A DNA stretch of 64,000 bases, taken from positions 57,133-121,132 of the forward strand of contig JAKVAR010000009.1 in assembly GCA_022447585.1 (NCBI GenBank), in the 5' to 3' direction. This document shows positions 1 to 64,000 of the stretch, piece after piece. Positions within the stretch are counted from its first letter, which is position 1; each line of letters begins with the position of its first letter. The stretch comes from Crocinitomicaceae bacterium. Lineage in GTDB: Bacteria > Bacteroidota > Bacteroidia > Flavobacteriales_D > Crocinitomicaceae. A program made the translations under genes and the position numbers. The notes beneath the pieces are model-generated. The model searched no databases and was not told the DNA's origin. It saw only the letters and a list, made by a program, of their open reading frames with translations.

Positions 1-1407
1 GAAGACAGACGTGATTTCTCTTTATCGCTGAGTAAATCAATAGATTGACAAACAGCCATCATGTGAATAGCCATTACTTGGAATCCATTTTCAATTACAT
101 TTTTCGTAATTACAGCACTGTTAGTCCCCATGCTCACGATATCTTGATTATCATTGTTATTAGGGATACTGTGAACATACATTGGGTTAGAAAGTGTCTG
201 ACTTTCTGCCGTAGTTGATGTTGCAGTAAATTGCATTCCTTGAATTCCAAAATTAAATCCTAATTTCTTCATGTTTAGGAAAGCAGGAAACTTGTCGTTG
301 AGTTTTGCATTCAATAAAAAGTTTAATTGACGTTCCGCCAGCATAGTCAAGCGAGTTACTACAATCTTCACCTTATCCATTTCCAATGAGATGTAATCTC
401 CATGGAAGTTACCTCCATGAAATACATTTTGATCTTCAACGCTAACAACAGGGTTGTCATTTGTTGAATTCAATTCATTTTCAATTACTTCTTTAGCATA
501 ATCTAGTGTTTCAAGGACCGGTCCTAATATTTGAGGGACACATCTTATGGAGTAGTACTCTTGAATTTTCTTTTTGAATTCAGAACGTCCCATTTCATCG
601 TCATCCTTAAACAATTCTTCTCTTTTTTTAATCAATTCACTATCTGACAAGAAAGATCTCATATCAGCAGCAATTTGTTGTTGACCTTTATGCCTTTTAA
701 CCTTATTTAGACCAGCTGAGAATGAATCGTCAAATGCTTCAACCACTTCATTAATCATTGCTGAACTTGCAGTAGACCATTTTAGTAATCTGTATGCGTA
801 TATGAGGTTCACGGCACCAATTCCTGTCATACAAGAAGTACCATTCATTAATCCTAAACCATCTCTTAGCTTAACGTCAAGTGGTTTGATGTTTAAATCA
901 GATAGAACATCTTTAGCAAGTTTTCTTTTGCCATCAACGAAAACAAATCCTTCACCAATTAGGTTTAAGGCTAAGTGCGCTAGTTGAACTAAATCTCCAC
1001 TTGCACCGACACCGCCATGAGCAAAAATTTCAGGAGAAATCCTGTTGTTTAAGAATTGAACTAATTTTTCAATTACACCGAGACTAATTCCAGAATTCGC
1101 CTGTAAAAAATTATTGATTCGAGCCATCAGAACGGCTCTTACATATTCTTCTTCAAGCGCATACCCAGTTCCCGCAGAGTGACTTCGAATTAGGTTATAT
1201 TGAAGTTTGTTTAATTTGTCTTCATCAATCTTGAATTGTGCCATTGGCCCAAAACCAGTGTTGATACCATATATTATCTTATCACTTGAAAATTCTTTCA
1301 AAAAGTCAAAAGACTCATTGATTTGAGAAATTAAATCTTCGTTCAAGTTGAACGGCTCAAATTCGAGAGCACATTTTTCAAGTTGGCTTAAGTTAATTTG
1401 ATTCATA
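1..1407 (-). CDS. Aromatic amino-acid ammonia-lyase, tyrosine ammonia-lyase-like (partial; about 35-40 C-terminal residues lie beyond the left edge)
   Basis: Minus-strand frame is open to nt 1 with ATG at 1407..1405. It is absent from the ORF track because it is truncated. My translation: MNQINLSQLEKC..YGINTGFGPMAQF..LQYNLIRSHSAGTG..AHGGVGASGDLVQLAHLALNLIGEG. The Ala-Ser-Gly triad is the MIO-cofactor precursor of HAL/PAL/TAL lyases. From memory, the N-terminal 150 aa closely resemble flavobacterial TALs of flexirubin clusters. Confidence 0.85.
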
Positions 1408-1555
1408 TAATGTAATGTCTTAACATTTAAGTAAACTGTTTTCGAATAAAAAAACAGGACGTAAAAATACTAATTTTTAATGAGAATAATTAGTCTCATT
1501 TCTATTCTGATTTAGTCTAATAGAAACCTAAAAAAGAACTGTTAGTACTAACTTG

Positions 1556-2608
1556 TTATTTTTTTAATTCGATTTCCAAAATTGTATGGAAACTATCTTC
1601 ATGCAAATAATGCTCTTTTATGCACTCGAAACCAACGTTTTTAACAATGTATTTCATTGCTGAGGCTGTATACATTTTACTATTTCCGTTCGCTAAAGCC
1701 GTGAAATATAGAGATGTTGCGACCAAACTATGCGTAGCAGCTGGGAAACGTTGATCGTCAATAAACGTCTCCATGATGTAAATTTTTGCATCTGGCTTCA
1801 TGTTCTTTTTGATCTTCAATAGAATTTGTTCTATCTCTTCCTCGCTGAAACAGTCTAAGAATTGGCTCATCCAGTAAACATCCGCACCAGATGGAATTTC
1901 CGATGTTTTGTCTAAAAGGTCAATCGTTTGAAATTCTACACGATCTCTAATTTCTTCTATTCTATTGATGTTTTCCTGAGCAACTTTAATTTGACCTGGC
2001 AAGTCAAACATTTTCACTTTAATCTCATTGTTATACTTTGTGCTTGCAATACTCCATTTTCCAGTGTTACCTCCAATATCAAATATTTGCTTTGGACTAT
2101 CTTTGAAAATGATTTTCAAGGCATCATCGAAAGAATTGTCAGAGTAGAAGTGATCAAAATCAAACCAAGATTTCTTCACTTTTTCAGGCAATTGTGAAAG
2201 ACCTTCGTAGATGGTGTTCCATTCACCGAAAACTTTTAACCCTTCAGCTTTTCCATTTTGAATAGATTCTTTTAAATAGAAAAGACCATTATAACAAACA
2301 TCATGTGTAAAGTAAAGATTTACTTTTGTCATTTCGTCACGAAGTAAGAAATAACCAGTTTTTGTCGTTGAATAGATTCCTGGTTCTTTTTGTTCTAAAA
2401 TGTCAGCAGAATCTGCCATTTCACACAGGACACGAACTCCGTATTCAGAAACATCAGTCTTTTTTGCAATCTCTTTAATTGTCAGGCCTGATTTAGAATC
2501 AAATATCGCTTCCAGTATTCCAAGTTCAAGCATTGTATAGGCCGTTTCAAATACGAACGGGCTAAATGCTATCTTATGCGCTTCATGTAGAGCTTCTAGT
2601 GCTTTCAT
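1556..2608 (-). CDS. SAM-dependent O-methyltransferase (family 2, with N-terminal dimerisation/winged-helix domain)
   Basis: 350-aa ORF with SAM motif I FDIGGNTGKWS. The length and architecture are typical of small-molecule O-methyltransferases, and it sits inside the pigment cluster. Confidence 0.8.
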   Translation of the reverse strand: MKALEALHEAHKIAFSPFVFETAYTMLELGILEAIFDSKSGLTIKEIAKKTDVSEYGVRVLCEMADSADILEQKEPGIYSTTKTGYFLLRDEMTKVNLYFTHDVCYNGLFYLKESIQNGKAEGLKVFGEWNTIYEGLSQLPEKVKKSWFDFDHFYSDNSFDDALKIIFKDSPKQIFDIGGNTGKWSIASTKYNNEIKVKMFDLPGQIKVAQENINRIEEIRDRVEFQTIDLLDKTSEIPSGADVYWMSQFLDCFSEEEIEQILLKIKKNMKPDAKIYIMETFIDDQRFPAATHSLVATSLYFTALANGNSKMYTASAMKYIVKNVGFECIKEHYLHEDSFHTILEIELKK

Positions 2609-2687
2609 TTTATAATTTTTTATTCCTAATAACTTTATGTTTTAATCATATACGGATCAGGAAAAATTTGAATCGTTTAGTTTTTTG

Positions 2688-2695
2688 CAAAAGTA
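2688..2695 (-). promoter_or_regulatory. Candidate Bacteroidota -7 promoter box (TACTTTTG on minus strand) for the O-methyltransferase
   Basis: Matches the TAnnTTTG consensus about 80 nt upstream of the ATG at 2608, in a divergent intergenic region. Confidence 0.3.
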
Positions 2696-2761
2696 AAAAA
2701 TATTGTTTTCAATTTCATCATTATTGAATAGGATTTCAACAGGTTATTTACATGATTTTTT

Positions 2762-2769
2762 TACATTTG
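2762..2769 (+). promoter_or_regulatory. Candidate -7 promoter box TACATTTG for the exporter-fusion operon
   Basis: Matches TAnnTTTG 82 nt upstream of the start at 2851. Confidence 0.3.
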
Positions 2770-2850
2770 GGCACTTTATATCATCGCATTTATCCTTTAT
2801 GCTATGAAATAATGTCAAATCAACGTTTTGTAAAAAGTAATTAATGGCTA

Positions 2851-5800
2851 TTGGGTAATCTATTCTCAAATATTGTTTCCTTTCTGAATCGAAATCTTTT
2901 GGGATATTTTTCGATACTTGCTGGGTTAATTATCGTTCTTTATTTTGGGATGATCCAATTGAAGTTGGATGACAATATTTATTCAATTTTTCCGAAAGGA
3001 GATTCCTTTAAAGAATTCAATCAAGTTCTAAAGGATAATAATTTAAATAAGCAGATCGTTTTTTCTATTGATGCCCAAAAGCGAGATGTTGATGTGCTCA
3101 TGTCTGTTCTAGATTCAATCGTTATGGAGATAGAAGAGAGTACTAACGGACTTTTAACAGAGTTAGAGTATTACCATGAAGATCAAGAATCTGCTATTTT
3201 AAATCATTATTATGATTTTTTCCCTGCTTTTGTTAATCCAAAGGATTATGGTGAGTTCTCAAAAAAAATATCTCGAGATTCTATTGAACATTCTATCGCA
3301 GTAGCAAGTGATCGTTTATCTTCCGTGAATTCTTTTTTTTTAAGAGAGATAATAGCGAAAGACCCGCTCGGTATTGCATGGTCGGGATTAAAGGATTTGA
3401 ACCCGCAATCGGATGAAGCAAAATTCTTTATTGAAGATGGACTATTATATTCAAAAAATAAGGAGAAGGTAATTCTTAACGGGGTTTTGAATTTTGAACT
3501 TGAGAACAATGAAAGTAATGCCCGATTAAATATAGCCTTAGAATCTTTCAGGAATAAGGTGAATTCAGGAACTGAAGTCTTTGATTATTTTGGAACATTT
3601 CAGATTTCATATGAGAACTCAAAGCAAGTTAAGAAAGATACATTTCTAACAATGATTTTAAGTATCGGTCTAATCTTGTTATTACTTATTGTTTATTATC
3701 GAAGCTTATTAACACCAATTTATTTTGTTTTACCTGCATTGTTCTCTGGTTATAGTGGATTAGCTATCGTAGGATTTATTCAGCCAGAAATTTCTGCTAT
3801 ATCTATCGCAACCTCTGCTGTTTTAATGGGGATTGTTCTTGACTATTCTTTTCATTTCTTTACACACTTTAAGCATTCTAAGGATTTAAAGCAGACTGTT
3901 AAGGAACTAACCTTTCCTATGTTAGTGGGAAGCTTTACTACTGTTGCGGCTTTTGCTGCACTGATGTTTACTGACTCCATTGTCTTACAGAACTTCGGAT
4001 TAATTGCGCTTTGTACGCTGAGTTCTGCAGTTATTTTTACTTTATTGTTGTTACCACCTTTCTTGAAATTTGTTCGATTTAATCCTAAATCAAAACTAAG
4101 AGATGGCAAGTCTAAGAAGTTACCTAAGATTATTTTTAGAGTTATGATTTACGGTGTAATTCTGACAACAATTTTCTTTTTATTTAAAACGAATGGGGTT
4201 AGTTTCGATTCAGATTTAAATAACCTAAGTTTTCATACACAGGAATTAATTGATAAGGAGGAGTTTTATACGGGCATTAATCCGAAGGAAGAAAAAAAGC
4301 TTCACTTATTCATAACGGCAGATAACAAAGAAGATGCTTTAAAGCAAAATTTCAAGTTATATGAAGGACTGATTGAGTTTAGAAGCGACAAAGGACTTGA
4401 AGAACTCATTTCTACTGCACCTTATTTAATACCATCCGAGATTCTTAAAGAGAAAACAGATGCCTGGAATAGATTTTGGGGCAAGCATAAGAGAAGTGTA
4501 GTTGCGAATGTTAACAATGCAGCTGAGGTATACGACTTTTCATCAAAAGCCTTTAAACCTTTCGAACGATGGATTGATAGTGCTGGGACAGGAGTTTTGG
4601 AGGATGAATTACTTGTAAGTCTTGGTTTGAATCGATTTGCTTCTCAAACTGAAGAAGGATGGACAATAGTTACAAGTGTTGTTGTAAATAGACAAGAGTT
4701 AGATTCTTTTAAGACAGAGTTTTCTAATTATGAAGGAGTTTACATTTTTGATGTTTCAGAGATGGCAAACGAATTAATGGTTTCGGTACAAAAAGATTTT
4801 AATTATTTATTGTTGTTTTCATCACTTGTTGTATTCCTATCTCTTTTAATTATTTATGGTAGAATAGAGTTAGCATTATTCAGCTTCTTGCCAATGATTG
4901 TTAGTTGGATTTGGATTATTGCAATTGCAGGAATGCTTGAGATTCAATTTAACTTTGTGAATATAATTGTGGCTACATTCATATTTGGTTTGGGAGATGA
5001 CTTTAGCATTTTTGTTACTGATGGACTAATTCAAAAGTATAAAACGAAGTCGAATTCACTTAGTTCATATCGTTCAGCAATTGTACTTTCAGGAATCACA
5101 ACTATTATAGGAACTGGCGTGTTGTATTTTGCTAAACATCCTGCAGTTCATTCAATTGCCGTGATTAGTGTGGTGGGTATTGCATGCATAATGATAGTTA
5201 CGCTGATTATTCAACCATCAATTTTTAGATTTTTCATTACGAACAGAACGGACAAGAAAAAATCTCCAGTAACTTTATTTGGCTTATTAATAAGCATTAC
5301 TCTGTTTGTGTATTTCTTCATAGGTTGCATTTTGATAAATTTATTTTTGCTCATTCTTATTCCTTTTCCAGCACCTCAAAAGTCTAAGAGAAATTTATTG
5401 AATTACATTGTTTCTAAACTTGCTAAGTCTACAATTTATTTAGGTTTCCACGTTAAAAAACAAATCGTTGATGAACATAAATTGAATTTTGATCAGCCTT
5501 CTGTGATTGTTGCGAATCATTCTTCATTTCTCGATATTTTATTAATGATTATGCTTAATCCAAAAGTGATTATCATGGTTAAAAAATGGGTTTATAATTC
5601 TCCAGTGTTTGGATTGTTTATTAGATATTCGGGTTATTTGTTTGTAGCGGAAGGAGCAGAGTACAATATGGATTTGATGAAATCTAGAGTGGAGGATGGT
5701 TATTCGATAATGATTTTCCCGGAAGGAACAAGGTCTACGGATGGCGAAATTAAAAGATTTCATAAAGGTGCTTTTTATTTAGCGAAGGAGTTGCAATTAG

Positions 5801-6666
5801 ACATTCAGCCAATATTAATTGTTGGGGCTAACTACGTGAATACAAAGAATGATTTCATTATCAAATCAGGGGCGTTAACTCTCGTTGTTTTAGATCGAAT
5901 TGGCTCTGATAATTTAAGCTATCAAAAACGTTTTGGTCTCTTCACAAAGGACGTTACTCAATTAATGAGAATTGAGATGAAAGAGTTTAAAAGGGTTAAT
6001 TTAAACACGAAGTATTATAAAAATAGAGTAGGATATAATTTTTTATATAAAAGTCCTATTACAGAATGGTATGTAAAGGTTAAGTGGGGGTTTGAAGCAA
6101 AGAATTTCGAGTATTACGATAAATTAATTAATGAACGAAAAAAGATTTATGACATTGGTTGTGGATTAGGTTATTTTAGTTATTACTTACATTATAGAAA
6201 TGAGAAACGCGAAATTATTGGAGTTGATTATGATGAGGATAAAATATGCGTTGCTCAAAATGGGTATGATAAAACAGATATGCTCAACTTTGTTTCAGGA
6301 GATCTTAGATCGGTTGATTTTGATAAACCTGATGTAGTTTTCTTTAATGATGTACTTCATTATGTTAGTTTAGAAGATCAGATGAAAGTATTGCATAAAG
6401 TTGCTGATAATTTGAATGAAGAAGGTATGATTATTATACGTGACGGTATTACGGATTTGATTGATAGACATGTGATTACACAGAGAACGGAAAAATACTC
6501 GACTAGAATTGTTAATTTCAATAAAACATCCGGAGATTTATCCTTCTTTTCATCAAAAGATATTTTTAATTTCGCCGAGGGAAGAAATTTCCAGTGCGAG
6601 ATGTTAGAGCAATCTGACAAGACCTCTAACGTACTTTTTATACTTGTTAAAACTACGAATGACTGA
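2851..6666 (+). CDS. Three-module fusion: MMPL/RND-like membrane exporter + PlsC-type (lysophospholipid) acyltransferase + class I SAM methyltransferase
   Basis: 1271-aa ORF with a TTG start.
- aa 1-~800 contain two hydrophobic bundles, each preceded by a ~200-aa soluble loop (MMPL topology).
- Acyltransferase motifs: HX4D as NHSSFLD (nt 5518-5535) and FPEGTRS (~nt 5715-5735).
- Methyltransferase motif I: IYDIGCGLGY (~nt 6145-6174). Confidence 0.8.
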   Translation: MGNLFSNIVSFLNRNLLGYFSILAGLIIVLYFGMIQLKLDDNIYSIFPKGDSFKEFNQVLKDNNLNKQIVFSIDAQKRDVDVLMSVLDSIVMEIEESTNGLLTELEYYHEDQESAILNHYYDFFPAFVNPKDYGEFSKKISRDSIEHSIAVASDRLSSVNSFFLREIIAKDPLGIAWSGLKDLNPQSDEAKFFIEDGLLYSKNKEKVILNGVLNFELENNESNARLNIALESFRNKVNSGTEVFDYFGTFQISYENSKQVKKDTFLTMILSIGLILLLLIVYYRSLLTPIYFVLPALFSGYSGLAIVGFIQPEISAISIATSAVLMGIVLDYSFHFFTHFKHSKDLKQTVKELTFPMLVGSFTTVAAFAALMFTDSIVLQNFGLIALCTLSSAVIFTLLLLPPFLKFVRFNPKSKLRDGKSKKLPKIIFRVMIYGVILTTIFFLFKTNGVSFDSDLNNLSFHTQELIDKEEFYTGINPKEEKKLHLFITADNKEDALKQNFKLYEGLIEFRSDKGLEELISTAPYLIPSEILKEKTDAWNRFWGKHKRSVVANVNNAAEVYDFSSKAFKPFERWIDSAGTGVLEDELLVSLGLNRFASQTEEGWTIVTSVVVNRQELDSFKTEFSNYEGVYIFDVSEMANELMVSVQKDFNYLLLFSSLVVFLSLLIIYGRIELALFSFLPMIVSWIWIIAIAGMLEIQFNFVNIIVATFIFGLGDDFSIFVTDGLIQKYKTKSNSLSSYRSAIVLSGITTIIGTGVLYFAKHPAVHSIAVISVVGIACIMIVTLIIQPSIFRFFITNRTDKKKSPVTLFGLLISITLFVYFFIGCILINLFLLILIPFPAPQKSKRNLLNYIVSKLAKSTIYLGFHVKKQIVDEHKLNFDQPSVIVANHSSFLDILLMIMLNPKVIIMVKKWVYNSPVFGLFIRYSGYLFVAEGAEYNMDLMKSRVEDGYSIMIFPEGTRSTDGEIKRFHKGAFYLAKELQLDIQPILIVGANYVNTKNDFIIKSGALTLVVLDRIGSDNLSYQKRFGLFTKDVTQLMRIEMKEFKRVNLNTKYYKNRVGYNFLYKSPITEWYVKVKWGFEAKNFEYYDKLINERKKIYDIGCGLGYFSYYLHYRNEKREIIGVDYDEDKICVAQNGYDKTDMLNFVSGDLRSVDFDKPDVVFFNDVLHYVSLEDQMKVLHKVADNLNEEGMIIIRDGITDLIDRHVITQRTEKYSTRIVNFNKTSGDLSFFSSKDIFNFAEGRNFQCEMLEQSDKTSNVLFILVKTTND

Positions 6667-8188
6667 AACTAAAAATATATACGATTTTATTATTGTGGGA
6701 AGTGGCATTGGTGGCTTGGTTTCTGCTGCTCTTCTTGGAATGGAAGGTCATTCTGTTTTAGTCCTAGAAAAAAATCATCAAATTGGTGGTAGCTTGCAAG
6801 TTTTTAGTCGGGATAAGTGTGTGTTCGATACTGGTGTTCATTACATTGGAAGTTTAGATGAAGGTGAGAACTTACATCAAATATTCAAGTATCTCGGGAT
6901 AATCAGTGAGTTGAACATGATGCGGTTAGATGACGATGCATTCGATATAATCCGATTCGCTGATGGCCGTGAATACAAGCATGCGCAAGGTTATGATAAA
7001 TTCCAGAGTCAACTAATTAGTGATTTTCCAGATGAGGAGAATGCGATTCGTGAGTTTTGTGCTAAGGTTAAAGAAATTTGTGACCATTTCCCGCTTTATA
7101 ATTTAGAAAGCGAAGATGATTCCGTGAATTATGTAAATAATCCGGAGGTGCTTTCAATTAATGCTTGGGATTATTTAGGTTCAATTACGAAGAATCAACG
7201 TTTGAGAGCAGTTCTATTAGGAAATGGTGTTCTATACGCAGGTGATCGATCTACAACTCCTTTGTACGTTGTTTCGCTAATTTTGAATAGTTACCTTAAT
7301 GGCAGTTACCGAATGATTAATGGAGGGTCTCAGATTGCTCGTCAATTGACAAAGAAGATTCATACATTAGGTGGAAAGGTATTGAAGCATCAAGATGTTT
7401 GTGAAGCTAAGTATACAGGTGGAAATGTTTCTTCAGTTCTGACAAAAAATGGAGAAGAGTATTTTGGAGTTAACTTTATTTCGAATGTGAATCCGAAGCG
7501 AACTATAGAAATGTTCGGAAAAGATCATTTTAGAGCTGCTTATAGAAACAGGCTGAATAAAATTAAAAACACCGTATCTTCATTCATGCTCTATTTATCG
7601 TTCAAGGAAGAGTCTTTCGAATACTTCAATAGCAATAGATATATTTATAAAATTGATGATGTTTGGGATACTGTGGACTACAGTGATGCAGTTTGGCCAG
7701 AAACCTTATATGTATGTACTCCAGCTTCAACAAATCAAGGGAAGTGGGCTGAGTCTATGACTGTGATGGCTTATATGAACTATGATGAGGTTGCTCAATG
7801 GGGAGAATCATTTAATACGGTTGCTGTTGCTGGAGAGCGCGGAGAGGAATATGAGCAATTCAAAAAGGAAAAGGAAGAAATTGTTCTGAAGGAACTGGAA
7901 AAAACATATCCAGATATTAGAAAGTCAATAAAAGGGATTTATAGTTCAACCCCATTGACTTATAAAGATTATATAGGAACTGATGACGGTTCATTATATG
8001 GGATTTTAAAGGACTCCAATAATATTATGTATTCTAAAATTAACGCTCGAACAAGAGTGCCTAATTTATATTTAACGGGACAGAACATAGTTTTCCATGG
8101 GATATTAGGATCTACTATTGGTTCATTAGTGACTTGTTTTAACTTTATAGATAGAAAGGAGTTGATTGAGAAAATAAAGCAAGCATAA
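6659..8188 (+). CDS. NAD(P)/FAD-dependent oxidoreductase, phytoene-desaturase (CrtI)-like
   Basis: Dinucleotide-binding motif FIIVGSGIGGLVSAALL..LEKN and ~510 aa length. The track start at 6644 is TTG. The ATG at 6659 gives an 8-nt overlap with the upstream stop (6664-6666), so I prefer it. Confidence 0.75.
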   Translation: MTETKNIYDFIIVGSGIGGLVSAALLGMEGHSVLVLEKNHQIGGSLQVFSRDKCVFDTGVHYIGSLDEGENLHQIFKYLGIISELNMMRLDDDAFDIIRFADGREYKHAQGYDKFQSQLISDFPDEENAIREFCAKVKEICDHFPLYNLESEDDSVNYVNNPEVLSINAWDYLGSITKNQRLRAVLLGNGVLYAGDRSTTPLYVVSLILNSYLNGSYRMINGGSQIARQLTKKIHTLGGKVLKHQDVCEAKYTGGNVSSVLTKNGEEYFGVNFISNVNPKRTIEMFGKDHFRAAYRNRLNKIKNTVSSFMLYLSFKEESFEYFNSNRYIYKIDDVWDTVDYSDAVWPETLYVCTPASTNQGKWAESMTVMAYMNYDEVAQWGESFNTVAVAGERGEEYEQFKKEKEEIVLKELEKTYPDIRKSIKGIYSSTPLTYKDYIGTDDGSLYGILKDSNNIMYSKINARTRVPNLYLTGQNIVFHGILGSTIGSLVTCFNFIDRKELIEKIKQA

Positions 8189-9417
8189 TGACGAAAGAAT
8201 TCGATTTTGATGTAGTGATTATCGGTGCCGGACCGGCAGGATCAGTCGCTGGAGCAAAATTTATTCAAGAAGGATTTTCTGTGCTGGTTTTAGAAAAAAT
8301 GGATTTTCCTCGATTTGTTATCGGAGAAAGTTTATTGCCTCAAAGTATGGATTACTTGGAGAAAGTTGGCCTTTTAGAATGCGTCGAAAAGCAGAAGTTT
8401 CAAGTCAAAACAGGAGTTACTTTTTATCACAATGATGATGTATGCGATTTTTTGTTTAAAGATCGATTTAGCGAAGGATGGGATTATACTTATCAAGTTA
8501 AGAGAGTAGATTTTGACTTTGCATTGATCAAAGAAGTTGAGAGAAAAGGTGTAAATGTGCGCTTCAATGCTGAAGTTAAATCGGTGAAAACATCAAAGAA
8601 AGAACAGTATATTCTTTTTAGGGATGAGAAGGGGGATGAGCAAACGGTAAAAAGTCGTTTTGTAATTGATGCTAGCGGTTATGGACGAGTTTTGCCTAAA
8701 ATGTTCAAGCTAGAGGAACCTGCGGTCACAATCCCAAGAGGATCGATTTATTGTCATGTCAATGACCACAAAAGAACACATAAGGCAGGGAATAACATTT
8801 TTGTTCATGCTTTTAATGACAATTCTTCGTGGATTTGGTCTATACCATTTTCGGATAGAACAGCTTCAGTAGGAGTTGTTGGAAATGTCGATTTCATTAA
8901 TGAATGTAGCGATAATAGTGAAAAAGGGTTTAAAGAGCTAATAAAATCATTTCCCGGATTAGAAGGTAGGTTTAATGATACTGAATTTATTTTTGAACCA
9001 AAAAAGATTTTGAATTATTCAATTTCTGTTAAAGAAATGCATGGTGATGGCTATGCGCTTTGCGGCAATAGTACTGAGTTCTTAGATCCAATTTTTAGTT
9101 CTGGTGTTACCTTGGCTATTGTTTCTGGATATAATGCTGCATCACTAGCTATTGAAGAAATGAATGGACAGTCTGTTGATTGGGAGAATGATTATGTTGA
9201 CGTTTTGAAACAAGGAATCGATGTATTTAGAAGTTATGTCGATGCATGGTATAATGGAGATTTACATACAATCTTTTTTACCCAAAATGGGAACCCTGAA
9301 TTTAAGCGTCAAATTTGCTCCGTCCTAGCGGGATATGTTTGGGATAAATCTAATCCTTTTGTTCAGAAGCATAAAAGAATTCTCGGAACCTTAGCTAAGG
9401 TTATATCAATGTCTTAA
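8188..9417 (+). CDS. FAD-dependent halogenase-like oxidoreductase
   Basis: Motifs present: GxGxxG (VVIIGAGPAGSVAG), FPRFVIGESLLP, WxWxIP as WIWSIP (nt 8830-8847), and FLDPIFSSG. The start overlaps the upstream stop (TAATG). Confidence 0.7.
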   Translation: MTKEFDFDVVIIGAGPAGSVAGAKFIQEGFSVLVLEKMDFPRFVIGESLLPQSMDYLEKVGLLECVEKQKFQVKTGVTFYHNDDVCDFLFKDRFSEGWDYTYQVKRVDFDFALIKEVERKGVNVRFNAEVKSVKTSKKEQYILFRDEKGDEQTVKSRFVIDASGYGRVLPKMFKLEEPAVTIPRGSIYCHVNDHKRTHKAGNNIFVHAFNDNSSWIWSIPFSDRTASVGVVGNVDFINECSDNSEKGFKELIKSFPGLEGRFNDTEFIFEPKKILNYSISVKEMHGDGYALCGNSTEFLDPIFSSGVTLAIVSGYNAASLAIEEMNGQSVDWENDYVDVLKQGIDVFRSYVDAWYNGDLHTIFFTQNGNPEFKRQICSVLAGYVWDKSNPFVQKHKRILGTLAKVISMS

Positions 9418-10676
9418 TTAAACTTAATCTTCTCAGGTTTACGCATATGCTTTTTATGAACTAGTCCGCGTAACTTATTTATTTCCATAAACTCAAATTT
9501 GGGAATTACACGTAGTTTTGATTTGCACAATTCTTTAACCTCATTTATTGTTGAAGGTTTAAGCTTATCTTCAAGTAAAACAGTAATAATATCGTTATTC
9601 AATTCATCTTTATCTATGATGACCTTATAGCAAGAAATTACTTTAAACTCCTCCAGAACATCGAATATTGCTTTTGGAAATAAGGTAGTGCCGCGGTATT
9701 TAATCATTTGATTTTTTCTGCCAATAATTGGACCTAAACGCGGGGTATTTCTTCCACAACTACATGTGTTTCGGTATACTTTTGCAATGTCTCCGGTTCG
9801 ATATCGAATCAAAGGTGATCCTTCAACGCCAAGGGTTGTGACCACAATTTCTCCTGACTCTTCATGCCGGGCTTCGGTTCCATCCTCTTTCAATACTTCC
9901 ATGAAAAGTAAGTCATCATTTAAATGACAACCTTGCTGCGCGGTGCACTCAGAAAAAGCTGCTCCCATTTCTGTAGATGCATAGGTAGAAAATATTTGAA
10001 CATCCCAATTTTCAAGAATTCTAGCTCCTAATTTGTTATAGCTTAGGTCTTCATTACGAATGGGTTCACCGATACACACAATTGACTTCACCGAAGTTGA
10101 ATTAAAGTCGATGTTATTTTCTCTAGCGTAATCTAATAGCGTAACAATAAAAGAAGGAACTGCAATTAATGTACTTGGTTTATATTTTAAAATTGAATTC
10201 CATTGCAATTGCGGGACTCCAGGACCTATTCGAATCATTCCGGCACCTAATTTTTGGACGCCTAAGAAATACGCTATTCCAGCCATGAATTGCTTATCTA
10301 TAGTTGTCAGTAATTGAAAAACATCAGTATGATCTTTACCCATCAATTTGAAAGAATCACGCTCATTGGTAGCTAAACGCTCTAAATCATTTTTAGTAAG
10401 GAATAAAGAAATCGGATTTCCAGTTGTGCCAGAGGTAGTAACAAAATCAGCCACTTTATTCAAAGGGACAGCCAAGAATTTATCATTGTTAGATGCTAGA
10501 TCATCTTTGGTTGTAAAGGGAAGTTGTTTATATGCTTCCAAGGAAAATGAATCTTCTTTTAATAAAAAATCACCTATAGTTTTTTGATAATATGGTGAGT
10601 TCGATTTCGCATAATTAATTACGTCAAATAGTGATTTTAAACTCTTTTCTGTATATTTAAACTCTGAGATCTCCAT
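9414..10676 (-). CDS. Phenylacetate-CoA ligase (PaaK)/F390-synthetase-family adenylate-forming enzyme
   Basis: 420 aa with P-loop-like AMP motif TTSGTTGNPIS. The size and C-terminal region are typical of PaaK-like ligases. Confidence 0.8.
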   Translation of the reverse strand: MEISEFKYTEKSLKSLFDVINYAKSNSPYYQKTIGDFLLKEDSFSLEAYKQLPFTTKDDLASNNDKFLAVPLNKVADFVTTSGTTGNPISLFLTKNDLERLATNERDSFKLMGKDHTDVFQLLTTIDKQFMAGIAYFLGVQKLGAGMIRIGPGVPQLQWNSILKYKPSTLIAVPSFIVTLLDYARENNIDFNSTSVKSIVCIGEPIRNEDLSYNKLGARILENWDVQIFSTYASTEMGAAFSECTAQQGCHLNDDLLFMEVLKEDGTEARHEESGEIVVTTLGVEGSPLIRYRTGDIAKVYRNTCSCGRNTPRLGPIIGRKNQMIKYRGTTLFPKAIFDVLEEFKVISCYKVIIDKDELNNDIITVLLEDKLKPSTINEVKELCKSKLRVIPKFEFMEINKLRGLVHKKHMRKPEKIKFN

Positions 10677-12370
10677 TAATTACATTCCTTTATTAATTCT
10701 TCGAATTCTTTTTCAATTGCTGGTGATGCCACCTTTTTTGTTAATGCCAATTCGAAATAGTTCTTAGCTGAGGCTTGATCTTTTTTCTTTAAGAAATACC
10801 TTCCTAGCATTTCGTATGTGATGTATAATTCCCTATTACTATTAATAAACGCTTGCACTTCAGCTTCACTAAGAGATAGGGGAGTATTGAAATTTAGAAA
10901 ACTGGAAATCTTGTTCTTAACAGTTTTATACTGTTTGAATAGTTTATAATCTCTAGAATACAAGAAAGGGTCGGGAGCAATACTAAGCACTGAAGAAGCG
11001 TCTTTTTTTGCAAATACTTTACTTAAATCGTACCCTTTGAATGCTCCTAATTGAAAGTCTCTTGTAGTTATATAGAATTTTAATTCCTCGGGCTGAATAA
11101 CAACACTGTGATGCACGATTAACTGATTTATTGCTCTAGGATTACCCATTCCTAAAGTATCTCCATTTTCTCCATGTTGATTTCTCAAGATAGCGGCGGC
11201 GGAGTAAATGTCTAATTGACGTTGCTCATTCAGAAGGCTTTGGACTCTGTTGTATCTGTATTTAGAATCGCTTTCTTCAATATTTGTAATGTTTATTGGG
11301 TCATTAATGAAAGCTTCAGATTGGTAATGATTGGAACAAATTAATGTATTTGTTTCCGTGTAATAAACTCCCATTTTAGTTGGGGACTTCTCAATCAAAG
11401 CAGCTTTTCTATCTTTTCTTGACGAAACCATAATTGTTTCAGATACAAAAGTTTCTCTTGTTTTTGCAATTGCAATTGCTTCATCGATGGTGCTTGCATA
11501 TTGCAGTATTTCTCTCGCTAATAGAGATATTGGAGTTTTCGCCCCGGTTGGTAAATCAGATTTGGAAGCATTTATTGTTACACTTAGTCCTTCTGTATTT
11601 AAGCCTGAGACAACTCCTGTGAATCCTGCCCATGAATATGAAGCAAATGCATGTCCTTTATCTGGTTTAATGAAAAGAACTAATTTCTCTTCTGCAAAAT
11701 CATCTCCTACAAAGAAATCAAAGTTTCTACCGACAATTAGCGAGCTGTCAATTGTTTTGTCATCTTTTATGGCAAACGAAGTACATCCCACCATACTATA
11801 ATCGTTCAGTGCATGACCAATATCATGAGCTGCATGATAGTTCAAAATACGATCATATTTTGATGCTATGTAATTATATTCATCCGAGAAAGATTGTGAA
11901 ATACCATAGATTTCTTGTTGATTTTCTATAGCAATGAAATCCGGAAGATCTTTGTTGAAGAATCCTATCATTAGTCTTAAAAACTGCTGCCATGTCTGGC
12001 TAGGAACCAAGTTATCTATCTGTTTTACAAAAATAGTTTCTTGTTTTTGAACAAGTTCTTTTGCGAGTTTTCCATAAATTAATCCTCGCTCATATGGAGC
12101 TCCTTCGATGTACATTTCCCAAACACCAAATTCGTTTTTCTTTAACCAGTTATCACCAATGATATAATGATTATCTGCAACCTTTATTCTTTCTCCAATA
12201 TCAATTGATTCAACATCAGGAGGAGATATTTTGGAGACAATAATGATTAGCGTAATAAGAACTAATATAACCCCAATAAAAAGCTCGAAAATTACTAACC
12301 CACCTTTAAAAAGGAAATTAAGTATTCTAATGATTAAATGTTGTTTTTTCATTTTTTGGAAATCGTTCAA
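10676..12370 (-). CDS. Peptidase C45 / acyl-CoA:6-aminopenicillanic-acid acyltransferase-like Ntn hydrolase, membrane anchored, with TPR-like C-terminus
   Basis: N-terminal TM helix. The candidate Ntn nucleophile context is MVGCTSFA (Gly-Cys self-cleavage site type). The C-terminal sequence LGRYFLKKKDQASAKNYFELAL is TPR-like. Confidence 0.65.
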   Translation of the reverse strand: MNDFQKMKKQHLIIRILNFLFKGGLVIFELFIGVILVLITLIIIVSKISPPDVESIDIGERIKVADNHYIIGDNWLKKNEFGVWEMYIEGAPYERGLIYGKLAKELVQKQETIFVKQIDNLVPSQTWQQFLRLMIGFFNKDLPDFIAIENQQEIYGISQSFSDEYNYIASKYDRILNYHAAHDIGHALNDYSMVGCTSFAIKDDKTIDSSLIVGRNFDFFVGDDFAEEKLVLFIKPDKGHAFASYSWAGFTGVVSGLNTEGLSVTINASKSDLPTGAKTPISLLAREILQYASTIDEAIAIAKTRETFVSETIMVSSRKDRKAALIEKSPTKMGVYYTETNTLICSNHYQSEAFINDPINITNIEESDSKYRYNRVQSLLNEQRQLDIYSAAAILRNQHGENGDTLGMGNPRAINQLIVHHSVVIQPEELKFYITTRDFQLGAFKGYDLSKVFAKKDASSVLSIAPDPFLYSRDYKLFKQYKTVKNKISSFLNFNTPLSLSEAEVQAFINSNRELYITYEMLGRYFLKKKDQASAKNYFELALTKKVASPAIEKEFEELIKECN

Positions 12371-12400
12371 AGATAAAGAATATTACCTTTACACTTTAGT

Positions 12401-12961
12401 ATGATTGAAGAATTAATAAGGATTGATTTAGAGCGGAGCGGCGCAAAGGTTATTGTTTTCTCTTTTGAAAAGGACTTAATCTTAAATAAGAAATCGAAAG
12501 TTGATTTTCAGCGACAAGTTGTATTAGGTTTTCTTAGAAAGGAACTGAAAAATAATGAATTAAAAATCGAGCACTTTGATAATGGAGCACCATATTTAGT
12601 AGGATCAGACTTTCATTTATCTATTTCACATTCCCATCAGTTTTATGCGATCTATCTATCTGCAAAGAGTAATATTGGTATAGATGTTCAATGTATAAAG
12701 AATAACATCAAAAAGGGAGTTCACTATTTCGTTAATTTAGAAGAACAAAACACGATTGAATTGACTTTGGAGAACTTACATCTAATATGGTCAGCGAAAG
12801 AAGCCATTTACAAAATGTTTAAAGGAGAAATCGAGTTTTATAAAGATGATATCACAATAAATTCAATTCATCAAAATCAACTTTATGTTTCCTGCAAGAA
12901 TGAAAAAATTCAATGTAAATATAGATTAGAGGAAAAGTTTAGCCTTGTTTATTCAGTATAG
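12401..12961 (+). CDS. 4'-phosphopantetheinyl transferase
   Basis: 186 aa with motifs GIDVQ and WSAKEAIYK (W..KEA..K), which are characteristic of the PPTase superfamily. Confidence 0.8.
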   Translation: MIEELIRIDLERSGAKVIVFSFEKDLILNKKSKVDFQRQVVLGFLRKELKNNELKIEHFDNGAPYLVGSDFHLSISHSHQFYAIYLSAKSNIGIDVQCIKNNIKKGVHYFVNLEEQNTIELTLENLHLIWSAKEAIYKMFKGEIEFYKDDITINSIHQNQLYVSCKNEKIQCKYRLEEKFSLVYSV

Positions 12962-13355
12962 ATTTAATTTCTTTTGACCACGCAAGACAATCATTTAATG
13001 ATGTAAATGATTTTGATGGACGTTTTGGTCTTGCCAGTTTGAAATATAGATTTGCGATAAACCGCTGCCTTAAGCCATCCACGATAATGGCAGTTGATAT
13101 TACAGGATATGTTTCTTCAACTACTTTTGTATGTTTTCTTGCATGATGCGTAAATATTACATTAGAACCAGCTTGAAATACAAATTGACGAGGTTCTTCA
13201 GTAAGCTTCCATAAACTATCATGCATTTCATATAAAACATCCTTTGTTATAACAACATTGTCTTTTATGTGTACATGAACGATATCGTCGGTTCTAACAA
13301 AACCTACAATATGAGCAGTTTCTATTTTGGATTCAAATTCGTCGTAATCTAACAT
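12939..13355 (-). CDS. Hypothetical protein (possible STAS/SpoIIAA-like fold)
   Basis: 138-aa ORF packed between the convergent PPTase and the CDF gene. I recognised no diagnostic motif. Confidence 0.45.
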   Translation of the reverse strand: MLDYDEFESKIETAHIVGFVRTDDIVHVHIKDNVVITKDVLYEMHDSLWKLTEEPRQFVFQAGSNVIFTHHARKHTKVVEETYPVISTAIIVDGLRQRFIANLYFKLARPKRPSKSFTSLNDCLAWSKEIKSILNKQG

Positions 13356-14188
13356 AATTCAATGGTGCAATGTTGGATGTTATACCTAGCTAAGTCACTG
13401 TGAATATCGCTAATTATTTCCGGTTTTGCATTTGGTTGGAGGTTAATATTGATGGTCATTACATTGTATTCACCATCGAGTGACCAAATGTGAATATCAG
13501 AAAATGAGTTGATTTTAGGGTTATTATTCAGGTATGATTTAATTTCATCTAAATTTACATTTGAAGGGATTCGCTGCAAAATTACAGCCATAGTACTTTT
13601 AATATTTCGATATATATTAAAGAGAATAAAACAGGTAATCAAAATCGATAGAATAGGATCTATTATCGGGATGTCCCAAAAGAGCATTACGATTGAACCA
13701 ATTAGCACAGCTAACCATCCAAGGACATCTTCCAGTAGATGAAGGGATACTACTTTTTCATTCAATGAGGTTCCTTTTTTTAAATTGAATACTGCCGCTC
13801 CGTTTATAATTATTCCTATAATTGATAGAATTATCATTCCTTTGGGGTCAACTTCTTCTGGGTGAATTAATCTTGGAATTGTTTCCCATAAGATGAATAT
13901 ACATCCAAAGAATAAGACTACAGTATTTATAAGAGCTCCAATCACGGAGAATCTTCGATAACCATAAGAATAATCGTCATCTCTATCTTTTTGAGAAATT
14001 TTTTGAAAATACCAGGCTAAACCAAGTGATAAACTATCTCCTAGATCGTGAATAGCATCAGAAAAAATCGCAACACTATTTGTCATAAATCCGCCAACTA
14101 TTTCAACAATAGTAAAAGCAAGATTCAAAAAGAAAGCTGCTTTAATGTTCTTTGTAGAATTCGACGATATTCCGTGTTTATGCGCCAT
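13349..14188 (-). CDS. Cation diffusion facilitator family transporter (CzcD/ZitB-like)
   Basis: Six-TM N-terminal domain with FSDAIHDLGDSLSL and HLLEDVLGW metal-site motifs, followed by a cytoplasmic C-terminal domain. Confidence 0.9.
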   Translation of the reverse strand: MAHKHGISSNSTKNIKAAFFLNLAFTIVEIVGGFMTNSVAIFSDAIHDLGDSLSLGLAWYFQKISQKDRDDDYSYGYRRFSVIGALINTVVLFFGCIFILWETIPRLIHPEEVDPKGMIILSIIGIIINGAAVFNLKKGTSLNEKVVSLHLLEDVLGWLAVLIGSIVMLFWDIPIIDPILSILITCFILFNIYRNIKSTMAVILQRIPSNVNLDEIKSYLNNNPKINSFSDIHIWSLDGEYNVMTININLQPNAKPEIISDIHSDLARYNIQHCTIELC

Positions 14189-14619
14189 TACTTATTTGTA
14201 CTTATTATAAAGTCAACTCTTCGATTTCTTAGCGCATCTTCTTCTGTTTTTTCAGGAAAAACTAAGGGGACTTTGTCGTTATATCCCTTATGAGTAAGAC
14301 GGTCTTTTTCTATTCCACCACGTTTTAAATATAAATATGCTTTTCTCGCTCTTCGCTTACTTACTCGATAACTTGGGCCACAACAAACATGTCCTCTGAC
14401 GTGAACCGTCCAGCTAGGGTTGGCTTGCATTAAATCAATGAGATAGCTTAAAATGCTAGAATAGTTTGGGGCAACTTGAACACTGCTGCCTAGATATTTC
14501 ATGTCAAATTCGAATAGAAACTCCGAGCTGTCAGTAGGAGGAGTATAAAGTTGCACAGAATCCTGACTATAGGTCGATCTAGCAAGAATGCAAAACACGA
14601 TTGCTCCAACGAATTTCAT
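14188..14619 (-). CDS. OmpA-family (OmpA_C-like) protein
   Basis: C-terminal RA..AYLYL..GI..DRL..GY...NRRVDF pattern. I prefer the ATG at 14619 (MKFVGAIVFCILA signal peptide) over the track start at 14655, which would overlap the upstream gene. Confidence 0.7.
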   Translation of the reverse strand: MKFVGAIVFCILARSTYSQDSVQLYTPPTDSSEFLFEFDMKYLGSSVQVAPNYSSILSYLIDLMQANPSWTVHVRGHVCCGPSYRVSKRRARKAYLYLKRGGIEKDRLTHKGYNDKVPLVFPEKTEEDALRNRRVDFIISTNK

Positions 14620-14620
14620 T

Positions 14621-14869
14621 TTACTTCTTTTTAAATAACATGCGTGTTCCTGCAATTAATAAAATAGCTCCAATTGTTGCTGTTATTATTCTTCCTAACC
14701 AACTGTTTTCCACAGAAACATTCAATAAATCGAAAACCCAGTTTCCAACGTAACCACCTAAAATCCCAAGGATAATGTTTAAAAGAATACCACCGGATTT
14801 TGAATGCATGATCTTACTCGCGAGCCATCCTGCAATTGCGCCACATAATACCGATATTAATGTCTCCAT
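14621..14869 (-). CDS. GlsB/YeaQ/YmgE family stress-response membrane protein
   Basis: 82 aa with three Gly-rich TM helices: GAIAGWLASKI..GGILLNIILGILGGYVGNWVF. Confidence 0.85.
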   Translation of the reverse strand: METLISVLCGAIAGWLASKIMHSKSGGILLNIILGILGGYVGNWVFDLLNVSVENSWLGRIITATIGAILLIAGTRMLFKKK

Positions 14870-14903
14870 GGTTTTATATTTTGTTCACTTAGAATAAATA
14901 TAC

Positions 14904-14938
14904 TAAAAAAAAGCCCTTAGTCACAATGACTAAGGGCT
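14904..14938 (-). terminator. Rho-independent terminator downstream of the M16 gene pair
   Basis: Perfect 12-bp stem AGCCCTTAGTCA/TGACTAAGGGCT with a 3-nt loop, followed on the minus strand by T8. Confidence 0.8.
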
Positions 14939-14958
14939 GCCCAAAAATTGATATTTAA

Positions 14959-17040
14959 CTATTTATAAGTTGATGTATCAGCTTTACCATTTAACGTGGT
15001 AGAAATTACTTTGCCTTCGAAAAAGACTCCGCCAGTATTAATCGTAATTGAAGTTGGAAACATAAATCCACCTTCTTCTTTATAGTTAGAAAAAGTTGTT
15101 GTTGTTTCCATTGTTTCTTCTCCTTGCGATGAAATTGACAGTGAACCAACTTTAAAGAAAGATTCTTTATCGAAATAGTCATATGTTTCAGATGTGCCAT
15201 CATTTACCCTTAAAACGTAAACTGGTTTCCCATCTTTGATTTCAATACCTAAGATTTCATGGTCCATGCCAGAAGTTGAGTAGTTCATCTCAGGAAAGAG
15301 ACCAACAGAAAATTGTTTTGCTTTAATTTCTTCTTCGGTCATTTCTTGCTTACCTGTTTTCATATTCACAGTGTATCCAGTTGAACCATCAAAGTAAGAA
15401 CGCTGAAATACCATTCCTTGTCCTTCCATTTTTTGTACCTCAATATTGGGAGAAATCCATAAGCGGGAAGATTTCATAGGAAATGGAACTTGGTCCATCG
15501 TTAATTCAACAACTTGTTCTAGGGATTTTAATTTCTTCATTTTTTTCTTTAAAACTTTCTCAGAGTCAGTTAACGTTGTTGCAGCTATGTATTTAGTGAT
15601 AAGCTCTTCTTTGGAGATGTCAGCAGGTATGATGTCTTTGACTTCTTTTCCGAATGCATCCAACTTCTCAATTTTACCATCACGGTCAAAAACAAGTAGT
15701 TTTTCTGCAACTTCTTCGTTTCCTACTACAATTATGTTGCATTTTTCAATCGTAAAGTACTTTTTAGCAACTCTTAATAGGTCTTCTTTTGTAACTGCAT
15801 CTAATCTTTGTAAATAAGTTTGATAGTAATCCGATGGCAAATCATTTTTAATAATACTTAATGCAAATGCTGCAATTGTCGATGGCCGCTCAAGTCCTCT
15901 GGCAAAACTTCCAGCCATTGATGATTTAGTTAAATTAATTTCCTCATCGGTAACTAGTTCACTTGTAATCATCTTTAATTCATGGAGAATTTCGTGAATT
16001 GCAGAATCGGTTACTTCATTTCTAAAGTTACCTCCAGCGACAAACCAACTTCCATTTTCAGAAACACTAACGCCAGATCTACATCCGTAGGTATAAGCTT
16101 TGTCTTCTCTTAGGTTTTGCATTAATCTGTTGCCAAATGCTCCTCCACCTAGAACACCATTTAATACTTTTAATGTTAAATAGTCAGCATTATTTGGTTT
16201 GATATCCATTGGGTACGTTAATTTAATAACGGATTGAACTGCACCTGGTTTCTTTACGAATAAAACCCGGTTACCATCAGGGTAGGTATTTGGTGCATAT
16301 TTAGATTGGGATGCTTTTTTCCCTGACCAAGTTGTAAAATACTTTAGCGTAACTTTTTGAAGCTCTTCTTTATTGATGTCTCCAACGACAACTAGGTAGC
16401 TTCCATCAGGAACGAACGTTTCATTGTAATATTTAACGATTGATTCTCTATCAATATTAGCAAGTGTACTTTCAGTCATTATTTCACCATATGGATGTCC
16501 AGGGAAATTTGCAATAGATTGTGCATTCCTAGCCATTCCGTCAGCATCGCTTTGAATAGAAAGTAAACTTGACTCATTTTGTTTAATGATACGGTCAACT
16601 TCTGATTGTGGAAAGTTCGCATTCATTAATACGTCAGACATCAAATCTAAACCTTTGTTCATGTGCTTTGTAAGACATGACATATAGATAGAGTTGTTAT
16701 CGGCTGATAAGGTTGCTCCGATATAATCTACTTCGCGGTCTAAATCATCTTTTGATTTATTTGACGTGCCAGACATAATTAATGATCCAGCAACTTCAGA
16801 TAAACCTGATTGGTCTCCTTCCATTTTTGGTTTACTGTCCATAACAACGTTAAACGTCACTTTTGGGAGTTTGTGATTTTCTGAAAGGATCACAGTAAGT
16901 CCATTATCCAATTTAAATACTTCAGAATCTTCTATGTTAATTGCAGGGGCTTTTCCAGCCTCTGGGCGAATAGACCTATCTATTTGTCCAAAAAGAAAAG
17001 CTGGTAAGACTAGCGCTATTGTTAAGATATATTTTTTCAT
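14959..17040 (-). CDS. M16-family (pitrilysin/insulinase) peptidase-like subunit lacking HxxEH, with ~230-aa extra C-terminal beta-rich domain
   Basis: Signal peptide MKKYILTIALVLPAFLFGQ followed by two M16 half-domains with no zinc motif. aa ~465-693 form an additional domain. It is separated by 12 nt from the catalytic M16 gene upstream. Confidence 0.8.
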   Translation of the reverse strand: MKKYILTIALVLPAFLFGQIDRSIRPEAGKAPAINIEDSEVFKLDNGLTVILSENHKLPKVTFNVVMDSKPKMEGDQSGLSEVAGSLIMSGTSNKSKDDLDREVDYIGATLSADNNSIYMSCLTKHMNKGLDLMSDVLMNANFPQSEVDRIIKQNESSLLSIQSDADGMARNAQSIANFPGHPYGEIMTESTLANIDRESIVKYYNETFVPDGSYLVVVGDINKEELQKVTLKYFTTWSGKKASQSKYAPNTYPDGNRVLFVKKPGAVQSVIKLTYPMDIKPNNADYLTLKVLNGVLGGGAFGNRLMQNLREDKAYTYGCRSGVSVSENGSWFVAGGNFRNEVTDSAIHEILHELKMITSELVTDEEINLTKSSMAGSFARGLERPSTIAAFALSIIKNDLPSDYYQTYLQRLDAVTKEDLLRVAKKYFTIEKCNIIVVGNEEVAEKLLVFDRDGKIEKLDAFGKEVKDIIPADISKEELITKYIAATTLTDSEKVLKKKMKKLKSLEQVVELTMDQVPFPMKSSRLWISPNIEVQKMEGQGMVFQRSYFDGSTGYTVNMKTGKQEMTEEEIKAKQFSVGLFPEMNYSTSGMDHEILGIEIKDGKPVYVLRVNDGTSETYDYFDKESFFKVGSLSISSQGEETMETTTTFSNYKEEGGFMFPTSITINTGGVFFEGKVISTTLNGKADTSTYK

Positions 17041-17052
17041 TTTTTCCTGGTA

Positions 17053-18528
17053 TTATTTTCCTTCTTCCTCTTTAGGTAAGTAATGTAAAATGATGCGTGC
17101 ATCTTGAGTAAGATATTTTTTCGCTACTCTTTGAATGTCTTCACGTGTAACATTCATGTATTTAGATAACTCAGTATTGACATAGTCAGCATTTCCGAAA
17201 TATACATGACTGTTAGCTAAGTTTTCAGCTATACCAGCAACGGTTGAGTTCGAAGAGATAAACCTATTCTCGTATTGATTTCTCACTTTTTCGAACTCTT
17301 CTTGAGAAATTAATTCGTTTTTAATTAGTTCAATTTGAGCATCAAACTCAGTTTGAATGTCATCTAATTTTTGATCTTTACCGGCAATTGCAGCAAAAAT
17401 TCCCATTCCAGCATCTTCTAATCCATAAGCAAAAGAAAACGCGAACTGAGCCATTTGTTTTTTCTCAACTAATGTTTTATTAATTCTAGATGAAGCTCCT
17501 CCTGATAAGACATCATTCATTATTTCTAGCGCATACATATCTTCATTTGTTTGCTCAGGGAATCTATATGCCATGAATAATCCAGGTAATTGAATGTTAT
17601 CATAAATTACATCGCTAGTTACGCCTGATAATTGCTCCGTTGCTTTTTCGGGTCTTGGGATGTCAACAGGCTTAGCTTCTAAAGATTTTAAAACGGCCTT
17701 CGCTTTTTTGTCTTTCGGGTTTATAAAATCATTTGCAATAAAGGCATTTTTGTTAACGCCATAAGTTTCCAGGAATAAATCATCCGACATTAACTCATAA
17801 TCACGGAACATGTTAATTGCTTGACCTTTTGGCATAGATCCAAAGTACTTAGCAATCCATTTTTTAGTTTGATCAATATCAATGTCACCAGCTATAGAGA
17901 GTGTAGCGTTTTGCGGAACGTAAAATGTTCTATAGAAGTTTATATAATCAGCTTCTTCCGCAGCATCTAGGTGTGCCATGCTTCCAATTGGTTGCCAATT
18001 GTATGGGTGCTCTTTGAACATTCGTTTGAATGTTTCACCAATAAATGTTGCATATGGTTGATTATCGATACGTTGCCTTTTTTCTTCTTTAACAACGCTT
18101 CTTTGAGTTTCAATTCCTTCATTATCAACTTTAGCATGAAGCATACGCTCACTTTCTAGCCATAGTCCAAGTTCTAATTGATTTGATGGTAGTAATTCGT
18201 AATAGAAAGTTCTATCATGAGAAGTGTTAGCATTTAGGGTTCCTCCATTTTTCTCAACTAATTCACTGTATTCGCCCCGTCCAATGTTTGTTGAACCTTC
18301 AAATAATAAATGCTCGAAAAAATGAGCAAAACCTGTTCGGTCTACTTTTTCATTCTTAGAACCTACATGGTAAAGTACAGAAACAGCAACGATTGGCGTT
18401 GCATGTTCTTCATGTAAAATAACGTGGATACCATTGTCAAGGTCATACTCAACATATTCAATCTTTCTTTGTGAAAGAGAAGAGAAGGTTAATCCCGCTA
18501 AAACACCTGTGATAAATAATTTTGTCAT
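17053..18528 (-). CDS. M16-family zinc metallopeptidase (catalytic subunit)
   Basis: Inverted zinc motif HFFEHLLFEGS (HxxEH) and a signal peptide. Confidence 0.9.
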   Translation of the reverse strand: MTKLFITGVLAGLTFSSLSQRKIEYVEYDLDNGIHVILHEEHATPIVAVSVLYHVGSKNEKVDRTGFAHFFEHLLFEGSTNIGRGEYSELVEKNGGTLNANTSHDRTFYYELLPSNQLELGLWLESERMLHAKVDNEGIETQRSVVKEEKRQRIDNQPYATFIGETFKRMFKEHPYNWQPIGSMAHLDAAEEADYINFYRTFYVPQNATLSIAGDIDIDQTKKWIAKYFGSMPKGQAINMFRDYELMSDDLFLETYGVNKNAFIANDFINPKDKKAKAVLKSLEAKPVDIPRPEKATEQLSGVTSDVIYDNIQLPGLFMAYRFPEQTNEDMYALEIMNDVLSGGASSRINKTLVEKKQMAQFAFSFAYGLEDAGMGIFAAIAGKDQKLDDIQTEFDAQIELIKNELISQEEFEKVRNQYENRFISSNSTVAGIAENLANSHVYFGNADYVNTELSKYMNVTREDIQRVAKKYLTQDARIILHYLPKEEEGK

Positions 18529-18669
18529 TTGTGATTTTTCGATTTGTTATTAAACAAAGAAAATAAGAATATTAGAATATCGTTGGTCAATATAGATACT
18601 TGGATGAATTATCTGACAAGCGGTATTTTGATTGGATAAATTGGCTTAAAAATTGATTATCTTTGGAGT

Positions 18670-19746
18670 ATGCAAAATTTAATAGCATTTATTTGCTTCT
18701 TTTTTCTTTTTTATTCTAATGCTCAAATAGTTCCAGTTGTGGATTTTAGCGGGTATTTTAAAAACTTTCAGGATGGTTTTTTTCGTCAGTTAGAATTTCA
18801 ACCAATAAAAGAGTTTAAATCTGGAGATAATATTCTTGCTTACGTCGATTATCGAGGGAATTTACGTGTTTATGATGGAAAAGATAGACATGATATTTCG
18901 AATATGAATGTTGAATATGAAATCTCGGATAATTTATTGATTTGGAAAATAGGAGAGACGCTTAATATGTGGGATGAAACTGGAAAGAGAACACTCTCTT
19001 TTAATGTTCGTAATTATTGGGTGCGAGATAATATTGTAGTGTTTGAAGATATGCGGTTTGGTTCTGTTAGCGTGTATTATAACGGTAGTGTTTACCCACT
19101 TTATACATCAATGGGGGAGCTAGATTCACCAGATTTTATTGGTGAGAATATTGTCGCTTTTAGAGATAATGGAAATTTCCATAAGGTTTTTTGGAATGGC
19201 CGTATTTATGATATTGATGTTTGGCATAATGCATTTTATTTCGAAGGTGGAACGGATATTCTTGCGTTTAATGATCCAGTTAATGGAACATTCGCTGTTT
19301 TTGATAGAGGTGAGTTTATCGATGTTGAAGATTTTTACATGGATACATATAAAGCAGGACGAGGATTTGTTGTTTATGAGAATAGAAATGGGGATTTAAT
19401 GTACTACGCTGATGGTAAAATTAAACAGCTAACAAACTTTGGTGCAGATTATTGGGAAGTAAAAGATGATGTAGTGGTTTGGGGTGAAAACTCCTTTTTT
19501 TATGCCTATACGAATGGAGAGAAAATTGAAGTTGCGAGATATAAACCTCAAGAATATTTACTTAAAAACAATACAATAGCGTTTAGAAATTTAATGGGAG
19601 GAGTAAGTGCAGTGGTGGATGGTAACATTGTTGAAATTACAAATCAAATGAATTCTACATTTTCCATTCATACCAATATGGTTTTAGTTCAGTTGTTTAA
19701 CAATAGCTATATCCTATTTTCTGAAGGGAAGACCTATGAGATGTAA
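18670..19746 (+). CDS. Hypothetical secreted protein
   Basis: 358-aa ORF with an N-terminal signal-like segment IAFICFFFLFYSNAQ. The sequence is rich in aromatic and Gly residues (beta-rich). No family recognised. Confidence 0.55.
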   Translation: MQNLIAFICFFFLFYSNAQIVPVVDFSGYFKNFQDGFFRQLEFQPIKEFKSGDNILAYVDYRGNLRVYDGKDRHDISNMNVEYEISDNLLIWKIGETLNMWDETGKRTLSFNVRNYWVRDNIVVFEDMRFGSVSVYYNGSVYPLYTSMGELDSPDFIGENIVAFRDNGNFHKVFWNGRIYDIDVWHNAFYFEGGTDILAFNDPVNGTFAVFDRGEFIDVEDFYMDTYKAGRGFVVYENRNGDLMYYADGKIKQLTNFGADYWEVKDDVVVWGENSFFYAYTNGEKIEVARYKPQEYLLKNNTIAFRNLMGGVSAVVDGNIVEITNQMNSTFSIHTNMVLVQLFNNSYILFSEGKTYEM

Positions 19747-19792
19747 ATCAAATTATTTTTGGCTTAAATTCAAAAGAACCAATTTGTCTTGG

Positions 19793-19800
19793 TATCTTTG
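19793..19800 (+). promoter_or_regulatory. Candidate -7 promoter box TATCTTTG
   Basis: Exact TAnnTTTG match 17-29 nt upstream of the two candidate ATGs of the DUF4494 gene. Confidence 0.4.
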
Positions 19801-19816
19801 TGGATTCAATTCTTAA

Positions 19817-20443
19817 ATGATCAATGCTATGAATAACTGGTTCACAGTAAAAGTAAAGTATACAAAACAACTTGATAATGGAGCATTAAAAAGAGTTTCA
19901 GAACCGTATTTATTGGCGGCAATGACTTTTACCGATGCCGAAGCAAGAATCTATGAAGAACTTGGGAGTGTAATTCGTGGAGAATTTACAGTAACAGGTA
20001 TTTCTCGAACTGAAATTCACGATATTTTCGCTTACGATGATGAGGATGTTTGGTATAAATGCAAGGTTACTTATGAAAACATTGATGCAGATGGTGAAAA
20101 GGCAAAAAAAGTTTCTCAGAACTTTTTAGTTTCTGCGGCTTCAGTGAAGCAAGCATACGAAAGAATTAAAGAGAGTCTTCACGGATTAATGGTTGATTTC
20201 CAAATTCCATCAATTATGGTTTCTCCAATTGTTGAGATTTTCCCATACAATGAAGAGTTAGATAAGGAAATTTCTAGAAGACCTATAGAGGAAGGGGAAG
20301 AGTTTGAACTAACTAATTCAAAAGGACCAGTATTTTCTGCATCTGGATCTGATTCTGATGACGAAGACGAAGATCAAGAAGAAATGGATTCGACTGAAAG
20401 GGTTGAAAGCGAAGTTGAAGATGATTTCGATTCAGAAGATTAA
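19817..20443 (+). CDS. DUF4494-like protein with highly acidic C-terminal tail
   Basis: The N-terminus WFTVKVKYTKQLDNGALKRVSEPYLLAAMTFTDAEARIYEEL matches my recollection of DUF4494. The C-terminal ~40 aa are D/E-rich. The true start may be the ATG at 19829 (MNNWF). Confidence 0.65.
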   Translation: MINAMNNWFTVKVKYTKQLDNGALKRVSEPYLLAAMTFTDAEARIYEELGSVIRGEFTVTGISRTEIHDIFAYDDEDVWYKCKVTYENIDADGEKAKKVSQNFLVSAASVKQAYERIKESLHGLMVDFQIPSIMVSPIVEIFPYNEELDKEISRRPIEEGEEFELTNSKGPVFSASGSDSDDEDEDQEEMDSTERVESEVEDDFDSED

Positions 20444-20446
20444 ATT

Positions 20447-21091
20447 ATGAAGGAGATATTAAATCAATTTCGTTTAGGTCACCATGAATTTGAAAATGGT
20501 AGACTTGAAGGTTTTGAAGGATTAAATCCGTTTGACTTATTTGAGTTGTGGACAACGGAGGCCGTAGAGAATAAAGAGCGTGAACCAAACGCTTTCGCTT
20601 TATCTACGGTTAATTCTGATGGACAACCGAGTTCTCGTATTTTGTACTTGAAAGATATTGTTGAAAATCAACTTGTTTTTTATACAAATTATAGGAGTAA
20701 GAAGGCGTTACAAATAGCTGAAAACAGCAAGGTTTCAATGTTGTTTTTCTGGCCTGAATCTTCAAGGCAAATTCGTATAGAAGGGGTATGTTCAAAAGTT
20801 GTTCCGGAAATTAGTGACGACTATTTTAAGTCTAGACCTAGAGGTAGTCAGATTGGTGCATGGGCTTCTCATCAAAGTGAGGAGTTAGCTGATAGGAAAG
20901 CCCTAGAAGATAGAGTTAAAATGTACGAAGAGGAATTTACAGATGAGGTTCCAAGACCAGCGTTCTGGGGAGGGTACCAAGTTCAGCCTACTGCTTTTGA
21001 ATTTTGGCAAGGTCGCCCGTCTCGATTGCATGATAGAATTTTATTTACTCCGGAAAAGGACTCTTGGAAGATCCATAAATTGAATCCATAA
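20447..21091 (+). CDS. pdxH: Pyridoxamine 5'-phosphate oxidase
   Basis: 214 aa with RILYLK..FYTNY.S.K and C-terminal FEFWQGRPSRLHDR signature. Confidence 0.92.
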   Translation: MKEILNQFRLGHHEFENGRLEGFEGLNPFDLFELWTTEAVENKEREPNAFALSTVNSDGQPSSRILYLKDIVENQLVFYTNYRSKKALQIAENSKVSMLFFWPESSRQIRIEGVCSKVVPEISDDYFKSRPRGSQIGAWASHQSEELADRKALEDRVKMYEEEFTDEVPRPAFWGGYQVQPTAFEFWQGRPSRLHDRILFTPEKDSWKIHKLNP

Positions 21092-21100
21092 TATAAATTA

Positions 21101-22333
21101 ATGCTGGAAATTAAACCTGAGTTTTTTAAACTATCAAATGGAATTCAAGTCGTGTTTCTTCCTTCAGACGCCTTTGTGGCTCATATGGGGGTAATGATTC
21201 ATGGTGGTTCTAGATTTGAGAAAGAAAATGAAGAGGGTTTAGCTCACTTTCTAGAACATTGCATTTTTAAGGGAACAAAAAAACGTAAAGCGTTTGATAT
21301 ATTTTCAGACCTGGATTCGGTAGGAGGAGAATTAAATGCATACACCAATAAAGAAGAGATCTGTGTTCATGCTTCATTTAGAAAAAATCATTTCGAGATT
21401 GCTTCTGAATTGTTAGGCGACATTGTTCAAAATGCGAATTTTCCAGAAGAGGAAATTCAAAAGGAAAAAGAAGTTGTATTAGATGAAATCATCTCCTATA
21501 TGGATAGTCCTTCTGAAAGAATTTTTGATGATTTTGAATCTCATATATTTAAAGGAAATTCTTTAGGGTATAATATTCTTGGTACTAAAAAGACCGTGAA
21601 TTCATTTACAAGAGATGATTTGTTAAGTTATGTTGATCGTCATTTTACGCCAGGAAACATGGTTATATCATTTGTTGGTGGCGTCTCTGTTGGTCAGTTA
21701 AAAACATTTCTTGAAAGGGATTTTGGTGGCCTTGATCGGGCGGCGAAAGAAAAATATTCAGCATCATTATTACGGTTTGAACCTTTTCAAATTAAAGAAC
21801 GAAAAGCAAATTTTCAAACCCATACATTGATTGGTGGAAGGGCGCCTTCATATAACGATTCGGGTAAAAGAGGAATGACTCTATTAACGAATGTTCTTGG
21901 AGGTCCGGCGCTTAATTCAAGATTAACTTTATCTATTCGTGAAAAATATGGGTACGCATATAATATTGAAGCTAATTATACGGCTTATTCAGATGTAGGT
22001 TTTTGGAGTGTTTATATGGGGACGGATAAGAAGTATCTTAAAAAAGCCATATCCTTGATTTATGATGAGTTGAATTTGATTTGTGAAAAGAACCTAACAT
22101 CAAAAGAATTAGAACAGGCCAAAGAACAATTGAAAGGTCATATTGCCTTATCTCTTGACTCTAATATGGAAATGATGTTTAGTTTAGCAAAGAGTTTAAT
22201 GATTCATGGTCGTGTTGATACTATGGAAGAAGTTTATAGTCAGGTTGATGCTATCACATTAAGCGAGCTTGAAATAATTGCAGGGCGTAATTTTGCAAAG
22301 AATAATTTAGCTGAATTAATATACCAATTCTAA
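21101..22333 (+). CDS. M16-family zinc peptidase
   Basis: HFLEHCIFKGT (HxxEH) motif and ~410 aa two-domain M16 length. Confidence 0.85.
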   Translation: MLEIKPEFFKLSNGIQVVFLPSDAFVAHMGVMIHGGSRFEKENEEGLAHFLEHCIFKGTKKRKAFDIFSDLDSVGGELNAYTNKEEICVHASFRKNHFEIASELLGDIVQNANFPEEEIQKEKEVVLDEIISYMDSPSERIFDDFESHIFKGNSLGYNILGTKKTVNSFTRDDLLSYVDRHFTPGNMVISFVGGVSVGQLKTFLERDFGGLDRAAKEKYSASLLRFEPFQIKERKANFQTHTLIGGRAPSYNDSGKRGMTLLTNVLGGPALNSRLTLSIREKYGYAYNIEANYTAYSDVGFWSVYMGTDKKYLKKAISLIYDELNLICEKNLTSKELEQAKEQLKGHIALSLDSNMEMMFSLAKSLMIHGRVDTMEEVYSQVDAITLSELEIIAGRNFAKNNLAELIYQF

Positions 22334-22390
22334 TAATGTTTAATTAATCAACTTGTAAGTCGTCTTAATCTGAAGCTAAATAATGCTTAA

Positions 22391-22660
22391 ATGATCGATA
22401 TAATAGCTAACTTTTTTAAGCAATCAAGAGAAGAATCGATAAATAAAACTCCAGAAGGTATGTGTCCGAATTGTTGGGGCACACAAGAGTGTGATGAAAT
22501 AATCCGTGAGTTTTATGATGACAAGTAAATTGATGTGAATAATCATGAGGCAAATTATGCTTTTATTCAAAAGTTTGTCGTTGAAAAAATTGATGGGATT
22601 CATTTGAAAAAAGGGAATTCTGGACTTGAATGTCCAACTTGTCGAGCGAAAAATTCTTGA
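22391..22660 (+). pseudogene. Small double-CxxC zinc-ribbon protein gene interrupted by an in-frame TAA (codon 46)
   Basis: My translation is MIDIIANFFKQSREESINKTPEGMCPNCWGTQECDEIIREFYDDK*IDVNNHEANYAFIQKFVVEKIDGIHLKKGNSGLECPTCRAKNS*. Both halves are in one frame (TAA at 22526-22528, TGA at 22658-22660). Each half carries one CxxC. Confidence 0.5.
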
Positions 22661-22722
22661 ACTTTGCGATTATCTGTCTAATTCTGAACTGAATCCATTT
22701 AAAATAGTTAATTTCAGAGATA

Positions 22723-23964
22723 ATGAAATTTACAGAACTAAACCTAGACGAGCAATTGCTCGAGGCTATATCATATATGGGGTTCGAGAATGCTACTCCA
22801 ATTCAAGAAAAAGCAATCCCTTTAATTTTAGATAATCGTGACTTAATAGCCTGCGCTCAAACCGGCACGGGTAAGACAGGGGCTTTTGTTTTACCAATTT
22901 TAAATAAGCTTGTAGGGAAAAAAGATAGTAGTGTTAATACACTAATTGTTGTTCCTACGCGCGAATTGGCAATTCAGATTGAGCAGCAAATTCAAGGTCT
23001 TTCCTATTTTGTTTCAGTTGGGTCTATGGCAATCTATGGAGGTGGTGGTGGAAAAGATTGGGATAATGAAAAAGATGCATTAGTCAATGGTAGAGATATT
23101 ATTGTTGCAACACCAGGTAAATTGTTAGCCCATTTAAAATTAGGCTATGTTAAGTTCGATAAGGTTGAGCACTTTATTCTGGACGAAGCTGACCGTATGT
23201 TGGATATGGGCTTTATAGATGATTTGAAAAAAATTATTTCTTACCTTCCTAAAAAACATCAAACTTTATTGTTTAGCGCTACAATGCCCAAAACTATTTC
23301 AGAACTTGCTAAAAGAATTTTAGTAAATCCCGCTGAAATAAAACTTTCCATTAGTAAGCCAGCAGAAGGGGTAAAACAACAATTGTATTTAACATATGAT
23401 AATCAAAAAATTCCTGTGCTATGCCATATATTAAAAGAGCGAAAGGATTATGATAGTATTATTGTTTTTACATCAACAAAAAGTAAGGTTTCCGAAATCG
23501 TTAGTCAGTTAAGGAAATCGGGGTTCCCAGCCCAGGGAATATCTTCGAACCTAGAACAAGATAGAAGAGAAGAAGTTTTACGCGGGTTTAGGTCCAAACG
23601 AATTAGAATACTTGTTGCTACGGATGTAATGAGTAGAGGTATTGATATCAAGGAGATTAACATGGTTGTTAATTATGATGTGCCTCATGATGCAGAAGAT
23701 TATGTGCATAGAGTTGGTAGAACAGCAAGAGCAAATACAAAAGGTGAAGCATTTACATTGGTAAATCAAAAGGATATGTTCCGAATGAGGAAGATTGAAG
23801 CATTAATTGAAACAAGTCTTCCTAAATCAAACCCTAATGAAGAAATAGGTGATGGGCCTAAGTGGGAAGAACGCTCTGTTAAGCCTCAAGGGAAAAAGAA
23901 ACGCTATAATAATAGAAAAAAAAGAAATTTTAAGTTAAAGAAAAAGCACGGAGATAAATCGTAA
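22723..23964 (+). CDS. rhlE: DEAD-box ATP-dependent RNA helicase (RhlE-like) with basic C-terminal tail
   Basis: Q-motif F..ATPIQ, then AQTGTGKT, DEAD, SAT, HRVGRTAR, and a K/R-rich tail. Confidence 0.9.
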   Translation: MKFTELNLDEQLLEAISYMGFENATPIQEKAIPLILDNRDLIACAQTGTGKTGAFVLPILNKLVGKKDSSVNTLIVVPTRELAIQIEQQIQGLSYFVSVGSMAIYGGGGGKDWDNEKDALVNGRDIIVATPGKLLAHLKLGYVKFDKVEHFILDEADRMLDMGFIDDLKKIISYLPKKHQTLLFSATMPKTISELAKRILVNPAEIKLSISKPAEGVKQQLYLTYDNQKIPVLCHILKERKDYDSIIVFTSTKSKVSEIVSQLRKSGFPAQGISSNLEQDRREEVLRGFRSKRIRILVATDVMSRGIDIKEINMVVNYDVPHDAEDYVHRVGRTARANTKGEAFTLVNQKDMFRMRKIEALIETSLPKSNPNEEIGDGPKWEERSVKPQGKKKRYNNRKKRNFKLKKKHGDKS

Positions 23965-24028
23965 TGCATAACGTTCTGTAAGTCGTAACATTTGTGTCTG
24001 TTTTTCATTGAAAATTGAACTAGAATTA

Positions 24029-24036
24029 TATCTTTG
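24029..24036 (+). promoter_or_regulatory. Candidate -7 promoter box TATCTTTG
   Basis: TAnnTTTG match 36 nt upstream of the ATG at 24072. Confidence 0.4.
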
Positions 24037-24071
24037 GAATAACAAAACAAGTCAAACCAAAAAAAATACAG

Positions 24072-24332
24072 ATGGGTTATTACAAAACAATCGACGGAAA
24101 AAAGTATGATGGAGAGATCCTAGAATTAGCTGAATCTTTAGTTGATGGTGAAGGGGATGGAAGAATCTCTAAAGCAGATGCTGAGAAATTGTTTGAAGCT
24201 GTTCGTGATGGAAATTCTTATACGGATATCGAAAAGGATACGATGGCTTACGTTAGAGATAACTTCAAATGGACTGAGGCTGCTGATGAATGGTTCAGAA
24301 CTGAAATTCGTAAGTGGGCCGCAACTAAATAG
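24072..24332 (+). CDS. Hypothetical small protein
   Basis: 86-aa ORF flanked by its own -7 box and a strong terminator. No family recognised. Confidence 0.6.
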   Translation: MGYYKTIDGKKYDGEILELAESLVDGEGDGRISKADAEKLFEAVRDGNSYTDIEKDTMAYVRDNFKWTEAADEWFRTEIRKWAATK

Positions 24333-24353
24333 GCATTTTTACTTTATATGAAA

Positions 24354-24384
24354 GGCTGCTCTTTATAAGTGCAGCCTTTTTTTT
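24354..24384 (+). terminator. Rho-independent terminator
   Basis: GGCTGC / GCAGCC stem with an 11-nt loop, followed by T8. Confidence 0.75.
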
Positions 24385-24494
24385 GTAGGGGTGCTTTGTG
24401 TTTTTTTAACCTTTTTTTACCGTGCACCCCCTAAATAAATAGGGGGGGTCGTAAAATTTATGTTTTTTATAATGTCTCCATTCGATTTTTAGCT

Positions 24495-24502
24495 TAGATT
24501 TG
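24495..24502 (+). promoter_or_regulatory. Candidate -7 promoter box TAGATTTG for glnN
   Basis: TAnnTTTG match that overlaps the TTG at 24500 used by the ORF track. This argues that translation starts at the ATG at 24521. Confidence 0.45.
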
Positions 24503-24520
24503 CAAAAAAAACTTTTTCTG

Positions 24521-26707
24521 ATGGCGAATCAAAGAATGCAAGCGTATTATGATGTTCTTCATAGAACACCAAAACCAATCGAATTTGACGGTAAGATTTC
24601 TGAACTGTTTGGTGAAAATGTATTTCACGCAGACGTAATGAGAGAATACCTTCCAAGTGAAGCTTATAAGTCTATGATGGCTTCCATTAATAATGGGACT
24701 CAATTAGATAGAAAAATGGCAGATCAAGTTGCTTCAGCAATGAAAGATTGGTCTTTAACTAAAGGTGCAACTCATTATACTCACTGGTTTCAGCCTTTAA
24801 CGGGTGCAACTGCTGAGAAGCATGATGCTTTTTTTAAACCTGTTGGTCCAGGAAGAGCAATTGAACAATTTGACGGAGAATTATTAGTTCAGCAAGAACC
24901 AGATGCTTCTTCTTTCCCAAATGGAGGGATAAGAAATACTTTTGAGGCTAGAGGTTATACTGCTTGGGATCCATCTTCTCCAGCATTCGTTATTGATAAG
25001 ACTCTTTGTATTCCTACTATCTTTATTGCATATACAGGAGAAGCATTGGATTATAAAATGCCTCTTTTAAAAGCATTGCATGCGGTTAATGAAGCTGCTG
25101 TAGATGTTTGTCAGTACTTTGATAAAAACGTAACTAAAACAACAGCTACTTTAGGTTGGGAGCAGGAATATTTTCTAGTGGATAAGGCACTTTTTAATTC
25201 ACGTCCTGATCTAATGATGACTGGTAGAGCTCTCTTTGGTCATGCCTCTGCGAAAGGTCAACAATTAGATGACCATTATTTCGGATCGATTACTGGCCGT
25301 GTTACTGCTTTTATGCGTGAGTTCGAAATTGAATCTATTCGTTTAGGTATACCTGTTACAACGCGTCACAATGAGGTTGCACCAAATCAATTTGAATGTG
25401 CTCCAATCTTTGAAGAGTGTAACTTAGCTAATGATCATAATTTATTATTAATGGATATTATGGAGAAAGTTGCTCGAAAGCATGATTTCCGTATTCTTTT
25501 CCATGAGAAACCGTTCGCAGGGGTTAATGGCTCTGGTAAGCATAATAATTGGTCGTTAAGCACAGATACAGGTGTGAATTTATTGGCTCCTGGGAAAAAC
25601 CCGAAAAGTAACTTGCAATTCTTGACATTCTTCGTGAATACGATTAAAGCGATTCATGATAATGCTGATTTATTAAGAGCTTGTATTGCTGGTGCAGGAA
25701 ATGATCACCGTTTAGGTGCGAATGAGGCTCCTCCAGCTATTATCTCAGCATTCATTGGTTCTCAATTAACCGAGTTATTAGATAACATTGAGAAAAACGT
25801 GAAAGCTGGAAAAATGACTCCAGAGGAGAAAACAGAATTGAAACTGAATATCGGTAAGATTCCTCAAATTTTACTCGATAATACTGATAGAAATAGAACC
25901 TCTCCTTTTGCTTTCACAGGGAATAAATTTGAGTTTAGAGCTGTTGGTTCTTCTGCAAATTGTTCTTCTGCAATGATTGTCTTGAATACAATTATGGCAA
26001 ATCAATTAAAAGAGTTTAAGGTTAACGTTGATGCTCGCATTAAGTCTGGAGATAGCAAAGATGAAGGGATTTTAAAAGAACTTCAACAATTAATTAAAGA
26101 TTCTAAGAAAATTCGTTTCGAAGGAAATGGATATGGTGAAGAATGGGTTAAAGAGGCTGAGTCTAGAGGTTTGTCTAATTTGAAAGATACTCCACGTGCT
26201 TTACAAGTATGGGCCGACAAAGGTGTTCAAGATTTATTTGATAAAATGAACGTTCTTACTCCTAGAGAATTAGTTGCACGTCAAGATATTGAATTTGAAA
26301 ACTACATTCATAAAATTCAAATTGAAGCTCGTGTTATTGGGGAGATGGTTCATAATTATATCGTTCCTGCTGCTGTAGCATATCAAAACAAATTGATTAA
26401 GAATATAAAAGGTTTAACAGAGGTTTTAGGTGATAAAGCCGGAAAAGCTGCTGCTAAATCTCAAGTTGAAATAATTGAAAAAATCTCAGAGCATCTAAAT
26501 AAAATGAATGAGTTGAGTGATGCAATGTTAGCTTCTCGTAAGAAAGCAAATAAAGTTGAGGAAAACGAAGCTAAAGCCGTTGCTTATTGCGATACGGTTA
26601 AAGTTTATTTCGATGAAATTCGTTACAACGTTGATAAGCTGGAACTGCTTATTGATGATGAAGAGTGGAGATTGCCAAAATTCAGAGAGATGTTGTTTAC
26701 GAGATAA
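24521..26707 (+). CDS. glnN: Glutamine synthetase type III
   Basis: ~728 aa. The segment ...MREYLPSEAYKSMMASINNGTQLDRKMADQVASAMKDWSLTKGATHYTHWFQPLTGATAEKHDAF is characteristic of Bacteroides-type GSIII. I moved the start from TTG 24500 to ATG 24521. Confidence 0.92.
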   Translation: MANQRMQAYYDVLHRTPKPIEFDGKISELFGENVFHADVMREYLPSEAYKSMMASINNGTQLDRKMADQVASAMKDWSLTKGATHYTHWFQPLTGATAEKHDAFFKPVGPGRAIEQFDGELLVQQEPDASSFPNGGIRNTFEARGYTAWDPSSPAFVIDKTLCIPTIFIAYTGEALDYKMPLLKALHAVNEAAVDVCQYFDKNVTKTTATLGWEQEYFLVDKALFNSRPDLMMTGRALFGHASAKGQQLDDHYFGSITGRVTAFMREFEIESIRLGIPVTTRHNEVAPNQFECAPIFEECNLANDHNLLLMDIMEKVARKHDFRILFHEKPFAGVNGSGKHNNWSLSTDTGVNLLAPGKNPKSNLQFLTFFVNTIKAIHDNADLLRACIAGAGNDHRLGANEAPPAIISAFIGSQLTELLDNIEKNVKAGKMTPEEKTELKLNIGKIPQILLDNTDRNRTSPFAFTGNKFEFRAVGSSANCSSAMIVLNTIMANQLKEFKVNVDARIKSGDSKDEGILKELQQLIKDSKKIRFEGNGYGEEWVKEAESRGLSNLKDTPRALQVWADKGVQDLFDKMNVLTPRELVARQDIEFENYIHKIQIEARVIGEMVHNYIVPAAVAYQNKLIKNIKGLTEVLGDKAGKAAAKSQVEIIEKISEHLNKMNELSDAMLASRKKANKVEENEAKAVAYCDTVKVYFDEIRYNVDKLELLIDDEEWRLPKFREMLFTR

Positions 26708-26720
26708 TATGAGTTTACAC

Positions 26721-26755
26721 AAAAAAAAGGGTGTCAAATTGACTCCCTTTTTTTT
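26721..26755. terminator. Bidirectional rho-independent terminator between convergent genes
   Basis: A8-GGGTGTC-AAATT-GACTCCC-T8 (one mismatch in the stem). It serves glnN (+) and the 26758-28200 gene (-). Confidence 0.7.
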
Positions 26756-26757
26756 GC

Positions 26758-28200
26758 TCAGTATTTTATTGCTCCTATATCTGGGGGAGAGTTTAACGCA
26801 GCTCCATTTATATCCACTCCAAAAGCAGTTGGAAAGGTAGGGTTAGCTCTTCCTATTAATCCAGAGGTAGACCAATAACCAAAGTCATAACTATAAATAT
26901 CTTTAAAAACAGGAGATTCATTCCAGTAATTATTACCAATAAAGATTGAAGGGTCACTAAGGATTTCTTCACTTTTAATTAAGTTGTTCTCCATATGAAA
27001 ATTCAAAGTAATTGCTGGATCTCCAATTGTATCTATTGCAAACTCATAGTCTTGATTACCATAAAGGACACTATTCGTAATTGTACCTTCATTGATGCTT
27101 CTAACAACCCCAGTTCCATTAAAGAAATTACTTACGCCAACTGAAGCAGAAACTGCATCGCCTGAACCGTAACCTAGAAGATTACAATGGTTAAAATTGT
27201 AATCACCACCTCCAAGTACGATTAATGCATGTATTCCGCTTTGAGAAATGATTGTGTTCTCTGCTTTTAATCTGCCTGCTTGAGCAAAACTAGCATCTCC
27301 GTTGTAAAGAAACATACCATAAGAAGCACTGTTCTCAATCTTTGTGTTTGTAACAGTTAATGTGTAATCAGTTGGAAGGTTTGATCCGTTAGCACCATTT
27401 ATATGAATTCCAGAAGTAGCATTCTTTATTATGGCGTAATTAATAGAGCTAGGTCTTGCTTCAACCATATAGATTCCGTAATACTGCCCCGCAACATCAT
27501 CATAAAAGGCTTCCAATCTGTCTCCTTGAATTGTAACTTCATTACCAAGAGTTCCGTTTATGTTTAAAGTTCCTTTGAAGTTGTAGAGCAAGGCATTTTT
27601 ATGCATATAAATCTGAGTTCCTGCTTGGATGTCTAGGGTTTTCCCTTCATCTATAATCGCTGCACCATAGATCACATGAGGTTTGTCGTTGGGCCAAACC
27701 CCTTCGTTTAAATCCAGACTATCGATGGAGAAAATGGAGTAATGAAAATAAGCATCTTGCCCCCAAGCAACCAGTTCCACAGATTGTTCAGTGCCATTCG
27801 TACTGAATATAACTTGATCCTCAACAATCAATGGAGTAGTGCCATTGTTAGGGTCAATCGTAACGTCTACAAAAACAAATAAGCTATCTTTAGATTCAAT
27901 CTCTAAATTTGCAAAATTTGTGCCCGGAGATCCATCAACATTGATTCTAAAATTCGAATTTGATCCACCCGCAAGAGATATTTGATCAATTTTTAAAGTC
28001 TTCGAATCATTGTTATAAATCTTGAACCTCTTAGTAACGGATCCAATAGTTGTAAATATTGTATCGAAAATTACAGTATCTTGACTGAATGAAAGGTTTG
28101 ACTTTGAGTAGCTTAAAGGTTTTTTACAACTGGTAGTACTTAGTCCAAATCCTATTACAATCAGGTAAAAAGAGAATATTATATGCTTTTTCATTTTCAT
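26758..28200 (-). CDS. Putative lipoprotein with right-handed beta-helix-like repeats
   Basis: Signal plus Cys (GFGLSTTSC). The C-terminal half carries repeated short beta-strand motifs rich in N/G/I (IENSASYGMFLYNG, ISQSGIHALIVLGGG). Confidence 0.6.
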   Translation of the reverse strand: MKMKKHIIFSFYLIVIGFGLSTTSCKKPLSYSKSNLSFSQDTVIFDTIFTTIGSVTKRFKIYNNDSKTLKIDQISLAGGSNSNFRINVDGSPGTNFANLEIESKDSLFVFVDVTIDPNNGTTPLIVEDQVIFSTNGTEQSVELVAWGQDAYFHYSIFSIDSLDLNEGVWPNDKPHVIYGAAIIDEGKTLDIQAGTQIYMHKNALLYNFKGTLNINGTLGNEVTIQGDRLEAFYDDVAGQYYGIYMVEARPSSINYAIIKNATSGIHINGANGSNLPTDYTLTVTNTKIENSASYGMFLYNGDASFAQAGRLKAENTIISQSGIHALIVLGGGDYNFNHCNLLGYGSGDAVSASVGVSNFFNGTGVVRSINEGTITNSVLYGNQDYEFAIDTIGDPAITLNFHMENNLIKSEEILSDPSIFIGNNYWNESPVFKDIYSYDFGYWSTSGLIGRANPTFPTAFGVDINGAALNSPPDIGAIKY

Positions 28201-28281
28201 TGTTATAGTCTCAAAAGTAACGTAAAAGATTATAGTTTTATTTTATCGAAGATATATTTGATAAATAATAAAAAGTTTATA

Positions 28282-28289
28282 TATCTTTG
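28282..28289 (+). promoter_or_regulatory. Candidate -7 promoter box TATCTTTG for rpmE
   Basis: TAnnTTTG match 44 nt upstream of the ATG at 28333. It lies inside the spurious 5' extension of the track ORF (28183). Confidence 0.45.
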
Positions 28290-28332
28290 CACTCCTGATA
28301 AAGGCGATTATAGAACATTTTTATATACAGTA

Positions 28333-28587
28333 ATGAGAAAAGACATACACCCAGACAATTATAGATTAGTCGTATTTAAGGACATGACTAACGATTATTC
28401 ATTCGTTTGCCCTTCATGTGCAGAGTCAAGTGAAACGGTTAAATGGGAAGATGGAAATGAATATCCATTAATTAAATTAGATATCTCTCATAAATCTCAT
28501 CCATTTTTTACTGGTGTTGTTCAGTTCGTGGATACTGCAGGACGTATTGATAAATTTAATACTCGTTACGGTAAGCGTAAGAAATAA
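28333..28587 (+). CDS. rpmE: 50S ribosomal protein L31 (type B-like)
   Basis: MRKDIHPDNYRLVVFKD...HPFFTG...VDTAGRIDKFNTRYG. The start is set at Met51 of the track ORF. Confidence 0.9.
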   Translation: MRKDIHPDNYRLVVFKDMTNDYSFVCPSCAESSETVKWEDGNEYPLIKLDISHKSHPFFTGVVQFVDTAGRIDKFNTRYGKRKK

Positions 28588-28612
28588 GCTTAAATTACCA
28601 CAAGATATTGAA

Positions 28613-28640
28613 CCTCTCGTTAATTCGGGAGGTTTTTTTT
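28613..28640 (+). terminator. Rho-independent terminator after rpmE
   Basis: CCTCTCG / CGGGAGG stem (one mismatch) followed by T8. Confidence 0.65.
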
Positions 28641-28686
28641 ATGGCTCAATCTTTGCCGCATTCACGTCAACAACTATCTTTATATC

Positions 28687-30804
28687 GTGAAAATTTTCCT
28701 TAAATATTTTTTCTTCCTTTTTGTGTTGGTGTCTTCGGCTAACGATGTTCATGCAACGCGGATTAAATCAGGTTATATTGCACTATCAATCAAAGACTAT
28801 TTCAAGAGTCAGAAAAAGTTTACAAAGGCTCTAAAGTATAATCCATCTCCTGCAGCTCATGGATTAGCTTCTATCTATTCCAGAACAGATAATCCATTTT
28901 ACAATAAAGACACAGCTTACAGGTATATTTTACTTTCAGACTCCTTGTTTCAATTGACTAAAGAACGCAAGAGGTTAAAATGGGAGAAATATGGTTGGTC
29001 TAAAAATGGCATAGATTCACTTAAGTTAATCATTTCTTCTCAATTTTTTTTGGATGCCAAAGCAGAGCACACTATTGCAAGTTATTCTGAATTCATTGTG
29101 AAACATCCCTGGTCACTGGAGTATCCTCAGGCAGTTGATACAAGAGATTCATTAGCCTTCTTTCAGACTGTTCAAGCAAATAGCGCTGAGTCATATAATT
29201 TATTTCTTCGATTGTATCCAAACAGTAAATATGCTGAATTAGCGCGGGATAATTTTCACAACTCGCAATATCTAGAGTTTACTCAGAATGATTCATTGTC
29301 TTCCTATTTAAGTTTCATTGAAATGCATCCACAGAGTCCCAAAAGGGTAGATGCGGAATTTCGGGTGTTTGAAATCATTACTGCTCCTAATACCGTTGCC
29401 GCGTATGAGGAGTTTGTTACGAAATATCCGGATTATAGTTTCAATGATGAAGGTTGGAGTCAGTTTTATGAGGTGTTTTTATTTGACTATAGCAAAGCGC
29501 GTAAATTGGAGTTTTTAGACCGGTTCCCGAATGCAAAAAACCGTGCTTTTATTGTTCAAGATATTGAAATGACAGATTCTTTATTTATTCCTTCTCTGAA
29601 GTCCGGAAAGTATGGCTTTTCAAATTTGAATGGAGAAGTTACTATCGAAGAACAATTTGATTTTGTGGGGCCATTTAATGAGGGGCTTGCCACTGTAATG
29701 ATGGGTGAATATCAAGGAGCAATTAATAAATTTGGTGAGATAGTTATTCCGGTGAAATATGAATTTGTCGGTGATTTTCATCAAGGCCGTGCTGTTGTTG
29801 AATTGAATGAATTGGTTGGAGTTATTGATCGTAATCACAAGGAAATCATAGAGCCGATTCACGAAGATATAGGAGAAGCTTCAGAAGGATTGATTTATGT
29901 TCTTCAGGGCGAGAAATATGGCTATGTTGACTTGAATGGAATCGAAATGATTGCCCCAAGATTTGACGAGGCTTTTGATTTTAAAAATAATAGAGCAATA
30001 GTTGGTTTGGATGGCAGCCTGGGAATAATCAATAGAGCTGGTGAGTTTGCTGTTCATGCGGCTTATGATGAGTTACGAAAAATTAGCGATCAACTTTATG
30101 TTTGTTCAAAAGAGGGTAAAAAAGGAATTGTAAACCCTGAAGGGCATGTTGTAATTATTCCGTCATACGATCAGATTGGTTCGTTCAGTGAAGGATTGGC
30201 CTTGGCTACAAAGTCAGATACGCTCTTGTATTTAAATGAATTAGGAGAGGTTGTGTTAGAGGACGGGTACAAGGTATTTCCCAATTATCTATTGAAAGGA
30301 GAGTTTAATCGTGGAGCTGCAATTGTTTTTAAAGATGGTAAATACGGTAGAGTAAACTCGAAAGGCGATGTTTTGACAGAAGCGAATTATGATAACCTTG
30401 GAATGGGGGATGGTGGTGTCCCTTTTCGAAAAGAGGGACGTTGGGGAATGCTGAGTATGTCAAATAAGGAAGCTATTGAGCCAATTTATCAGTCTTTGGA
30501 CGTTTATGATAATGATGTTGTAATTGTTCGCATGGATGATTCTACAGGGGTACTGGATATCAAAGGAAATATAATCGTTCCAATTGCGTTTAACGACATA
30601 GAATGGTTGGTGTCCGGATTAATGAAAGTGAGACGAGGGGGGAAATATGCTTTGTTTAACTATGGAGCGAAATTAACGGACTTCGATTTTGATAAAATTG
30701 AACTTTTTGGCGATCATTTTGTATCTTTATTAGCATATGATAAATTGTTGTTTTACGATTTAGCTGGAGAAGTGATGATTAAGAGAGTTAGGGAAAGTGA
30801 GTAA
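28687..30804 (+). CDS. WG-repeat (KWG) protein with N-terminal TPR/BamD-like repeats
   Basis: GTG start and a signal peptide. The N-terminal half repeats Y..F...YP.S.Y...A. The C-terminal half has more than 8 units of the K(Y/W)G..(D/N)..G..(I/V)..P.(F/Y)D type. Confidence 0.8.
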   Translation: MKIFLKYFFFLFVLVSSANDVHATRIKSGYIALSIKDYFKSQKKFTKALKYNPSPAAHGLASIYSRTDNPFYNKDTAYRYILLSDSLFQLTKERKRLKWEKYGWSKNGIDSLKLIISSQFFLDAKAEHTIASYSEFIVKHPWSLEYPQAVDTRDSLAFFQTVQANSAESYNLFLRLYPNSKYAELARDNFHNSQYLEFTQNDSLSSYLSFIEMHPQSPKRVDAEFRVFEIITAPNTVAAYEEFVTKYPDYSFNDEGWSQFYEVFLFDYSKARKLEFLDRFPNAKNRAFIVQDIEMTDSLFIPSLKSGKYGFSNLNGEVTIEEQFDFVGPFNEGLATVMMGEYQGAINKFGEIVIPVKYEFVGDFHQGRAVVELNELVGVIDRNHKEIIEPIHEDIGEASEGLIYVLQGEKYGYVDLNGIEMIAPRFDEAFDFKNNRAIVGLDGSLGIINRAGEFAVHAAYDELRKISDQLYVCSKEGKKGIVNPEGHVVIIPSYDQIGSFSEGLALATKSDTLLYLNELGEVVLEDGYKVFPNYLLKGEFNRGAAIVFKDGKYGRVNSKGDVLTEANYDNLGMGDGGVPFRKEGRWGMLSMSNKEAIEPIYQSLDVYDNDVVIVRMDDSTGVLDIKGNIIVPIAFNDIEWLVSGLMKVRRGGKYALFNYGAKLTDFDFDKIELFGDHFVSLLAYDKLLFYDLAGEVMIKRVRESE

Positions 30805-31567
30805 TTTTTTAGATTTAATAGATAAATATAAGTTCGGGTTAATTGCGACTCTTGCGGTGTACATGGCTATTTTTATCTATTTGCAGATGGATTCTTACAC
30901 GAGATATTTTCCCATTGAACAATTTAATGAAGGCTCTTATGTAGAGGTCCCAGAAGATGATATAAAATTAAGGCCGGAGAATATTCAAGTTCCGTCAGAT
31001 TACAATGTTGATGTAAAGAATATGTCGCGTGATGTAAATGATGATAGAGAGCACTCGAGCGAAAATTACAGTCAGAATAAATCTTTGGCCGATGTTGAAG
31101 CTGAATATAAAGCATTGGAAGAGCAAATGTATGAAGAGGCTGGAGGGCAGAAAACGCGCGATGAAATTCGTAAGGAAATGGCTGCACGAAAAGAGGCTGC
31201 TACCAGTGTAAAAACGAATTCTAATCCAAAGCCCGCGCAAGAAGGTGGTGATGTTGCCTATTCTGGAAATGTTATGGTGGATTGGAGTTTAGCGAAACGT
31301 TCTCCGCATCAAAATAATAATTGGTACGTAAGAAACCCGGGCTATACTTGCGGCTATGGTTCAGCAGGAACTGTAACTGTTATGATTAAAGTTAATCAAA
31401 ATGGGGACGTTACATCGGCTACCTATGATCCTGCACAATCAAGTGGAGGAAATCAATGTATGATAGAGCAAGCAGTGAAATATGCTAAGAAGTCAAGATT
31501 TGACTATTCTGGATCTGCTGCTAAAATTCAAACTGGAAGAATAACTTATACTTTTATTTCTCAATAA
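30797..31567 (+). CDS. Membrane-anchored protein with TonB-C-like C-terminal domain
   Basis: GTG start overlapping the upstream stop by 8 nt. It has one N-terminal TM helix, a charged linker and a ~90-aa C-terminal domain (GTVTVMIKVNQNGDVTSA...AVKYAKKSRF) reminiscent of TonB_C. Confidence 0.5.
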   Translation: MSNFLDLIDKYKFGLIATLAVYMAIFIYLQMDSYTRYFPIEQFNEGSYVEVPEDDIKLRPENIQVPSDYNVDVKNMSRDVNDDREHSSENYSQNKSLADVEAEYKALEEQMYEEAGGQKTRDEIRKEMAARKEAATSVKTNSNPKPAQEGGDVAYSGNVMVDWSLAKRSPHQNNNWYVRNPGYTCGYGSAGTVTVMIKVNQNGDVTSATYDPAQSSGGNQCMIEQAVKYAKKSRFDYSGSAAKIQTGRITYTFISQ

Positions 31568-32460
31568 TGAGAGACCTAATACGAAAAATGACTCCACAAT
31601 TTCTTTTGGAGCGATACCGAAAATCAAAGAAAAATCAGCGCAACAAAGAGCTTGAAGCAAATCGAGTTGCTGGAGATGTAATCACGTTAGAGTCCTTAGT
31701 TAAGGATATAAAAGCTTGTGGCGTTGTAGAAGGTGATACCGTTCTTGTACATTCTAGTCTTTCTAAGATCGGTTTTGTTGAGGGGGGACCAAAAACTGTT
31801 GTTGACGCACTGATTAAAGCTGTTGGAGAAAAAGGTAATTTATTAATGCCTACATCGCCTAATTCGGGGTTGCAATTGGAGTACATAAAGGCATTACAGG
31901 TTTTCGATGTTGCAAATGATAAATCGAAACTTGGCGCGATATCAGAATATTTTAGAAATTTGCCTAATTCTTTAAGGAGCGCTCATCCTACAGAACCTGT
32001 TTCCTGCTTAGGTCCTGATGCTAATTTTTTCACATCAACGCATTTTGGGGAAATGACTCCATATACGGCTCAAAGTCCTTTTTATAAGGTGAGTGAAAAG
32101 GGGGGGAAGATTTTGTATCTTGGGGTTACTCTGGATAACGCAGGAACAAACCTGCATACTCTTGAGGATGCAATAAAGGATTTTAAATTTCCAGTTTATA
32201 CGAAAGAGTCTTTTGAAATTGAGGTTAAGTTCCCTAATGGAGATTTGAGGTCAATGAGAACATATGTGCACAATCCTGAGCAATCTGCCAAACGTAAATG
32301 TGATGGTTTAATTCCATTGTTTATTGATAAAGGTGTGCTGCTAGAAAAAAGTATTGGAAAAGCAAGAACGTTAGTTGTAGATGCGAAATCTATGTTAAAC
32401 GTTATGATTGAAGAATATAAAACAAATGGGGTTACAATGTATACTCCAAAGGGTAAGTAA
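31567..32460 (+). CDS. AAC(3)-family aminoglycoside N-acetyltransferase-like protein
   Basis: GDTVLVHSSLSKIGFVEGGPKTVVDALIKAVGEKGNLLMPT, ...HPTEP, and a GxTLD..T.LH pattern typical of Antibiotic_NAT enzymes. TAATG overlap with the upstream gene. Confidence 0.75.
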   Translation: MRDLIRKMTPQFLLERYRKSKKNQRNKELEANRVAGDVITLESLVKDIKACGVVEGDTVLVHSSLSKIGFVEGGPKTVVDALIKAVGEKGNLLMPTSPNSGLQLEYIKALQVFDVANDKSKLGAISEYFRNLPNSLRSAHPTEPVSCLGPDANFFTSTHFGEMTPYTAQSPFYKVSEKGGKILYLGVTLDNAGTNLHTLEDAIKDFKFPVYTKESFEIEVKFPNGDLRSMRTYVHNPEQSAKRKCDGLIPLFIDKGVLLEKSIGKARTLVVDAKSMLNVMIEEYKTNGVTMYTPKGK

Positions 32461-32502
32461 GAGTTTATTCTTTCTTATTTTTGAGAATTAAATTACGATA
32501 TT

Positions 32503-33345
32503 ATGGAAGCGATCAACTGGAGTACAGTTAAAGAATACGAAGATATCACGTTTAAAGTAGCTGATGGTGTTGCAAGAATTGCATTTAATCGCCCGGAAGT
32601 TAGAAATGCATTTACACCGAAGACAGTGGATGAGTTATTAGAAGCATTAATCATTTGTCATGAGCATGATGAAATAGGCGTTGTTTTAATTACTGGTGAA
32701 GGACCGTCTCCTAAAGATGGGGGATGGGCATTCTGTTCTGGTGGTGATCAACGTGTTCGTGATAAGCGCGGATATGCTGGATTAGACGGCAAAAACAAAT
32801 TCAATATTTTAGATGTCCAACGTCAAATTCGCTTCATGAACAAGGTGGTTATCGCCGTAGTTCCAGGATGGGCTGTTGGTGGTGGACATTCTTTACATGT
32901 AGTTTGTGATATGACGTTAGCGAGTAAAGAACATGCGATTTTTAAGCAAACAGATGCCGATGTTGCAAGTTTTGATGGTGGATTTGGTTCTGCATACTTA
33001 GCAAGACAAGTCGGTCAAAAGAGGGCACGTGAGATTTTCTTTTTAGGACTAGATTACTCAGCTCAAGAGGCGTACGAAATGGGGATGGTAAATAAAGTAG
33101 TTCCGCATGCTGAGTTAGAACAAACTGCCTACGATTGGGCGCAAGAAATCATGACGAAATCTCCAACAGCAATTAAAATGCTGAAGTTCGGATTTAATTT
33201 AATCGATGATGGTTTAGTGGGGCAACAAATATACGCTGGTGAAGCAACTCGCCTAGCTTATGGTACTGAGGAGGCTGAAGAAGGGCGTAACGCCTTTCTT
33301 GAAAAACGTAAAAGAGATTTCTCGAAGTTCCCTAAGTTTCCTTAG
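32503..33345 (+). CDS. menB: 1,4-dihydroxy-2-naphthoyl-CoA synthase
   Basis: Crotonase fold with FCSGGDQ and GWAVGGGHSLHVVCDMT motifs and the MenB C-terminus. Confidence 0.92.
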   Translation: MEAINWSTVKEYEDITFKVADGVARIAFNRPEVRNAFTPKTVDELLEALIICHEHDEIGVVLITGEGPSPKDGGWAFCSGGDQRVRDKRGYAGLDGKNKFNILDVQRQIRFMNKVVIAVVPGWAVGGGHSLHVVCDMTLASKEHAIFKQTDADVASFDGGFGSAYLARQVGQKRAREIFFLGLDYSAQEAYEMGMVNKVVPHAELEQTAYDWAQEIMTKSPTAIKMLKFGFNLIDDGLVGQQIYAGEATRLAYGTEEAEEGRNAFLEKRKRDFSKFPKFP

Positions 33346-33349
33346 GTTA

Positions 33350-33532
33350 ATGACGAGGTTGTTTTATGCTTTAGCTTATTTGTTTTTAACCGTTATTGCT
33401 ACCGGCTTAATATATTATTTCATTTACGAGATTACTATTCCTTATAGGGTATGGTTTAGAATACTTCTAATTGGAAATTCGAGTATCGTATACTTAATTT
33501 GGTATAAGTTTTATGTAGAGAATGATATGTAA
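33350..33532 (+). CDS. Possible small two-TM membrane protein (60 aa)
   Basis: The ATG sits 5 nt after the menB stop. The sequence MTRLFYALAYLFLTVIATGLIYYFIY...FRILLIGNSSIVYLIWY gives two hydrophobic helices. There is no homology evidence. Confidence 0.3.
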   Translation: MTRLFYALAYLFLTVIATGLIYYFIYEITIPYRVWFRILLIGNSSIVYLIWYKFYVENDM

Positions 33533-33725
33533 AATATATCAATGAATTGTATTTAGTTCAATTCTGTTCAATCGCAGAATTAATGATCGATTGGTGTAAT
33601 TGCGATGCCTAGCATGACGCATGAAATTGAAAAGTGAATGTTGCAAAGCAAATTCCTTGATTGAACTTGAGTTTTTGTTTCTTTGTTGTCAAGAAAAAAG
33701 AATAAAAAGAAGTTCAGAAAGATTG

Positions 33726-33794
33726 ATTAAAAAGTAAAAAAGTAGTTCAAATCTGACTGCCTTTCCTTTTCTAGTTTGATTTTATTTCAAAGTA
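33726..33794 (+). repeat. Direct repeat copy 1 (degenerate terminator-like element) upstream of the T9SS cargo gene
   Basis: ATTAAAAAG[TAAAAAA]GTAGTTCAAATCTGACTGCCTTTCCTTTTCTAGTTTGATTTTATTTCAAAGTA. It matches copy 2 at 35872-35933 with about 6 substitutions and one 7-nt indel. Confidence 0.8.
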
Positions 33795-33895
33795 TGTACA
33801 ACATTTCTCTCTATTTAAAATAGACTGGTATAATTATTATTTTTTTTGACTAAAAATGAAATGTACTCTGGGATAAGAAAGCGATATTGATTAGT

Positions 33896-35806
33896 ATGGG
33901 GAAATTACGTTGTAATCATAAGTTAGCATTGTTGCTTTTGTTGTTAATTAAGTTTAATGCTTTTTCCCAGTTTTCAACCAAAGGGAATGATTTTTTTGTG
34001 CCAATTATTGACCTAGATTATACAGAAATTATTATTCGTACTGAAGTATTATCTAGTGTAACAATTGAAGATTTATTTACTGGAATTATTCAGAATGTGA
34101 CTATACCTGCAAATTCCAACTATGCGATTAATGCTTCTTCCTATGGATTATCACCATTAAATTTGGATCTACTATCTATTCAAAAGTCATTACATATTAA
34201 TTCGGACGAGCCAATCTCTGTATACTATGACAATTCAGAAGGAGGTGCAGGTGGTACATCAATTATTTTACCTCAAAATTCTTTAGGCTCAAATTATAGT
34301 TTAGTTTCTGATAAGATTGAAAAATTCAGCACAAGTTCTTTTAATCCTAAGGTACCGTATTTCGTTATCATAGCTACCGAAGACAATTCTGAGATTAATC
34401 TAAATTTGACGCATGATAGTGATAATGGCTATTTTGCGGGGAGTACTTTTTCAATTGCTTTAAATAAAGGAGAGTCGTATCTATTGCGTGGTATAAAGTG
34501 CCAAGCGCAAGCAGGTCAATACCCTTCGTGCTCTGATGTTGTTTCGGAATCTAGGAACGATTTTTCAGGTACACATATTTGGTCCTCGGGATGTAAAAAC
34601 TTTTCAGTCTTCTTATACTACGAATCAGCTCCTTTTTCATGGGGAGATCAAGTCGCGTCATGTTGCTCAGATCAACGAATTGAGAATTATTTACCTAATA
34701 AATCATGGGGTACAAATTTTTGGTTATTACCAGAACCTCATGTTACTCATGGGAATGTATTTAAAGTTTTCGCACAACATGATTCAACTTTTGTGTATTT
34801 GAATAATTCACTTATTGACACGCTTCAGAAAAATGAGACGCTAGATACCCTCTTATATGCGCCTTCATATTTAGTGACAAGTAAAAAAACCTCAGTAATG
34901 CAGAATTCAATTTCTGCCCATTTCGAAGGCCCTTGGTTGAATGCAACAGATCCCGAGATGCTGTTTGTATATCCGAATGTATATCAAACGTCTAATTGTA
35001 TTGTGGATCTTTCAGTGACTACATCATATGCTCTAGCTGAGGAAAGGAGTTTGATTTTGGTGACTGCAAATAATAACCTGAATAATATTTTAATTGATGG
35101 TGTCAGTGTTCCTGCGAATCAATTCTTCGCAATTCCAGGGGACGTAGATAATTCATACACCTACCAAAGTTTAACCCCAACATTACATAGTATTAATGCT
35201 ACTAATGGCTCTTATCAAGCAATTGTTTTTGTTGGTCATAGTAATGGAGTTAGTAGCTCATTCTATTCTGAAATTGAATCGATAAAGAATTCATTAACTC
35301 AGCAATTAGAACCTGATTCTTCGGCAGTTTCTCTTTGTTTAGGTTCGGGGGTTGATTTAGCTCCAAGCAATGAAGAGGTAGGTTATAACCTTAGTTGGAG
35401 TAACGGAGATTCTATTCCTGAAATTAATGTTTCTGAAGTAGGTGTATATACTGTTGAATTTAGCAATTGTGATGAAGTATTTTATGAATCTTTTGAGGTA
35501 ATTGATTGTTCATCTTCAGTTGATTGTGGCAATGATGTGTTTGTTCCAAATGTCATAACTCCTAATGCAGATGGAGTAAATGATGTGTTAACGTTCAAAT
35601 TATCAGATTGCTTTTCTTTCTTATCATTTGAAGTTGTAAATCGATGGGGTGATATTGTGTTTAAAACGTTGGATAACAATACATTTTGGGAAGGTGAGTT
35701 TTTGGGTGAGCCATTGTCTGAATCAGCTTACTTTTGGATTCTAAAATACAGAGAAGTTAGTGGAAAGGAACAGGAGCAAACAGGGTATGTAACTTTAATT
35801 AGGTAA
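33896..35806 (+). CDS. T9SS type-B sorting-domain (gliding-motility-associated C-terminal domain) secreted protein
   Basis: Signal peptide KLALLLLLLIKFNAFSQ. The C-terminal ~90 aa read VPNVITPNADGVNDVLTF...VVNRWGDIVFKT...FWEGEF...YFWILKY. An alternative TTG start lies at 33887. Confidence 0.85.
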   Translation: MGKLRCNHKLALLLLLLIKFNAFSQFSTKGNDFFVPIIDLDYTEIIIRTEVLSSVTIEDLFTGIIQNVTIPANSNYAINASSYGLSPLNLDLLSIQKSLHINSDEPISVYYDNSEGGAGGTSIILPQNSLGSNYSLVSDKIEKFSTSSFNPKVPYFVIIATEDNSEINLNLTHDSDNGYFAGSTFSIALNKGESYLLRGIKCQAQAGQYPSCSDVVSESRNDFSGTHIWSSGCKNFSVFLYYESAPFSWGDQVASCCSDQRIENYLPNKSWGTNFWLLPEPHVTHGNVFKVFAQHDSTFVYLNNSLIDTLQKNETLDTLLYAPSYLVTSKKTSVMQNSISAHFEGPWLNATDPEMLFVYPNVYQTSNCIVDLSVTTSYALAEERSLILVTANNNLNNILIDGVSVPANQFFAIPGDVDNSYTYQSLTPTLHSINATNGSYQAIVFVGHSNGVSSSFYSEIESIKNSLTQQLEPDSSAVSLCLGSGVDLAPSNEEVGYNLSWSNGDSIPEINVSEVGVYTVEFSNCDEVFYESFEVIDCSSSVDCGNDVFVPNVITPNADGVNDVLTFKLSDCFSFLSFEVVNRWGDIVFKTLDNNTFWEGEFLGEPLSESAYFWILKYREVSGKEQEQTGYVTLIR

Positions 35807-35871
35807 GCCTGTTAGAACGGTGATTTCGCAATTTAACTCGTTAAACGATCTATTAAATGTATTACTTACAA

Positions 35872-35910
35872 ATTAAAAAGGCAGTTCAAATATGACTGCC
35901 TTTCCTTCTC
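35872..35910. terminator. Probable bidirectional terminator (hbd on minus strand, T9SS cargo gene on plus strand)
   Basis: GGCAGT / ACTGCC stem at 35880-35900. It is followed by TTTCCTTCTCT on the plus strand and by CTTTTTAATTT on the minus strand. Confidence 0.5.
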
Positions 35911-35933
35911 TAGTTTGATTTTACTACAAAGTA
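35872..35933 (+). repeat. Direct repeat copy 2 (contains intact hairpin)
   Basis: ATTAAAAAGGCAGTTCAAATATGACTGCCTTTCCTTCTCTAGTTTGATTTTACTACAAAGTA. Confidence 0.8.
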
Positions 35934-35979
35934 GCTAAACCATTTATGTCCGACGTATTCCATTTGAACACCTTACATA

Positions 35980-36870
35980 TTACTTCTTAAAGTTATCCGC
36001 AACGATTAAGTCTTTTGTCCCGTGACCCCAAGAATAAAATCCTTCACCAGTTTTAACACCCTTCTTTCCTGCCATAACCATGTTCACTAATAATGGAGAT
36101 GGGGCGTACTTAGGGTTTCCAAATCCTTCATAAAGAACTTCCATAATTGCTAAACAAACATCTAATCCAATGAAATCAGCTAATTGAAGTGGTCCCATTG
36201 GATGAGCCATACCAAGTTTCATTACTGTATCAATCTCTGCAACACCAGCAACACCTTCGTGTAATGTGATGATGGCCTCGTTAATCATTGGCATTAAAAT
36301 TCTGTTTGCAACGAATCCTGGGTAATCATTCACCTCAACAGGAACTTTATTCAATTTCTTAGAAGTCTCCATGATTAATTCAGTTACTTCCTCAGAAGTC
36401 GAGTATCCACGAATAATCTCTACCAATTTCATAATTGGAACTGGGTTCATGAAGTGCATGCCAATTACTTTATCTGGACGACTAGTAACAGCAGCAATTT
36501 TCGTGATAGAAATTGAAGATGTATTTGACGCTAAAATTACGTTAGAATCAGTGACTTCATCTAAGTTTTTGAAGATTTTCAATTTCAAATCCACATTTTC
36601 CGTAGCAGCTTCAACAACTAATTCAACTCCTTGAACTCCTTCCTTCATGTCAGTGAAAGTTGTGATGTTCGCTAAAGTTGCGTCTTTGTCTGTAGCAGAA
36701 ATTTTTTCTTTTGCTACTTGACGGTCTAAATTCTTAGTGATTGTTGCAATTCCTTTATCTAAAGAAGCTTGAGCGATATCAATTAGTGATACTTTATATC
36801 CAAATTGCGCAAATGTGTGTGCAATTCCATTACCCATTGTTCCTGCACCAATTACTGCTACGTTTTTCAT
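35980..36870 (-). CDS. hbd: 3-hydroxybutyryl-CoA / 3-hydroxyacyl-CoA dehydrogenase
   Basis: MKNVAVIGAGTMGNGIAH Rossmann start, NTSS, and a C-terminal 3HCDH domain. Confidence 0.9.
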   Translation of the reverse strand: MKNVAVIGAGTMGNGIAHTFAQFGYKVSLIDIAQASLDKGIATITKNLDRQVAKEKISATDKDATLANITTFTDMKEGVQGVELVVEAATENVDLKLKIFKNLDEVTDSNVILASNTSSISITKIAAVTSRPDKVIGMHFMNPVPIMKLVEIIRGYSTSEEVTELIMETSKKLNKVPVEVNDYPGFVANRILMPMINEAIITLHEGVAGVAEIDTVMKLGMAHPMGPLQLADFIGLDVCLAIMEVLYEGFGNPKYAPSPLLVNMVMAGKKGVKTGEGFYSWGHGTKDLIVADNFKK

Positions 36871-36908
36871 TCTATTATTTTTTTGTTTGACTTCTAATTT
36901 TAGACTTG

Positions 36909-36916
36909 CAAAGATA
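36909..36916 (-). promoter_or_regulatory. Candidate -7 promoter box (TATCTTTG on minus strand) for hbd
   Basis: Exact TAnnTTTG match 39 nt upstream of the ATG at 36870. Confidence 0.45.
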
Positions 36917-36955
36917 ATATTTCCATGAAAATGATTTCTTGTCTATATTTATAGA

Positions 36956-37357
36956 ATGGATAAAAAAAACGTTCCTGTTGTTCTGTATGATGGAGATTGT
37001 GGTTTTTGCAATCGTTCTGTTGCTTTCGTCATGAAACAAGATAAAACTAAAACAATATATTTTGCCGCTTTACAGTCCAATTTCACGAAAGAACTATTCA
37101 TTCAAAATGATTGGGAAGAACCCGATTTAAGTACTTTTTATTTTATCGAGAAAGGCGAGTTGTTTCAAAAGTCGAAAGCTGCGTTGAAAGTAGCGAAGTA
37201 TTTTTCTTTTCCCTTCAATCTTATCCAAAGCTTTATCATTGTGCCTCGATTTATTAGCGACGGTGTCTACGATTTTATAGCTAAAAGACGTCAGAAATTA
37301 TCCAGTGGATTTTGTCTTATGCCAACCGAAGAGGAAAGAAAACGATTTATTCGTTAG
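36956..37357 (+). CDS. Thiol-disulfide oxidoreductase DCC family (DUF393) protein
   Basis: N-terminal VVLYDGDCGFCNRSV (DxxCxxC) signature. Confidence 0.85.
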   Translation: MDKKNVPVVLYDGDCGFCNRSVAFVMKQDKTKTIYFAALQSNFTKELFIQNDWEEPDLSTFYFIEKGELFQKSKAALKVAKYFSFPFNLIQSFIIVPRFISDGVYDFIAKRRQKLSSGFCLMPTEEERKRFIR

Positions 37358-38598
37358 TTATTGAAGGTTTTAAAGATTACTAGAAGTTCGTCAGGTGGAA
37401 CAATCTTATTCTCATGATCATTCATTCGATTTAAAACTTCATTTGTTGCCATTGGGTTAAGTCCCATCCGCATCCCGATGTTTTTAATATAATCGATTTC
37501 TTCAGTCCCAGCTTCTAAATCAACATTCATCAATAAAATCAATCGTTGAAATTGAACAATTCGATCTGCTTCTAGTTTAGGAGGTGTGAATTCAATGTTT
37601 TTTTCAAATACATACATAAAGTCATCTTTTGTTATACCTAATTGTGCAGCTATTGAAAATAAAAATTGAAATTCTATTTCTCGCACTTCATTGTCCGATT
37701 TTGCTAGTTTTACAAGGTCAGCTAATAGGCTAAGTTTCTCATCCCGTTCGGATGTTGCTTTTCCTTCTGTGCCTTTGAAAAAATCTAAGGTTAATTGACA
37801 GACTTGAGTCAAAGCCGTCGGCATTTCCGATTTTCCCCAGGGTTGATAGGAATCAAACGTGTGTTGGGTGCCAGGTATGATCTTTAGTTTAGTCTCTAAC
37901 CAACTTGCAATATGTTCACCTTCTTGTAATGGTACTGATGTGTCATTCTCTCCATGAATAACTAGGGTAGGAGTTGTTGAGTTTTTACAGTAGTTCTCAA
38001 TATTGAGTCGTTGTTCATAGTTCAAAAAGCTCTCGTATTGAGAATAGCTATGAGGCATAGTCTGTCCCGTTCTACCATTTTTACGATAGTAATATCCATG
38101 CTCTTGCCATTCTTTTAAATCCTTTCCTTTAGGAAAGCGATCCGAAATGGATGAAATTCCGGCCCAACTCACAATTTTAGAAACGAGACCATTTGAAGAT
38201 TGAAGTAAAGAAATCCCGCCACCGCGAGAGTGACCTATAACGTAAATTTCGGGCATTTCATCAAATTCATCTTGCACCAGGTTTGTTATTGCTTCAAAAT
38301 CTTGTAACTCTTTAACGTAGTTGTTTTGACCAAATGAGGCGAGGTCATCAAAATCAATTGGGTTTTCAATTGTACTTCCGTTGTGACTGGCATTATATTT
38401 AATGAAGCCAAATTGATTCTTTGTGAAAAAGCCTTGAACTAAATTCCAACAGCCCCAATCTTTATATCCCATGTATCCATGTATAAAAATGACTAGTTTA
38501 CCATTCCATTTAGAGGGGATAGAAAGGTCGTAAAGACTTTCCTTGTTGTTAGCTCCAGTAAAAAGTGCGTTCTTGATTTCTTTATTCATGTTATTCAA
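37354..38598 (-). CDS. Alpha/beta hydrolase fused to a C-terminal TerB-like domain
   Basis: Nucleophile elbow GHSRGG, with a later HGENDT and H (..GTQHTF). The last ~130 aa carry two SD/E..(V/I)..(E)E..(F/Y)(L/I)..(I/M)...(L/M)G(I/L) helical repeats typical of TerB/DjlA-N domains. Confidence 0.7.
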   Translation of the reverse strand: MNNMNKEIKNALFTGANNKESLYDLSIPSKWNGKLVIFIHGYMGYKDWGCWNLVQGFFTKNQFGFIKYNASHNGSTIENPIDFDDLASFGQNNYVKELQDFEAITNLVQDEFDEMPEIYVIGHSRGGGISLLQSSNGLVSKIVSWAGISSISDRFPKGKDLKEWQEHGYYYRKNGRTGQTMPHSYSQYESFLNYEQRLNIENYCKNSTTPTLVIHGENDTSVPLQEGEHIASWLETKLKIIPGTQHTFDSYQPWGKSEMPTALTQVCQLTLDFFKGTEGKATSERDEKLSLLADLVKLAKSDNEVREIEFQFLFSIAAQLGITKDDFMYVFEKNIEFTPPKLEADRIVQFQRLILLMNVDLEAGTEEIDYIKNIGMRMGLNPMATNEVLNRMNDHENKIVPPDELLVIFKTFNN

Positions 38599-38718
38599 TG
38601 GTTTTAATTAAAGCCAAATTAAACAAATTAATGAAGTTTAAATCGGACGGTTGTCAATCTATTTTTCAGTGGTTTTTAGCTAGTTCTTTTTCTTATATTA
38701 GCGACTAAATTCGAATTA

Positions 38719-39102
38719 ATGAAAGTCACTTTAATCCTTTTGTTTGCATTGCTCTTGGCTAGTTGTGGAAATGATTTTGGGAGCAAAGTCGTTGGTGGAA
38801 ACTTATCTGTCTATTACGTAGACAGTTCTGATAAGTTAAAAGCAGAGGCTTTAGCTATGTATTGGAGAGAGAATGATTTGATTTCAGGTGAACAGCAAGA
38901 CCTTCAATTGGTCAACTTTGAGGACGGCTATGAACTGAGAATAATTGCTAAAACTCCAAAAGGTGTTAAGAAAATGCCATTCAACGAGAGAAAACTGTTG
39001 TCTACTTTACAGGGGGTGTTAAGAGATAGTATTCCTTTGGATGGATTGGAGATTGTTTTATGCGATTCGAATTTTAAACCAATTTATAACATTAACGAAT
39101 GA
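38719..39102 (+). CDS. Small lipoprotein, unknown function (first gene of operon)
   Basis: Lipobox LLLASC. Its stop overlaps the next start (ATGA). Confidence 0.6.
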   Translation: MKVTLILLFALLLASCGNDFGSKVVGGNLSVYYVDSSDKLKAEALAMYWRENDLISGEQQDLQLVNFEDGYELRIIAKTPKGVKKMPFNERKLLSTLQGVLRDSIPLDGLEIVLCDSNFKPIYNINE

Positions 39103-40103
39103 AAATATCTGCATCAATTTATAGCGATAAGAAAAGGCCGTTAAATGAGGTTATTCAAGATTTAGTGGATCATCAAGTTGATTTACTTCATGTTGATTGT
39201 AATGATGATATATCGGTTTTTGATGATATTAAAACGATTAGAAGGCTTTGCGATATTCCGATTGATTTACATATAATTACAGAGTTTCCTTCGAAATACT
39301 ATTCTTTGTTGGAGGAGAATCCAGTAGAGTATGTAACGTTTCAATATGAAGATTTAAAAGAGCCTTTAAATATTCCGGATTCAGTTTCGGGAAGAAGAGG
39401 TATTGCGGTAATTACACCAACGCCAGTTACGATTTTTGAGGAGTATTCCGACTATGATTTTATTTTAATAATGGCGACTATACCAGGGCAGAGCGGAGGA
39501 AAGTTTGATACCATTAATTTTTCTAAGATTAGAGAGTTTGGCAATAAGTACCCCGGAAAATCAATCCATGTAGATGGTGGAGTGAATGCCGAAGTTTCGT
39601 TCATTATCAGAAATATGGGGGTTACAAGTGCGGTTTCTGGGTCATATTTGTTTAATGCAGCCAGTATTGGTAATGCATTGATGAATTTAACTAAACGTGA
39701 GGTTGAATCTCACTTTTCGGTAAGTGATTTTATGATTCCCATAGATGAATCGCCTACCGTATCGAAATCTAATATTAGTTTAAAAGGTGTATTAGAATCA
39801 ATTGATCATGGAAAACTTGGATTTACATTGGTTGTGGAAGAGTCTAATAAATTCGCAGGGTTAGTTTCAAATGCGGATGTCAGAAAAGGGTTGTTGAAAA
39901 ATATTGAAAATTTTAACAGTTTATCAGCAGATGAGTTAATTAATCATTTCCCAGTCACAATAAGCGATACAGCTACAGTACTTGAAATGTTGCAATTAAT
40001 TAAGACGAGTACATTTCCGATTTTATACTTGCCAGTAGTTGATGACGCTGGTTTTGCAAAAGGAATTGTTACTTTTGTCAACCTCATTAAAGGAGAATTA
40101 TGA
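39099..40103 (+). CDS. Ribulose-phosphate 3-epimerase-like barrel fused to a KpsF/KdsD-type CBS pair
   Basis: aa 1-~200 carry ISASIYSD, LHVDCNDD, DLHIIT, IMATIPGQSGGKF and HVDGGVN. These align by eye to the RPE motifs (SILSAD, HxDxMDG, DxHLM, PGFGGQ.F, DGG). aa ~205-334 contain two CBS motifs (..GLVSNADVRKGLL.., ..GIVTFVNLIKG). Confidence 0.7.
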   Translation: MKISASIYSDKKRPLNEVIQDLVDHQVDLLHVDCNDDISVFDDIKTIRRLCDIPIDLHIITEFPSKYYSLLEENPVEYVTFQYEDLKEPLNIPDSVSGRRGIAVITPTPVTIFEEYSDYDFILIMATIPGQSGGKFDTINFSKIREFGNKYPGKSIHVDGGVNAEVSFIIRNMGVTSAVSGSYLFNAASIGNALMNLTKREVESHFSVSDFMIPIDESPTVSKSNISLKGVLESIDHGKLGFTLVVEESNKFAGLVSNADVRKGLLKNIENFNSLSADELINHFPVTISDTATVLEMLQLIKTSTFPILYLPVVDDAGFAKGIVTFVNLIKGEL

Positions 40104-41098
40104 TACTACATCTTAAACCAAATATCACTGATTCAAAAGCTGTCGCAATTGCCGAAGAAGTAAATGCATTTCATTTTGTTTCAAATGGAACGAATGTGCT
40201 TATTACAGGATCAGGAATGAAAGAAGTTCCAAGTTCAATTGAAGATTCAGTTGATCAATTCTGGGTGTTTGATAACGACATACAGTTAGCTTCAAAGAAA
40301 TATCAATCTGAAAAGAGGGAAGTTAAAATTGGAAACACGGTAATTGGAGGTAAAACAAATAGAACGATTCTGATTGGTGGACCCTGCTCTGTGGAATCAG
40401 AAAGTCAAATTCGTGAGTCTGCTGAGCTGTTAGTGGAAATGGGGCTAACTACCCTGCGAGGTGGTTGCTACAAACCAAGAACGAGTCCATATTCTTTTCA
40501 AGGAATGGGCTATGAGGGATTGATGCTGTTGTCTCAAATGCGAGAAGAGTTTGGTTTAAATATTATTACCGAAGTTAGAGATGCTACGCATGTTCAGGAT
40601 GTGATTGAACATTCAGATGTTATCCAAGTAGGAGCAAAAGCAATGTATGATCAAGGTATTTTACGTGCCTGTGCCAAAACCCAAAAGCCGGTCTTAATCA
40701 AGCGCGGGTTTGGAACAACATTAAAAGAATTTGTTCAAGCTGCTGAGTTCGTTCTTTCGGGCGGTAATCCAAATGTGATTCTTTGTGAAAGAGGATTAAG
40801 AACATTTGAAACAAATACAAGATTTACATTAGATCTATGCGGTGTTGCTTGGTTGCAAGAGCATACCAATCTTCCAATTATATTAGATCCGAGTCATGCC
40901 ATGGGATATGCTTATGGTGTTCCTGTTTTGTCAAAGGCTTGCGTGGCAATGGGGATTGATGGTTTATTAGTTGAAGCTCACCGAGATCCTTCAGTTGCTA
41001 AATCGGATGCTTCTCAGCAATTAACACATGATGGATTTAGAGAATTACTTACTAGCTTGAAGCCTGTTGCTGAAAGCGTTGGATATTCTATGATATAG
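40100..41098 (+). CDS. aroF: 3-deoxy-7-phosphoheptulonate (DAHP) synthase, type I-beta, with N-terminal ferredoxin-like regulatory domain
   Basis: GGPCSVES, GGCYKPRTSPYSFQG, ILCERGLRTFE and ILDPSHA are present. The N-terminal ~90 aa (MILHLKPNITD...) resemble the Thermotoga-type FL domain. Confidence 0.88.
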   Translation: MILHLKPNITDSKAVAIAEEVNAFHFVSNGTNVLITGSGMKEVPSSIEDSVDQFWVFDNDIQLASKKYQSEKREVKIGNTVIGGKTNRTILIGGPCSVESESQIRESAELLVEMGLTTLRGGCYKPRTSPYSFQGMGYEGLMLLSQMREEFGLNIITEVRDATHVQDVIEHSDVIQVGAKAMYDQGILRACAKTQKPVLIKRGFGTTLKEFVQAAEFVLSGGNPNVILCERGLRTFETNTRFTLDLCGVAWLQEHTNLPIILDPSHAMGYAYGVPVLSKACVAMGIDGLLVEAHRDPSVAKSDASQQLTHDGFRELLTSLKPVAESVGYSMI

Positions 41099-41775
41099 TG
41101 AATTTAGAAGAAAACATAAGGGGGCTTTGCGATAAAAACGGGATTGATTTTATCGATTTCTTAGCTGATATGGATGTCGAAACAGTATTTGAACTTTCTG
41201 TATCTGACTTAGAAGTTATCTGCGAAGAATACGATTTGGATTTGAATGCATTGTTATTCAAGTTTCCGTTCAAATCAAACCATCTAAAATCAAAATTAGG
41301 TAAGATTAAGCTTTTGGTTATTGATGTGGACGGAGTTATGACAGATGGTGGAATGTATTTTACGGAATCTGGAGACCAATTTAAAAAGTTTAATACAAAA
41401 GATGGAATGGCGATCATTCATCTTACTAAAAGTGGTTTTCAGGTAGCCATTATTTCGTCAGGATTTAAGGGAGAGGCAGTTACTAAACGCGCTGAAATGT
41501 TGGGAATTCAGCATTGTTCTGTAAGTCGAGCTCCTAAAATGGAAACGTTAAACGTGATTTGTAAAGAACTCAATATTGCATTAGAAAACGTAGCCATGAT
41601 TGGCGATGATATTAATGATTTAGAAGTGATGCGAAATGTTGGATTCTCAGCTTGTCCAAAGGATGCTGTGAATGAGATTAAATCGCAAGTTGATGTAATT
41701 TTAGAAAATAAGGGAGGGCAAGGGTGTGTGCGAGAATTAATCGACATGTACATTCTTAAAGAACCATTGAAATAA
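41098..41775 (+). CDS. KdsC-family HAD-IIIA phosphatase (3-deoxy-ulosonate-phosphate phosphatase-like) with ~70-aa N-terminal extension
   Basis: The HAD core LLVIDVDGVMTDGGMYF...FNTKDG...IGDDINDLEVM aligns by eye with E. coli KdsC. The GTG start overlaps the upstream TAG. The extension reads NIRGLCDKNGIDFIDFLADMDVETVFELSVSDLEVICEEYDLDLNALLF. Confidence 0.8.
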   Translation: MNLEENIRGLCDKNGIDFIDFLADMDVETVFELSVSDLEVICEEYDLDLNALLFKFPFKSNHLKSKLGKIKLLVIDVDGVMTDGGMYFTESGDQFKKFNTKDGMAIIHLTKSGFQVAIISSGFKGEAVTKRAEMLGIQHCSVSRAPKMETLNVICKELNIALENVAMIGDDINDLEVMRNVGFSACPKDAVNEIKSQVDVILENKGGQGCVRELIDMYILKEPLK

Positions 41776-41778
41776 AGT

Positions 41779-42999
41779 ATGGAGAAGATTAAAATAGGAG
41801 TTATCAGAGAAGGAAAGGTGCCACCAGACAAACGCGTTCCATTGACACCTAAGCAGTGTAAACTTCTTGAAACTGTTTATCCGAATGTGGAAGTGATTGT
41901 TCAGCCAAGTCCAATTAGAGCATATAAGGATGAAGCTTATTTATCAGAAGGTATTTCCATGAATGAGGATTTATCCTCTTGTGAAATTATACTGGGAGTT
42001 AAAGAGGTTAATATATCTGACCTTATTCCAAATAAGAAATTTCTTTTCTTCTCGCATACCTTGAAGAAGCAACCCTATAATAGAGATTTGCTGAAAGCAA
42101 TCATAGATAAGAAAATACAACTTATAGATTACGAAGCATTGAAAGATAAAACGAACAAACGAGTTATTGGTTTTGGTCGTTATGCTGGAATTGTTGGTTG
42201 CTATAATGGTTTTTTGACTTATGGTTTAAAGCATGATCTTTACGATTTAAAAGCTGCAAATAAATGCGCTGACCGAAAAGAAGTTGAACAAGAGTTGAAA
42301 AAAGTTGAACTCCCTTCAAATACTAAGATTGTACTGACTGGTTTTGGACGGGTAGGACATGGTGCAAGAGAGATCTTAGATTTACTGCCAATTAAAGAAG
42401 TTACTCCTGAAGAATACTTGACCCAAGAGTTTAATGAGCCTATTTATACTCATCTAGAGGTTGAAGACTATTATTCTAAACGTGATGGTTCTGAATTTGA
42501 TAAGAATGATTTTTATGACAACCCGGAATCTTATAAGTCAGATTTTAAAAAGTACATTTCTCAATCGGATATGTACATTCCTTGTCATTACTGGAGTGAT
42601 AAAGCCGATTATATTATTACGAGAGATGATTTAAAAAGTGAAGACGTTAGGTTGTCTGTTGTAGCTGATATTTCTTGTGATATTGATTGTGCTGTGGCTT
42701 GCACAATTCGCCCGAGTAAGATTGCTGATCCAATTTATGGATATGACCCAAAAACTGAATCTGAAGCGGACTTTAAAGCTGAAGGTGTAATTGCTGTTAT
42801 GGCAGTGGATAATTTACCTTGTGAATTACCTTTGGATGCTTCTGAAGATTTTGGTGGTGAATTATTGAAAGAAATCTTTCCATCGTTAATAATTGAAGAC
42901 AAAGATCTAATTATTGCTAAAGGAAGTGAAACGACGTTGGATGGCGAATTGTCTGAATATTTCCAGTACTTGGATAACTATTTAAAAGGACTTGAATAA
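41779..42999 (+). CDS. Alanine dehydrogenase/PNT-fold NAD(P) oxidoreductase, saccharopine-dehydrogenase (lysine-forming)-like
   Basis: The N-terminal IGVIREGKVPPDKRVPLTP...ILGVKEV and central TGFGRVGHGA Rossmann motif fit this fold at 406 aa. Confidence 0.7.
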   Translation: MEKIKIGVIREGKVPPDKRVPLTPKQCKLLETVYPNVEVIVQPSPIRAYKDEAYLSEGISMNEDLSSCEIILGVKEVNISDLIPNKKFLFFSHTLKKQPYNRDLLKAIIDKKIQLIDYEALKDKTNKRVIGFGRYAGIVGCYNGFLTYGLKHDLYDLKAANKCADRKEVEQELKKVELPSNTKIVLTGFGRVGHGAREILDLLPIKEVTPEEYLTQEFNEPIYTHLEVEDYYSKRDGSEFDKNDFYDNPESYKSDFKKYISQSDMYIPCHYWSDKADYIITRDDLKSEDVRLSVVADISCDIDCAVACTIRPSKIADPIYGYDPKTESEADFKAEGVIAVMAVDNLPCELPLDASEDFGGELLKEIFPSLIIEDKDLIIAKGSETTLDGELSEYFQYLDNYLKGLE

Positions 43000-44423
43000 T
43001 GGAAAAAGGTAACAAGAAGATTATCAGAGGATGGGTCTCATACGATTGGGCCAATTCAGTTTATAACTTGGTAATCTCTTCTGCTATTTTTCCCATTTTC
43101 TTCGAGAAGTCAACAACTTTTGCTTATAAAGTAAGAACTAATCCACAGTTGAATCCAGAGATAGAGGCTGATCTCGATAAGCTTAAGGCTATAAGTGTCA
43201 GAACTGAAGATGTAACCTCATTTTTCTTTGGAGTTGAAATAACATCTTCAGTACTTTATACTTATGTATTAGCTGCTTCATTCTTGCTAGTTTCGTTTCT
43301 TTCACCTTTACTTTCTGGTATTGCCGATTATTCAGGGAAGAAAAAGACTTTTATGAAGTTTTTTTGCTATTTGGGAGCGCTTTCTTGTGTGGGTCTATTT
43401 TTATTTAATCCAAGTAATATGGGATTAAGCATGGTTCCTTTCTTTCTTGCAAGCATCGGCTTTTGGAGTAGTTTGGTTTTCTATAATTCTTTTTTGCCGG
43501 AAATTGCTGAACCTGAAGATCACGATAGAATTTCTGCAAAGGGATTTTCTATGGGATACATTGGAAGTATGGTACTATTGATTATTTGTCTCATATGGAA
43601 CATGGTACTTAAATTTCCAATAGAATATTGTTTCGTTTTTGTTGGTGTATGGTGGGTTTCATTTAGTCAAATTGCCTACAAGGTTCTTCCAAATAATGTA
43701 TATAATAGAAAAGCTGAAAAGGGAATAATTTGGAAAGGGTTTGAAGAATTGAAACTTGTGTTTTCAGAGTTTAAGAAGACGAAAAGGTTGAAAAGGTTTG
43801 TAACTTCATTTTTCTTTTTCAATACCGGTGTTCAAACCGTTATGCTAATGGCTACACTATATGCTTCAAGAGAAATCTTTAAGATTCCTGATGCATTGAG
43901 GGCTACCTTGACTCCCGAAGAAATTACAGCTAAAGAAGGTGAAGGGACAGCAGGTCTTATTATCGCGATTCTTTTGATTCAAATATTAGGTGCCGTGGGT
44001 GCATTTTTCATCTCTAAACTTTCTGGAAAGATTGGTAATCTAAAAACATTAACTATTGTGGTCGCATTTTGGATTCCGCTATGTGTATTTGCCTACTTTA
44101 TTCCTCAAGGAGCACATGCACAGTTTTACATTTTAGCATGTGGAGTTGGATTAGTTATGGGAGGTGTTCAGTCTTTAGCTCGTTCTACCTATGCGAAGTT
44201 TTTACCAGAAACAAAAGATCACGCTAGTTACTTCTCCTTTTATGATGTTACAGAGAAAATAGGAATTGTAATGGGCACATTTTTCTTTGGATTTATGGAG
44301 TACATTATGGATGATATTCGTGCCTCAATTCTTTCGGTTATATTCTTCTTTGTAATGGGTTTGATAATGATATTCAGAGTTCCAAAGCGGGAATTAGAAC
44401 TCGATGGTTTCGCTACTGAATAA
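42999..44423 (+). CDS. MFS transporter, UMF1/Atg22-like family
   Basis: N-terminal WVSYDWANSVYNLVISSAIFPIFF signature and about 12 TM segments. TAATG overlap with the upstream gene. Confidence 0.85.
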   Translation: MEKGNKKIIRGWVSYDWANSVYNLVISSAIFPIFFEKSTTFAYKVRTNPQLNPEIEADLDKLKAISVRTEDVTSFFFGVEITSSVLYTYVLAASFLLVSFLSPLLSGIADYSGKKKTFMKFFCYLGALSCVGLFLFNPSNMGLSMVPFFLASIGFWSSLVFYNSFLPEIAEPEDHDRISAKGFSMGYIGSMVLLIICLIWNMVLKFPIEYCFVFVGVWWVSFSQIAYKVLPNNVYNRKAEKGIIWKGFEELKLVFSEFKKTKRLKRFVTSFFFFNTGVQTVMLMATLYASREIFKIPDALRATLTPEEITAKEGEGTAGLIIAILLIQILGAVGAFFISKLSGKIGNLKTLTIVVAFWIPLCVFAYFIPQGAHAQFYILACGVGLVMGGVQSLARSTYAKFLPETKDHASYFSFYDVTEKIGIVMGTFFFGFMEYIMDDIRASILSVIFFFVMGLIMIFRVPKRELELDGFATE

Positions 44424-44691
44424 ATAACTTATACTTGAAAGGTTAACTATACATTCAAGGGAATTTGTCACTGATTATATATTTTTATGCATTTGCCTAG
44501 GATGCGTGATATACATTTTAAGTTTACTCAAAACTTTCAGCTTTATAAACGAAACGCTAAAAAGTAAGAACATGTTGCTTCTATGACTTGTTTTGTGCTT
44601 ATAAATCCAAGAATTATAAGTATTTACGAAACAATTCTTCTCAGTGAACGTTTAAATTATTAGATTTAAATATATCACTTAAAAATTCATT

Positions 44692-44997
44692 ATGAAATTC
44701 ACGATTTTAATAGCATCATCGGCTTTGTTAACATTAGGTTCTTGTGCGAAAAACTATTCTTGTGACTGCACAACATCTATTAATGTTCCTGCCTATGTGG
44801 ATAATGGAATTACACTTCAAGAAGAGTCGTCTACTCCAGGCACACCTACAACTAAATATGTTAACGGAAAGAAAAAAGACGCAGAGAAAACTTGTACAGA
44901 TTTTGGTCCGACATTAAGTTATAATTTGGCGCCAGGGGTAGTAGGGGCAGACAGCACATCTATTGTTGCTACTTGTACATTAGGAGCAAAGCTTTAG
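44692..44997 (+). CDS. Small Cys-rich lipoprotein, unknown function
   Basis: Lipobox LTLGSC and 6 Cys residues. A terminator follows. Confidence 0.55.
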   Translation: MKFTILIASSALLTLGSCAKNYSCDCTTSINVPAYVDNGITLQEESSTPGTPTTKYVNGKKKDAEKTCTDFGPTLSYNLAPGVVGADSTSIVATCTLGAKL

Positions 44998-45021
44998 AAG
45001 TGCAACAAGAAAATAATATTG

Positions 45022-45047
45022 AAAGGAGATTTAGGTCTCCTTTTTAT
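45022..45047 (+). terminator. Rho-independent terminator
   Basis: AGGAGA / TCTCCT stem followed by TTTTTAT. Confidence 0.65.
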
Positions 45048-45100
45048 AAGTTCAAAACGCGCTATTTCTAAGCTTTTTCAGAAGCGATTATTCTATATAA

Positions 45101-45862
45101 TTAATCGACATTTTTAATGTTCGATGAGTGTTTTAGGGCAGGGGGTAGATTGAAGAATTCAGATAAATAGCCATAAAGTTCAGGATGCTTTTTCTTTAGT
45201 AGTTTAGGTCTTTCAAAAAAATACTCTCCGGCAACGGCCAGAAATTCAGCATTATTTGTAGCGCCATAAGTTCTAATATCACTTTTGTTCTTTTGAATAT
45301 CTCTAATTTTTCCTTGCATAAAATCAAGCCAAGGTAGTACAAGTAAATTCTCTTTTACTCCGCCAATTAGGCCATCTATTCTCCCGTCTGCTTTATCAAT
45401 TAGGTGTATAAATTCATGAACTGCTGTATTTAGTTTATCCGTTTTATTGTCAAATCCATGATGAAGCGCTTTTTTTGAAAGAATCATAGTTCCTTCCATA
45501 GCCCCATTACCAACCATACCTAGTATGAACTTGGATTTTGAACCTATATTGAAATTTTCATCAAAATGCTCAGGATATAAAAGAACTTCAGTAAGGTTTC
45601 TATACTCCCAGTTGTCAAATGCAAAAATTGGAATCACGGCGCTTGAAGCTATAAGAATGCGGTCTGTTTGATCTACAGTTGTTTTTATTCCCGTTATTTT
45701 AGTTGTGTTCAGGAAGTTAGAAACTTGTAATTCAAAGCTTAATCGTTCTTTTGAGTTTAACTTTTTATAAAAGTTGATTTTGGTCAACATTAGATTCTTA
45801 TCTTCCTGATTAATCGAGAAAAGATTTTGTTTTTTTCTACGAAAGAAATTCCAGAATGACAT
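45101..45862 (-). CDS. mtfA: M90-family zinc metallopeptidase (MtfA-like)
   Basis: HEFIHLID (HExxH) and NNAEFLAVAGEYFFERP, which is characteristic of MtfA/DUF980. Confidence 0.8.
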   Translation of the reverse strand: MSFWNFFRRKKQNLFSINQEDKNLMLTKINFYKKLNSKERLSFELQVSNFLNTTKITGIKTTVDQTDRILIASSAVIPIFAFDNWEYRNLTEVLLYPEHFDENFNIGSKSKFILGMVGNGAMEGTMILSKKALHHGFDNKTDKLNTAVHEFIHLIDKADGRIDGLIGGVKENLLVLPWLDFMQGKIRDIQKNKSDIRTYGATNNAEFLAVAGEYFFERPKLLKKKHPELYGYLSEFFNLPPALKHSSNIKNVD

Positions 45863-45873
45863 GAGTTCTAATA

Positions 45874-45906
45874 TTAAAATAAAAAGCGATTGAATTCCAA
45901 TCGCTT
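45874..45906 (-). terminator. Rho-independent terminator after gcvT
   Basis: Perfect 9-bp stem AAGCGATTG/CAATCGCTT with a 5-nt loop, followed on the minus strand by TTTTTATTTT. Confidence 0.8.
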
Positions 45907-45925
45907 TTCTTTATGGTTTATAAAG

Positions 45926-47014
45926 TTATGCTTTTTTGTAGAAAGGTAATTTTACAATTTTTGCTTTAACACCTTTGTTTCTAATTTGAATAAAGATTTC
46001 AGAATCAATTGAGCTTAATTCTTTACTCACATATCCTAACCCAATAGCCACCTTCATTGAAGGAGACATTGTTCCAGATGTTACTCTACCAATTACATTT
46101 CCATTAATGTCTTGAATAGGGTAGTCGTGACGAGGAATTCCTCTTTCTATCATTTCAAACGCGATAAGTTTTCGTGTAATTCCTGCTTCTTTTTGTTTTG
46201 ATAAAAAGTCTTTATCAATAAAGTCATCTTTGGCTAGTTTAGTAATCCAACCAAGTCCAGCTTCGAGTGGTGAAGTTGTATCATCAATATCGTTTCCGTA
46301 TAAACAGAATCCCATTTCTAATCTCAAAGTATCTCTTGCAGCTAAACCAATTGGCTTAATATTACAAGACGCCCCAGCTTCAAACACTTTATCCCATACT
46401 TGTTTAACTTCATCATTTTTACAGTAGATTTCAAAACCACCAGATCCCGTATAACCCGTTGCTGAAATAATAACATTGTCAATTCCTGCGAAATCGGCTA
46501 CTTCAAAATGATAGTATTTTATTGCAGATAAATCAATTGAAGTTAATGATTGCATAGCTTCAATAGCTTTGGGACCTTGAACGGCCAATAAAGAATAATC
46601 TTCAGAAAGATCTCTCATTTCTGCATCAAATGAATTATGCGAAGATATCCAGTTCCAATCTTTTTCAATGTTAGAAGCATTTACTACAAGCAAATATTGT
46701 TCTTCTTTTATTTTATATATAATTAAATCGTCAATAACTCCACCTTTACCGTTCGGCATACAGCTGTATTGAGCTCTTCCCACAGTAAGTGTTGATGCAT
46801 CGTTCGAAGTTACTTTTTGGATTAAATTCAAAGCTCCTGAACCCGAAATTAAAAATTCTCCCATGTGCGATACATCAAATACTCCTACGCCTTCACGTAC
46901 TGTTTGATGTTCTACATTGACGCCTTCATATTGAACAGGCATGTTGTATCCTGCAAAAGGAACCATTTTGGCACCTAGAGCAATGTGTTTACTTGATAAA
47001 GCTGTGTCTTTCAT
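45926..47014 (-). CDS. gcvT: Glycine cleavage system aminomethyltransferase T
   Basis: [40 protein letters not shown].. is the canonical GcvT sequence. Confidence 0.95.
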
Positions 47015-47027
47015 GGATTTTTTTTGT

Positions 47028-47035
47028 CAAAATTA
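47028..47035 (-). promoter_or_regulatory. Candidate -7 promoter box (TAATTTTG on minus strand) for gcvT
   Basis: TAnnTTTG match 14 nt upstream of the ATG, which implies a very short leader. Confidence 0.3.
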
Positions 47036-47121
47036 AGAAAATCAAGATTCTGACAAGCTGAAAGGATAGAAAAGGATGAAAAATAACAAGTGTTGCATAA
47101 TTAGCTAGTAATTAAACAATA

Positions 47122-48270
47122 TCATTGAACAGACCTTATAAGATTCGCTAACTCTTTTCCCACTAAAGTTCCTATGGCAACTCCCATTCCTCCTAATCTT
47201 ACCCCGCAAAATGTATTGGCATCTAATTGCTTGATTATAGGCTGTTTTGATTTTCCTACTCCCATAATTCCAGCCCAATTATGATCAATTGTATAATCTG
47301 TTTTCGGCAATATTACTTCATTTAAAATAGATTTTAATGACTCTAAAATTAAATCAGTATTCGCAATGTTTGTGGTTGTTTCTTCCTCTAAAGCTAAGTT
47401 TCTCCCCCCTCCAAAGAGAATTCGATCATCAATATTTCTGAAATAATAATATCCCTCATTGTAATGGAAGGTTCCCTTGATTTTTAAGTTAGGAATAGGT
47501 CTCGTAATAAGCACTTGAGCACGCGCGGGTTTGACATCTTCTTGAATTAAAGACGCTCCGAATCCATTTGTACAAATAGCAATTTTATCTGCCGAAATTT
47601 CTCCTTGGCTGGATGTTATTGTGTTGTTATTTAGTGTTTTAGCTTCTATTCCAAATAGAACATGGATATTTTTATCAATAACCTTTTTGTAAAATGCGTG
47701 GTTCATTGAAGCCGTATCAATTTGACCTTCTAAACGATTAAATATACTTGTTTTAACATGTTCAAATCCGAATTTTGAGGAAATGTTTGAATCAATGGTA
47801 TAGGTTTCAGCCTCTCCCGTAATGGCTTTTATTTTTTTATTGTAATAAGGTAATTGCTCCTTTACAAGCTCAAATAGATTTTCTTCTTTAGAGGTGATTA
47901 AATCCCATGAGCCATTAATTTCAAGCTTTAATTGACTGTCACCAATTATTTTACGTAAGTATTGAAGGCCTTTCCATCTTAATGATACTGTTTTCCATAC
48001 TTCATCTTCCGGTGATGTTTGAAGATCTGAAAACAATTCTGTTGCACTTCCAAAACAAGCAAAACCGGCATTTTTCGAGCTAGCTCCACTCGGAAGAAAA
48101 CCACGTTCTATTATAACAATTTTGGCCTCAGGGTGTGATTCTTTGAGGTGAAGTGCAGTACTGTATCCAACTATTCCAGCACCAATTATAAGGTAATCAA
48201 TGTTTTTAAAGAAGGTTTTTTGCTCCCAATAACTTATTTTTTCACTATCGAGCATATTATTTGAAGGCAT
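47122..48270 (-). CDS. FAD-dependent oxidoreductase (DAO / glycine-D-amino-acid oxidase family)
   Basis: DYLIIGAGIVGYSTALHL..ERG dinucleotide motif and 382 aa length. Confidence 0.8.
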   Translation of the reverse strand: MPSNNMLDSEKISYWEQKTFFKNIDYLIIGAGIVGYSTALHLKESHPEAKIVIIERGFLPSGASSKNAGFACFGSATELFSDLQTSPEDEVWKTVSLRWKGLQYLRKIIGDSQLKLEINGSWDLITSKEENLFELVKEQLPYYNKKIKAITGEAETYTIDSNISSKFGFEHVKTSIFNRLEGQIDTASMNHAFYKKVIDKNIHVLFGIEAKTLNNNTITSSQGEISADKIAICTNGFGASLIQEDVKPARAQVLITRPIPNLKIKGTFHYNEGYYYFRNIDDRILFGGGRNLALEEETTTNIANTDLILESLKSILNEVILPKTDYTIDHNWAGIMGVGKSKQPIIKQLDANTFCGVRLGGMGVAIGTLVGKELANLIRSVQ

Positions 48271-48311
48271 AATTGTGAACTATTTTAACCATATTTGTAT
48301 AAATATCAATT

Positions 48312-48319
48312 CAAATTTA
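48312..48319 (-). promoter_or_regulatory. Candidate -7 promoter box (TAAATTTG on minus strand) for the FAD oxidoreductase
   Basis: TAnnTTTG match 42 nt upstream of the ATG at 48270. Confidence 0.35.
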
Positions 48320-48367
48320 AACCAAATCTGTAACTGGTTGTACGGATAGACGTTTAAATCTTATAAT

Positions 48368-51300
48368 ATGAGGTACGTAATTTTAATTCTTGTACTGTTT
48401 TGCACCATGTTTTCATGGGGGCAACAACTGGATTTGGTTTTCCGCGGTACACTAATAAATCTAGATGCTGGAAAAAAAGAAGGGGCGGTCAAAGTAGAAC
48501 TAGTTCAAAATGGATCTGTTGTTTCGTCTTCGAGCACAGCTTCTAACGGTAAATTTAAAATTACTTCATCAGTTGATCAAACGAAGCCATTTGAAATTAA
48601 GTTTTCGAAAGCAGGATTTATTGGTAAAATGATGCGCTTCAATTTTAATGGAGTAAACGAAGAAGATATACCACCAGGAGGTGAGTTTTTTGATCCTTTT
48701 GAAATTAAAATATTCAAAGAAAGGGATAATGCAGATTTTTCATTTTTGAAAACTGAACCTGTTGCTCAATTTGATTGGAATTCAGCAAAACTAAGTCCTA
48801 GATTAAATTCATCAGAAGCAAATCGGATAGGAAATAAGATTCTCACACTTCTTGCAGAAGCGGATAAAAATAAGGCAGAGGCAGAGATGAAATACAACGC
48901 TGCCATTAAAGAAGCTGATGGTTTTTATAATGCTCAAAGTTATGAAGAAGCCTTGACTAAATATGAGGAAGCAGTGGGGTATAAGCCGCAAGAACCTTAC
49001 CCGAATGAAAGGATAGTCGAGTTAGATGCTTTGATTCAAGCACAGAAAAGTGCTGATTTAGCAGAAAAGCAGGAAAATGAAGAGTATTATAATTTGATTG
49101 AAGCTGGTGATAACTTGAGGGATCAAGATAATCTCGAAGGTGCAATCGCTAAGTATAAGGAAGCAATTACCAAAAAAGACGAACAATATCCAAAAGATCA
49201 AATCGCAACTCTATCTAAAACACTTGAAGATAGACAGAAAGCGATTGAAAACAAGACTAAGTATGATGCTTTAATTAAGCAAGCAGATGGATTTCTTAAG
49301 CAAAATAGTGTTAGAGCTGCTAAGGATAAATATACTGAAGCGAGCAAGTTGATGCCTCAAGAACAGTATCCAAAGGATAAATTGGCTGAAATTGAGGGTA
49401 AGATGCAAGAACTTGCCGAGAAGGAAGCGATTAAGAAACAATATGATGATGCCGTTAATGCGGCTGACGCATTGTTTTCGGTAGAGGATTTTGCAGGTGC
49501 AAAGGAGAAGTATAATGAGGCACTTACGTTTGAAAGTTCTTCTACCTATGTCAAAGCGCGAATTACGATTTGTGATGAGAAAATCTTAGAAGCAAAAAAT
49601 GCTGCTGAGACAGAAGCTAAAATTGCAGAACTTCTAAAGTCAGGTGCAGAATCTATGAATGCTTCCCAATGGGATGCTGCAAAAACAAGTTATGAGTCAG
49701 TTTTGGCATTGGATAATCTGAATGAGACGGCAATTACCAAATTGGAAGAAGTTGAAAAAGCGTTAGAAAACGCAAAGAATCAAGCGCTTCAAGAAGAGAA
49801 GTACGCAAAACTTGTTTCAGAAGGCGAATCTGCTAATAATTCAGGAGAATTAGAAACTGCTCTTTCTAAATATGAAGAAGCCCAAACAATAAAAGTAGAG
49901 CCTAATGTAACAACGACTATCCAAGAGATTAAAGCTAAAATTGCTGATAATAAAGCCGCTGCTGAAAAGAAAGAACAATACGATCAATTAATTGCTGATG
50001 GAGAATCTGCGCTATTAGGAGGGGATTTACAAGCGGCTAAAATTAAATTTGAAGGTGCTTCTAAAATTGATCCAAATCAAGAATTGCCGAAAAACAAACT
50101 TGCAGAAATTGAGACTTTAATGGCGAATGAAGCTGCGGATAAAGAGAAGGCTGCTAATTATCAAACGGCGATTGAAAGCGCGGATAATGCTTATAATCTA
50201 TCCAATTGGGAGGAAGCGAAAGCGAAATATCAAGAGGCAATTTCTATTGATGATTCTAAGCCTTATCCTTCTGAAAGAATTACTGAAATTGATAAATTAA
50301 TTAAAGAAAAAGAGTTAGCTGATCTTAAAGCGGCGGAAGATGCTGAGGCTAAAGCGAAATTTGATGCGGTTATCTCTGAGGCAAATACGTTATTTATAGC
50401 TAACGATTATATTGCAGCTAAGGCTAAATATGAAGAAGCGCAATCAATTGATCCTAGCCAAACAATTACTGCGGATAAAATAGCAGAAATAGAAGGAATA
50501 TTAGCTTCTATAGAAGCTGATAAAAAAGCTGCAGATGAAGCGCAGGCGATGAACGAAGCATATGAGGATGCTATTTCTGCAGCGAATACTGATTTTGAAA
50601 AAGGCAACTTAGAAAAAGCTAAATCTGGTTATGAGGCAGCACTTGATATTGATAGCAGTAAATCTTTTCCTAAAGAAAGGATTGTTGCAATCGATACTCA
50701 GTTAATTAAAATAGCTGAGGATGAAGCTAAGCATGCGCAAATTGAAGATTTGTTGGATGAAGGAGCAAAATTAGTTTCTGATGAAAAATTTGAGGATGCA
50801 AAATCAGTATATGAAGAGATTTTAACGCTAGATCCTGGTAATACTGATGCACAAGCTCAATTGACAAAAGTGAATGGCGAATTGGCATTACTTAAAAATG
50901 ACGCTGAAAAAGAAGCTGAATTTGTAAAGCTGAAAGAGCAAGGTTTCTCCTTGGCGGAAGGAAATCAATTTGAACAGGCTAAACAAAAACTCAATGAAGC
51001 TTTAAGCTTAAAAGATGATCCGGAAATTCGTTCTAAGATAGATGCAATTGATAAAGCCATAGCACAATTAGCTGCTCAGCAAGGAATTGATGACAATTAT
51101 AATGCCTTGATTTTAGCTGGAGAAAGTGCCCAATCTTCTGGGGATTATAAAGCTGCTATTACTAAGTATGAAGAGGCTCTTAGTTTAAAACCAAATGAAG
51201 CTATGCCTCAGGCTAAGATTCAAGAATTACAAAGTTTAATTGAAAATGAAAAAGCTCTAGTACAATTAGATGAGGAATATGATGATTTAATTACTCAGGC

Positions 51301-54298
51301 GAATACTCAAGTTATTAGTAAGGATTATGAATCTGCAATATCAACTTATCAGGAAGCTCTTAACTTAAAGCCTGATGAGACAATGCCTCAAATGAAAATA
51401 GAAGAGTTGCAAGCATTAATTGATGACGCTTCAAAAGCTGATGCACTTGATGAAAAATATAATACTGCAATTAGTGATGCCGCTGAGTTTGAAAGTATCG
51501 AAGATTATATCGGGGCAATTAAGAAGTATAAAACAGCGTTAGAGCTGAAACCAAATGAGTCATTACCTAAATCGAAAATAGCTGCTCTTCAATCCATTAT
51601 TGATGCCCAAAATGAAGGGCAAGCAAAATTAGATGCTGATTACAATAAGTTAATGAAGGAAGGGGATCAAATGATAGCAGATAAGCTTTATTTAGAAGCT
51701 ATTAAGAAGTTTAACGCGGCCTTATCTTTAAAACCCAAGGAACAAGCACCTGTGGATAAAGCAGCTGAAGCTGAACGATTAGAAAAAGCCAAAGGTAGAG
51801 AAGGAGATGCTCAGTATGAGAAAATTCTTACTGTTGCTGAAAAGAAAATTAATGCTTCTGAATATGATAGGGCTACTGAGTTGGTTAATCGTGCAATGAA
51901 GTTGAAACCGGATGATAGCAGGCCTCAAGCGTTACTAAATAGAATTAATGCGATTAAGGAGCTTGAAAATGATTACGATAATGCCATCACTCAGGGAGCC
52001 GTATTAATGGGAGCCAAAAAGTATCAAGAAGCAAAACTAGCCTATCAAAAAGCAAATGATTTAAAACCCAACGAACCTGAGCCAATTCAGAAGTTAACTG
52101 AATTAGATGCATTGATTGGGGAACTGGCTGACGCTTCTCAAAAGGAGTCGTTATATAAAGACTACATGACTAAGGGAGGGCTTAGCTTTGGTAAGAAGGA
52201 TTATCAAGGAGCCTTGGGGTATTATCAGAATGCTTTGAGTGTTAAAGCGAATGATACTGAGGCGGCCTCAAAAATATCTGAGATTCAGCAGATTATAGAT
52301 GATTTAGCTAATGCTAATGAAAGAGATTTAAAACTGAAGAATGAATTTGATGCAATAATTAACGACGCTGATGGTAATTTTGCAAATGAGTTATACTTAA
52401 ATGCTAAAAAGAAGTATGAGGAAGCATTGATTCTTGTGCCATCGAGTACTTATGCTAAAACTCAGATTAAAGAATGTGAGCGTTTGGAGAGAGCTAAAGG
52501 AAAAGCTGAAGCCGAGAAAGAATATAGAAAGATTATTACTGCTGCAGATAAAAACTTTGATAAGGCTTCTTACGACAAAGCAATCAACTATTACAATAGA
52601 GCTTTATCAATTAAAAATGAGGATCCTTACCCTAAACAAAAATTAGCAGAAATAAATGCAATTCTTAATCCTGTTTCAGTTGAGTCTTCTGAATTAGAGG
52701 ATTTAGGAGATCCATTTGATAATTCTCTAATGGATGGAGGTTTTGTCTTGCAACAAGCTGAAGCGGAACGAAAAACAATTAAAAAGACTAAAATTAATAG
52801 AAAACAAAGTAAAATTTTAGCTGAGGCTTCGGAATTGAGCTCTTCGAATACAGCTTCTCACAGAGAGAATTCAAATGAAATTTACAAAGTTCAAATGAAA
52901 ATATCTCGCGATGCAGGTCAAGGAGATTTAAATAGGCAAGCTACTGTAGACGCCTTAAGATTGGCTCAAGATGAGTTGGCTAATGAAGAAAGAAGTAATG
53001 GTATATATGAATACGGTGAAAATATTTCTGATCAAGGGACCTTAGATATTATACAAGAAGAGTCAACATTGGATTATGGTGAACGTCATAGTGTATATGA
53101 AGAAAATACTAAGATAATGACAGGGTATAATGAGGCACTAGCAAAAGCTAATATAGAGAAAGTGTTAACTGATTATGACAGAAATGTAGAGTCAAATGGA
53201 ACACTTGCAGAAGTAAAAGGAGCTATCTCAACTGGAATGCAAGAAAATTTTGTTGAGAGAGCTAAAACGGGCCAGCAAGTATTGAAGGTTCAAAAATCAG
53301 CCGGTCGTGTAAATACAGAAATTTCAGGTGATCGATATGACCAACTACTAGCACATGATAAAGATTTACATGATATTGCTTCAGCTATTGCGGCAGAGGC
53401 TATCCTTACCGAGGAGAAACCAAAAGAGAATAGCGAGTCTTTGATACTTGTTTCTACTGATGTTACGGAGGCTAATTCTGCAAGAGCTGCTGTAGAAACA
53501 AGCTCAGTTTATAAAGTTAATGCTGAAATTACTGAAGCAAAAGAACGAGCTCGCGATGAACAAGGGGAGATTTCTGAAAATAGAGAAGAGAATACCGAAG
53601 CTATTAAGATAGCGGAGAAAGATTATGCAGAAGCGCACTATAACGATTACAATGAAGAATTAGCAAAATATATTGAAAATAAGGCGTCTATTGATAATGA
53701 AACCGAATTAAATGGAGCTATCAATGACGTTGCTTTAGCAGCGCATGCAAAGAAAGTAAGTTACGTGGAGGTTATGGATAAAAAAGCACGCATCGATACT
53801 CAAGAGGCTGTTGATGGTGATGTTGAAAGTCGTTTAAAGGCCCAACAAAATATTGAAAATGTATATATCGGAGTTGGACATGAAACCGCAACCAAATTGG
53901 AAGAAAAGGAAGCGACTGGTGAAGCCCTAAAAGAGGTTAATAAAACTGTTAAAGCTCAAGATGCAGCAAATAATATTGGTCAGAACCAGAAGCATTATGA
54001 TGCCGCTGAAAAATTAAGTCAAGTGGATGATACTCCTAAAAAGAAGGTTAGGGTTGCAAATTCATTAGGTGAAGAATATCCAGAAGGTGTTAGTGAAGAG
54101 TCTTTCTCTAAAAGTGATAACGATGGATTAATTACTACAATTATTACGCGGCGTATCGTTGTTATAGATGGTCATGCTGACGTTTATATTAGAACTCAGA
54201 ATTTAAGTGGAGTTACATATAGTAAAAATGGTAAACCAAGTTTAGCACATGTTTGGCAAAAAGAAACGCAAGGTCCGGATTTGGAACGTCATTATTAG
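48368..54298 (+). CDS. Giant secreted repeat protein: CarboxypepD_reg-like N-domain + ~21 TPR-like ~60-aa units + ~540-aa charged C-terminal region
   Basis: 1976-aa uninterrupted ORF with signal peptide MRYVILILVLFCTMFSWGQ. aa 25-90 form a beta-sandwich-like segment (GTLINLDAGKKEGAVKVELVQNGSVV..NGKFKI), followed by the repeat array described in the next feature. Confidence 0.85.
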   Translation: MRYVILILVLFCTMFSWGQQLDLVFRGTLINLDAGKKEGAVKVELVQNGSVVSSSSTASNGKFKITSSVDQTKPFEIKFSKAGFIGKMMRFNFNGVNEEDIPPGGEFFDPFEIKIFKERDNADFSFLKTEPVAQFDWNSAKLSPRLNSSEANRIGNKILTLLAEADKNKAEAEMKYNAAIKEADGFYNAQSYEEALTKYEEAVGYKPQEPYPNERIVELDALIQAQKSADLAEKQENEEYYNLIEAGDNLRDQDNLEGAIAKYKEAITKKDEQYPKDQIATLSKTLEDRQKAIENKTKYDALIKQADGFLKQNSVRAAKDKYTEASKLMPQEQYPKDKLAEIEGKMQELAEKEAIKKQYDDAVNAADALFSVEDFAGAKEKYNEALTFESSSTYVKARITICDEKILEAKNAAETEAKIAELLKSGAESMNASQWDAAKTSYESVLALDNLNETAITKLEEVEKALENAKNQALQEEKYAKLVSEGESANNSGELETALSKYEEAQTIKVEPNVTTTIQEIKAKIADNKAAAEKKEQYDQLIADGESALLGGDLQAAKIKFEGASKIDPNQELPKNKLAEIETLMANEAADKEKAANYQTAIESADNAYNLSNWEEAKAKYQEAISIDDSKPYPSERITEIDKLIKEKELADLKAAEDAEAKAKFDAVISEANTLFIANDYIAAKAKYEEAQSIDPSQTITADKIAEIEGILASIEADKKAADEAQAMNEAYEDAISAANTDFEKGNLEKAKSGYEAALDIDSSKSFPKERIVAIDTQLIKIAEDEAKHAQIEDLLDEGAKLVSDEKFEDAKSVYEEILTLDPGNTDAQAQLTKVNGELALLKNDAEKEAEFVKLKEQGFSLAEGNQFEQAKQKLNEALSLKDDPEIRSKIDAIDKAIAQLAAQQGIDDNYNALILAGESAQSSGDYKAAITKYEEALSLKPNEAMPQAKIQELQSLIENEKALVQLDEEYDDLITQANTQVISKDYESAISTYQEALNLKPDETMPQMKIEELQALIDDASKADALDEKYNTAISDAAEFESIEDYIGAIKKYKTALELKPNESLPKSKIAALQSIIDAQNEGQAKLDADYNKLMKEGDQMIADKLYLEAIKKFNAALSLKPKEQAPVDKAAEAERLEKAKGREGDAQYEKILTVAEKKINASEYDRATELVNRAMKLKPDDSRPQALLNRINAIKELENDYDNAITQGAVLMGAKKYQEAKLAYQKANDLKPNEPEPIQKLTELDALIGELADASQKESLYKDYMTKGGLSFGKKDYQGALGYYQNALSVKANDTEAASKISEIQQIIDDLANANERDLKLKNEFDAIINDADGNFANELYLNAKKKYEEALILVPSSTYAKTQIKECERLERAKGKAEAEKEYRKIITAADKNFDKASYDKAINYYNRALSIKNEDPYPKQKLAEINAILNPVSVESSELEDLGDPFDNSLMDGGFVLQQAEAERKTIKKTKINRKQSKILAEASELSSSNTASHRENSNEIYKVQMKISRDAGQGDLNRQATVDALRLAQDELANEERSNGIYEYGENISDQGTLDIIQEESTLDYGERHSVYEENTKIMTGYNEALAKANIEKVLTDYDRNVESNGTLAEVKGAISTGMQENFVERAKTGQQVLKVQKSAGRVNTEISGDRYDQLLAHDKDLHDIASAIAAEAILTEEKPKENSESLILVSTDVTEANSARAAVETSSVYKVNAEITEAKERARDEQGEISENREENTEAIKIAEKDYAEAHYNDYNEELAKYIENKASIDNETELNGAINDVALAAHAKKVSYVEVMDKKARIDTQEAVDGDVESRLKAQQNIENVYIGVGHETATKLEEKEATGEALKEVNKTVKAQDAANNIGQNQKHYDAAEKLSQVDDTPKKKVRVANSLGEEYPEGVSEESFSKSDNDGLITTIITRRIVVIDGHADVYIRTQNLSGVTYSKNGKPSLAHVWQKETQGPDLERHY
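48890..52680 (+). repeat. Intragenic array of ~21 divergent tandem units (~180 nt / ~60 aa each)
   Basis: The unit consensus, read from the translation, is (K/E/Q)Y(D/N)xxIxx(A/G)(D/E)xxFxxxxYxxAxxxYxEALxLKPxExxPxxKIxEL(D/Q)xLIxxxxxxxxxx. Examples: NYNALILAGESAQSSGDYKAAITKYEEALSLKPNEAMPQAKIQELQSLI and EYDDLITQANTQVISKDYESAISTYQEALNLKPDETMPQMKIEELQALI. Confidence 0.8.
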
Positions 54299-55316
54299 TA
54301 TTTCTTTATTGGGAAGTTGTTCTGATCCTATGTCTTCTTCTGATTCTATAGAAGGGACAACGATTTCTGGCGAGACGCAAGGGACAACCTTTAACGTTAT
54401 TATTGCTGAGTCTAAAACAGATGTGACAAAAGAACAATTGGACTCCTTATTTACAGCATTTGATAATAGTCTTTCAACTTACGTATCGACTTCAGTTATT
54501 TCTAAACTGAATAATTCAAAAGATTCAATATTAGTCATTGATAAAAGTGGATATTTTAAAGACTGTTATTCGATAAGTCAATCAATATACTCTTCTACTA
54601 ATGGTCTTTTTGATCCTTCTGTATTTCCACTAGTTAAAGGCTGGGGATTTATGTCCAACATGGAAACTCCTCTTAAAGAGGAATCGATTGATTCTATTTT
54701 GATGTTTGTTGGTTTTCAAAATAAATTACATCATGAGGTTTTGTTTTTGGGAGATGAAATTCAATTTTCAAAAATGAATGATTCATTTATGCTAGATTTT
54801 AACGCTATTGCGCAAGGTCAATCTGTTGATGTTGTAGATGATTTTTTAAAGTTGAAAGGACATTCAAATTACTACATTGAAATTGGTGGTGAGATTGTTG
54901 TTAGAGGAAAAAATAGAGAAGGCATTGATTGGAGAATTGGTGTGGATGTTCCTAAAGAGAATCAAAAAAATCGTGAGCTTGAGAACATAATATCTGTTAC
55001 TGAAAAAGCAATTGCAACTAGCGGGAATTATAGAAAATTCTATGTCAAAGATGGTGTGAAATACGCACATACATTAAACCCAAAAACGGGATACCCTGTT
55101 CGGCATTCTTTATTGAGCGCTACGGTTATTGCGAATAGTTGTGTGTTGGCAGATGGTTACGCAACGGCATTTATGGTAATGGGGACAGCCGAAACCATGA
55201 AATTTGTGAACAATAATTCTGATTTAAACTTAGATGTTTACCTCTTGAGTGCAGATGGAAAAGGGGGAATTGTTCGATCGATGTCTCCTGGCTTTGAAAA
55301 ATATATTGCAGATTAG
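54249..55316 (+). CDS. apbE: FAD:protein FMN transferase (ApbE family lipoprotein)
   Basis: Motifs GTTFNV, FDPSV.PLV..WGF, ..IATSGNYRKF......YAHTLNPKTGYP and DGYATAF. The lipoprotein signal MFGKKKRKVRIWNVIISISLLGSC is encoded in the 50 nt that overlap the upstream gene. Confidence 0.88.
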   Translation: MFGKKKRKVRIWNVIISISLLGSCSDPMSSSDSIEGTTISGETQGTTFNVIIAESKTDVTKEQLDSLFTAFDNSLSTYVSTSVISKLNNSKDSILVIDKSGYFKDCYSISQSIYSSTNGLFDPSVFPLVKGWGFMSNMETPLKEESIDSILMFVGFQNKLHHEVLFLGDEIQFSKMNDSFMLDFNAIAQGQSVDVVDDFLKLKGHSNYYIEIGGEIVVRGKNREGIDWRIGVDVPKENQKNRELENIISVTEKAIATSGNYRKFYVKDGVKYAHTLNPKTGYPVRHSLLSATVIANSCVLADGYATAFMVMGTAETMKFVNNNSDLNLDVYLLSADGKGGIVRSMSPGFEKYIAD

Positions 55317-55393
55317 GTTTTCCGCAATTAACTGTGGGTAACTAATCCTTTGAATGATATATAATCAGGCATTTTCAAGTAATTTCATATTTC

Positions 55394-55765
55394 ATGAGTG
55401 AGATTACAAAAAAGAAGAGAAATAAAGTGATTCTGTTGATTCTGTCAACACTGGTTTCGTGTCTTATTATAGCATATTATTGGTCTAACTCCTCTCTTTC
55501 AAGTATCTCCTTAGTTCCTATTTCAATCATGGCTTTAGCCTTGCTTTATATCCTAATTCAAATGGCGAAGCGATTCTTTGTTAAAGAACAAAATTGGTGG
55601 GACTGGTTGTACTATGTCGGTCTCTTGTCGATGATTACTCCTACTTTTTTCGCAAACAACTCGAATGAATATATATTCCACCTAGTCACTGATTACGGAA
55701 TTTTATTTCTATTAATACCTATCCTATTTGATGGGAAATCTCTTTTAAATGGAAACAGAAAATAA
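55394..55765 (+). CDS. Hypothetical membrane protein (4 TM)
   Basis: 123-aa hydrophobic ORF that overlaps the next gene by 17 nt. No family recognised. Confidence 0.5.
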   Translation: MSEITKKKRNKVILLILSTLVSCLIIAYYWSNSSLSSISLVPISIMALALLYILIQMAKRFFVKEQNWWDWLYYVGLLSMITPTFFANNSNEYIFHLVTDYGILFLLIPILFDGKSLLNGNRK

Positions 55766-57119
55766 GAACGTTCACTTCATAGCAATTGGAGGGAGTGCAA
55801 TGCATAATTTGGCCATCGCATTAAGTCGTAAAGGTATGAATGTAACTGGTTCGGATGATGAGATTTTTGAGCCGTCAAAATCACGACTGGATGCTCAAGG
55901 AATTTTACCATCTAATATCGGCTGGGATGAGAATTTAATTCATAAAGGATTGGATGCTGTAATTTTAGGGATGCATGCCCGAGAAAATAATCCGGAGTTA
56001 TTGAAAGCTAAAGAATTAAATATTCCAATTTTTTCCTATCCAGAATACTTATATGAGCAAAGTAAGCATAAGAAACGCGTTGTTATTGGTGGTTCTCATG
56101 GTAAAACGACAATTACTTCAATGTTGTTGCATGCGGTTAATGCAGTTGGAATGAATGTCGATTATATGGTTGGTGCTCAGTTGGAAGGGTACGATTGTAT
56201 GGTTAAAATTTCAGATGAAGCAGAAGTAATGATTTTGGAGGGGGATGAGTACCTGAGTTCACCCATTGATCATAGACCAAAGTTTCATTTGTATAATCCT
56301 CATGTAGCTCTAATTAGCGGTATTGCTTGGGATCATATTAATGTTTTTCCAACGTTTCAGAATTACTTAGAACAATTTGATTTGTTCTGCTCAATGATTG
56401 AAGGTAAAGGAACATTAATTTACAACACTGAAGATTCAGAAGTTAATTTACTAGGCTTAAAGTATAAGCATTCATTGAGTACAATACCTTATGCTACACC
56501 AACATATGTTGTTACAGAAAACGGAACAAGCTTGTATTTTGACGGTAAAAATTATGAATTGAAAATATTTGGCGGTCATAACCTTCAGAATTTAATTGGT
56601 GCGATGCATTTGGGTGAATCAATTGGTATTTCAAATGATAAGTTCTTAAATGCAATGTCAACTTTTACAGGGGCCGGAAAACGTTTGCAAAAAGTTGTAG
56701 AAAGTGAAAACTTCTTAATGTATAAAGATTTCGCGCATTCTCCAAGTAAATTGAAGGCTACAACAAAAGCGGTTAAAGAGCAGTATGCTTCAAGAAAGGT
56801 TGTTGCTTGTATGGAGTTACATACGTTTTCATCCTTAAAGAAAGAGTTTTTACCTCAATATAAAGACGCAATGAATGCTGCGGATGAAGCGATTGTTTAC
56901 TTTAGTCCTGAAGTTGTGAAGCATAAAAAGCTAGAAGAAATTACTGAACAGCAGGTGAGTGAGGGATTTGGAGGTAATGTTCGTGTAATGACAGAAACGA
57001 AAGAAGTACTTGATTTTATTCATAAGCAGGATTGGTCTGGTGCGGTATTATTGATGATGTCATCAGGGAACTTTGACGGGATTGATTATGATGCTTTAGG
57101 CGCAGAAATAAAGAAATAA
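55749..57119 (+). CDS. mpl: Mur ligase family protein, Mpl-like (UDP-N-acetylmuramate:tripeptide ligase)
   Basis: VHFIAIGGSAMHNLAIAL..G..VTGSD, GSHGKTTITSM, EGDEY and DFAHSPSKL align by eye to E. coli Mpl. Confidence 0.75.
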   Translation: METENKNVHFIAIGGSAMHNLAIALSRKGMNVTGSDDEIFEPSKSRLDAQGILPSNIGWDENLIHKGLDAVILGMHARENNPELLKAKELNIPIFSYPEYLYEQSKHKKRVVIGGSHGKTTITSMLLHAVNAVGMNVDYMVGAQLEGYDCMVKISDEAEVMILEGDEYLSSPIDHRPKFHLYNPHVALISGIAWDHINVFPTFQNYLEQFDLFCSMIEGKGTLIYNTEDSEVNLLGLKYKHSLSTIPYATPTYVVTENGTSLYFDGKNYELKIFGGHNLQNLIGAMHLGESIGISNDKFLNAMSTFTGAGKRLQKVVESENFLMYKDFAHSPSKLKATTKAVKEQYASRKVVACMELHTFSSLKKEFLPQYKDAMNAADEAIVYFSPEVVKHKKLEEITEQQVSEGFGGNVRVMTETKEVLDFIHKQDWSGAVLLMMSSGNFDGIDYDALGAEIKK

Positions 57120-57417
57120 TTTACTGCAACTTCTAGGTTTGTTGAGATTTAATTTGCTTCAGTAACTACTGATTAAAGAAATATCGCATATTCCATTCTA
57201 AAAACAATAGCGTAATCTTTAAGGGCATGCCATGAACTTCTAAATCTGAAATTGAAAAGAACACTATTACAAAGCATTCTATCCAATTCATTATCAGGAT
57301 GAAGTTCTTCTGCTATTTTCAAACGTTATACTGTCCGTTTCAAAGGAATAAAAATGTTCTTTTTATGATTGATTTGGAAGGAAATGATTGTTTTGGCCCA
57401 GAAAATGCAGTGCACTT

Positions 57418-58449
57418 TTAAGTTTTGAATTTAAGGGCTTCAGAACGACCTTTCTTAAATATTTTGTTGCTGACAGATTTTCCTTTACGCATCTCTTTCT
57501 GAACATCCTCTGGTAACGCATTCACTTCTTTACATTCACTTGAGCAACAATTGTCCATCTCTTTAGCACATTTCTCACATTGAATGAAGAGCAGATGACA
57601 GGCTTGATTTGCACAGTTCGTATGAGTGTCGCACGGTTCTCCACATTGGTGACAAACAGAGATTACATCATCAGATACACGTTCGCTTCGACGTTCGTCA
57701 AATACAAAGTTTTTCCCTTTGAACTTATTCTCTAATTCTTGCTCTTTTACCTGACGCACGTATTCTATAATTCCACCTTCAAGTTGATATACATTTTTAA
57801 ACCCTTTGTGTTTATAGTAGGCGCTTGCTTTCTCGCAACGAATTCCACCGGTGCAATACATTACGAGGTTTTTATCTTCCTTATGTTCTTTTAAATCTTC
57901 TTCAATAATATCTAAAGAGTCACGAAAGGTATCTACATCTGGCGTAATTGCCCCATCGAAATGACCAATTTCACTTTCATAGTGATTACGCATATCTACA
58001 AGAATAGTATTCTCTTGAGCAATGATTTCGTTGAATTCTTTTGCTTTTAAATGTGTTCCAATATCAGTAACATCAAACGTGTCGTCATCTAGTCCATCAG
58101 CGACAATCTTTTTCCGTACTTTAACTTTCAATTTCAAGAACGACTTATTGTCTTGTTCTATCGCAATATTTAAGCGCACTCCTTTTAAGAACGTGATGGT
58201 GTCAAGGTGTTTCTTAAATTCCTTGAATCTTTTTGCTGGAACAGAAATTTGAGCATTTATTCCCTCATTTGAAACATAAGTACGTCCTAAAACGTCTAAT
58301 TCGTTCCAGGCGATAAATAAGCTATCTCTAAAAACTTGAGGATTTCCAATTTGGTGGTACTGATAAAAAGAAATTGTCAAACGCCTTTCTCCCGCTCGAT
58401 CAATCATTTCAGCTCTTTCTATCGCACTTAATTTATTATACAGTTGCAT
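57418..58449 (-). CDS. trhO: Rhodanese-domain tRNA uridine(34) hydroxylase (TrhO/YceA family) with Cys-rich C-terminus
   Basis: MQLYNKLSAIERAEMI..LTISFYQY.., with a rhodanese active-site loop YCTGGIRCEKAS and a C-terminal C-rich tail. I moved the start from TTG 58512 to ATG 58449 because a -7 box lies at 58483-58490. Confidence 0.85.
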   Translation of the reverse strand: MQLYNKLSAIERAEMIDRAGERRLTISFYQYHQIGNPQVFRDSLFIAWNELDVLGRTYVSNEGINAQISVPAKRFKEFKKHLDTITFLKGVRLNIAIEQDNKSFLKLKVKVRKKIVADGLDDDTFDVTDIGTHLKAKEFNEIIAQENTILVDMRNHYESEIGHFDGAITPDVDTFRDSLDIIEEDLKEHKEDKNLVMYCTGGIRCEKASAYYKHKGFKNVYQLEGGIIEYVRQVKEQELENKFKGKNFVFDERRSERVSDDVISVCHQCGEPCDTHTNCANQACHLLFIQCEKCAKEMDNCCSSECKEVNALPEDVQKEMRKGKSVSNKIFKKGRSEALKFKT

Positions 58450-58482
58450 GCTATATCGTTTATTAAATTCGATTAATTGCTG

Positions 58483-58490
58483 CAAAGATA
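58483..58490 (-). promoter_or_regulatory. Candidate -7 promoter box (TATCTTTG on minus strand) for trhO
   Basis: Exact TAnnTTTG match 34 nt upstream of the ATG at 58449. Confidence 0.45.
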
Positions 58491-58589
58491 AGCTATTCTG
58501 GCTATTCGGCAAATAGCATCGATGTATCCTTGTTTTTTTAATTAAACCTTAGTACTAGGGAGGAAATAGTAACAGGTTTAATACATCAA

Positions 58590-58623
58590 AGGCGCCACAG
58601 TGAATTATTCTAACTGGGCGCCT
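58590..58623 (-). terminator. Possible terminator after the rho-DUF4199 pair
   Basis: GC-rich 7-bp stem AGGCGCC/GGCGCCT with a 20-nt loop, followed on the minus strand by TTTGATGTATT. The T-tract is weak. Confidence 0.35.
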
Positions 58624-58674
58624 CAGTATTATTTAATAACGGAAATTGGTTTTTCCAATATGGAGCATTTATTT

Positions 58675-59226
58675 TTATTTAAAAACAATTCTTCGGTAAA
58701 CGATAGTAATAAATATACTGTTCATAGTTGATAAGAGTAACATGGCTAACATGGACACTGTCATTGTTGAAGTTGGGCTGTAAAACCCTCTAGGCCCTTG
58801 AATTAACTTTTGATATATTTCATCCTTAGGCATTACTTCAAATTCAGCATTTGATTTCTTAACCTCAGCTAAACCTTCAGGAGTCGAAATCATTTTTTCA
58901 ATACCTACTTCAGCTTCGGCAATTTGATGTGCATTAAATTCTGGATCAATTTTGGAATAGTAGAAGAAAATGAAAATTGAAACCAAAACAGCATAAGGGA
59001 CACCTGCCGACATTGCATTTTTTATGTCTCTGAGTGCATTACCCTCTTCAGTATCTTGTCTTTTTTGTTTGTATAGTCCAATAGAAATTGCAAGTAATAA
59101 ACAAAGTATGTTTAACATTACAGCGGGAACAACGTCATACTTAAACGCTCCTGTCACGAATAATGTCATTTTAATCGCCATCCAAATGAGGGCGAAAAGA
59201 ACTCCAATTTTTATGGTAATTTTCAT
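58675..59226 (-). CDS. DUF4199-like membrane protein
   Basis: 183 aa. The N-terminal sequence MKITIKIGVLFALIWMAIKMTLFV and a 4-TM layout are typical of this Bacteroidota family. It lies 9 nt downstream of rho. Confidence 0.7.
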   Translation of the reverse strand: MKITIKIGVLFALIWMAIKMTLFVTGAFKYDVVPAVMLNILCLLLAISIGLYKQKRQDTEEGNALRDIKNAMSAGVPYAVLVSIFIFFYYSKIDPEFNAHQIAEAEVGIEKMISTPEGLAEVKKSNAEFEVMPKDEIYQKLIQGPRGFYSPTSTMTVSMLAMLLLSTMNSIFITIVYRRIVFK

Positions 59227-59235
59227 GCTTTTAAA

Positions 59236-60930
59236 TTAGCTATTCATGGTTACCAAGAATTCTTCGTTAGACTGAGTATTACTCATTCTATCTTTCATAA
59301 ATTCCATAGCTTCAACTGGATTCATATCGGCGATGAATTTACGCATCAACCAAATTCTTTGAAGAACGTCTTTATCCATCAATAAATCTTCTCTACGCGT
59401 TCCTGATGATGTGATATCAATAGCAGGGTAGATTCTTCTATTAGAAATCTTACGGTCTAGTTGAAGTTCCATGTTTCCAGTTCCTTTGAATTCCTCAAAG
59501 ATTACTTCATCCATTTTAGATCCCGTTTCAGTCAAGGCTGTTGCAATGATTGATAATGAGCCTCCGTTTTCAATTTTACGAGCTGAACCGAAGAAACGTT
59601 TTGGTTTGTGAAGTGCATTAGCATCCACACCACCAGATAATACCTTTCCAGATGCGGGAGATACTGTGTTATATGCTCTAGCTAAACGCGTAATAGAATC
59701 TAGTAACACACAAACATCGTGTCCACACTCAACCATTCTCTTCGCTTTTTCAAGAACCATGTTTGCAACTTTTACATGACGATCCGCTGGCTCATCAAAT
59801 GTGGAAGCAATTACTTCGGCATTAACTGACCTGGCCATATCTGTGACCTCTTCTGGTCGCTCATCAATAAGCAATACAATTAAATATGTTTCAGGATGGT
59901 TAGCCGCAATTGCGTTAGCTACATCCTTAAGCAGCATTGTTTTCCCTGTCTTAGGTTGGGCTACGATCATTCCACGCTGTCCTTTTCCAATAGGGGCAAA
60001 TAAATCCATTACACGCGTTGATAATGTCTCTTGCGAATGCCCAGTTAACTTGAATTTCTCATCTGGGAAAAGCGGAGTTAAATATTGAAATGGCACGCGG
60101 TCACGAATGTAAGAAGGATGTCTGCCGTTGATGGATTCTACTTTTACTAATGGGAAGAATTTTTCTCCTTCACGTGGAGGCCGAATTGTTCCTACAACTG
60201 TATCACCGGTCTTTAAACCAAACAGTTTAACCTGACTTTGAGATACATAAATATCATCAGGAGAAGATAAGTAGTTATAATCAGAAGATCTTAGGAAACC
60301 ATAGCCGTCTTGCATTACTTCCAATACACCTTCAGCGGTAACAATACCAACTAAGTTGTACATTTCTTCTTCCTCTTTCGTATGACGTCGTTGATTGTTA
60401 TTTCTGTTTCCGTTGTTACGATCGTTGCGGTTATCGTTACGATTGTTATTGCGGTTTTTGTTTTGATTTCTATCTCCTTTATCTTGTCTTGGAGTGTTAC
60501 CTTCTGGCTTAGAATCTTGTCTTTGCGGTTTGCGCTCTACCTCTTTTTTTTGACTGTCGTTTTTGGCTTGGTCAATTTTAGAGTTCTCAGGAGTAGCCTT
60601 TTTTGCTGCCACTTCCTGTAAAGTTTCCTTTTTGCGAGGAGCTTTCTTTTCTGGTTTTGAATCCGTCTTTACTTCTACTTTTTTCTCGTCCTTATTATCT
60701 TCAAAGAGAGTAGGAGTTTTATCTTGAGAACCTTCGCCAGAATCGGCCATTACTTTTTTACGGGTTCTTTTGCGTTTTGGCTTATCCTCTTCAGCAGGCA
60801 CATCAGTCGATTTTATTAATGTTGATAGAAGCTCTGCTTTTTTCATTGATTTAAAACCCTCTAACCCTGAAGATTTTGCTATTTCTCTAAGTTCAGCAAT
60901 TTTCTTGCCTTCCAATTCATTTTTATCCAT
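59236..60930 (-). CDS. rho: Transcription termination factor Rho with long low-complexity N-terminal insertion
   Basis: Rho_N helix bundle ([18 protein letters not shown]), CSD-like [15 protein letters not shown] and Walker [16 protein letters not shown]. aa ~41-195 are K/E/P/N/R-rich. Confidence 0.95.
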
Positions 60931-61083
60931 AGATAAAGTACTAAAAAAAAATATTGTGATTGAAATCTAAATGTTTTCTGGATTTTGTTCGCGTTATTTT
61001 GATTAATTCGCGATTCGATATGCAATATTAACAATTTTATTGAATTGTACAAATCCCATTTTACTTAATGTTCTTAACAAGTT

Positions 61084-61091
61084 TATGTTTG
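61084..61091 (+). promoter_or_regulatory. Candidate -7 promoter box TATGTTTG for the DAACS transporter
   Basis: TAnnTTTG match 60 nt upstream of the ATG at 61151. Confidence 0.35.
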
Positions 61092-61150
61092 TTAAGTCGA
61101 AGACTATTGCTAGTAAGAGAAATTAGTAAGGGAATTGTTATATTCACGAC

Positions 61151-62554
61151 ATGGGAAAACTAGCATTACATTGGAAAATTCTGATTGCTATGGTATTAGG
61201 GGTTTTGTGGTCTTTAATTTCAGGTGCATATGGTTTAAATGGTTTTACGGCTAATTGGATTGATCCTTTCGGAACGATTTTCATTAATATCTTAAAATTT
61301 ATAGCAATACCATTAGTTTTGTTTTCAATTATTACCGGTGTTGCCGGGTTAGGTGATCCTTCGCAATTGGGTAGAATGGGAGCAAAGACTTTAGGGTTAT
61401 ATCTTGTAACAACTGTTTTTTCGGTGAGCATGGGGTTGCTAATCGTTAATGTTTTTGTTCCAGGAAATAATTCGAATGAAGAAACGAAAGTTAATCACCG
61501 CTTAGAATACGAAGTATGGGCTTATGATAATGACATTGAAATCAAAGATGGGCGCAACCTTATGGCGACGGTTGATGATGAAAAGCTAGAAGAAATTCGA
61601 AAAAAGCTTAATTCGGATATGGAGAAGGACGATTATAAAAAGATGTCCGAAAAAAATGCTCAGAAAAATGCAAATAAAAAGCAAGGGCCGCTTCAACCAC
61701 TAGTTGATATGGTTCCTAGTAACCTGGTGCAAGCGCTAGGGAATGGTAAGTTGATGTTGCAGGTGATTTTCTTCTCCTTATTCTTTGGTATTGCTATGAT
61801 TATGATGCCTAAAGAAAAGACAGAATCTGTTCGAAACTTTTTTGATGGAATGAATGAGATTTTTGTGAAAATGGTTCATATGGTTATGAATTTTGCACCA
61901 TTCTTTGTGTTTTGTTTGATGGCAGGTGTATTAGCTAAGTCTGCCGACACTTTAGATGAATTGATTGAGATCTTTATTCAGCTTGGATATTATACTTTGA
62001 TTGTATTTGGTGGACTGATGACTATGCTTTTTGGTTTCTATCCATTAATGTTGAAAGTGTTTGGAGTGAACATCGGATATAGAGAATTCTTCAAGGGGAT
62101 GAGTCCTGCTCAATTCTTAGCTTTCTCAACCAGTTCCAGTGCCGCAACACTGCCGGTTACGATCGAGTGTGTTAATGAAAATTTGAAGGTTCCTGAAAAA
62201 GTTAGTGATTTTGTATTGCCTATTGGTGCGACTGTAAATATGGATGGAACCTCATTATATCAGGCTGTTGCCGTTATTTTCTTGGCTCAGTACCATGATG
62301 TTGATTTGAGTTTAATGCAACAATTAGGTATTGTGGCTACTGCGACGTTGGCTTCTATTGGCGCGGCTGCTGTTCCAAGTGCAGGATTGATCATGTTAAT
62401 GATTGTGCTTGATTCGATAGGTTTAAATCCGTTATGGGTAGCTATTGTATTTCCAGTAGATAGAATTTTAGATATGTGTAGAACTGTAATTAACGTTACA
62501 AGTGATGCTACGGTCTCTGCGATTATTGCAAAGAGCGAGAAATTGATGAAATAA
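61151..62554 (+). CDS. Dicarboxylate/amino acid:cation symporter (DAACS, GltP-like)
   Basis: Motifs FSTSSSAATLP, NMDGT and AAVPSAG, within a typical 8 TM + 2 hairpin layout. Confidence 0.9.
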   Translation: MGKLALHWKILIAMVLGVLWSLISGAYGLNGFTANWIDPFGTIFINILKFIAIPLVLFSIITGVAGLGDPSQLGRMGAKTLGLYLVTTVFSVSMGLLIVNVFVPGNNSNEETKVNHRLEYEVWAYDNDIEIKDGRNLMATVDDEKLEEIRKKLNSDMEKDDYKKMSEKNAQKNANKKQGPLQPLVDMVPSNLVQALGNGKLMLQVIFFSLFFGIAMIMMPKEKTESVRNFFDGMNEIFVKMVHMVMNFAPFFVFCLMAGVLAKSADTLDELIEIFIQLGYYTLIVFGGLMTMLFGFYPLMLKVFGVNIGYREFFKGMSPAQFLAFSTSSSAATLPVTIECVNENLKVPEKVSDFVLPIGATVNMDGTSLYQAVAVIFLAQYHDVDLSLMQQLGIVATATLASIGAAAVPSAGLIMLMIVLDSIGLNPLWVAIVFPVDRILDMCRTVINVTSDATVSAIIAKSEKLMK

Positions 62555-62565
62555 AATAGATTCTG

Positions 62566-63549
62566 TTGAAGGTAATATCGACATTGACCCTTGGTGTTCT
62601 TATCCTCTTTGGATGTGCAATGAAAATTCAAGCTGTAAATGAGACTGAATTTACAGAATATTCTTATCTAGAGTCGGGGAAAAATAATACTATTAGAGTT
62701 AAAGGGAAAAAAATTGATTCAATTTCAGTTGGGAGATTCGAAAGGATTAAGAGAAAATTATATAGGATTAAGACCGAAGAAACAATTACACCTGAAAAGG
62801 TTTGGATTTATAATAAAAAAAAACTGTTTGGGACATCAGATAGTCTCTATTTGATATCCTCTAAACCTCCTGTTTATGAAGCAAGGTTGTTTCCTTTGGA
62901 AATTAGAGATTCTATACACTTTGATAACTTAAGGTTTTTGAAATATAAGCTCATAACCGATTCTAACTCTTTCGACAATCGTACTAAAAATGTTGACATT
63001 GTTTATTTACATCTTGATTCAATCCCGCATTCATTCGGATATGATGGTTTTGATCACCACATGATAGCAAACCTTTTTGAGGACAAGCCGAATAGGATTT
63101 ATATTGATTCTATTCAATATAGGAGTAACCTAATATTAGAAAGCGAAATAATTAACAAAACTTTAATAGTTGATTACCCTGAATATAATTTATTCTCTAA
63201 GCTTGATTCAACTAAGAGTTTTTGGAATATATCTTTTAAGTCTATAGTATTTTTGAATATCGGCTTAAAAAATGATTTAGATACATTAAATGAAGTGCTA
63301 TACTTTGGTGCACATAATACTGAAGGAGTTAGCTACCCATATGAAGACCATTATTTTATGAATATGGGTGGTTTAAATGGGCTGAATAAAATTGTAGTTA
63401 AAAATAAATTAGGTGAAACTTTATTTGATAGAGTAATCAATGGAATGAATCATAGAATCGAAGACCTTTTTGATTCGTATGGGTATGATGAAATTTTTGT
63501 AACAGTCAGGGGGGACTACCATTGGGATATTCACATAATATTTGTATGA
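62566..63549 (+). CDS. Hypothetical lipoprotein
   Basis: TTG start and lipobox LILFGC. No family recognised. Confidence 0.5.
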   Translation: MKVISTLTLGVLILFGCAMKIQAVNETEFTEYSYLESGKNNTIRVKGKKIDSISVGRFERIKRKLYRIKTEETITPEKVWIYNKKKLFGTSDSLYLISSKPPVYEARLFPLEIRDSIHFDNLRFLKYKLITDSNSFDNRTKNVDIVYLHLDSIPHSFGYDGFDHHMIANLFEDKPNRIYIDSIQYRSNLILESEIINKTLIVDYPEYNLFSKLDSTKSFWNISFKSIVFLNIGLKNDLDTLNEVLYFGAHNTEGVSYPYEDHYFMNMGGLNGLNKIVVKNKLGETLFDRVINGMNHRIEDLFDSYGYDEIFVTVRGDYHWDIHIIFV

Positions 63550-64000
63550 AAATAGTCTACTTTTTTTGTTTAATAAGTTTGAGTTCAATAGGTCAAGTTG
63601 ATCGACTTGTAGTTCAAAATAAAATATACCTAGTAGGTGAAGATCATACTAATAATAATGCATGTTCAAGATTAGCTATAATAGAGTCATGTCTTAGCAC
63701 ATTTGATACGATTAACATAGGCTTAGAAATCTCAAAGAGCTATGAGGTTGAAATTAAGTCATATTTAAATCAATTCGATCCTGCTTTACCCAAAAGGTTA
63801 AAAAGCATCGATATAAAGAATCGAAAAGATTTCTATTCCTTTGTTGTGGGATTGCGAAAAATTGCAAACTCTCACAAGACAGTTATCAATGTAAATTGTT
63901 TTGATGTAGAAAATGTATTTGATATTCATTCTACTGAAGCATTGATAAGATTTTGTGAGTCTTTTAAAGGATTAAAGAATACAAAATTGTGGAGGCTTGT
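63546..64000 (+). CDS. Hypothetical secreted protein, partial (possible ChaN/Tiki-superfamily GExH protein)
   Basis: ATGA overlap with the upstream stop, and open to the window end. The sequence MKIVYFFCLISLSSIGQ..IYLVGEDHTNN resembles the GE.H motif of the ChaN/Tiki/erythromycin-esterase superfamily. This is weak evidence. Confidence 0.4.
   Translation, partial: MKIVYFFCLISLSSIGQVDRLVVQNKIYLVGEDHTNNNACSRLAIIESCLSTFDTINIGLEISKSYEVEIKSYLNQFDPALPKRLKSIDIKNRKDFYSFVVGLRKIANSHKTVINVNCFDVENVFDIHSTEALIRFCESFKGLKNTKLWRL

Follow-up and report, generated by a model that had tools for sequence, protein, structure and literature searches.

Do the six closely packed genes at positions 38719-44423 of the window (the whole 64,000-nucleotide stretch analysed, from contig JAKVAR010000009.1 of a Crocinitomicaceae bacterium) form a pathway of their own, or do housekeeping enzymes share an operon here? 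All six open reading frames were found on the plus strand at the predicted coordinates, and the predicted junctions of 0-4 nt were confirmed. The first gene encodes a lipoprotein-like protein of 127 aa (38719-39102) with a signal peptide followed by an LLASC lipobox; no Pfam or NCBIfam family was found for it. It overlaps the gene of an RPE-CBS fusion (39099-40103) by 4 nt (ATGA, 39099-39102), which in turn overlaps by 4 nt (ATGA, 40100-40103) the gene of a PEP aldolase of the DAHP synthase (DAHPS) family, type I-beta (40100-41098). A 1-nt overlap (TAGTG, 41098) leads to the GTG start of a KdsC-family (HAD C0) phosphatase (41098-41775), followed after a 3-nt gap (41776-41778) by a lysine-ketoglutarate-reductase-like (LKR-like) dehydrogenase of the AlaDH/PNT fold (41779-42999). 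The last gene, for an ATG22/UMF1-type MFS transporter (42999-44423), overlaps its neighbour by 1 nt (TAATG, 42999). This six-gene arrangement is far beyond chance. The sole sizeable non-coding gap before the run is an intergenic region of 120 nt (38599-38718), presumed from its position to be the promoter region of the operon. A sigma-70 consensus scan upstream of the operon scored no higher than shuffled sequence, an expected outcome in Bacteroidota, and Rfam gave zero matches in the 120 nt. The surroundings of the operon are syntenic and part of the core chromosome in the clade of the window, where its inheritance has been vertical throughout a whole family. No cytidylyltransferase, glycosyltransferase or RraA-like gene is present in the window or in 68 related genome loci.

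Gene neighbourhood, which the original prediction had singled out as informative, keeps the order RPE-CBS, aldolase, phosphatase across phyla. Of 66 genome loci, 62 have the aldolase gene directly downstream of the RPE-CBS gene, and the others are truncated or split. The aldolase gene takes this place too in all 38 metagenome loci whose sequence runs on downstream for 600 nt or more and in all 12 divergent contexts with room downstream (25-40% identity). Control loci of ordinary, CBS-less RPE showed no aldolase linkage (0/19). The ATGA overlap of the pair is retained in 53 of 62 species-level genome loci, and the pair was never split in about 110 loci from at least three phyla. The complete trio is present in about 60 of the 68 genome loci. 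The view of all six genes as one unit therefore held only for this trio. The lipoprotein gene is confined to close relatives (22 of 68 genome loci), and in 20 of 21 cases it overlaps the RPE-CBS gene by 4 nt or 1 nt. Of 68 genome loci, 41 have the LKR-like gene after the phosphatase gene, as do 13 of 29 metagenome loci; every one of these belongs to the clade nearest to the window. The MFS gene comes directly after the LKR-like gene in 39 of 68 genome loci, and the two genes are a clade-specific addition at the family level. Only RPE-CBS, the aldolase and the KdsC-family phosphatase make up a widely conserved unit.

The RPE-CBS protein is composed of a (beta/alpha)8 barrel (aa 1-~197) and a CBS pair (aa ~205-334). 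The barrel matches Ribul_P_3_epim (PF00834) across the full profile length (E 4e-20), while the protein scores 71 bits against the rpe equivalog with a cut-off of 212.6. It differs from canonical RPE by a 5-residue deletion after HxD. The metal and acid-base tetrad (His31/Asp33/His58/Asp159) is complete, and among 15 family members, some as distant as 25% identity, 14-15 share it, which suggests that the barrel probably still epimerises beside a carbonyl. In Foldseek searches with the AF2 model (pLDDT 84), the top matches of the barrel were all RPE, and those of the CBS pair were the CBS pairs of arabinose-5-P isomerases (4o9k, 3k2v). The best curated match of the CBS pair is likewise KpsF/KdsD, so that its predicted KdsD/KpsF type is upheld by sequence and by structure. 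No SIS domain was found anywhere in the loci. We propose that this fusion protein acts as the first committed, feedback-sensing step.

The aldolase passes the curated models NF006421 (355.5, cut-off 335) and TIGR01361 (DAHPS), while it scores 126-130 bits against the KDO8PS models with cut-offs of 242-314. Its catalytic barrel (DAHP_synth_1) comes after an N-terminal ferredoxin-like domain (aa 1-~62); the protein is collinear with T. maritima DAHPS including this domain, and shares 48-50% identity with the P. furiosus and A. pernix enzymes. A phylogenetic tree, another check named with the original prediction, placed all 21 sampled linked aldolases (that of the window and 20 others) in a single clade, separate from and sister to canonical DAHPS I-beta. 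The linked aldolases are 48-92% identical to the aldolase of the window and genuine DAHPS 41-50%. The motifs GPCSVES, KPRTSPY, LKRG, CERGxR and DPSH are kept, and neither the metal site nor the KPRTS loop of E4P type has been lost from the linked aldolases. KDO8PS, in contrast, has a K-A-N-R-S loop and a long insertion after the His ligand, while the aldolase has the short K-P-R-T-S and no insertion. Two sites depart from DAHPS as well: the PEP-binding Arg loop, GARNMQNFxLL in DAHPS, reads GAKAMYDQGIL, and GYAYG replaces GRRxL. At the former site G-A-K-(A/S)-M-Y-(D/N) was found in 21 of 21 linked aldolases and G-A-R-N-M-Q-N in 10 of 10 canonical enzymes. PMC6362186 describes this Arg as a PEP-binding residue that is fully conserved in every type of DAHPS. 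No shikimate gene was seen adjoining the RPE-CBS/aldolase pair in any context examined, unlike several annotated aroF references, which adjoin prephenate dehydrogenase.

The phosphatase scores 148.7 against TIGR01670 (KdsC family; cut-off 107), and its best solved relatives are the KDN-9-P phosphatase of B. thetaiotaomicron and KdsC structures. Its specificity residues differ from those of Kdo-8-P phosphatases and of KDN-9-P phosphatases alike. At the position of R78 in E. coli and E56 in BT1713, 58 of 59 family members have F/Y/I/L/H, and BT1713 K67 is replaced by M/L/V, while the carboxylate-binding Arg does not vary. Arg at the specificity position is shared by all five solved gammaproteobacterial KdsC enzymes and is lacking in the trio phosphatase. 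A conserved N-terminal extension of 68 aa has no detectable relatives. With cytidylyltransferase-phosphatase fusions encoded in glycan loci the protein shares 48% identity over their phosphatase half, and it is proposed to be a ulosonate-phosphate phosphatase.

O-antigen or capsule-type loci harbour the RPE-CBS/aldolase pair in five or more divergent lineages, where it is flanked by glycosyltransferase, RmlACD, DegT or ABC-2 exporter genes. Four of these five lineages also have a phosphatase and a cytidylyltransferase there, and all five an RraA-like gene. L078/L079, L081, L083 and L095 combine RPE-CBS, aldolase, a CTP_transf_3-KdsC fusion and the RraA-like gene. In L084 a separate CTP_transf_3, the RraA-like gene, RPE-CBS, aldolase and a beta-PGM-type HAD precede Wzt/Wzm, and in L093, from an Elusimicrobiota MAG, the RraA-like gene, RPE-CBS and aldolase stand at the end of a sugar-nucleotide locus. 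The aldolases of glycan loci are 43-57% identical to that of the window over the full length and the fused phosphatase halves 39-48% identical to its phosphatase; the cytidylyltransferases are divergent and score far below KdsB cut-offs. A further operon, L096, has at its head a kdsB that passes the curated cut-off, and then a DUF89 phosphatase, RPE-CBS and aldolase. Thus three non-orthologous phosphatases, of the KdsC, beta-PGM-type HAD (L084) and ARMT1/DUF89 (L096) types, occur at the same step, which points to a requirement for dephosphorylation. In the proteobacterial yrbG-[ ]-kdsC-lptCAB-rpoN locus L098, the trio fills the slot held by kdsD in E. coli. The canonical KdsC encoded beside it is 47% identical to E. 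coli KdsC and has Arg at the specificity position, indicating that the trio phosphatase is a paralogue and that the three genes travel together between phyla.

On balance, and with modest confidence, we favour the trio as a self-contained, translationally coupled route to a free 3-deoxy-2-ulosonic acid, parallel to the Kdo branch. Its conservation across phyla and its presence within surface-sugar clusters in some lineages suggest that the product is probably an undescribed Kdo-like sugar acid rather than an aromatic precursor; the sources searched contained no description of the module. From the linkage, clades, conserved residues and contexts we infer its catalytic steps, substrate, product and destination as follows. 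The RPE-like barrel would supply the pathway with its aldose phosphate, made from a central sugar phosphate. The simplest candidate reaction turns erythrose-4-phosphate (E4P) into D-threose-4-phosphate by epimerisation at C2, since E4P corresponds to Ru5P without the C1 hydroxymethyl group. A nucleotide or CMP-sugar end product is the probable ligand sensed by the CBS pair. The aldolase would join the aldose phosphate with PEP to a 3-deoxy-ulosonate phosphate, a seven-carbon product being favoured by the short E4P-type KPRTS loop, and the phosphatase would remove the phosphate. In other lineages the cytidylyltransferase in O-antigen, capsule or LPS loci would complete the module, and these settings make an envelope glycan the most likely destination of the sugar acid; the activating enzyme is absent from the operon in the lineage of the window. 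Against this pathway, RPE chemistry on known substrates yields ketoses, not aldolase acceptors. Curated HMMs class the aldolase as DAHPS, and its E4P-phosphate ligands and regulatory-type N-terminal domain are kept. Core-chromosome synteny and family-wide vertical inheritance also fit housekeeping better than a strain-variable surface sugar, and the lack of cytidylyltransferase, glycosyltransferase and RraA-like genes in the window and the 68 related loci counts against the pathway too.

The trio might instead make Kdo itself for LPS or capsule, with RPE-CBS supplying arabinose-5-phosphate as KdsD does, the aldolase acting as Kdo-8-P synthase and the phosphatase as a KdsC-type Kdo-8-P phosphatase, in place of or in addition to kdsD/kdsA/kdsC. 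The CBS type, the KdsC-family score, the bona fide kdsB in L096, the exact kdsD slot in L098 and vertical inheritance, which suits an essential LPS function, all agree with this, and the P. furiosus DAHPS with its KPRTS loop reportedly accepts arabinose-5-P. MsbA-like ABC exporters are also encoded directly upstream in several lineages (L047/L051/L053, L074, L075, L082 and L147), but they score below the MsbA equivalog cut-off. We nevertheless consider a Kdo route unlikely. The aldolase lacks the KDO8PS loop and insertion and falls below the KDO8PS cut-offs, the RPE tetrad stands for C3-type epimerisation, which would give no arabinose-5-P from Ru5P, and the SIS domain is absent. The phosphatase lacks the KdsC Arg, L098 retains a canonical kdsC, and a private aldolase, phosphatase and divergent cytidylyltransferase in glycan loci would be superfluous for Kdo that the cell already makes.

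The original prediction had also offered a mundane reading, a housekeeping DAHPS in one operon with unrelated genes. Spelled out, the aldolase would be a feedback-regulated DAHPS for aromatic amino acids, RPE-CBS a paralogue of the pentose-phosphate epimerase helping to supply E4P, and the phosphatase a housekeeping KdsC. The curated DAHPS models, the metal ligands, KPRTS loop and N-terminal domain shared with T. maritima DAHPS, the core-chromosome setting with vertical inheritance and the lack of nearby glycan genes in the lineage of the window speak for it. It has become very unlikely in view of the separate aldolase clade, in which every member has Lys for the universal PEP-site Arg and some lie in O-antigen or capsule loci with cytidylyltransferases, and of the transfer of the unit into a proteobacterial LPS locus already holding kdsC. 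The pair stays together, ordinary rpe is never linked to the aldolase in the control loci, and shikimate neighbours are missing. DAHP would also be drained if a housekeeping DAHPS were co-translated with a phosphatase whose specificity has changed. For the clade of the window, the LKR-like enzyme might reductively condense the free ulosonic acid, a 2-oxo acid, with an amine to an opine-like N-(carboxyalkyl) compound, which the MFS protein (216 bits against PF11700) would export or import. Condensation of amines with 2-oxo acids is known LKR-family chemistry, in about 40 species-level genomes the two genes come after the phosphatase gene at median distances of 4 and 8 nt, and without a cytidylyltransferase in cis another fate of the acid is conceivable. 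This fate is quite improbable, as the two genes are missing from all other trio-bearing lineages. The LKR-like protein (Pfam AlaDh_PNT_N) matches the human AASS LKR domain (E 3.9e-36) and yeast Lys1 (E 1e-12) and keeps Arg/Lys/His at what we take to be the 2-oxoglutarate-binding and catalytic positions of Lys1, which fits ordinary lysine catabolism, and ATG22-family transporters are linked to amino-acid transport. With these hallmarks of a genuine lysine-ketoglutarate reductase, the earlier idea of a step that aminates and exports the product is speculation.

The favoured route to a free ulosonic acid accords with the part of the original prediction that concerned the three central enzymes, now seen as a conserved, self-contained module of apparent ulosonic-acid type. 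Its RPE-CBS fusion, DAHPS-clade aldolase and KdsC-family phosphatase parallel KdsD, KdsA and KdsC step for step, with other family members in each place.

Six open reading frames follow one another on the plus strand between 38719 and 44423, all at the positions given in the original prediction. The junctions it had claimed were also found, namely ATGA overlaps at 39099 and 40100, TAGTG at 41098 with GTG as the start codon, a 3-nt gap at 41776-41778 and TAATG at 42999, and its domain labels agreed with the domain searches. As reading frames, junctions and domains were all verified, the possibility that the operon consists of chance or misannotated ORFs was rejected. Gene 1 encodes a lipoprotein-like protein of 127 aa which matches no family. 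Gene 2 encodes RPE-CBS, a ribulose-phosphate-3-epimerase-like (Ribul_P_3_epim) barrel at full length fused to a CBS pair for which KpsF/KdsD is the best curated match. The product of gene 3 is an aldolase with a DAHP_synth_1 domain, scores above the NCBIfam DAHPS cut-offs and a KPRTS motif. Gene 4 encodes a KdsC-family HAD phosphatase (TIGR01670 148.7 against a cut-off of 106.95) with an N-terminal extension of 68 residues, gene 5 an AlaDH/PNT-fold protein and gene 6 an ATG22-type MFS transporter (Pfam PF11700). The module formed by genes 2 to 4, hereafter the trio, is real and strongly conserved and is probably one of ulosonic-acid biosynthesis with unexpectedly recruited enzymes. No description of an RPE-CBS/DAHPS module was found in the searchable literature, whose coverage leaves out most subscription journals.

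The surroundings of the operon are those of an ordinary, low-GC core chromosome of Flavobacteriales, resembling Crocinitomicaceae in its best matches, with Rho, type III glutamine synthetase, GcvT, a Mur ligase and a flexirubin-type pigment cluster. Composition is uniform and the flanks, including 3-hydroxyacyl-CoA dehydrogenase, a DCC1-like protein, a hydrolase-TerB protein and GcvT, are syntenic in related MAGs; a genomic island or recent transfer was therefore rejected. As predicted, no other shikimate gene was present across the 64 kb, and neither a Kdo gene nor a cytidylyltransferase was found there. Rfam searches of both strands of the 64-kb window gave no family at gathering score and no regulatory RNA leader, and promoter and terminator scans performed no better than shuffles. 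Upstream of the operon, a divergent gene on the minus strand (37354-38598) encodes an alpha/beta-hydrolase with a fused TerB-like C-terminal domain; among the neighbours it ranks next in conservation, occurring in 30 of 68 related loci. The cluster at 1556-12961 is typical of flexirubin/aryl-polyene-type pigment synthesis and comprises an O-methyltransferase, a 1,271-aa MMPL-acyltransferase-methyltransferase fusion, an amine-oxidase/desaturase-like protein, a FAD halogenase-like protein, an AMP-binding enzyme, an AAT-family acyltransferase and a phosphopantetheinyl transferase. At 28687-32460, genes for a 705-aa WG-repeat protein, a 256-aa protein of no assigned family and an aminoglycoside-3-N-acetyltransferase-family protein stand in a row with overlapping junctions, a block kept in about nine related loci. 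A TPR-repeat protein of 1,976 aa is followed by an ApbE flavin-transferase gene at 48368-54298, and the longest-ORF start of the latter overlaps the end of the former by 50 nt.

Conservation of the neighbourhood was analyzed in a scan of one genome per species, which returned 68 loci with an RPE-CBS gene and 1,081 ORFs for clustering. Of these loci, 66 contained RPE-CBS, 62 the aldolase and 60 the KdsC-type phosphatase. The LKR-like gene (41/68) and the MFS gene (39/68) were found only in the clade nearest the window and the lipoprotein gene (22/68) only in close relatives, so the six genes do not form one conserved unit as originally proposed. Clustering of the ORFs gave no conserved neighbour beyond RPE-CBS, aldolase, phosphatase, LKR and MFS, and in distant lineages the flanks are unrelated. 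The RPE-CBS/aldolase junction is the identical 4-nt ATGA overlap in 53 of 62 loci. Of 14 divergent representatives, all but two (the twelve at 25-40% identity) have a DAHP_synth_1 gene directly 3' of RPE-CBS, one of the two being a short contig which ends just past RPE-CBS and the other having its aldolase cut by the contig end. A metagenome scan was made with a narrower RPE-CBS alignment as query, and the loci of ordinary CBS-less RPE served as internal control. The aldolase was directly 3' of RPE-CBS in all 38 loci with at least 600 nt downstream, against 0/19 for the controls, and a KdsC-family gene was present within 3 kb downstream in 29 of 32. Linkage of RPE-CBS and aldolase recurs also in lineages at 25-40% identity, and no shikimate gene was seen beside the two in any context examined. 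In the sequence searched, which spans about half a genome-equivalent, no canonical rpe, kdsA, kdsD or second DAHPS was found.

A search of 1.84 billion representative proteins gave only about 100 RPE-CBS clusters (50% identity) at E <= 1e-30, with full-length members of 335 aa down to about 26% identity, indicating a distinct family of modest size. The clusters come from Bacteroidota, Elusimicrobiota and one proteobacterium-like contig. Public names for the proteins go no further than 'CBS domain-containing protein' or 'pentose-5-phosphate 3-epimerase', and almost every carrier is a MAG, the one isolate being Taishania pollutisoli CZZ-1. The 30 clusters examined bore MAG labels only and gave no cultured carrier with a known glycan, and the plasmid collection contained no full-length RPE-CBS.

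The PF00834 profile is covered over positions 1-198 of 198 in RPE-CBS, showing the (beta/alpha)8 ribulose-phosphate-binding barrel. In structural comparison of the AF2 model (pLDDT 84), the top 26 Foldseek matches in PDB were all RPE, with target-normalised TM of 0.69-0.74. The His-Asp-His-Asp metal/acid-base tetrad (H31, D33, H58, D159) aligns with the canonical RPE residues and persists in 14-15 of 15 family members, whose identities range from 25 to 62%, and from sequence and model the enzyme looks catalytically competent. Like Rpe and AlsE (D-allulose-6-phosphate 3-epimerase), it combines the (beta/alpha)8 fold and the tetrad with phosphate-binding Gly/Ser motifs; unlike them, it adds a C-terminal CBS pair and an obligatory aldolase partner. 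Identity is about 29-32% to annotated rpe genes (tblastn, plasmid collection) and 20-26% to solved RPEs (structural alignments), and scores fall below the rpe equivalog cut-offs (TIGR01163 71.1 vs 212.6; NF004076 81.5 vs 165). The canonical H-x-D-x-M-D-G-x-F-V-P-N loop is absent, with five residues deleted beside the catalytic HxD, and other residues occupy the positions of two of the Met which are reported to cushion the RPE enediolate. Interconversion of Ru5P and Xu5P, the function of canonical RPE, is putative for RPE-CBS; the candidate substrate favoured here is erythrose-4-phosphate (E4P). For the CBS pair the best curated match was TIGR00393 kpsF and the best structural matches were the arabinose-5-phosphate isomerases 4o9k and 3k2v, whose CBS pairs we take to bind CMP-Kdo. 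The CBS region of E. coli KdsD matches members of the family with E down to 4e-12. No SIS domain was matched in RPE-CBS by Pfam or NCBIfam, the KpsF model aligning only with the CBS part (157-267), and no homologue of the E. coli KdsD SIS domain was found in 1.88 Mb of carrier loci. At one locus (L094:8001-10518) the RPE-CBS homologue (33% identity) is without two of the four catalytic residues, His31 being changed to Tyr and the Asp of VDGG replaced within 'DICGK'; an aldolase and a 169-aa HAD gene still follow with overlapping junctions. This homologue may be a pseudoenzyme or a regulatory variant.

The aldolase of the window scores above the DAHPS cut-offs (NF006421 355.5 vs 335; TIGR01361 310.6 vs 267.75) and below those of KDO8PS (NF003543 129.6 vs 242; TIGR01362 126.1 vs 314). 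To place it, 21 linked aldolases, that is those directly 3' of RPE-CBS, were aligned with eight annotated aroF or aroF-chorismate mutase genes, the DAHPS of P. furiosus and A. pernix, and E. coli KdsA, whose reference sequence was checked against its annotation. In a neighbour-joining distance tree of the catalytic domain, which carries no support values, the linked aldolases were monophyletic and fell on the DAHPS side, outside the clade of characterised and annotated DAHPS and as its sister. With DAHPS they share the GPCxxES Cys metal-site motif, LKRG, CERGxR, the DPSH His and the short K-P-R-T-S loop. Aligned with E. coli KdsA, they show neither the K-A-N-R-S loop nor either of the two KDO8PS-specific insertions. 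All 21 linked aldolases carry G-A-K-(A/S)-M-Y-(D/N)-(Q/H) where the 10 canonical enzymes carry G-A-R-N-M-Q-N-F, so that the PEP-binding Arg of the DAHPS G-(A/S)-R motif is Lys in 21/21 linked and Arg in 10/10 canonical enzymes. Most linked aldolases also have G-Y-x-Y-G in place of the DAHPS G-R-R-x-L after the His ligand. This Arg is completely conserved in all DAHPS types, and the R and T of KPRT are E4P ligands (PMC6362186). As KPRTS is kept and the GAR loop is changed, the acceptor-phosphate site looks E4P-like while another active-site loop appears to be remodelled in a clade-specific way. In comparison with type I-beta DAHPS, the catalytic barrel is about 48-50% identical, and the N-terminal domain is collinear with the ferredoxin-like domain of the T. 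maritima enzyme, which the unadorned P. furiosus and A. pernix enzymes do not carry; the difference is that the linked aldolase is always coupled to RPE-CBS, with none seen beside shikimate genes. It is thus DAHPS-like in sequence while standing outside the DAHPS clade, and condensation of E4P with PEP for the shikimate pathway is only a putative activity.

The phosphatase has the characters of the KdsC/YrbI (HAD C0) family, as DVDGV is present and the carboxylate-binding Arg (R86 in E. coli, R64 in BT1713, the KDN-9-P phosphatase of B. thetaiotaomicron) is invariant in 59/59 sequences. The position of E. coli R78 and BT1713 Glu56 is occupied by F, Y, I, L or H in 58 of 59 phosphatases and that of BT1713 Lys67 by M, L or V, while Arg stands at this specificity position in all five solved gammaproteobacterial KdsC, including that of E. 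coli. The specificity roles of E. coli R78 and of BT1713 E56 and K67 are partly our assumption and partly taken from PDB mutant sequences. Scores below the equivalog cut-offs of KdsC (NF007019 139 vs 208) and of the KDN-9-P model (150.5 vs 180) were obtained, and by these sequence characters the trio phosphatase is a distinct subgroup of the KdsC family. Its 68-residue N-terminal extension (41098-41301) is conserved across about 59 orthologues; neither the extension nor the gene 1 lipoprotein has relatives in Pfam or PDB.

The pair of RPE-CBS and aldolase also lies in glycan loci in at least five independent divergent lineages. In L078/L079, L081, L083 and L095 the order is RPE-CBS, aldolase, a fusion of cytidylyltransferase and KdsC-type phosphatase, and an RraA-like gene. 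In L084 the cytidylyltransferase is a gene of its own; after it come the RraA-like gene, RPE-CBS, aldolase, a HAD phosphatase of the beta-phosphoglucomutase type and Wzt/Wzm. In L093, an Elusimicrobiota MAG, the RraA-like gene, RPE-CBS and aldolase close a sugar-nucleotide locus. In L096, which is closer to the window (barrel 63% identical), a bona fide kdsB is followed by an ARMT1/DUF89 phosphatase, RPE-CBS and aldolase. The occurrence of three unrelated phosphatase types at one step argues that dephosphorylation of the aldolase product is integral to the pathway. Neighbours in the glycan loci include RmlACD, DegT, UDP-glucose dehydrogenase, glycosyltransferases of families 1, 2, 4 and 9 and a weak KpsC/S-type match. 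The aldolases of the glycan loci are 43-57% identical to that of the window over the full length, one being without the N-terminal domain, and the phosphatase halves of the fusions share 39-48% identity with gene 4. Their cytidylyltransferase domains are remote relatives of PseF and KdsB, far under the family cut-offs. This domain occupies the position of the gene 4 extension, to which it shows no similarity at BLAST level. In several lineages carrying the pair an MsbA-like ABC exporter lies directly upstream, for which MsbA models were the best matches though under their cut-offs.

An RraA-like protein of 206-218 aa accompanies the module in every locus of the glycan type (L078:10166-10822; L081:9952-10572; L083:10029-10655; L084:2891-3517; L093:7361-7999; L095 at about 3279). 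Its best curated match was the RraA-like half of archaeal hexulose-6-phosphate synthase fusions, and neither the window nor any of the 68 related genome loci contains the gene. In three divergent lineages without the phosphatase (L074:8022-9191; L147 at about 10036; the contig carrying P0185) the gene directly 3' of the aldolase is PurM-like (AIRS) and about 390 aa long. The purM model score was weak, the purM genes of Bacteroidota may be divergent, and the position of the gene after the aldolase is probably incidental.

A proteobacterium-like metagenome contig (L098:2998-11450) presents ptsN-hpf-rpoN-lptB-lptA-lptC-kdsC on one strand with yrbG beyond, and the trio lies inverted in the kdsD slot adjacent to the canonical kdsC. 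In E. coli, kdsD lies between yrbG and kdsC, a locus also described in PMC10448790. The canonical kdsC of L098 encodes a protein 47% identical to E. coli KdsC with Arg at the specificity position. Its presence beside the trio indicates that the trio phosphatase coexists with canonical KdsC and that the three genes travel together from one phylum to another.

Gene 5 aligns along its whole length with LKR/saccharopine dehydrogenase and contains the AlaDh_PNT_N domain. Its homology to the lysine-ketoglutarate reductase (LKR) domain is clear in human AASS (residues 6-374, E 3.9e-36), and yeast Lys1 is matched as well (E 1e-12); no NCBIfam model matches it. It differs from these enzymes in being monofunctional and in lying in one operon with the putative sugar-acid module and the gene for an ATG22-type transporter. 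By sequence it looks like a genuine LKR, and activity on lysine and 2-oxoglutarate is putative. Gene 6 matches PF11700 with 216.4 bits (gathering score 24.1) over its full length, residues 5-462.

The simplest account of these contexts is that the trio would be a self-contained pathway to a free 3-deoxy-2-ulosonic acid, which in many lineages would be CMP-activated for a surface glycan. The RPE-derived, CBS-regulated enzyme would prepare an aldose phosphate, the DAHPS-clade aldolase would add PEP to it, the phosphatase would free the acid and, in many lineages, a cytidylyltransferase would activate it. Ulosonic acids have been seen so far only as CMP-activated donors (bioRxiv 10.64898/2026.04.20.719630). 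A quite improbable alternative is that the aldolase is simply the housekeeping DAHPS; it agrees with the HMM calls, with an N-terminal domain of regulatory type and with the location in core chromosome, yet the clade structure of the linked aldolases, the Arg-to-Lys change, the members inside glycan loci and the mobility of the unit between phyla all speak against it. The original prediction had also suggested that the sugar acid might be aminated by the LKR-like enzyme and the result exported by the MFS transporter, which in the clade of the window would mean an opine-like product. In about 40 genomes the LKR and MFS genes do trail the phosphatase by a few nt, but they are absent from all other trio lineages and gene 5 resembles a true LKR, which makes this extension rather unlikely.

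If the trio makes a free ulosonic acid, a seven-carbon product is favoured, since the KPRTS loop and the lack of KDO8PS insertions point to a tetrose-4-phosphate acceptor and RPE chemistry would be unable to give an aldopentose from Ru5P. E4P corresponds to Ru5P minus C1, so that deprotonation at C2 beside the aldehyde, and epimerisation there by RPE-CBS, would give D-threose-4-phosphate. The product would then be 3-deoxy-D-lyxo-heptulosonate, the Dha skeleton. The full scheme, with RPE-CBS as an E4P 2-epimerase, the aldolase forming 3-deoxy-D-lyxo-heptulosonate-7-phosphate with PEP, and dephosphorylation and (in glycan loci) CMP activation yielding a seven-carbon analogue of Kdo for LPS or capsules, is speculative and, taken in all its steps, has a low probability. 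Dha has been reported from LPS cores of Rhizobiaceae, as cited in PMC5713287 (ref. 105). It occurs in plant rhamnogalacturonan-II and prasinophyte walls, and a 2012 review (PMC3355719) counted the activated form and the pathway of Dha among those not yet identified. Production of Kdo itself by a non-orthologous route would fit the KdsD-type CBS pair, the KdsC family of the phosphatase, the kdsB in L096, the position of the trio in the kdsD slot of L098 and the vertical inheritance across the whole family. Against this stand the DAHPS-type acceptor loop, the epimerase-type tetrad of RPE-CBS, the altered specificity residue of the phosphatase, the coexistence of canonical kdsC with the trio and the complete private enzyme sets of the glycan loci, and we consider such a route unlikely.

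Ulosonic acids such as Kdo, sialic, legionaminic and pseudaminic acids and Kdn are key determinants of bacterial surfaces, and their pathways are targets for antibiotics and vaccines. If the proposed ulosonic-acid pathway is right, a DAHPS-clade aldolase with an RPE-derived enzyme would represent a third way to ulosonic sugars. Genes named '3-deoxy-7-phosphoheptulonate synthase', 'ribulose-phosphate 3-epimerase' or 'CBS domain-containing protein' would then be mis-assigned in metabolic reconstructions of the abundant Flavobacteriales of sea and fresh water, which could falsely call aromatic amino-acid prototrophy or completeness of the pentose-phosphate pathway. The module is a concrete candidate origin of seven-carbon 3-deoxy-ulosonic and ulosaric acids, with T. 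pollutisoli as its cultured carrier.

Among known systems, the Kdo branch (KdsD, KdsA, KdsC, KdsB) has the same logic and order, in which an enzyme that converts a sugar phosphate and bears a CBS pair of the KdsD type is followed by a PEP aldolase of the DAHPS/KDO8PS superfamily and a KdsC-family phosphatase. The set is completed by a cytidylyltransferase in other trio lineages, and at one locus the trio occupies the kdsD slot itself. The first catalytic domain of the trio is an RPE barrel whereas that of KdsD is SIS, its aldolase belongs to the DAHPS side, as seen in the short KPRTS loop, the lack of a KDO8PS insertion and scores under cut-off on KDO8PS models, and its phosphatase is without the KdsC Arg at the specificity position. 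The dedicated modules compared were those for KDN in B. thetaiotaomicron, the nonulosonic acid (Neu/Leg/Pse) clusters and kpsF/kpsU of the E. coli group 2 capsule. By analogy, the trio would share with them the chemistry of PEP condensation, dephosphorylation by a KdsC-family HAD enzyme, CMP activation and transfer to a surface glycan. BT1713 of the KDN module, which presumably uses a NeuB-type synthase, is the best solved relative of the trio phosphatase, and fusions of cytidylyltransferase with KdsC-type phosphatase occur in such modules as well. RPE-CBS and, in glycan loci, the RraA-like protein are constant partners of the trio and belong to none of the known ulosonic modules. To our knowledge, all known ulosonic-acid routes use KdsA- or NeuB-type synthases; the condensing enzyme is of the NeuB family in the dedicated modules and of the DAHPS family in the trio.

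Follow-up and report, generated by a model that had tools for sequence, protein, structure and literature searches.

The gene at positions 39099 to 40103 of the window, i.e., the whole 64,000-nucleotide stretch of Crocinitomicaceae DNA that was analysed, encodes a ribulose-phosphate 3-epimerase (RPE)-like barrel fused to a CBS pair (here called RPE-CBS), and its product most likely catalyses the first step of a previously undescribed and wrongly annotated route to Kdo, an essential sugar of the outer membrane. RPE-CBS very probably stands in for the arabinose-5-phosphate isomerase KdsD as the source of the aldose phosphate from which Kdo or a Kdo-like sugar is made; with less confidence, its barrel probably makes arabinose-5-P for a non-canonical Kdo pathway. 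Because of the phyletic and operon evidence, RPE-CBS appears to have taken over the job of KdsD, and not its architecture alone.

Kdo synthesis is considered an essential step in building the Gram-negative envelope, one that is almost universal and does not vary, and both KdsD and KdsA have been studied as antibiotic targets. Within the present sample, neither enzyme was found in the Crocinitomicaceae-like Flavobacteriales, a family abundant in aquatic habitats, or in several further lineages; what these carry instead is a pair of enzymes, one made from the barrel of a pentose-phosphate epimerase and the other from an aldolase of the shikimate pathway. If the proposed reading is true, either arabinose-5-P is made by a new class of enzyme or the inner core contains a new sugar, and the CBS pair of KdsD would be a portable, pathway-specific sensor that occurs joined to SIS, RPE-like and FSA-like catalytic domains, i.e., to three folds unrelated to each other. 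A systematic mis-annotation would also be corrected: in hundreds of genomes, the first gene bears the name "ribulose-phosphate 3-epimerase" or "CBS domain protein" and the second the name "DAHP synthase", which distorts reconstructed metabolism in the pentose-phosphate, aromatic amino-acid and LPS pathways.

An epimerase-type barrel joined to a CBS pair

The features discussed here all lie on the forward strand of the window:

38719–39102 (+): small ORF of 127 aa with a lipoprotein-like N-terminus (ORF list), upstream of RPE-CBS and lineage-specific
39099–40103 (+): RPE-CBS gene, 334 aa (open ORF and translation; Pfam PF00834 and PF00571; AlphaFold2 model with pLDDT 89.2)
39099–39698 (+): divergent ribulose-phosphate-binding (beta/alpha)8 barrel, aa 1–200 (aligned by HMM and BLAST with RPEs of known structure and with the RPE of the genome itself; invariant columns; Foldseek)
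39711–40100 (+): CBS pair of the KdsD/KpsF type, aa ~205–334, presumed regulatory module (kpsF model, 4o9k, CBS-only profile)
40100–41098 (+): obligate partner of RPE-CBS, a DAHP-synthase-like aldolase of type I-beta whose N-terminal domain is ferredoxin-like (PRK08673, 355 bits)
41098–41775 (+): KdsC-family HAD phosphatase with an N-terminal extension of ~65 aa (TIGR01670, 148.7 bits, cut-off 107)
41779–42999 (+): AlaDH/PNT-like gene (Pfam), co-directional and tightly packed, outside the conserved core
42999–44423 (+): Atg22-like MFS gene (Pfam), co-directional and tightly packed, outside the conserved core

The original prediction of an RPE-like barrel and a CBS pair within one 334-aa protein was confirmed, and the translation of the ORF contains all the motifs quoted at that time. 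Pfam places Ribul_P_3_epim (PF00834) over aa 2–185 with 72.5 bits (cut-off 21.1, E 4e-20), matching the model in full (positions 1–198 of 198), and finds two CBS stretches (PF00571) in the C-terminal part with 37 bits (cut-off 24). An AlphaFold2 model based on a 27-sequence alignment is confident (pLDDT 89.2, pTM 0.86), and its CBS part is built of beta-alpha-beta-beta-alpha repeats with pLDDT mostly above 85. In Foldseek searches, the barrel of this model matches solved RPEs (TM by target 0.75–0.80) and the C-terminal part matches CBS pairs (TM 0.72–0.78). Relatives of the same length and architecture form more than 100 protein clusters at 70–94% identity; about 167 clusters (50% identity) are found at E ≤ 1e-30, and the genomes of at least 537 species contain a relative. 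The ORF is not a chance ORF. The original prediction had named an architecture both common and functionally characterised as an argument against it; the architecture is indeed common, but a full-text literature search found neither a characterised RPE-CBS protein nor a Kdo pathway without KdsD and KdsA.

The metal/acid–base tetrad of RPE consists of a His and an Asp on beta-2, a His on beta-3 and an Asp on beta-7 (10.1101/2022.09.29.510120). According to the alignments to RPEs, this tetrad corresponds to H31, D33, H58 and D159 of RPE-CBS, which are invariant in 27 homologues, as had been anticipated for the metal ligands, and the phosphate loops are PGQSGG, DGG and SGS. The expected divergence of the substrate-contacting segment was likewise observed: loop B, which follows beta-2 in RPE (MDGxFVPNxxxG), is replaced and is 6 residues shorter. 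Only one of the three active-site methionines of RPE is kept (M125), Met76 and Met107 (C. reinhardtii numbering) being replaced by Asn35 and Ile60, and Cys34 is invariant. The identity to the genome's own RPE is 27%, and the profile scores reach neither the cut-off of the RPE equivalog TIGR01163 in NCBIfam (71.1 vs. 212.6 bits) nor that of PRK05581 (81.5 vs. 165 bits). Judged by these profiles, the N-terminal domain is a member of the RPE family at the Pfam level and not an RPE equivalog.

The CBS pair had been compared with that of KdsD/KpsF, and several searches agree with this assignment. Among the CBS-side NCBIfam matches, kpsF and KdsD lead, with kpsF the best (E 2e-7); the kpsF model (TIGR00393) is aligned at its positions 157–267 only and scores 30.9 bits vs. 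a cut-off of 203.7. A family profile searched against the PDB gave E 2e-11 for 4o9k, a solved CBS pair from an arabinose-5-phosphate isomerase, and 2e-8 for the next CBS protein, and Foldseek also returned 4o9k as the best fold match of the C-terminal part; 4o9k is first by family profile and fold search only, and it ranks fifth when the CBS part is used as a single sequence in phmmer against the PDB. A CBS-only profile scores the KdsD of relatives at 35–39 bits vs. at most 28.6 bits for any other CBS protein encoded in the genome of the window. These comparisons suggest, with moderate confidence, that the CBS pair is closest to those of KdsD/KpsF. No SIS domain was matched in the protein by Pfam or NCBIfam. 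Together with the phyletic and operon evidence below, this supports the proposed domain swap, i.e., a KdsD in which SIS is replaced by an epimerase-type barrel.

The conserved triad and the Kdo genes of the carriers

The start of the aldolase gene overlaps the stop of RPE-CBS (ATGA), and the stop of the upstream 127-aa ORF overlaps the RPE-CBS start; this small ORF belongs to no Pfam or NCBIfam family and has no tblastn match in 12 related loci. The aldolase adjoins RPE-CBS in 12/12 fetched Flavobacteriales loci, in both loci of lineage f25 and in all five distant contexts recovered. In Bacteroidota, a KdsC-type phosphatase follows the aldolase: it does so in 12/12 Flavobacteriales loci, and also in f25, but there without the N-terminal extension. 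The AlaDH/PNT-like and MFS genes stand downstream only in closer family relatives (L049–L051) and are absent in the other lineages among the 12 loci. The order of the triad, i.e., RPE-CBS, aldolase and phosphatase, mirrors KdsD–KdsA–KdsC gene for gene. In distant lineages, the pair of RPE-CBS and aldolase lies beside KdsB and KdsC; in some distant lineages, its place is a polysaccharide cluster whose cytidylyltransferase is divergent and whose phosphatase is not of the KdsC type, which hints at a sugar other than Kdo in these lineages. The prediction of a complex between RPE-CBS and the aldolase gave a score of 0.02, which speaks neither for nor against an interaction.

The genome of the window is 99.98% complete and contains no KpsF/KdsD above cut-off. 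Its only SIS proteins are GlmS, GmhA and MurQ; GmhA and MurQ were considered as a hidden isomerase and rejected, as both pass their own equivalog cut-offs. A canonical Kdo-8-P synthase (KDO8PS/KdsA) was not found in this genome either. Its only other PF00793 gene is a DAHPS–chorismate mutase fusion adjoining aroA and was thus rejected as a KdsA candidate. The later steps are represented by KdsB, which passes its equivalog cut-off (224 vs. 155 bits), by WaaA, and by a stand-alone KdsC besides the phosphatase of the triad. A canonical RPE (262 bits) is encoded elsewhere in the genome, and related carriers also have one.

Mutual exclusion with KdsD and vertical inheritance of KdsB

In an order-level sample of 301 genomes, 187 encode a KpsF-type isomerase, 85 a full-length RPE-CBS and 15 a fusion of a transaldolase/FSA domain to a CBS pair (TAL_FSA-CBS), and in none of the 301 do two of these types occur together. 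About 90 of the 187 KpsF-type genomes score under the full-length cut-off of the model, many of them with a short single-SIS form. Canonical KdsA is found in 192 of the 301 genomes and in none of those with RPE-CBS, which show only a DAHPS-like match at ~1e-33. TAL_FSA-CBS directly adjoins canonical KdsA and, because of this pairing, its product should be arabinose-5-P. Whereas both SIS-CBS and FSA-CBS pair with KdsA, such a pairing was never seen for RPE-CBS.

KdsD and KdsA were not found in any of the carrier genomes searched. The single genome of the window's family without RPE-CBS (G291) has the aldolase, which starts at base 68 of a contig. Two genomes of another order (G495 and G511) contain the triad, and in them neither KpsF nor KdsA was found; both also have a genuine DAHPS next to trpA. 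Within one genus, one genome (G031) has the arrangement kdsB-kpsF-kdsA, and another (G061) has kdsB alone and the triad elsewhere. G182, a MAG of 430 contigs with 3% contamination, looks like an exception, as it has a KpsF fragment at the end of one contig and a triad-type aldolase at the start of another.

KdsB was found in 27/27 genomes tested. The KdsB tree follows taxonomy without long branches, at least 4 changes are needed to place the RPE-type label on it, and the RPE-CBS copy of genus g41 nests inside the window's family (support 100/99), showing that the module moved horizontally and the downstream Kdo enzymes remained unchanged. KdsB is thus inherited vertically, and the RPE-CBS module replaced kdsD-kdsA at least four times. 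The functional slot of KdsD is filled once per LPS-making genome, ahead of the ulosonate-8-P synthase and KdsC, and supplies KdsB and WaaA. RPE-CBS occupies this slot as judged by its exclusivity with KpsF and FSA-CBS, the conserved triad and the constant presence of KdsB.

Proposed route, alternatives and comparison with known systems

In the favoured reading, RPE-CBS would be the first enzyme of a non-canonical Kdo pathway, in which the metal-dependent, RPE-derived barrel converts an intermediate of the pentose-phosphate pathway to D-arabinose 5-phosphate. This may proceed either from ribulose-5-P by a 1,2-proton shift or from ribose-5-P by C2 epimerisation using the two retained aspartates; we infer substrate, product and type of proton transfer alike. 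The translationally coupled DAHP-synthase-like aldolase would then condense arabinose-5-P with PEP to give Kdo-8-P, the KdsC-type phosphatase of the operon would remove the phosphate, and the ordinary KdsB and WaaA of the genome would activate and transfer the sugar. The CBS pair, which presumably came from KdsD, most likely serves as the sensor of a nucleotide-type ligand, e.g., the end product CMP-Kdo, and may thereby throttle the barrel.

Arabinose-5-P as the product is called into question by the aldolase. Its sequence is much nearer to genuine DAHP synthases than to KDO8PS, scoring 318 bits with the best solved DAHPS chain vs. about 105 bits with KDO8PS, and only 126 bits with the KDO8PS model vs. 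355 with PRK08673. It lacks the long loop that KDO8PS has after the metal-binding His and retains a tetrose-phosphate-type KPRTS motif. Its subfamily signature (GAKxMY[DN], DLCG and SHAMGY) differs from that of genuine DAHPS (GARNxQN, DI(N/S)A and SH(P/G)xG(R/I)R), and Y183/D184 presumably stand where KDO8PS gives an inter-subunit Arg to the phosphate of arabinose-5-P.

The DAHPS-like character of the aldolase and its KPRTS motif would suit the main alternative, possible but clearly less probable, in which some other aldose phosphate leaves the barrel and the pathway ends in a Kdo analogue. In the simplest case, erythrose-4-P would be converted to D-threose-4-P by C2 epimerisation, and the DAHPS-like aldolase would form a non-Kdo 3-deoxy-ulosonate, e.g., the seven-carbon 3-deoxy-D-lyxo-heptulosonate; after activation, this sugar would become part of the LPS core or of some other glycan. 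The metal of RPE coordinates O2/O3 of a 5-phospho-ketopentose; an aldopentose-5-P would lie one carbon out of register in such a site, while erythrose-4-P would be in register with ribulose-5-P. The strict coupling of RPE-CBS to its aldolase subfamily persists over deep divergence, and no mixture with KdsA or KdsD was seen, as might also be expected if the intermediate were one on which KdsA is unable to act. The stand-alone KdsC kept beside the triad's own phosphatase speaks against the favoured reading and for an analogue, as do the divergent cytidylyltransferases of those distant cassettes that lie in polysaccharide clusters.

However, the strict pairing can also be explained if neighbouring, translationally coupled genes are gained and lost as a block. 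The carriers also keep an orthologous, vertically inherited KdsB with an equivalog-level score, and WaaA, with no sign of accelerated change. The module replaced kdsD-kdsA at least 4–5 times, once by transfer within a genus; every downstream LPS enzyme would have had to accept the analogue at once. The broader proposal that whole Bacteroidota families, including all sampled members of the window's family, carry on lipid A a Kdo analogue from a non-pentose aldose phosphate, with the RPE-derived barrel as an aldose-phosphate 2-epimerase and the DAHPS-like aldolase giving a seven-carbon 3-deoxy-ulosonate, is slightly less probable again and is regarded as unlikely.

Far less probable is that RPE-CBS is just another ribulose-5-P 3-epimerase, regulated by its CBS pair and serving to tune flux through the pentose-phosphate pathway, with a neighbourhood that is coincidental or reflects erythrose-4-P supply for a DAHP synthase. 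Pfam and several database names do say ribulose-phosphate 3-epimerase, and the metal tetrad and phosphate loops are retained. However, the score lies far under the equivalog cut-off, two of the three methionines and loop B are changed, and both this genome and related carriers have a canonical RPE as well. The aromatic pathway has its own DAHPS, and the exclusivity with KdsD and FSA-CBS and the missing KdsA would be left unexplained. It is similarly improbable that the product of the six-gene string of the window (with RPE-CBS, aldolase, phosphatase, AlaDH/saccharopine-DH-like enzyme and MFS exporter) is a small molecule for export, e.g., an opine-like conjugate of a 2-keto sugar acid, and not a sugar of the envelope: the genes are tightly packed through 44423, the AlaDH/PNT-like and Atg22-like MFS assignments (Pfam) would suit such a product and the five genes stay together in closer relatives (L050 and L051), but in most lineages the triad comes without the last two, also in deep branches of the same family, in f25 and in the distant cassettes, and the missing KdsD and KdsA would again be unexplained.

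As a probable stand-in for KdsD, RPE-CBS can be placed among several known systems. With RPE itself (EC 5.1.3.1; PF00834, TIGR01163; 7b1w, 3qc3 and 2fli), of which it is a paralogue present beside the normal enzyme, it shares the fold, the tetrad, the glycine-rich phosphate loops and M125, and it differs in its short loop B, the Met replacements, the invariant Cys34 and the fused CBS pair. D-allulose-6-phosphate 3-epimerase AlsE (3ct7), a relative detectable by the family profile (E 2e-12), and other RPE-family paralogues provide a precedent for an RPE barrel re-tuned to other sugar phosphates; however, AlsE still epimerises C3 of a 2-ketose phosphate and has neither a CBS pair nor a link to ulosonate synthesis.

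KdsD/KpsF/GutQ (TIGR00393, SIS and CBS) has in common with RPE-CBS the length of ~330 aa, the CBS-pair subtype and the slot before a PEP-dependent ulosonate-phosphate synthase and a KdsC phosphatase, and the two occur in complementary fashion, each exactly in genomes without the other type. The catalytic domain of KdsD is SIS, in contrast to the RPE-family (beta/alpha)8 barrel with a metal site in RPE-CBS, and the partner synthase of KdsD is KdsA rather than a DAHPS-like enzyme. The single-SIS arabinose-5-P isomerases (~200 aa) without CBS, which are common in the order, fill the same pathway slot with the SIS fold, G031 with its order kdsB-kpsF-kdsA being an example of this slot. The uncharacterised TAL_FSA-CBS of Bacteroidota, like RPE-CBS, keeps a KdsD-type CBS pair with an exchanged catalytic domain, lies in a Kdo gene neighbourhood and is mutually exclusive with both KdsD and RPE-CBS, but its catalytic domain is a short transaldolase/FSA barrel and its partner is canonical KdsA.

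The triad and the Kdo inventory of its genome

The RPE-CBS gene, which encodes an RPE-family barrel joined to a CBS pair, overlaps a DAHP-synthase-like aldolase gene by ATGA, and together with a KdsC-family phosphatase gene the two make up a triad that is contiguous and in the same order in all 12 fetched loci, drawn from four taxonomic families.

Features of the triad and its neighbours in the window
37354-38598, - strand: alpha/beta-hydrolase with a TerB-like C-terminal part, upstream of the triad
39099-40103, + strand: RPE-CBS gene, intact ORF, 334 aa
40100-41098: type I-beta DAHP-synthase-like aldolase (PRK08673, 355 bits; KDO8PS model, only 126 bits)
41098-41775: KdsC-family phosphatase, directly after the aldolase
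41779-44423: AlaDH/PNT-like gene, then Atg22-like MFS gene, downstream of the phosphatase

The last two genes are packed onto the triad with gaps of 0-3 nt and, among the 12 loci, adjoin it only in the closer relatives; the AlaDH/PNT-like gene falls into no NCBIfam family. Several genera of the family keep the hydrolase/TerB-like neighbour upstream of the triad, at 43-48% identity (loci L045-L048 and L051). The phosphatase carries an N-terminal extension of ~65 aa (41098-41300), conserved in Flavobacteriales triads and missing in those of another order (159 aa, genomes G511 and G495).

The window's genome, which is 99.98% complete, encodes a normal RPE elsewhere, and its aromatic-pathway DAHPS is a chorismate mutase fusion adjoining aroA. 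KdsB (above the equivalog cut-off), WaaA and a stand-alone KdsC are present. Neither KpsF/KdsD, the SIS-type arabinose-5-phosphate isomerase, nor a canonical Kdo-8-P synthase (KdsA) was found in this genome, the SIS proteins being GlmS, GmhA and MurQ only. Since the enzymes of Kdo activation and transfer are present and KdsD and KdsA were not found, the triad is the only candidate found in this genome for the Kdo-making steps. The genome also holds a KDN-type nonulosonate cluster (G000:C46:105088-107325; L018, L020), in which a cytidylyltransferase and a NeuB-like synthase accompany a KDN-9-P phosphatase whose score of 243 bits exceeds the cut-off.

Distribution of RPE-CBS and displacement of kdsD-kdsA

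Among 301 genomes drawn evenly from the order, full-length RPE-CBS was found in 85, i.e., the window's genome, 73 of the 74 sampled members of its own family and 11 genomes of three other families; in the own-family genome without it, the aldolase starts 68 bases from a contig end. A KpsF-type isomerase (SIS plus CBS, or a single SIS) occurs in 187 of the 301 and canonical KdsA in 192, and none of either set is an RPE-CBS genome, the KdsA search of those genomes giving a DAHPS-like match only. The genomes with KdsA but neither isomerase type revealed a third architecture, FSA-CBS, a protein of ~336 aa in which a short transaldolase/FSA (TAL_FSA) barrel is fused to a KdsD-type CBS pair, encoded immediately beside canonical kdsA (e.g., L187:868-1875, corresponding to G042:C2:115967-116974; also loci L186, L188 and L191-L194). 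It was found in 15 of the 301 genomes, with KpsF and RPE-CBS in none of these, and appears to be a third KdsD replacement. When the contig-break genome is counted as RPE-CBS type, the three types together cover 288 of the 301 genomes and no genome has two; the remaining genomes are mostly MAGs less than 90% complete. The data show that RPE-CBS occupies the functional slot of KdsD. In a MAG of 430 contigs with 3% contamination (G182; L163, L173), an N-terminal piece of KpsF lies at the end of one contig (G182:C427:2758-3033) and an aldolase of the triad type at the start of another (G182:C177:187-1179); this may reflect co-occurrence or mixing within the bin. Sampling of 251 genomes at phylum level showed the triad in two genomes of another order; KpsF and KdsA were not found in these two, and a genuine DAHPS adjoins trpA in both.

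KdsB was present in all 27 genomes tested, and its tree matches taxonomy, requires at least four changes of the RPE-type label and shows no elongation of RPE-type branches. One genus exhibits both states: G031 has kdsB-kpsF-kdsA (kpsF being a single SIS; L069, G031:C10:449409-453140), whereas G061 has kdsB alone (63% identical to that of G031) and the triad elsewhere in the genome (L071, G061:C1). The RPE-CBS of this genus nests within the window's family with support of 100/99. Together, the KdsB tree, this contrast and the nested copy indicate that the module moved horizontally, displacing the adjacent kdsD-kdsA block, and that the downstream enzymes stayed. After kdsB in G061 lies an unrelated ORF of 196 aa that belongs to no known family.

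The partner aldolase and the product of the pathway

Judging from its motifs, the partner aldolase is not an ordinary DAHP synthase. It retains the metal ligands and the KPRTS motif, and every triad-type aldolase carries GAKxMY[DN], DLCG and SHAMGY at the sites where genuine I-beta DAHP synthases (archaeal, Thermotoga, and Bacteroidota enzymes adjoining trpA) have GARNxQN, DI(N/S)A and SH(P/G)xG(R/I)R. This signature is common to the aldolases adjoining very distant RPE-CBS proteins. A profile search of the RPE-CBS family over 1.8 billion representatives yielded ~167 clusters at E<=1e-30, the full-length ones mostly 330-345 aa. In all five distant members with recoverable context, a DAHPS-type aldolase adjoins RPE-CBS, its N-terminal domain missing in three. 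Three of the contexts also contain a cytidylyltransferase, which is a true KdsB in L180 and a divergent enzyme in L177 and L183, and two contain a phosphatase (KdsC in L178, HAD-IA in L183); L183 lies within a polysaccharide cluster. An RraA-like (PF03737) gene accompanies four (L177:8657-9313, L178:1875-2519, L180:2824-3447, L183:5340-5975), and the fifth (L181/L182) has the RPE-CBS and aldolase pair only. Since the aldolase alone is constant over these contexts, RPE-CBS and the signature aldolase are the constant core. The RraA-like gene is absent from Bacteroidota triads; NCBIfam includes a fusion of an RraA-like domain with hexulose-6-P synthase from archaea.

The most economical chemistry for RPE-CBS is the formation of arabinose-5-P: at each swap, KdsB, WaaA and the LPS enzymes that follow were inherited vertically, and only Kdo-8-P would suit them unchanged. 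The main rival is that RPE-CBS makes a different aldose phosphate and the pathway gives a Kdo analogue, a possibility supported by the resemblance of the aldolase to DAHPS, by the RPE-site register and by the strict pairing of RPE-CBS with the signature aldolase. Such pairing would also result if adjacent, translationally coupled genes were gained and lost as a block. If arabinose-5-P is the product, the barrel would form it through ribulose-5-P isomerisation or ribose-5-P C2 epimerisation via two aspartates.

The CBS pair and the barrel active site

No paper on the RPE-CBS enzyme or its pathway was found in the literature, and database entries for the gene read "CBS domain-containing protein" or "ribulose-phosphate 3-epimerase". 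The original prediction of an epimerase-type barrel with a CBS pair is borne out by Pfam, with Ribul_P_3_epim at aa 2-185 (full model span, 72.5 bits) and two CBS stretches, and every motif it quoted is found in the 334-aa translation. In NCBIfam, the barrel scores 71 bits with TIGR01163 (cut-off 212.6), well under all RPE equivalog cut-offs, and the branch between RPE-CBS and canonical RPE is ~10 substitutions per site.

The likeness of the CBS pair to KdsD/KpsF, also predicted, is seen in four comparisons. The C-terminal third has KpsF/GutQ and KdsD as its top NCBIfam matches; the best Foldseek match of the tail is 4o9k, an arabinose-5-phosphate isomerase CBS pair; the family profile run against PDB sequences ranks RPEs first and then 4o9k (E 2e-11), above every other CBS protein; and a CBS-only profile gives 35-39 bits for KdsD proteins of related genomes, with 28.6 bits for the own genome's best other CBS protein. 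The CBS pair probably acts in feedback sensing; the 4o9k entry is a complex with CMP-Kdo.

The AlphaFold2 model is confident (pLDDT 89.2, pTM 0.86; 27 homologues in the alignment), and its barrel matches solved RPEs by Foldseek with TM by target of 0.75-0.80. The active site of C. reinhardtii RPE comprises the tetrad His72/Asp74/His105/Asp216, methionines 76, 107 and 178, and loops A-C (10.1101/2022.09.29.510120). When the RPE-CBS barrel is aligned with solved RPEs and with the RPE of its own genome (27% identity), the tetrad falls at H31, D33, H58 and D159, all invariant across the family, so that the His/Asp metal ligands are kept as foreseen. Cys34 is invariant as well. The glycine-rich phosphate loops are retained, whereas the substrate-contact segments have diverged, again in line with the prediction: loop B is six residues shorter, and one active-site methionine is left (M125), with N35 and I60 at the other two positions. 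An RPE fold with kept tetrad and phosphate loops, and with altered methionines and loop B, indicates that the barrel is an RPE-derived, metal-dependent enzyme that enolises sugar phosphates and whose substrate pocket has been rebuilt.
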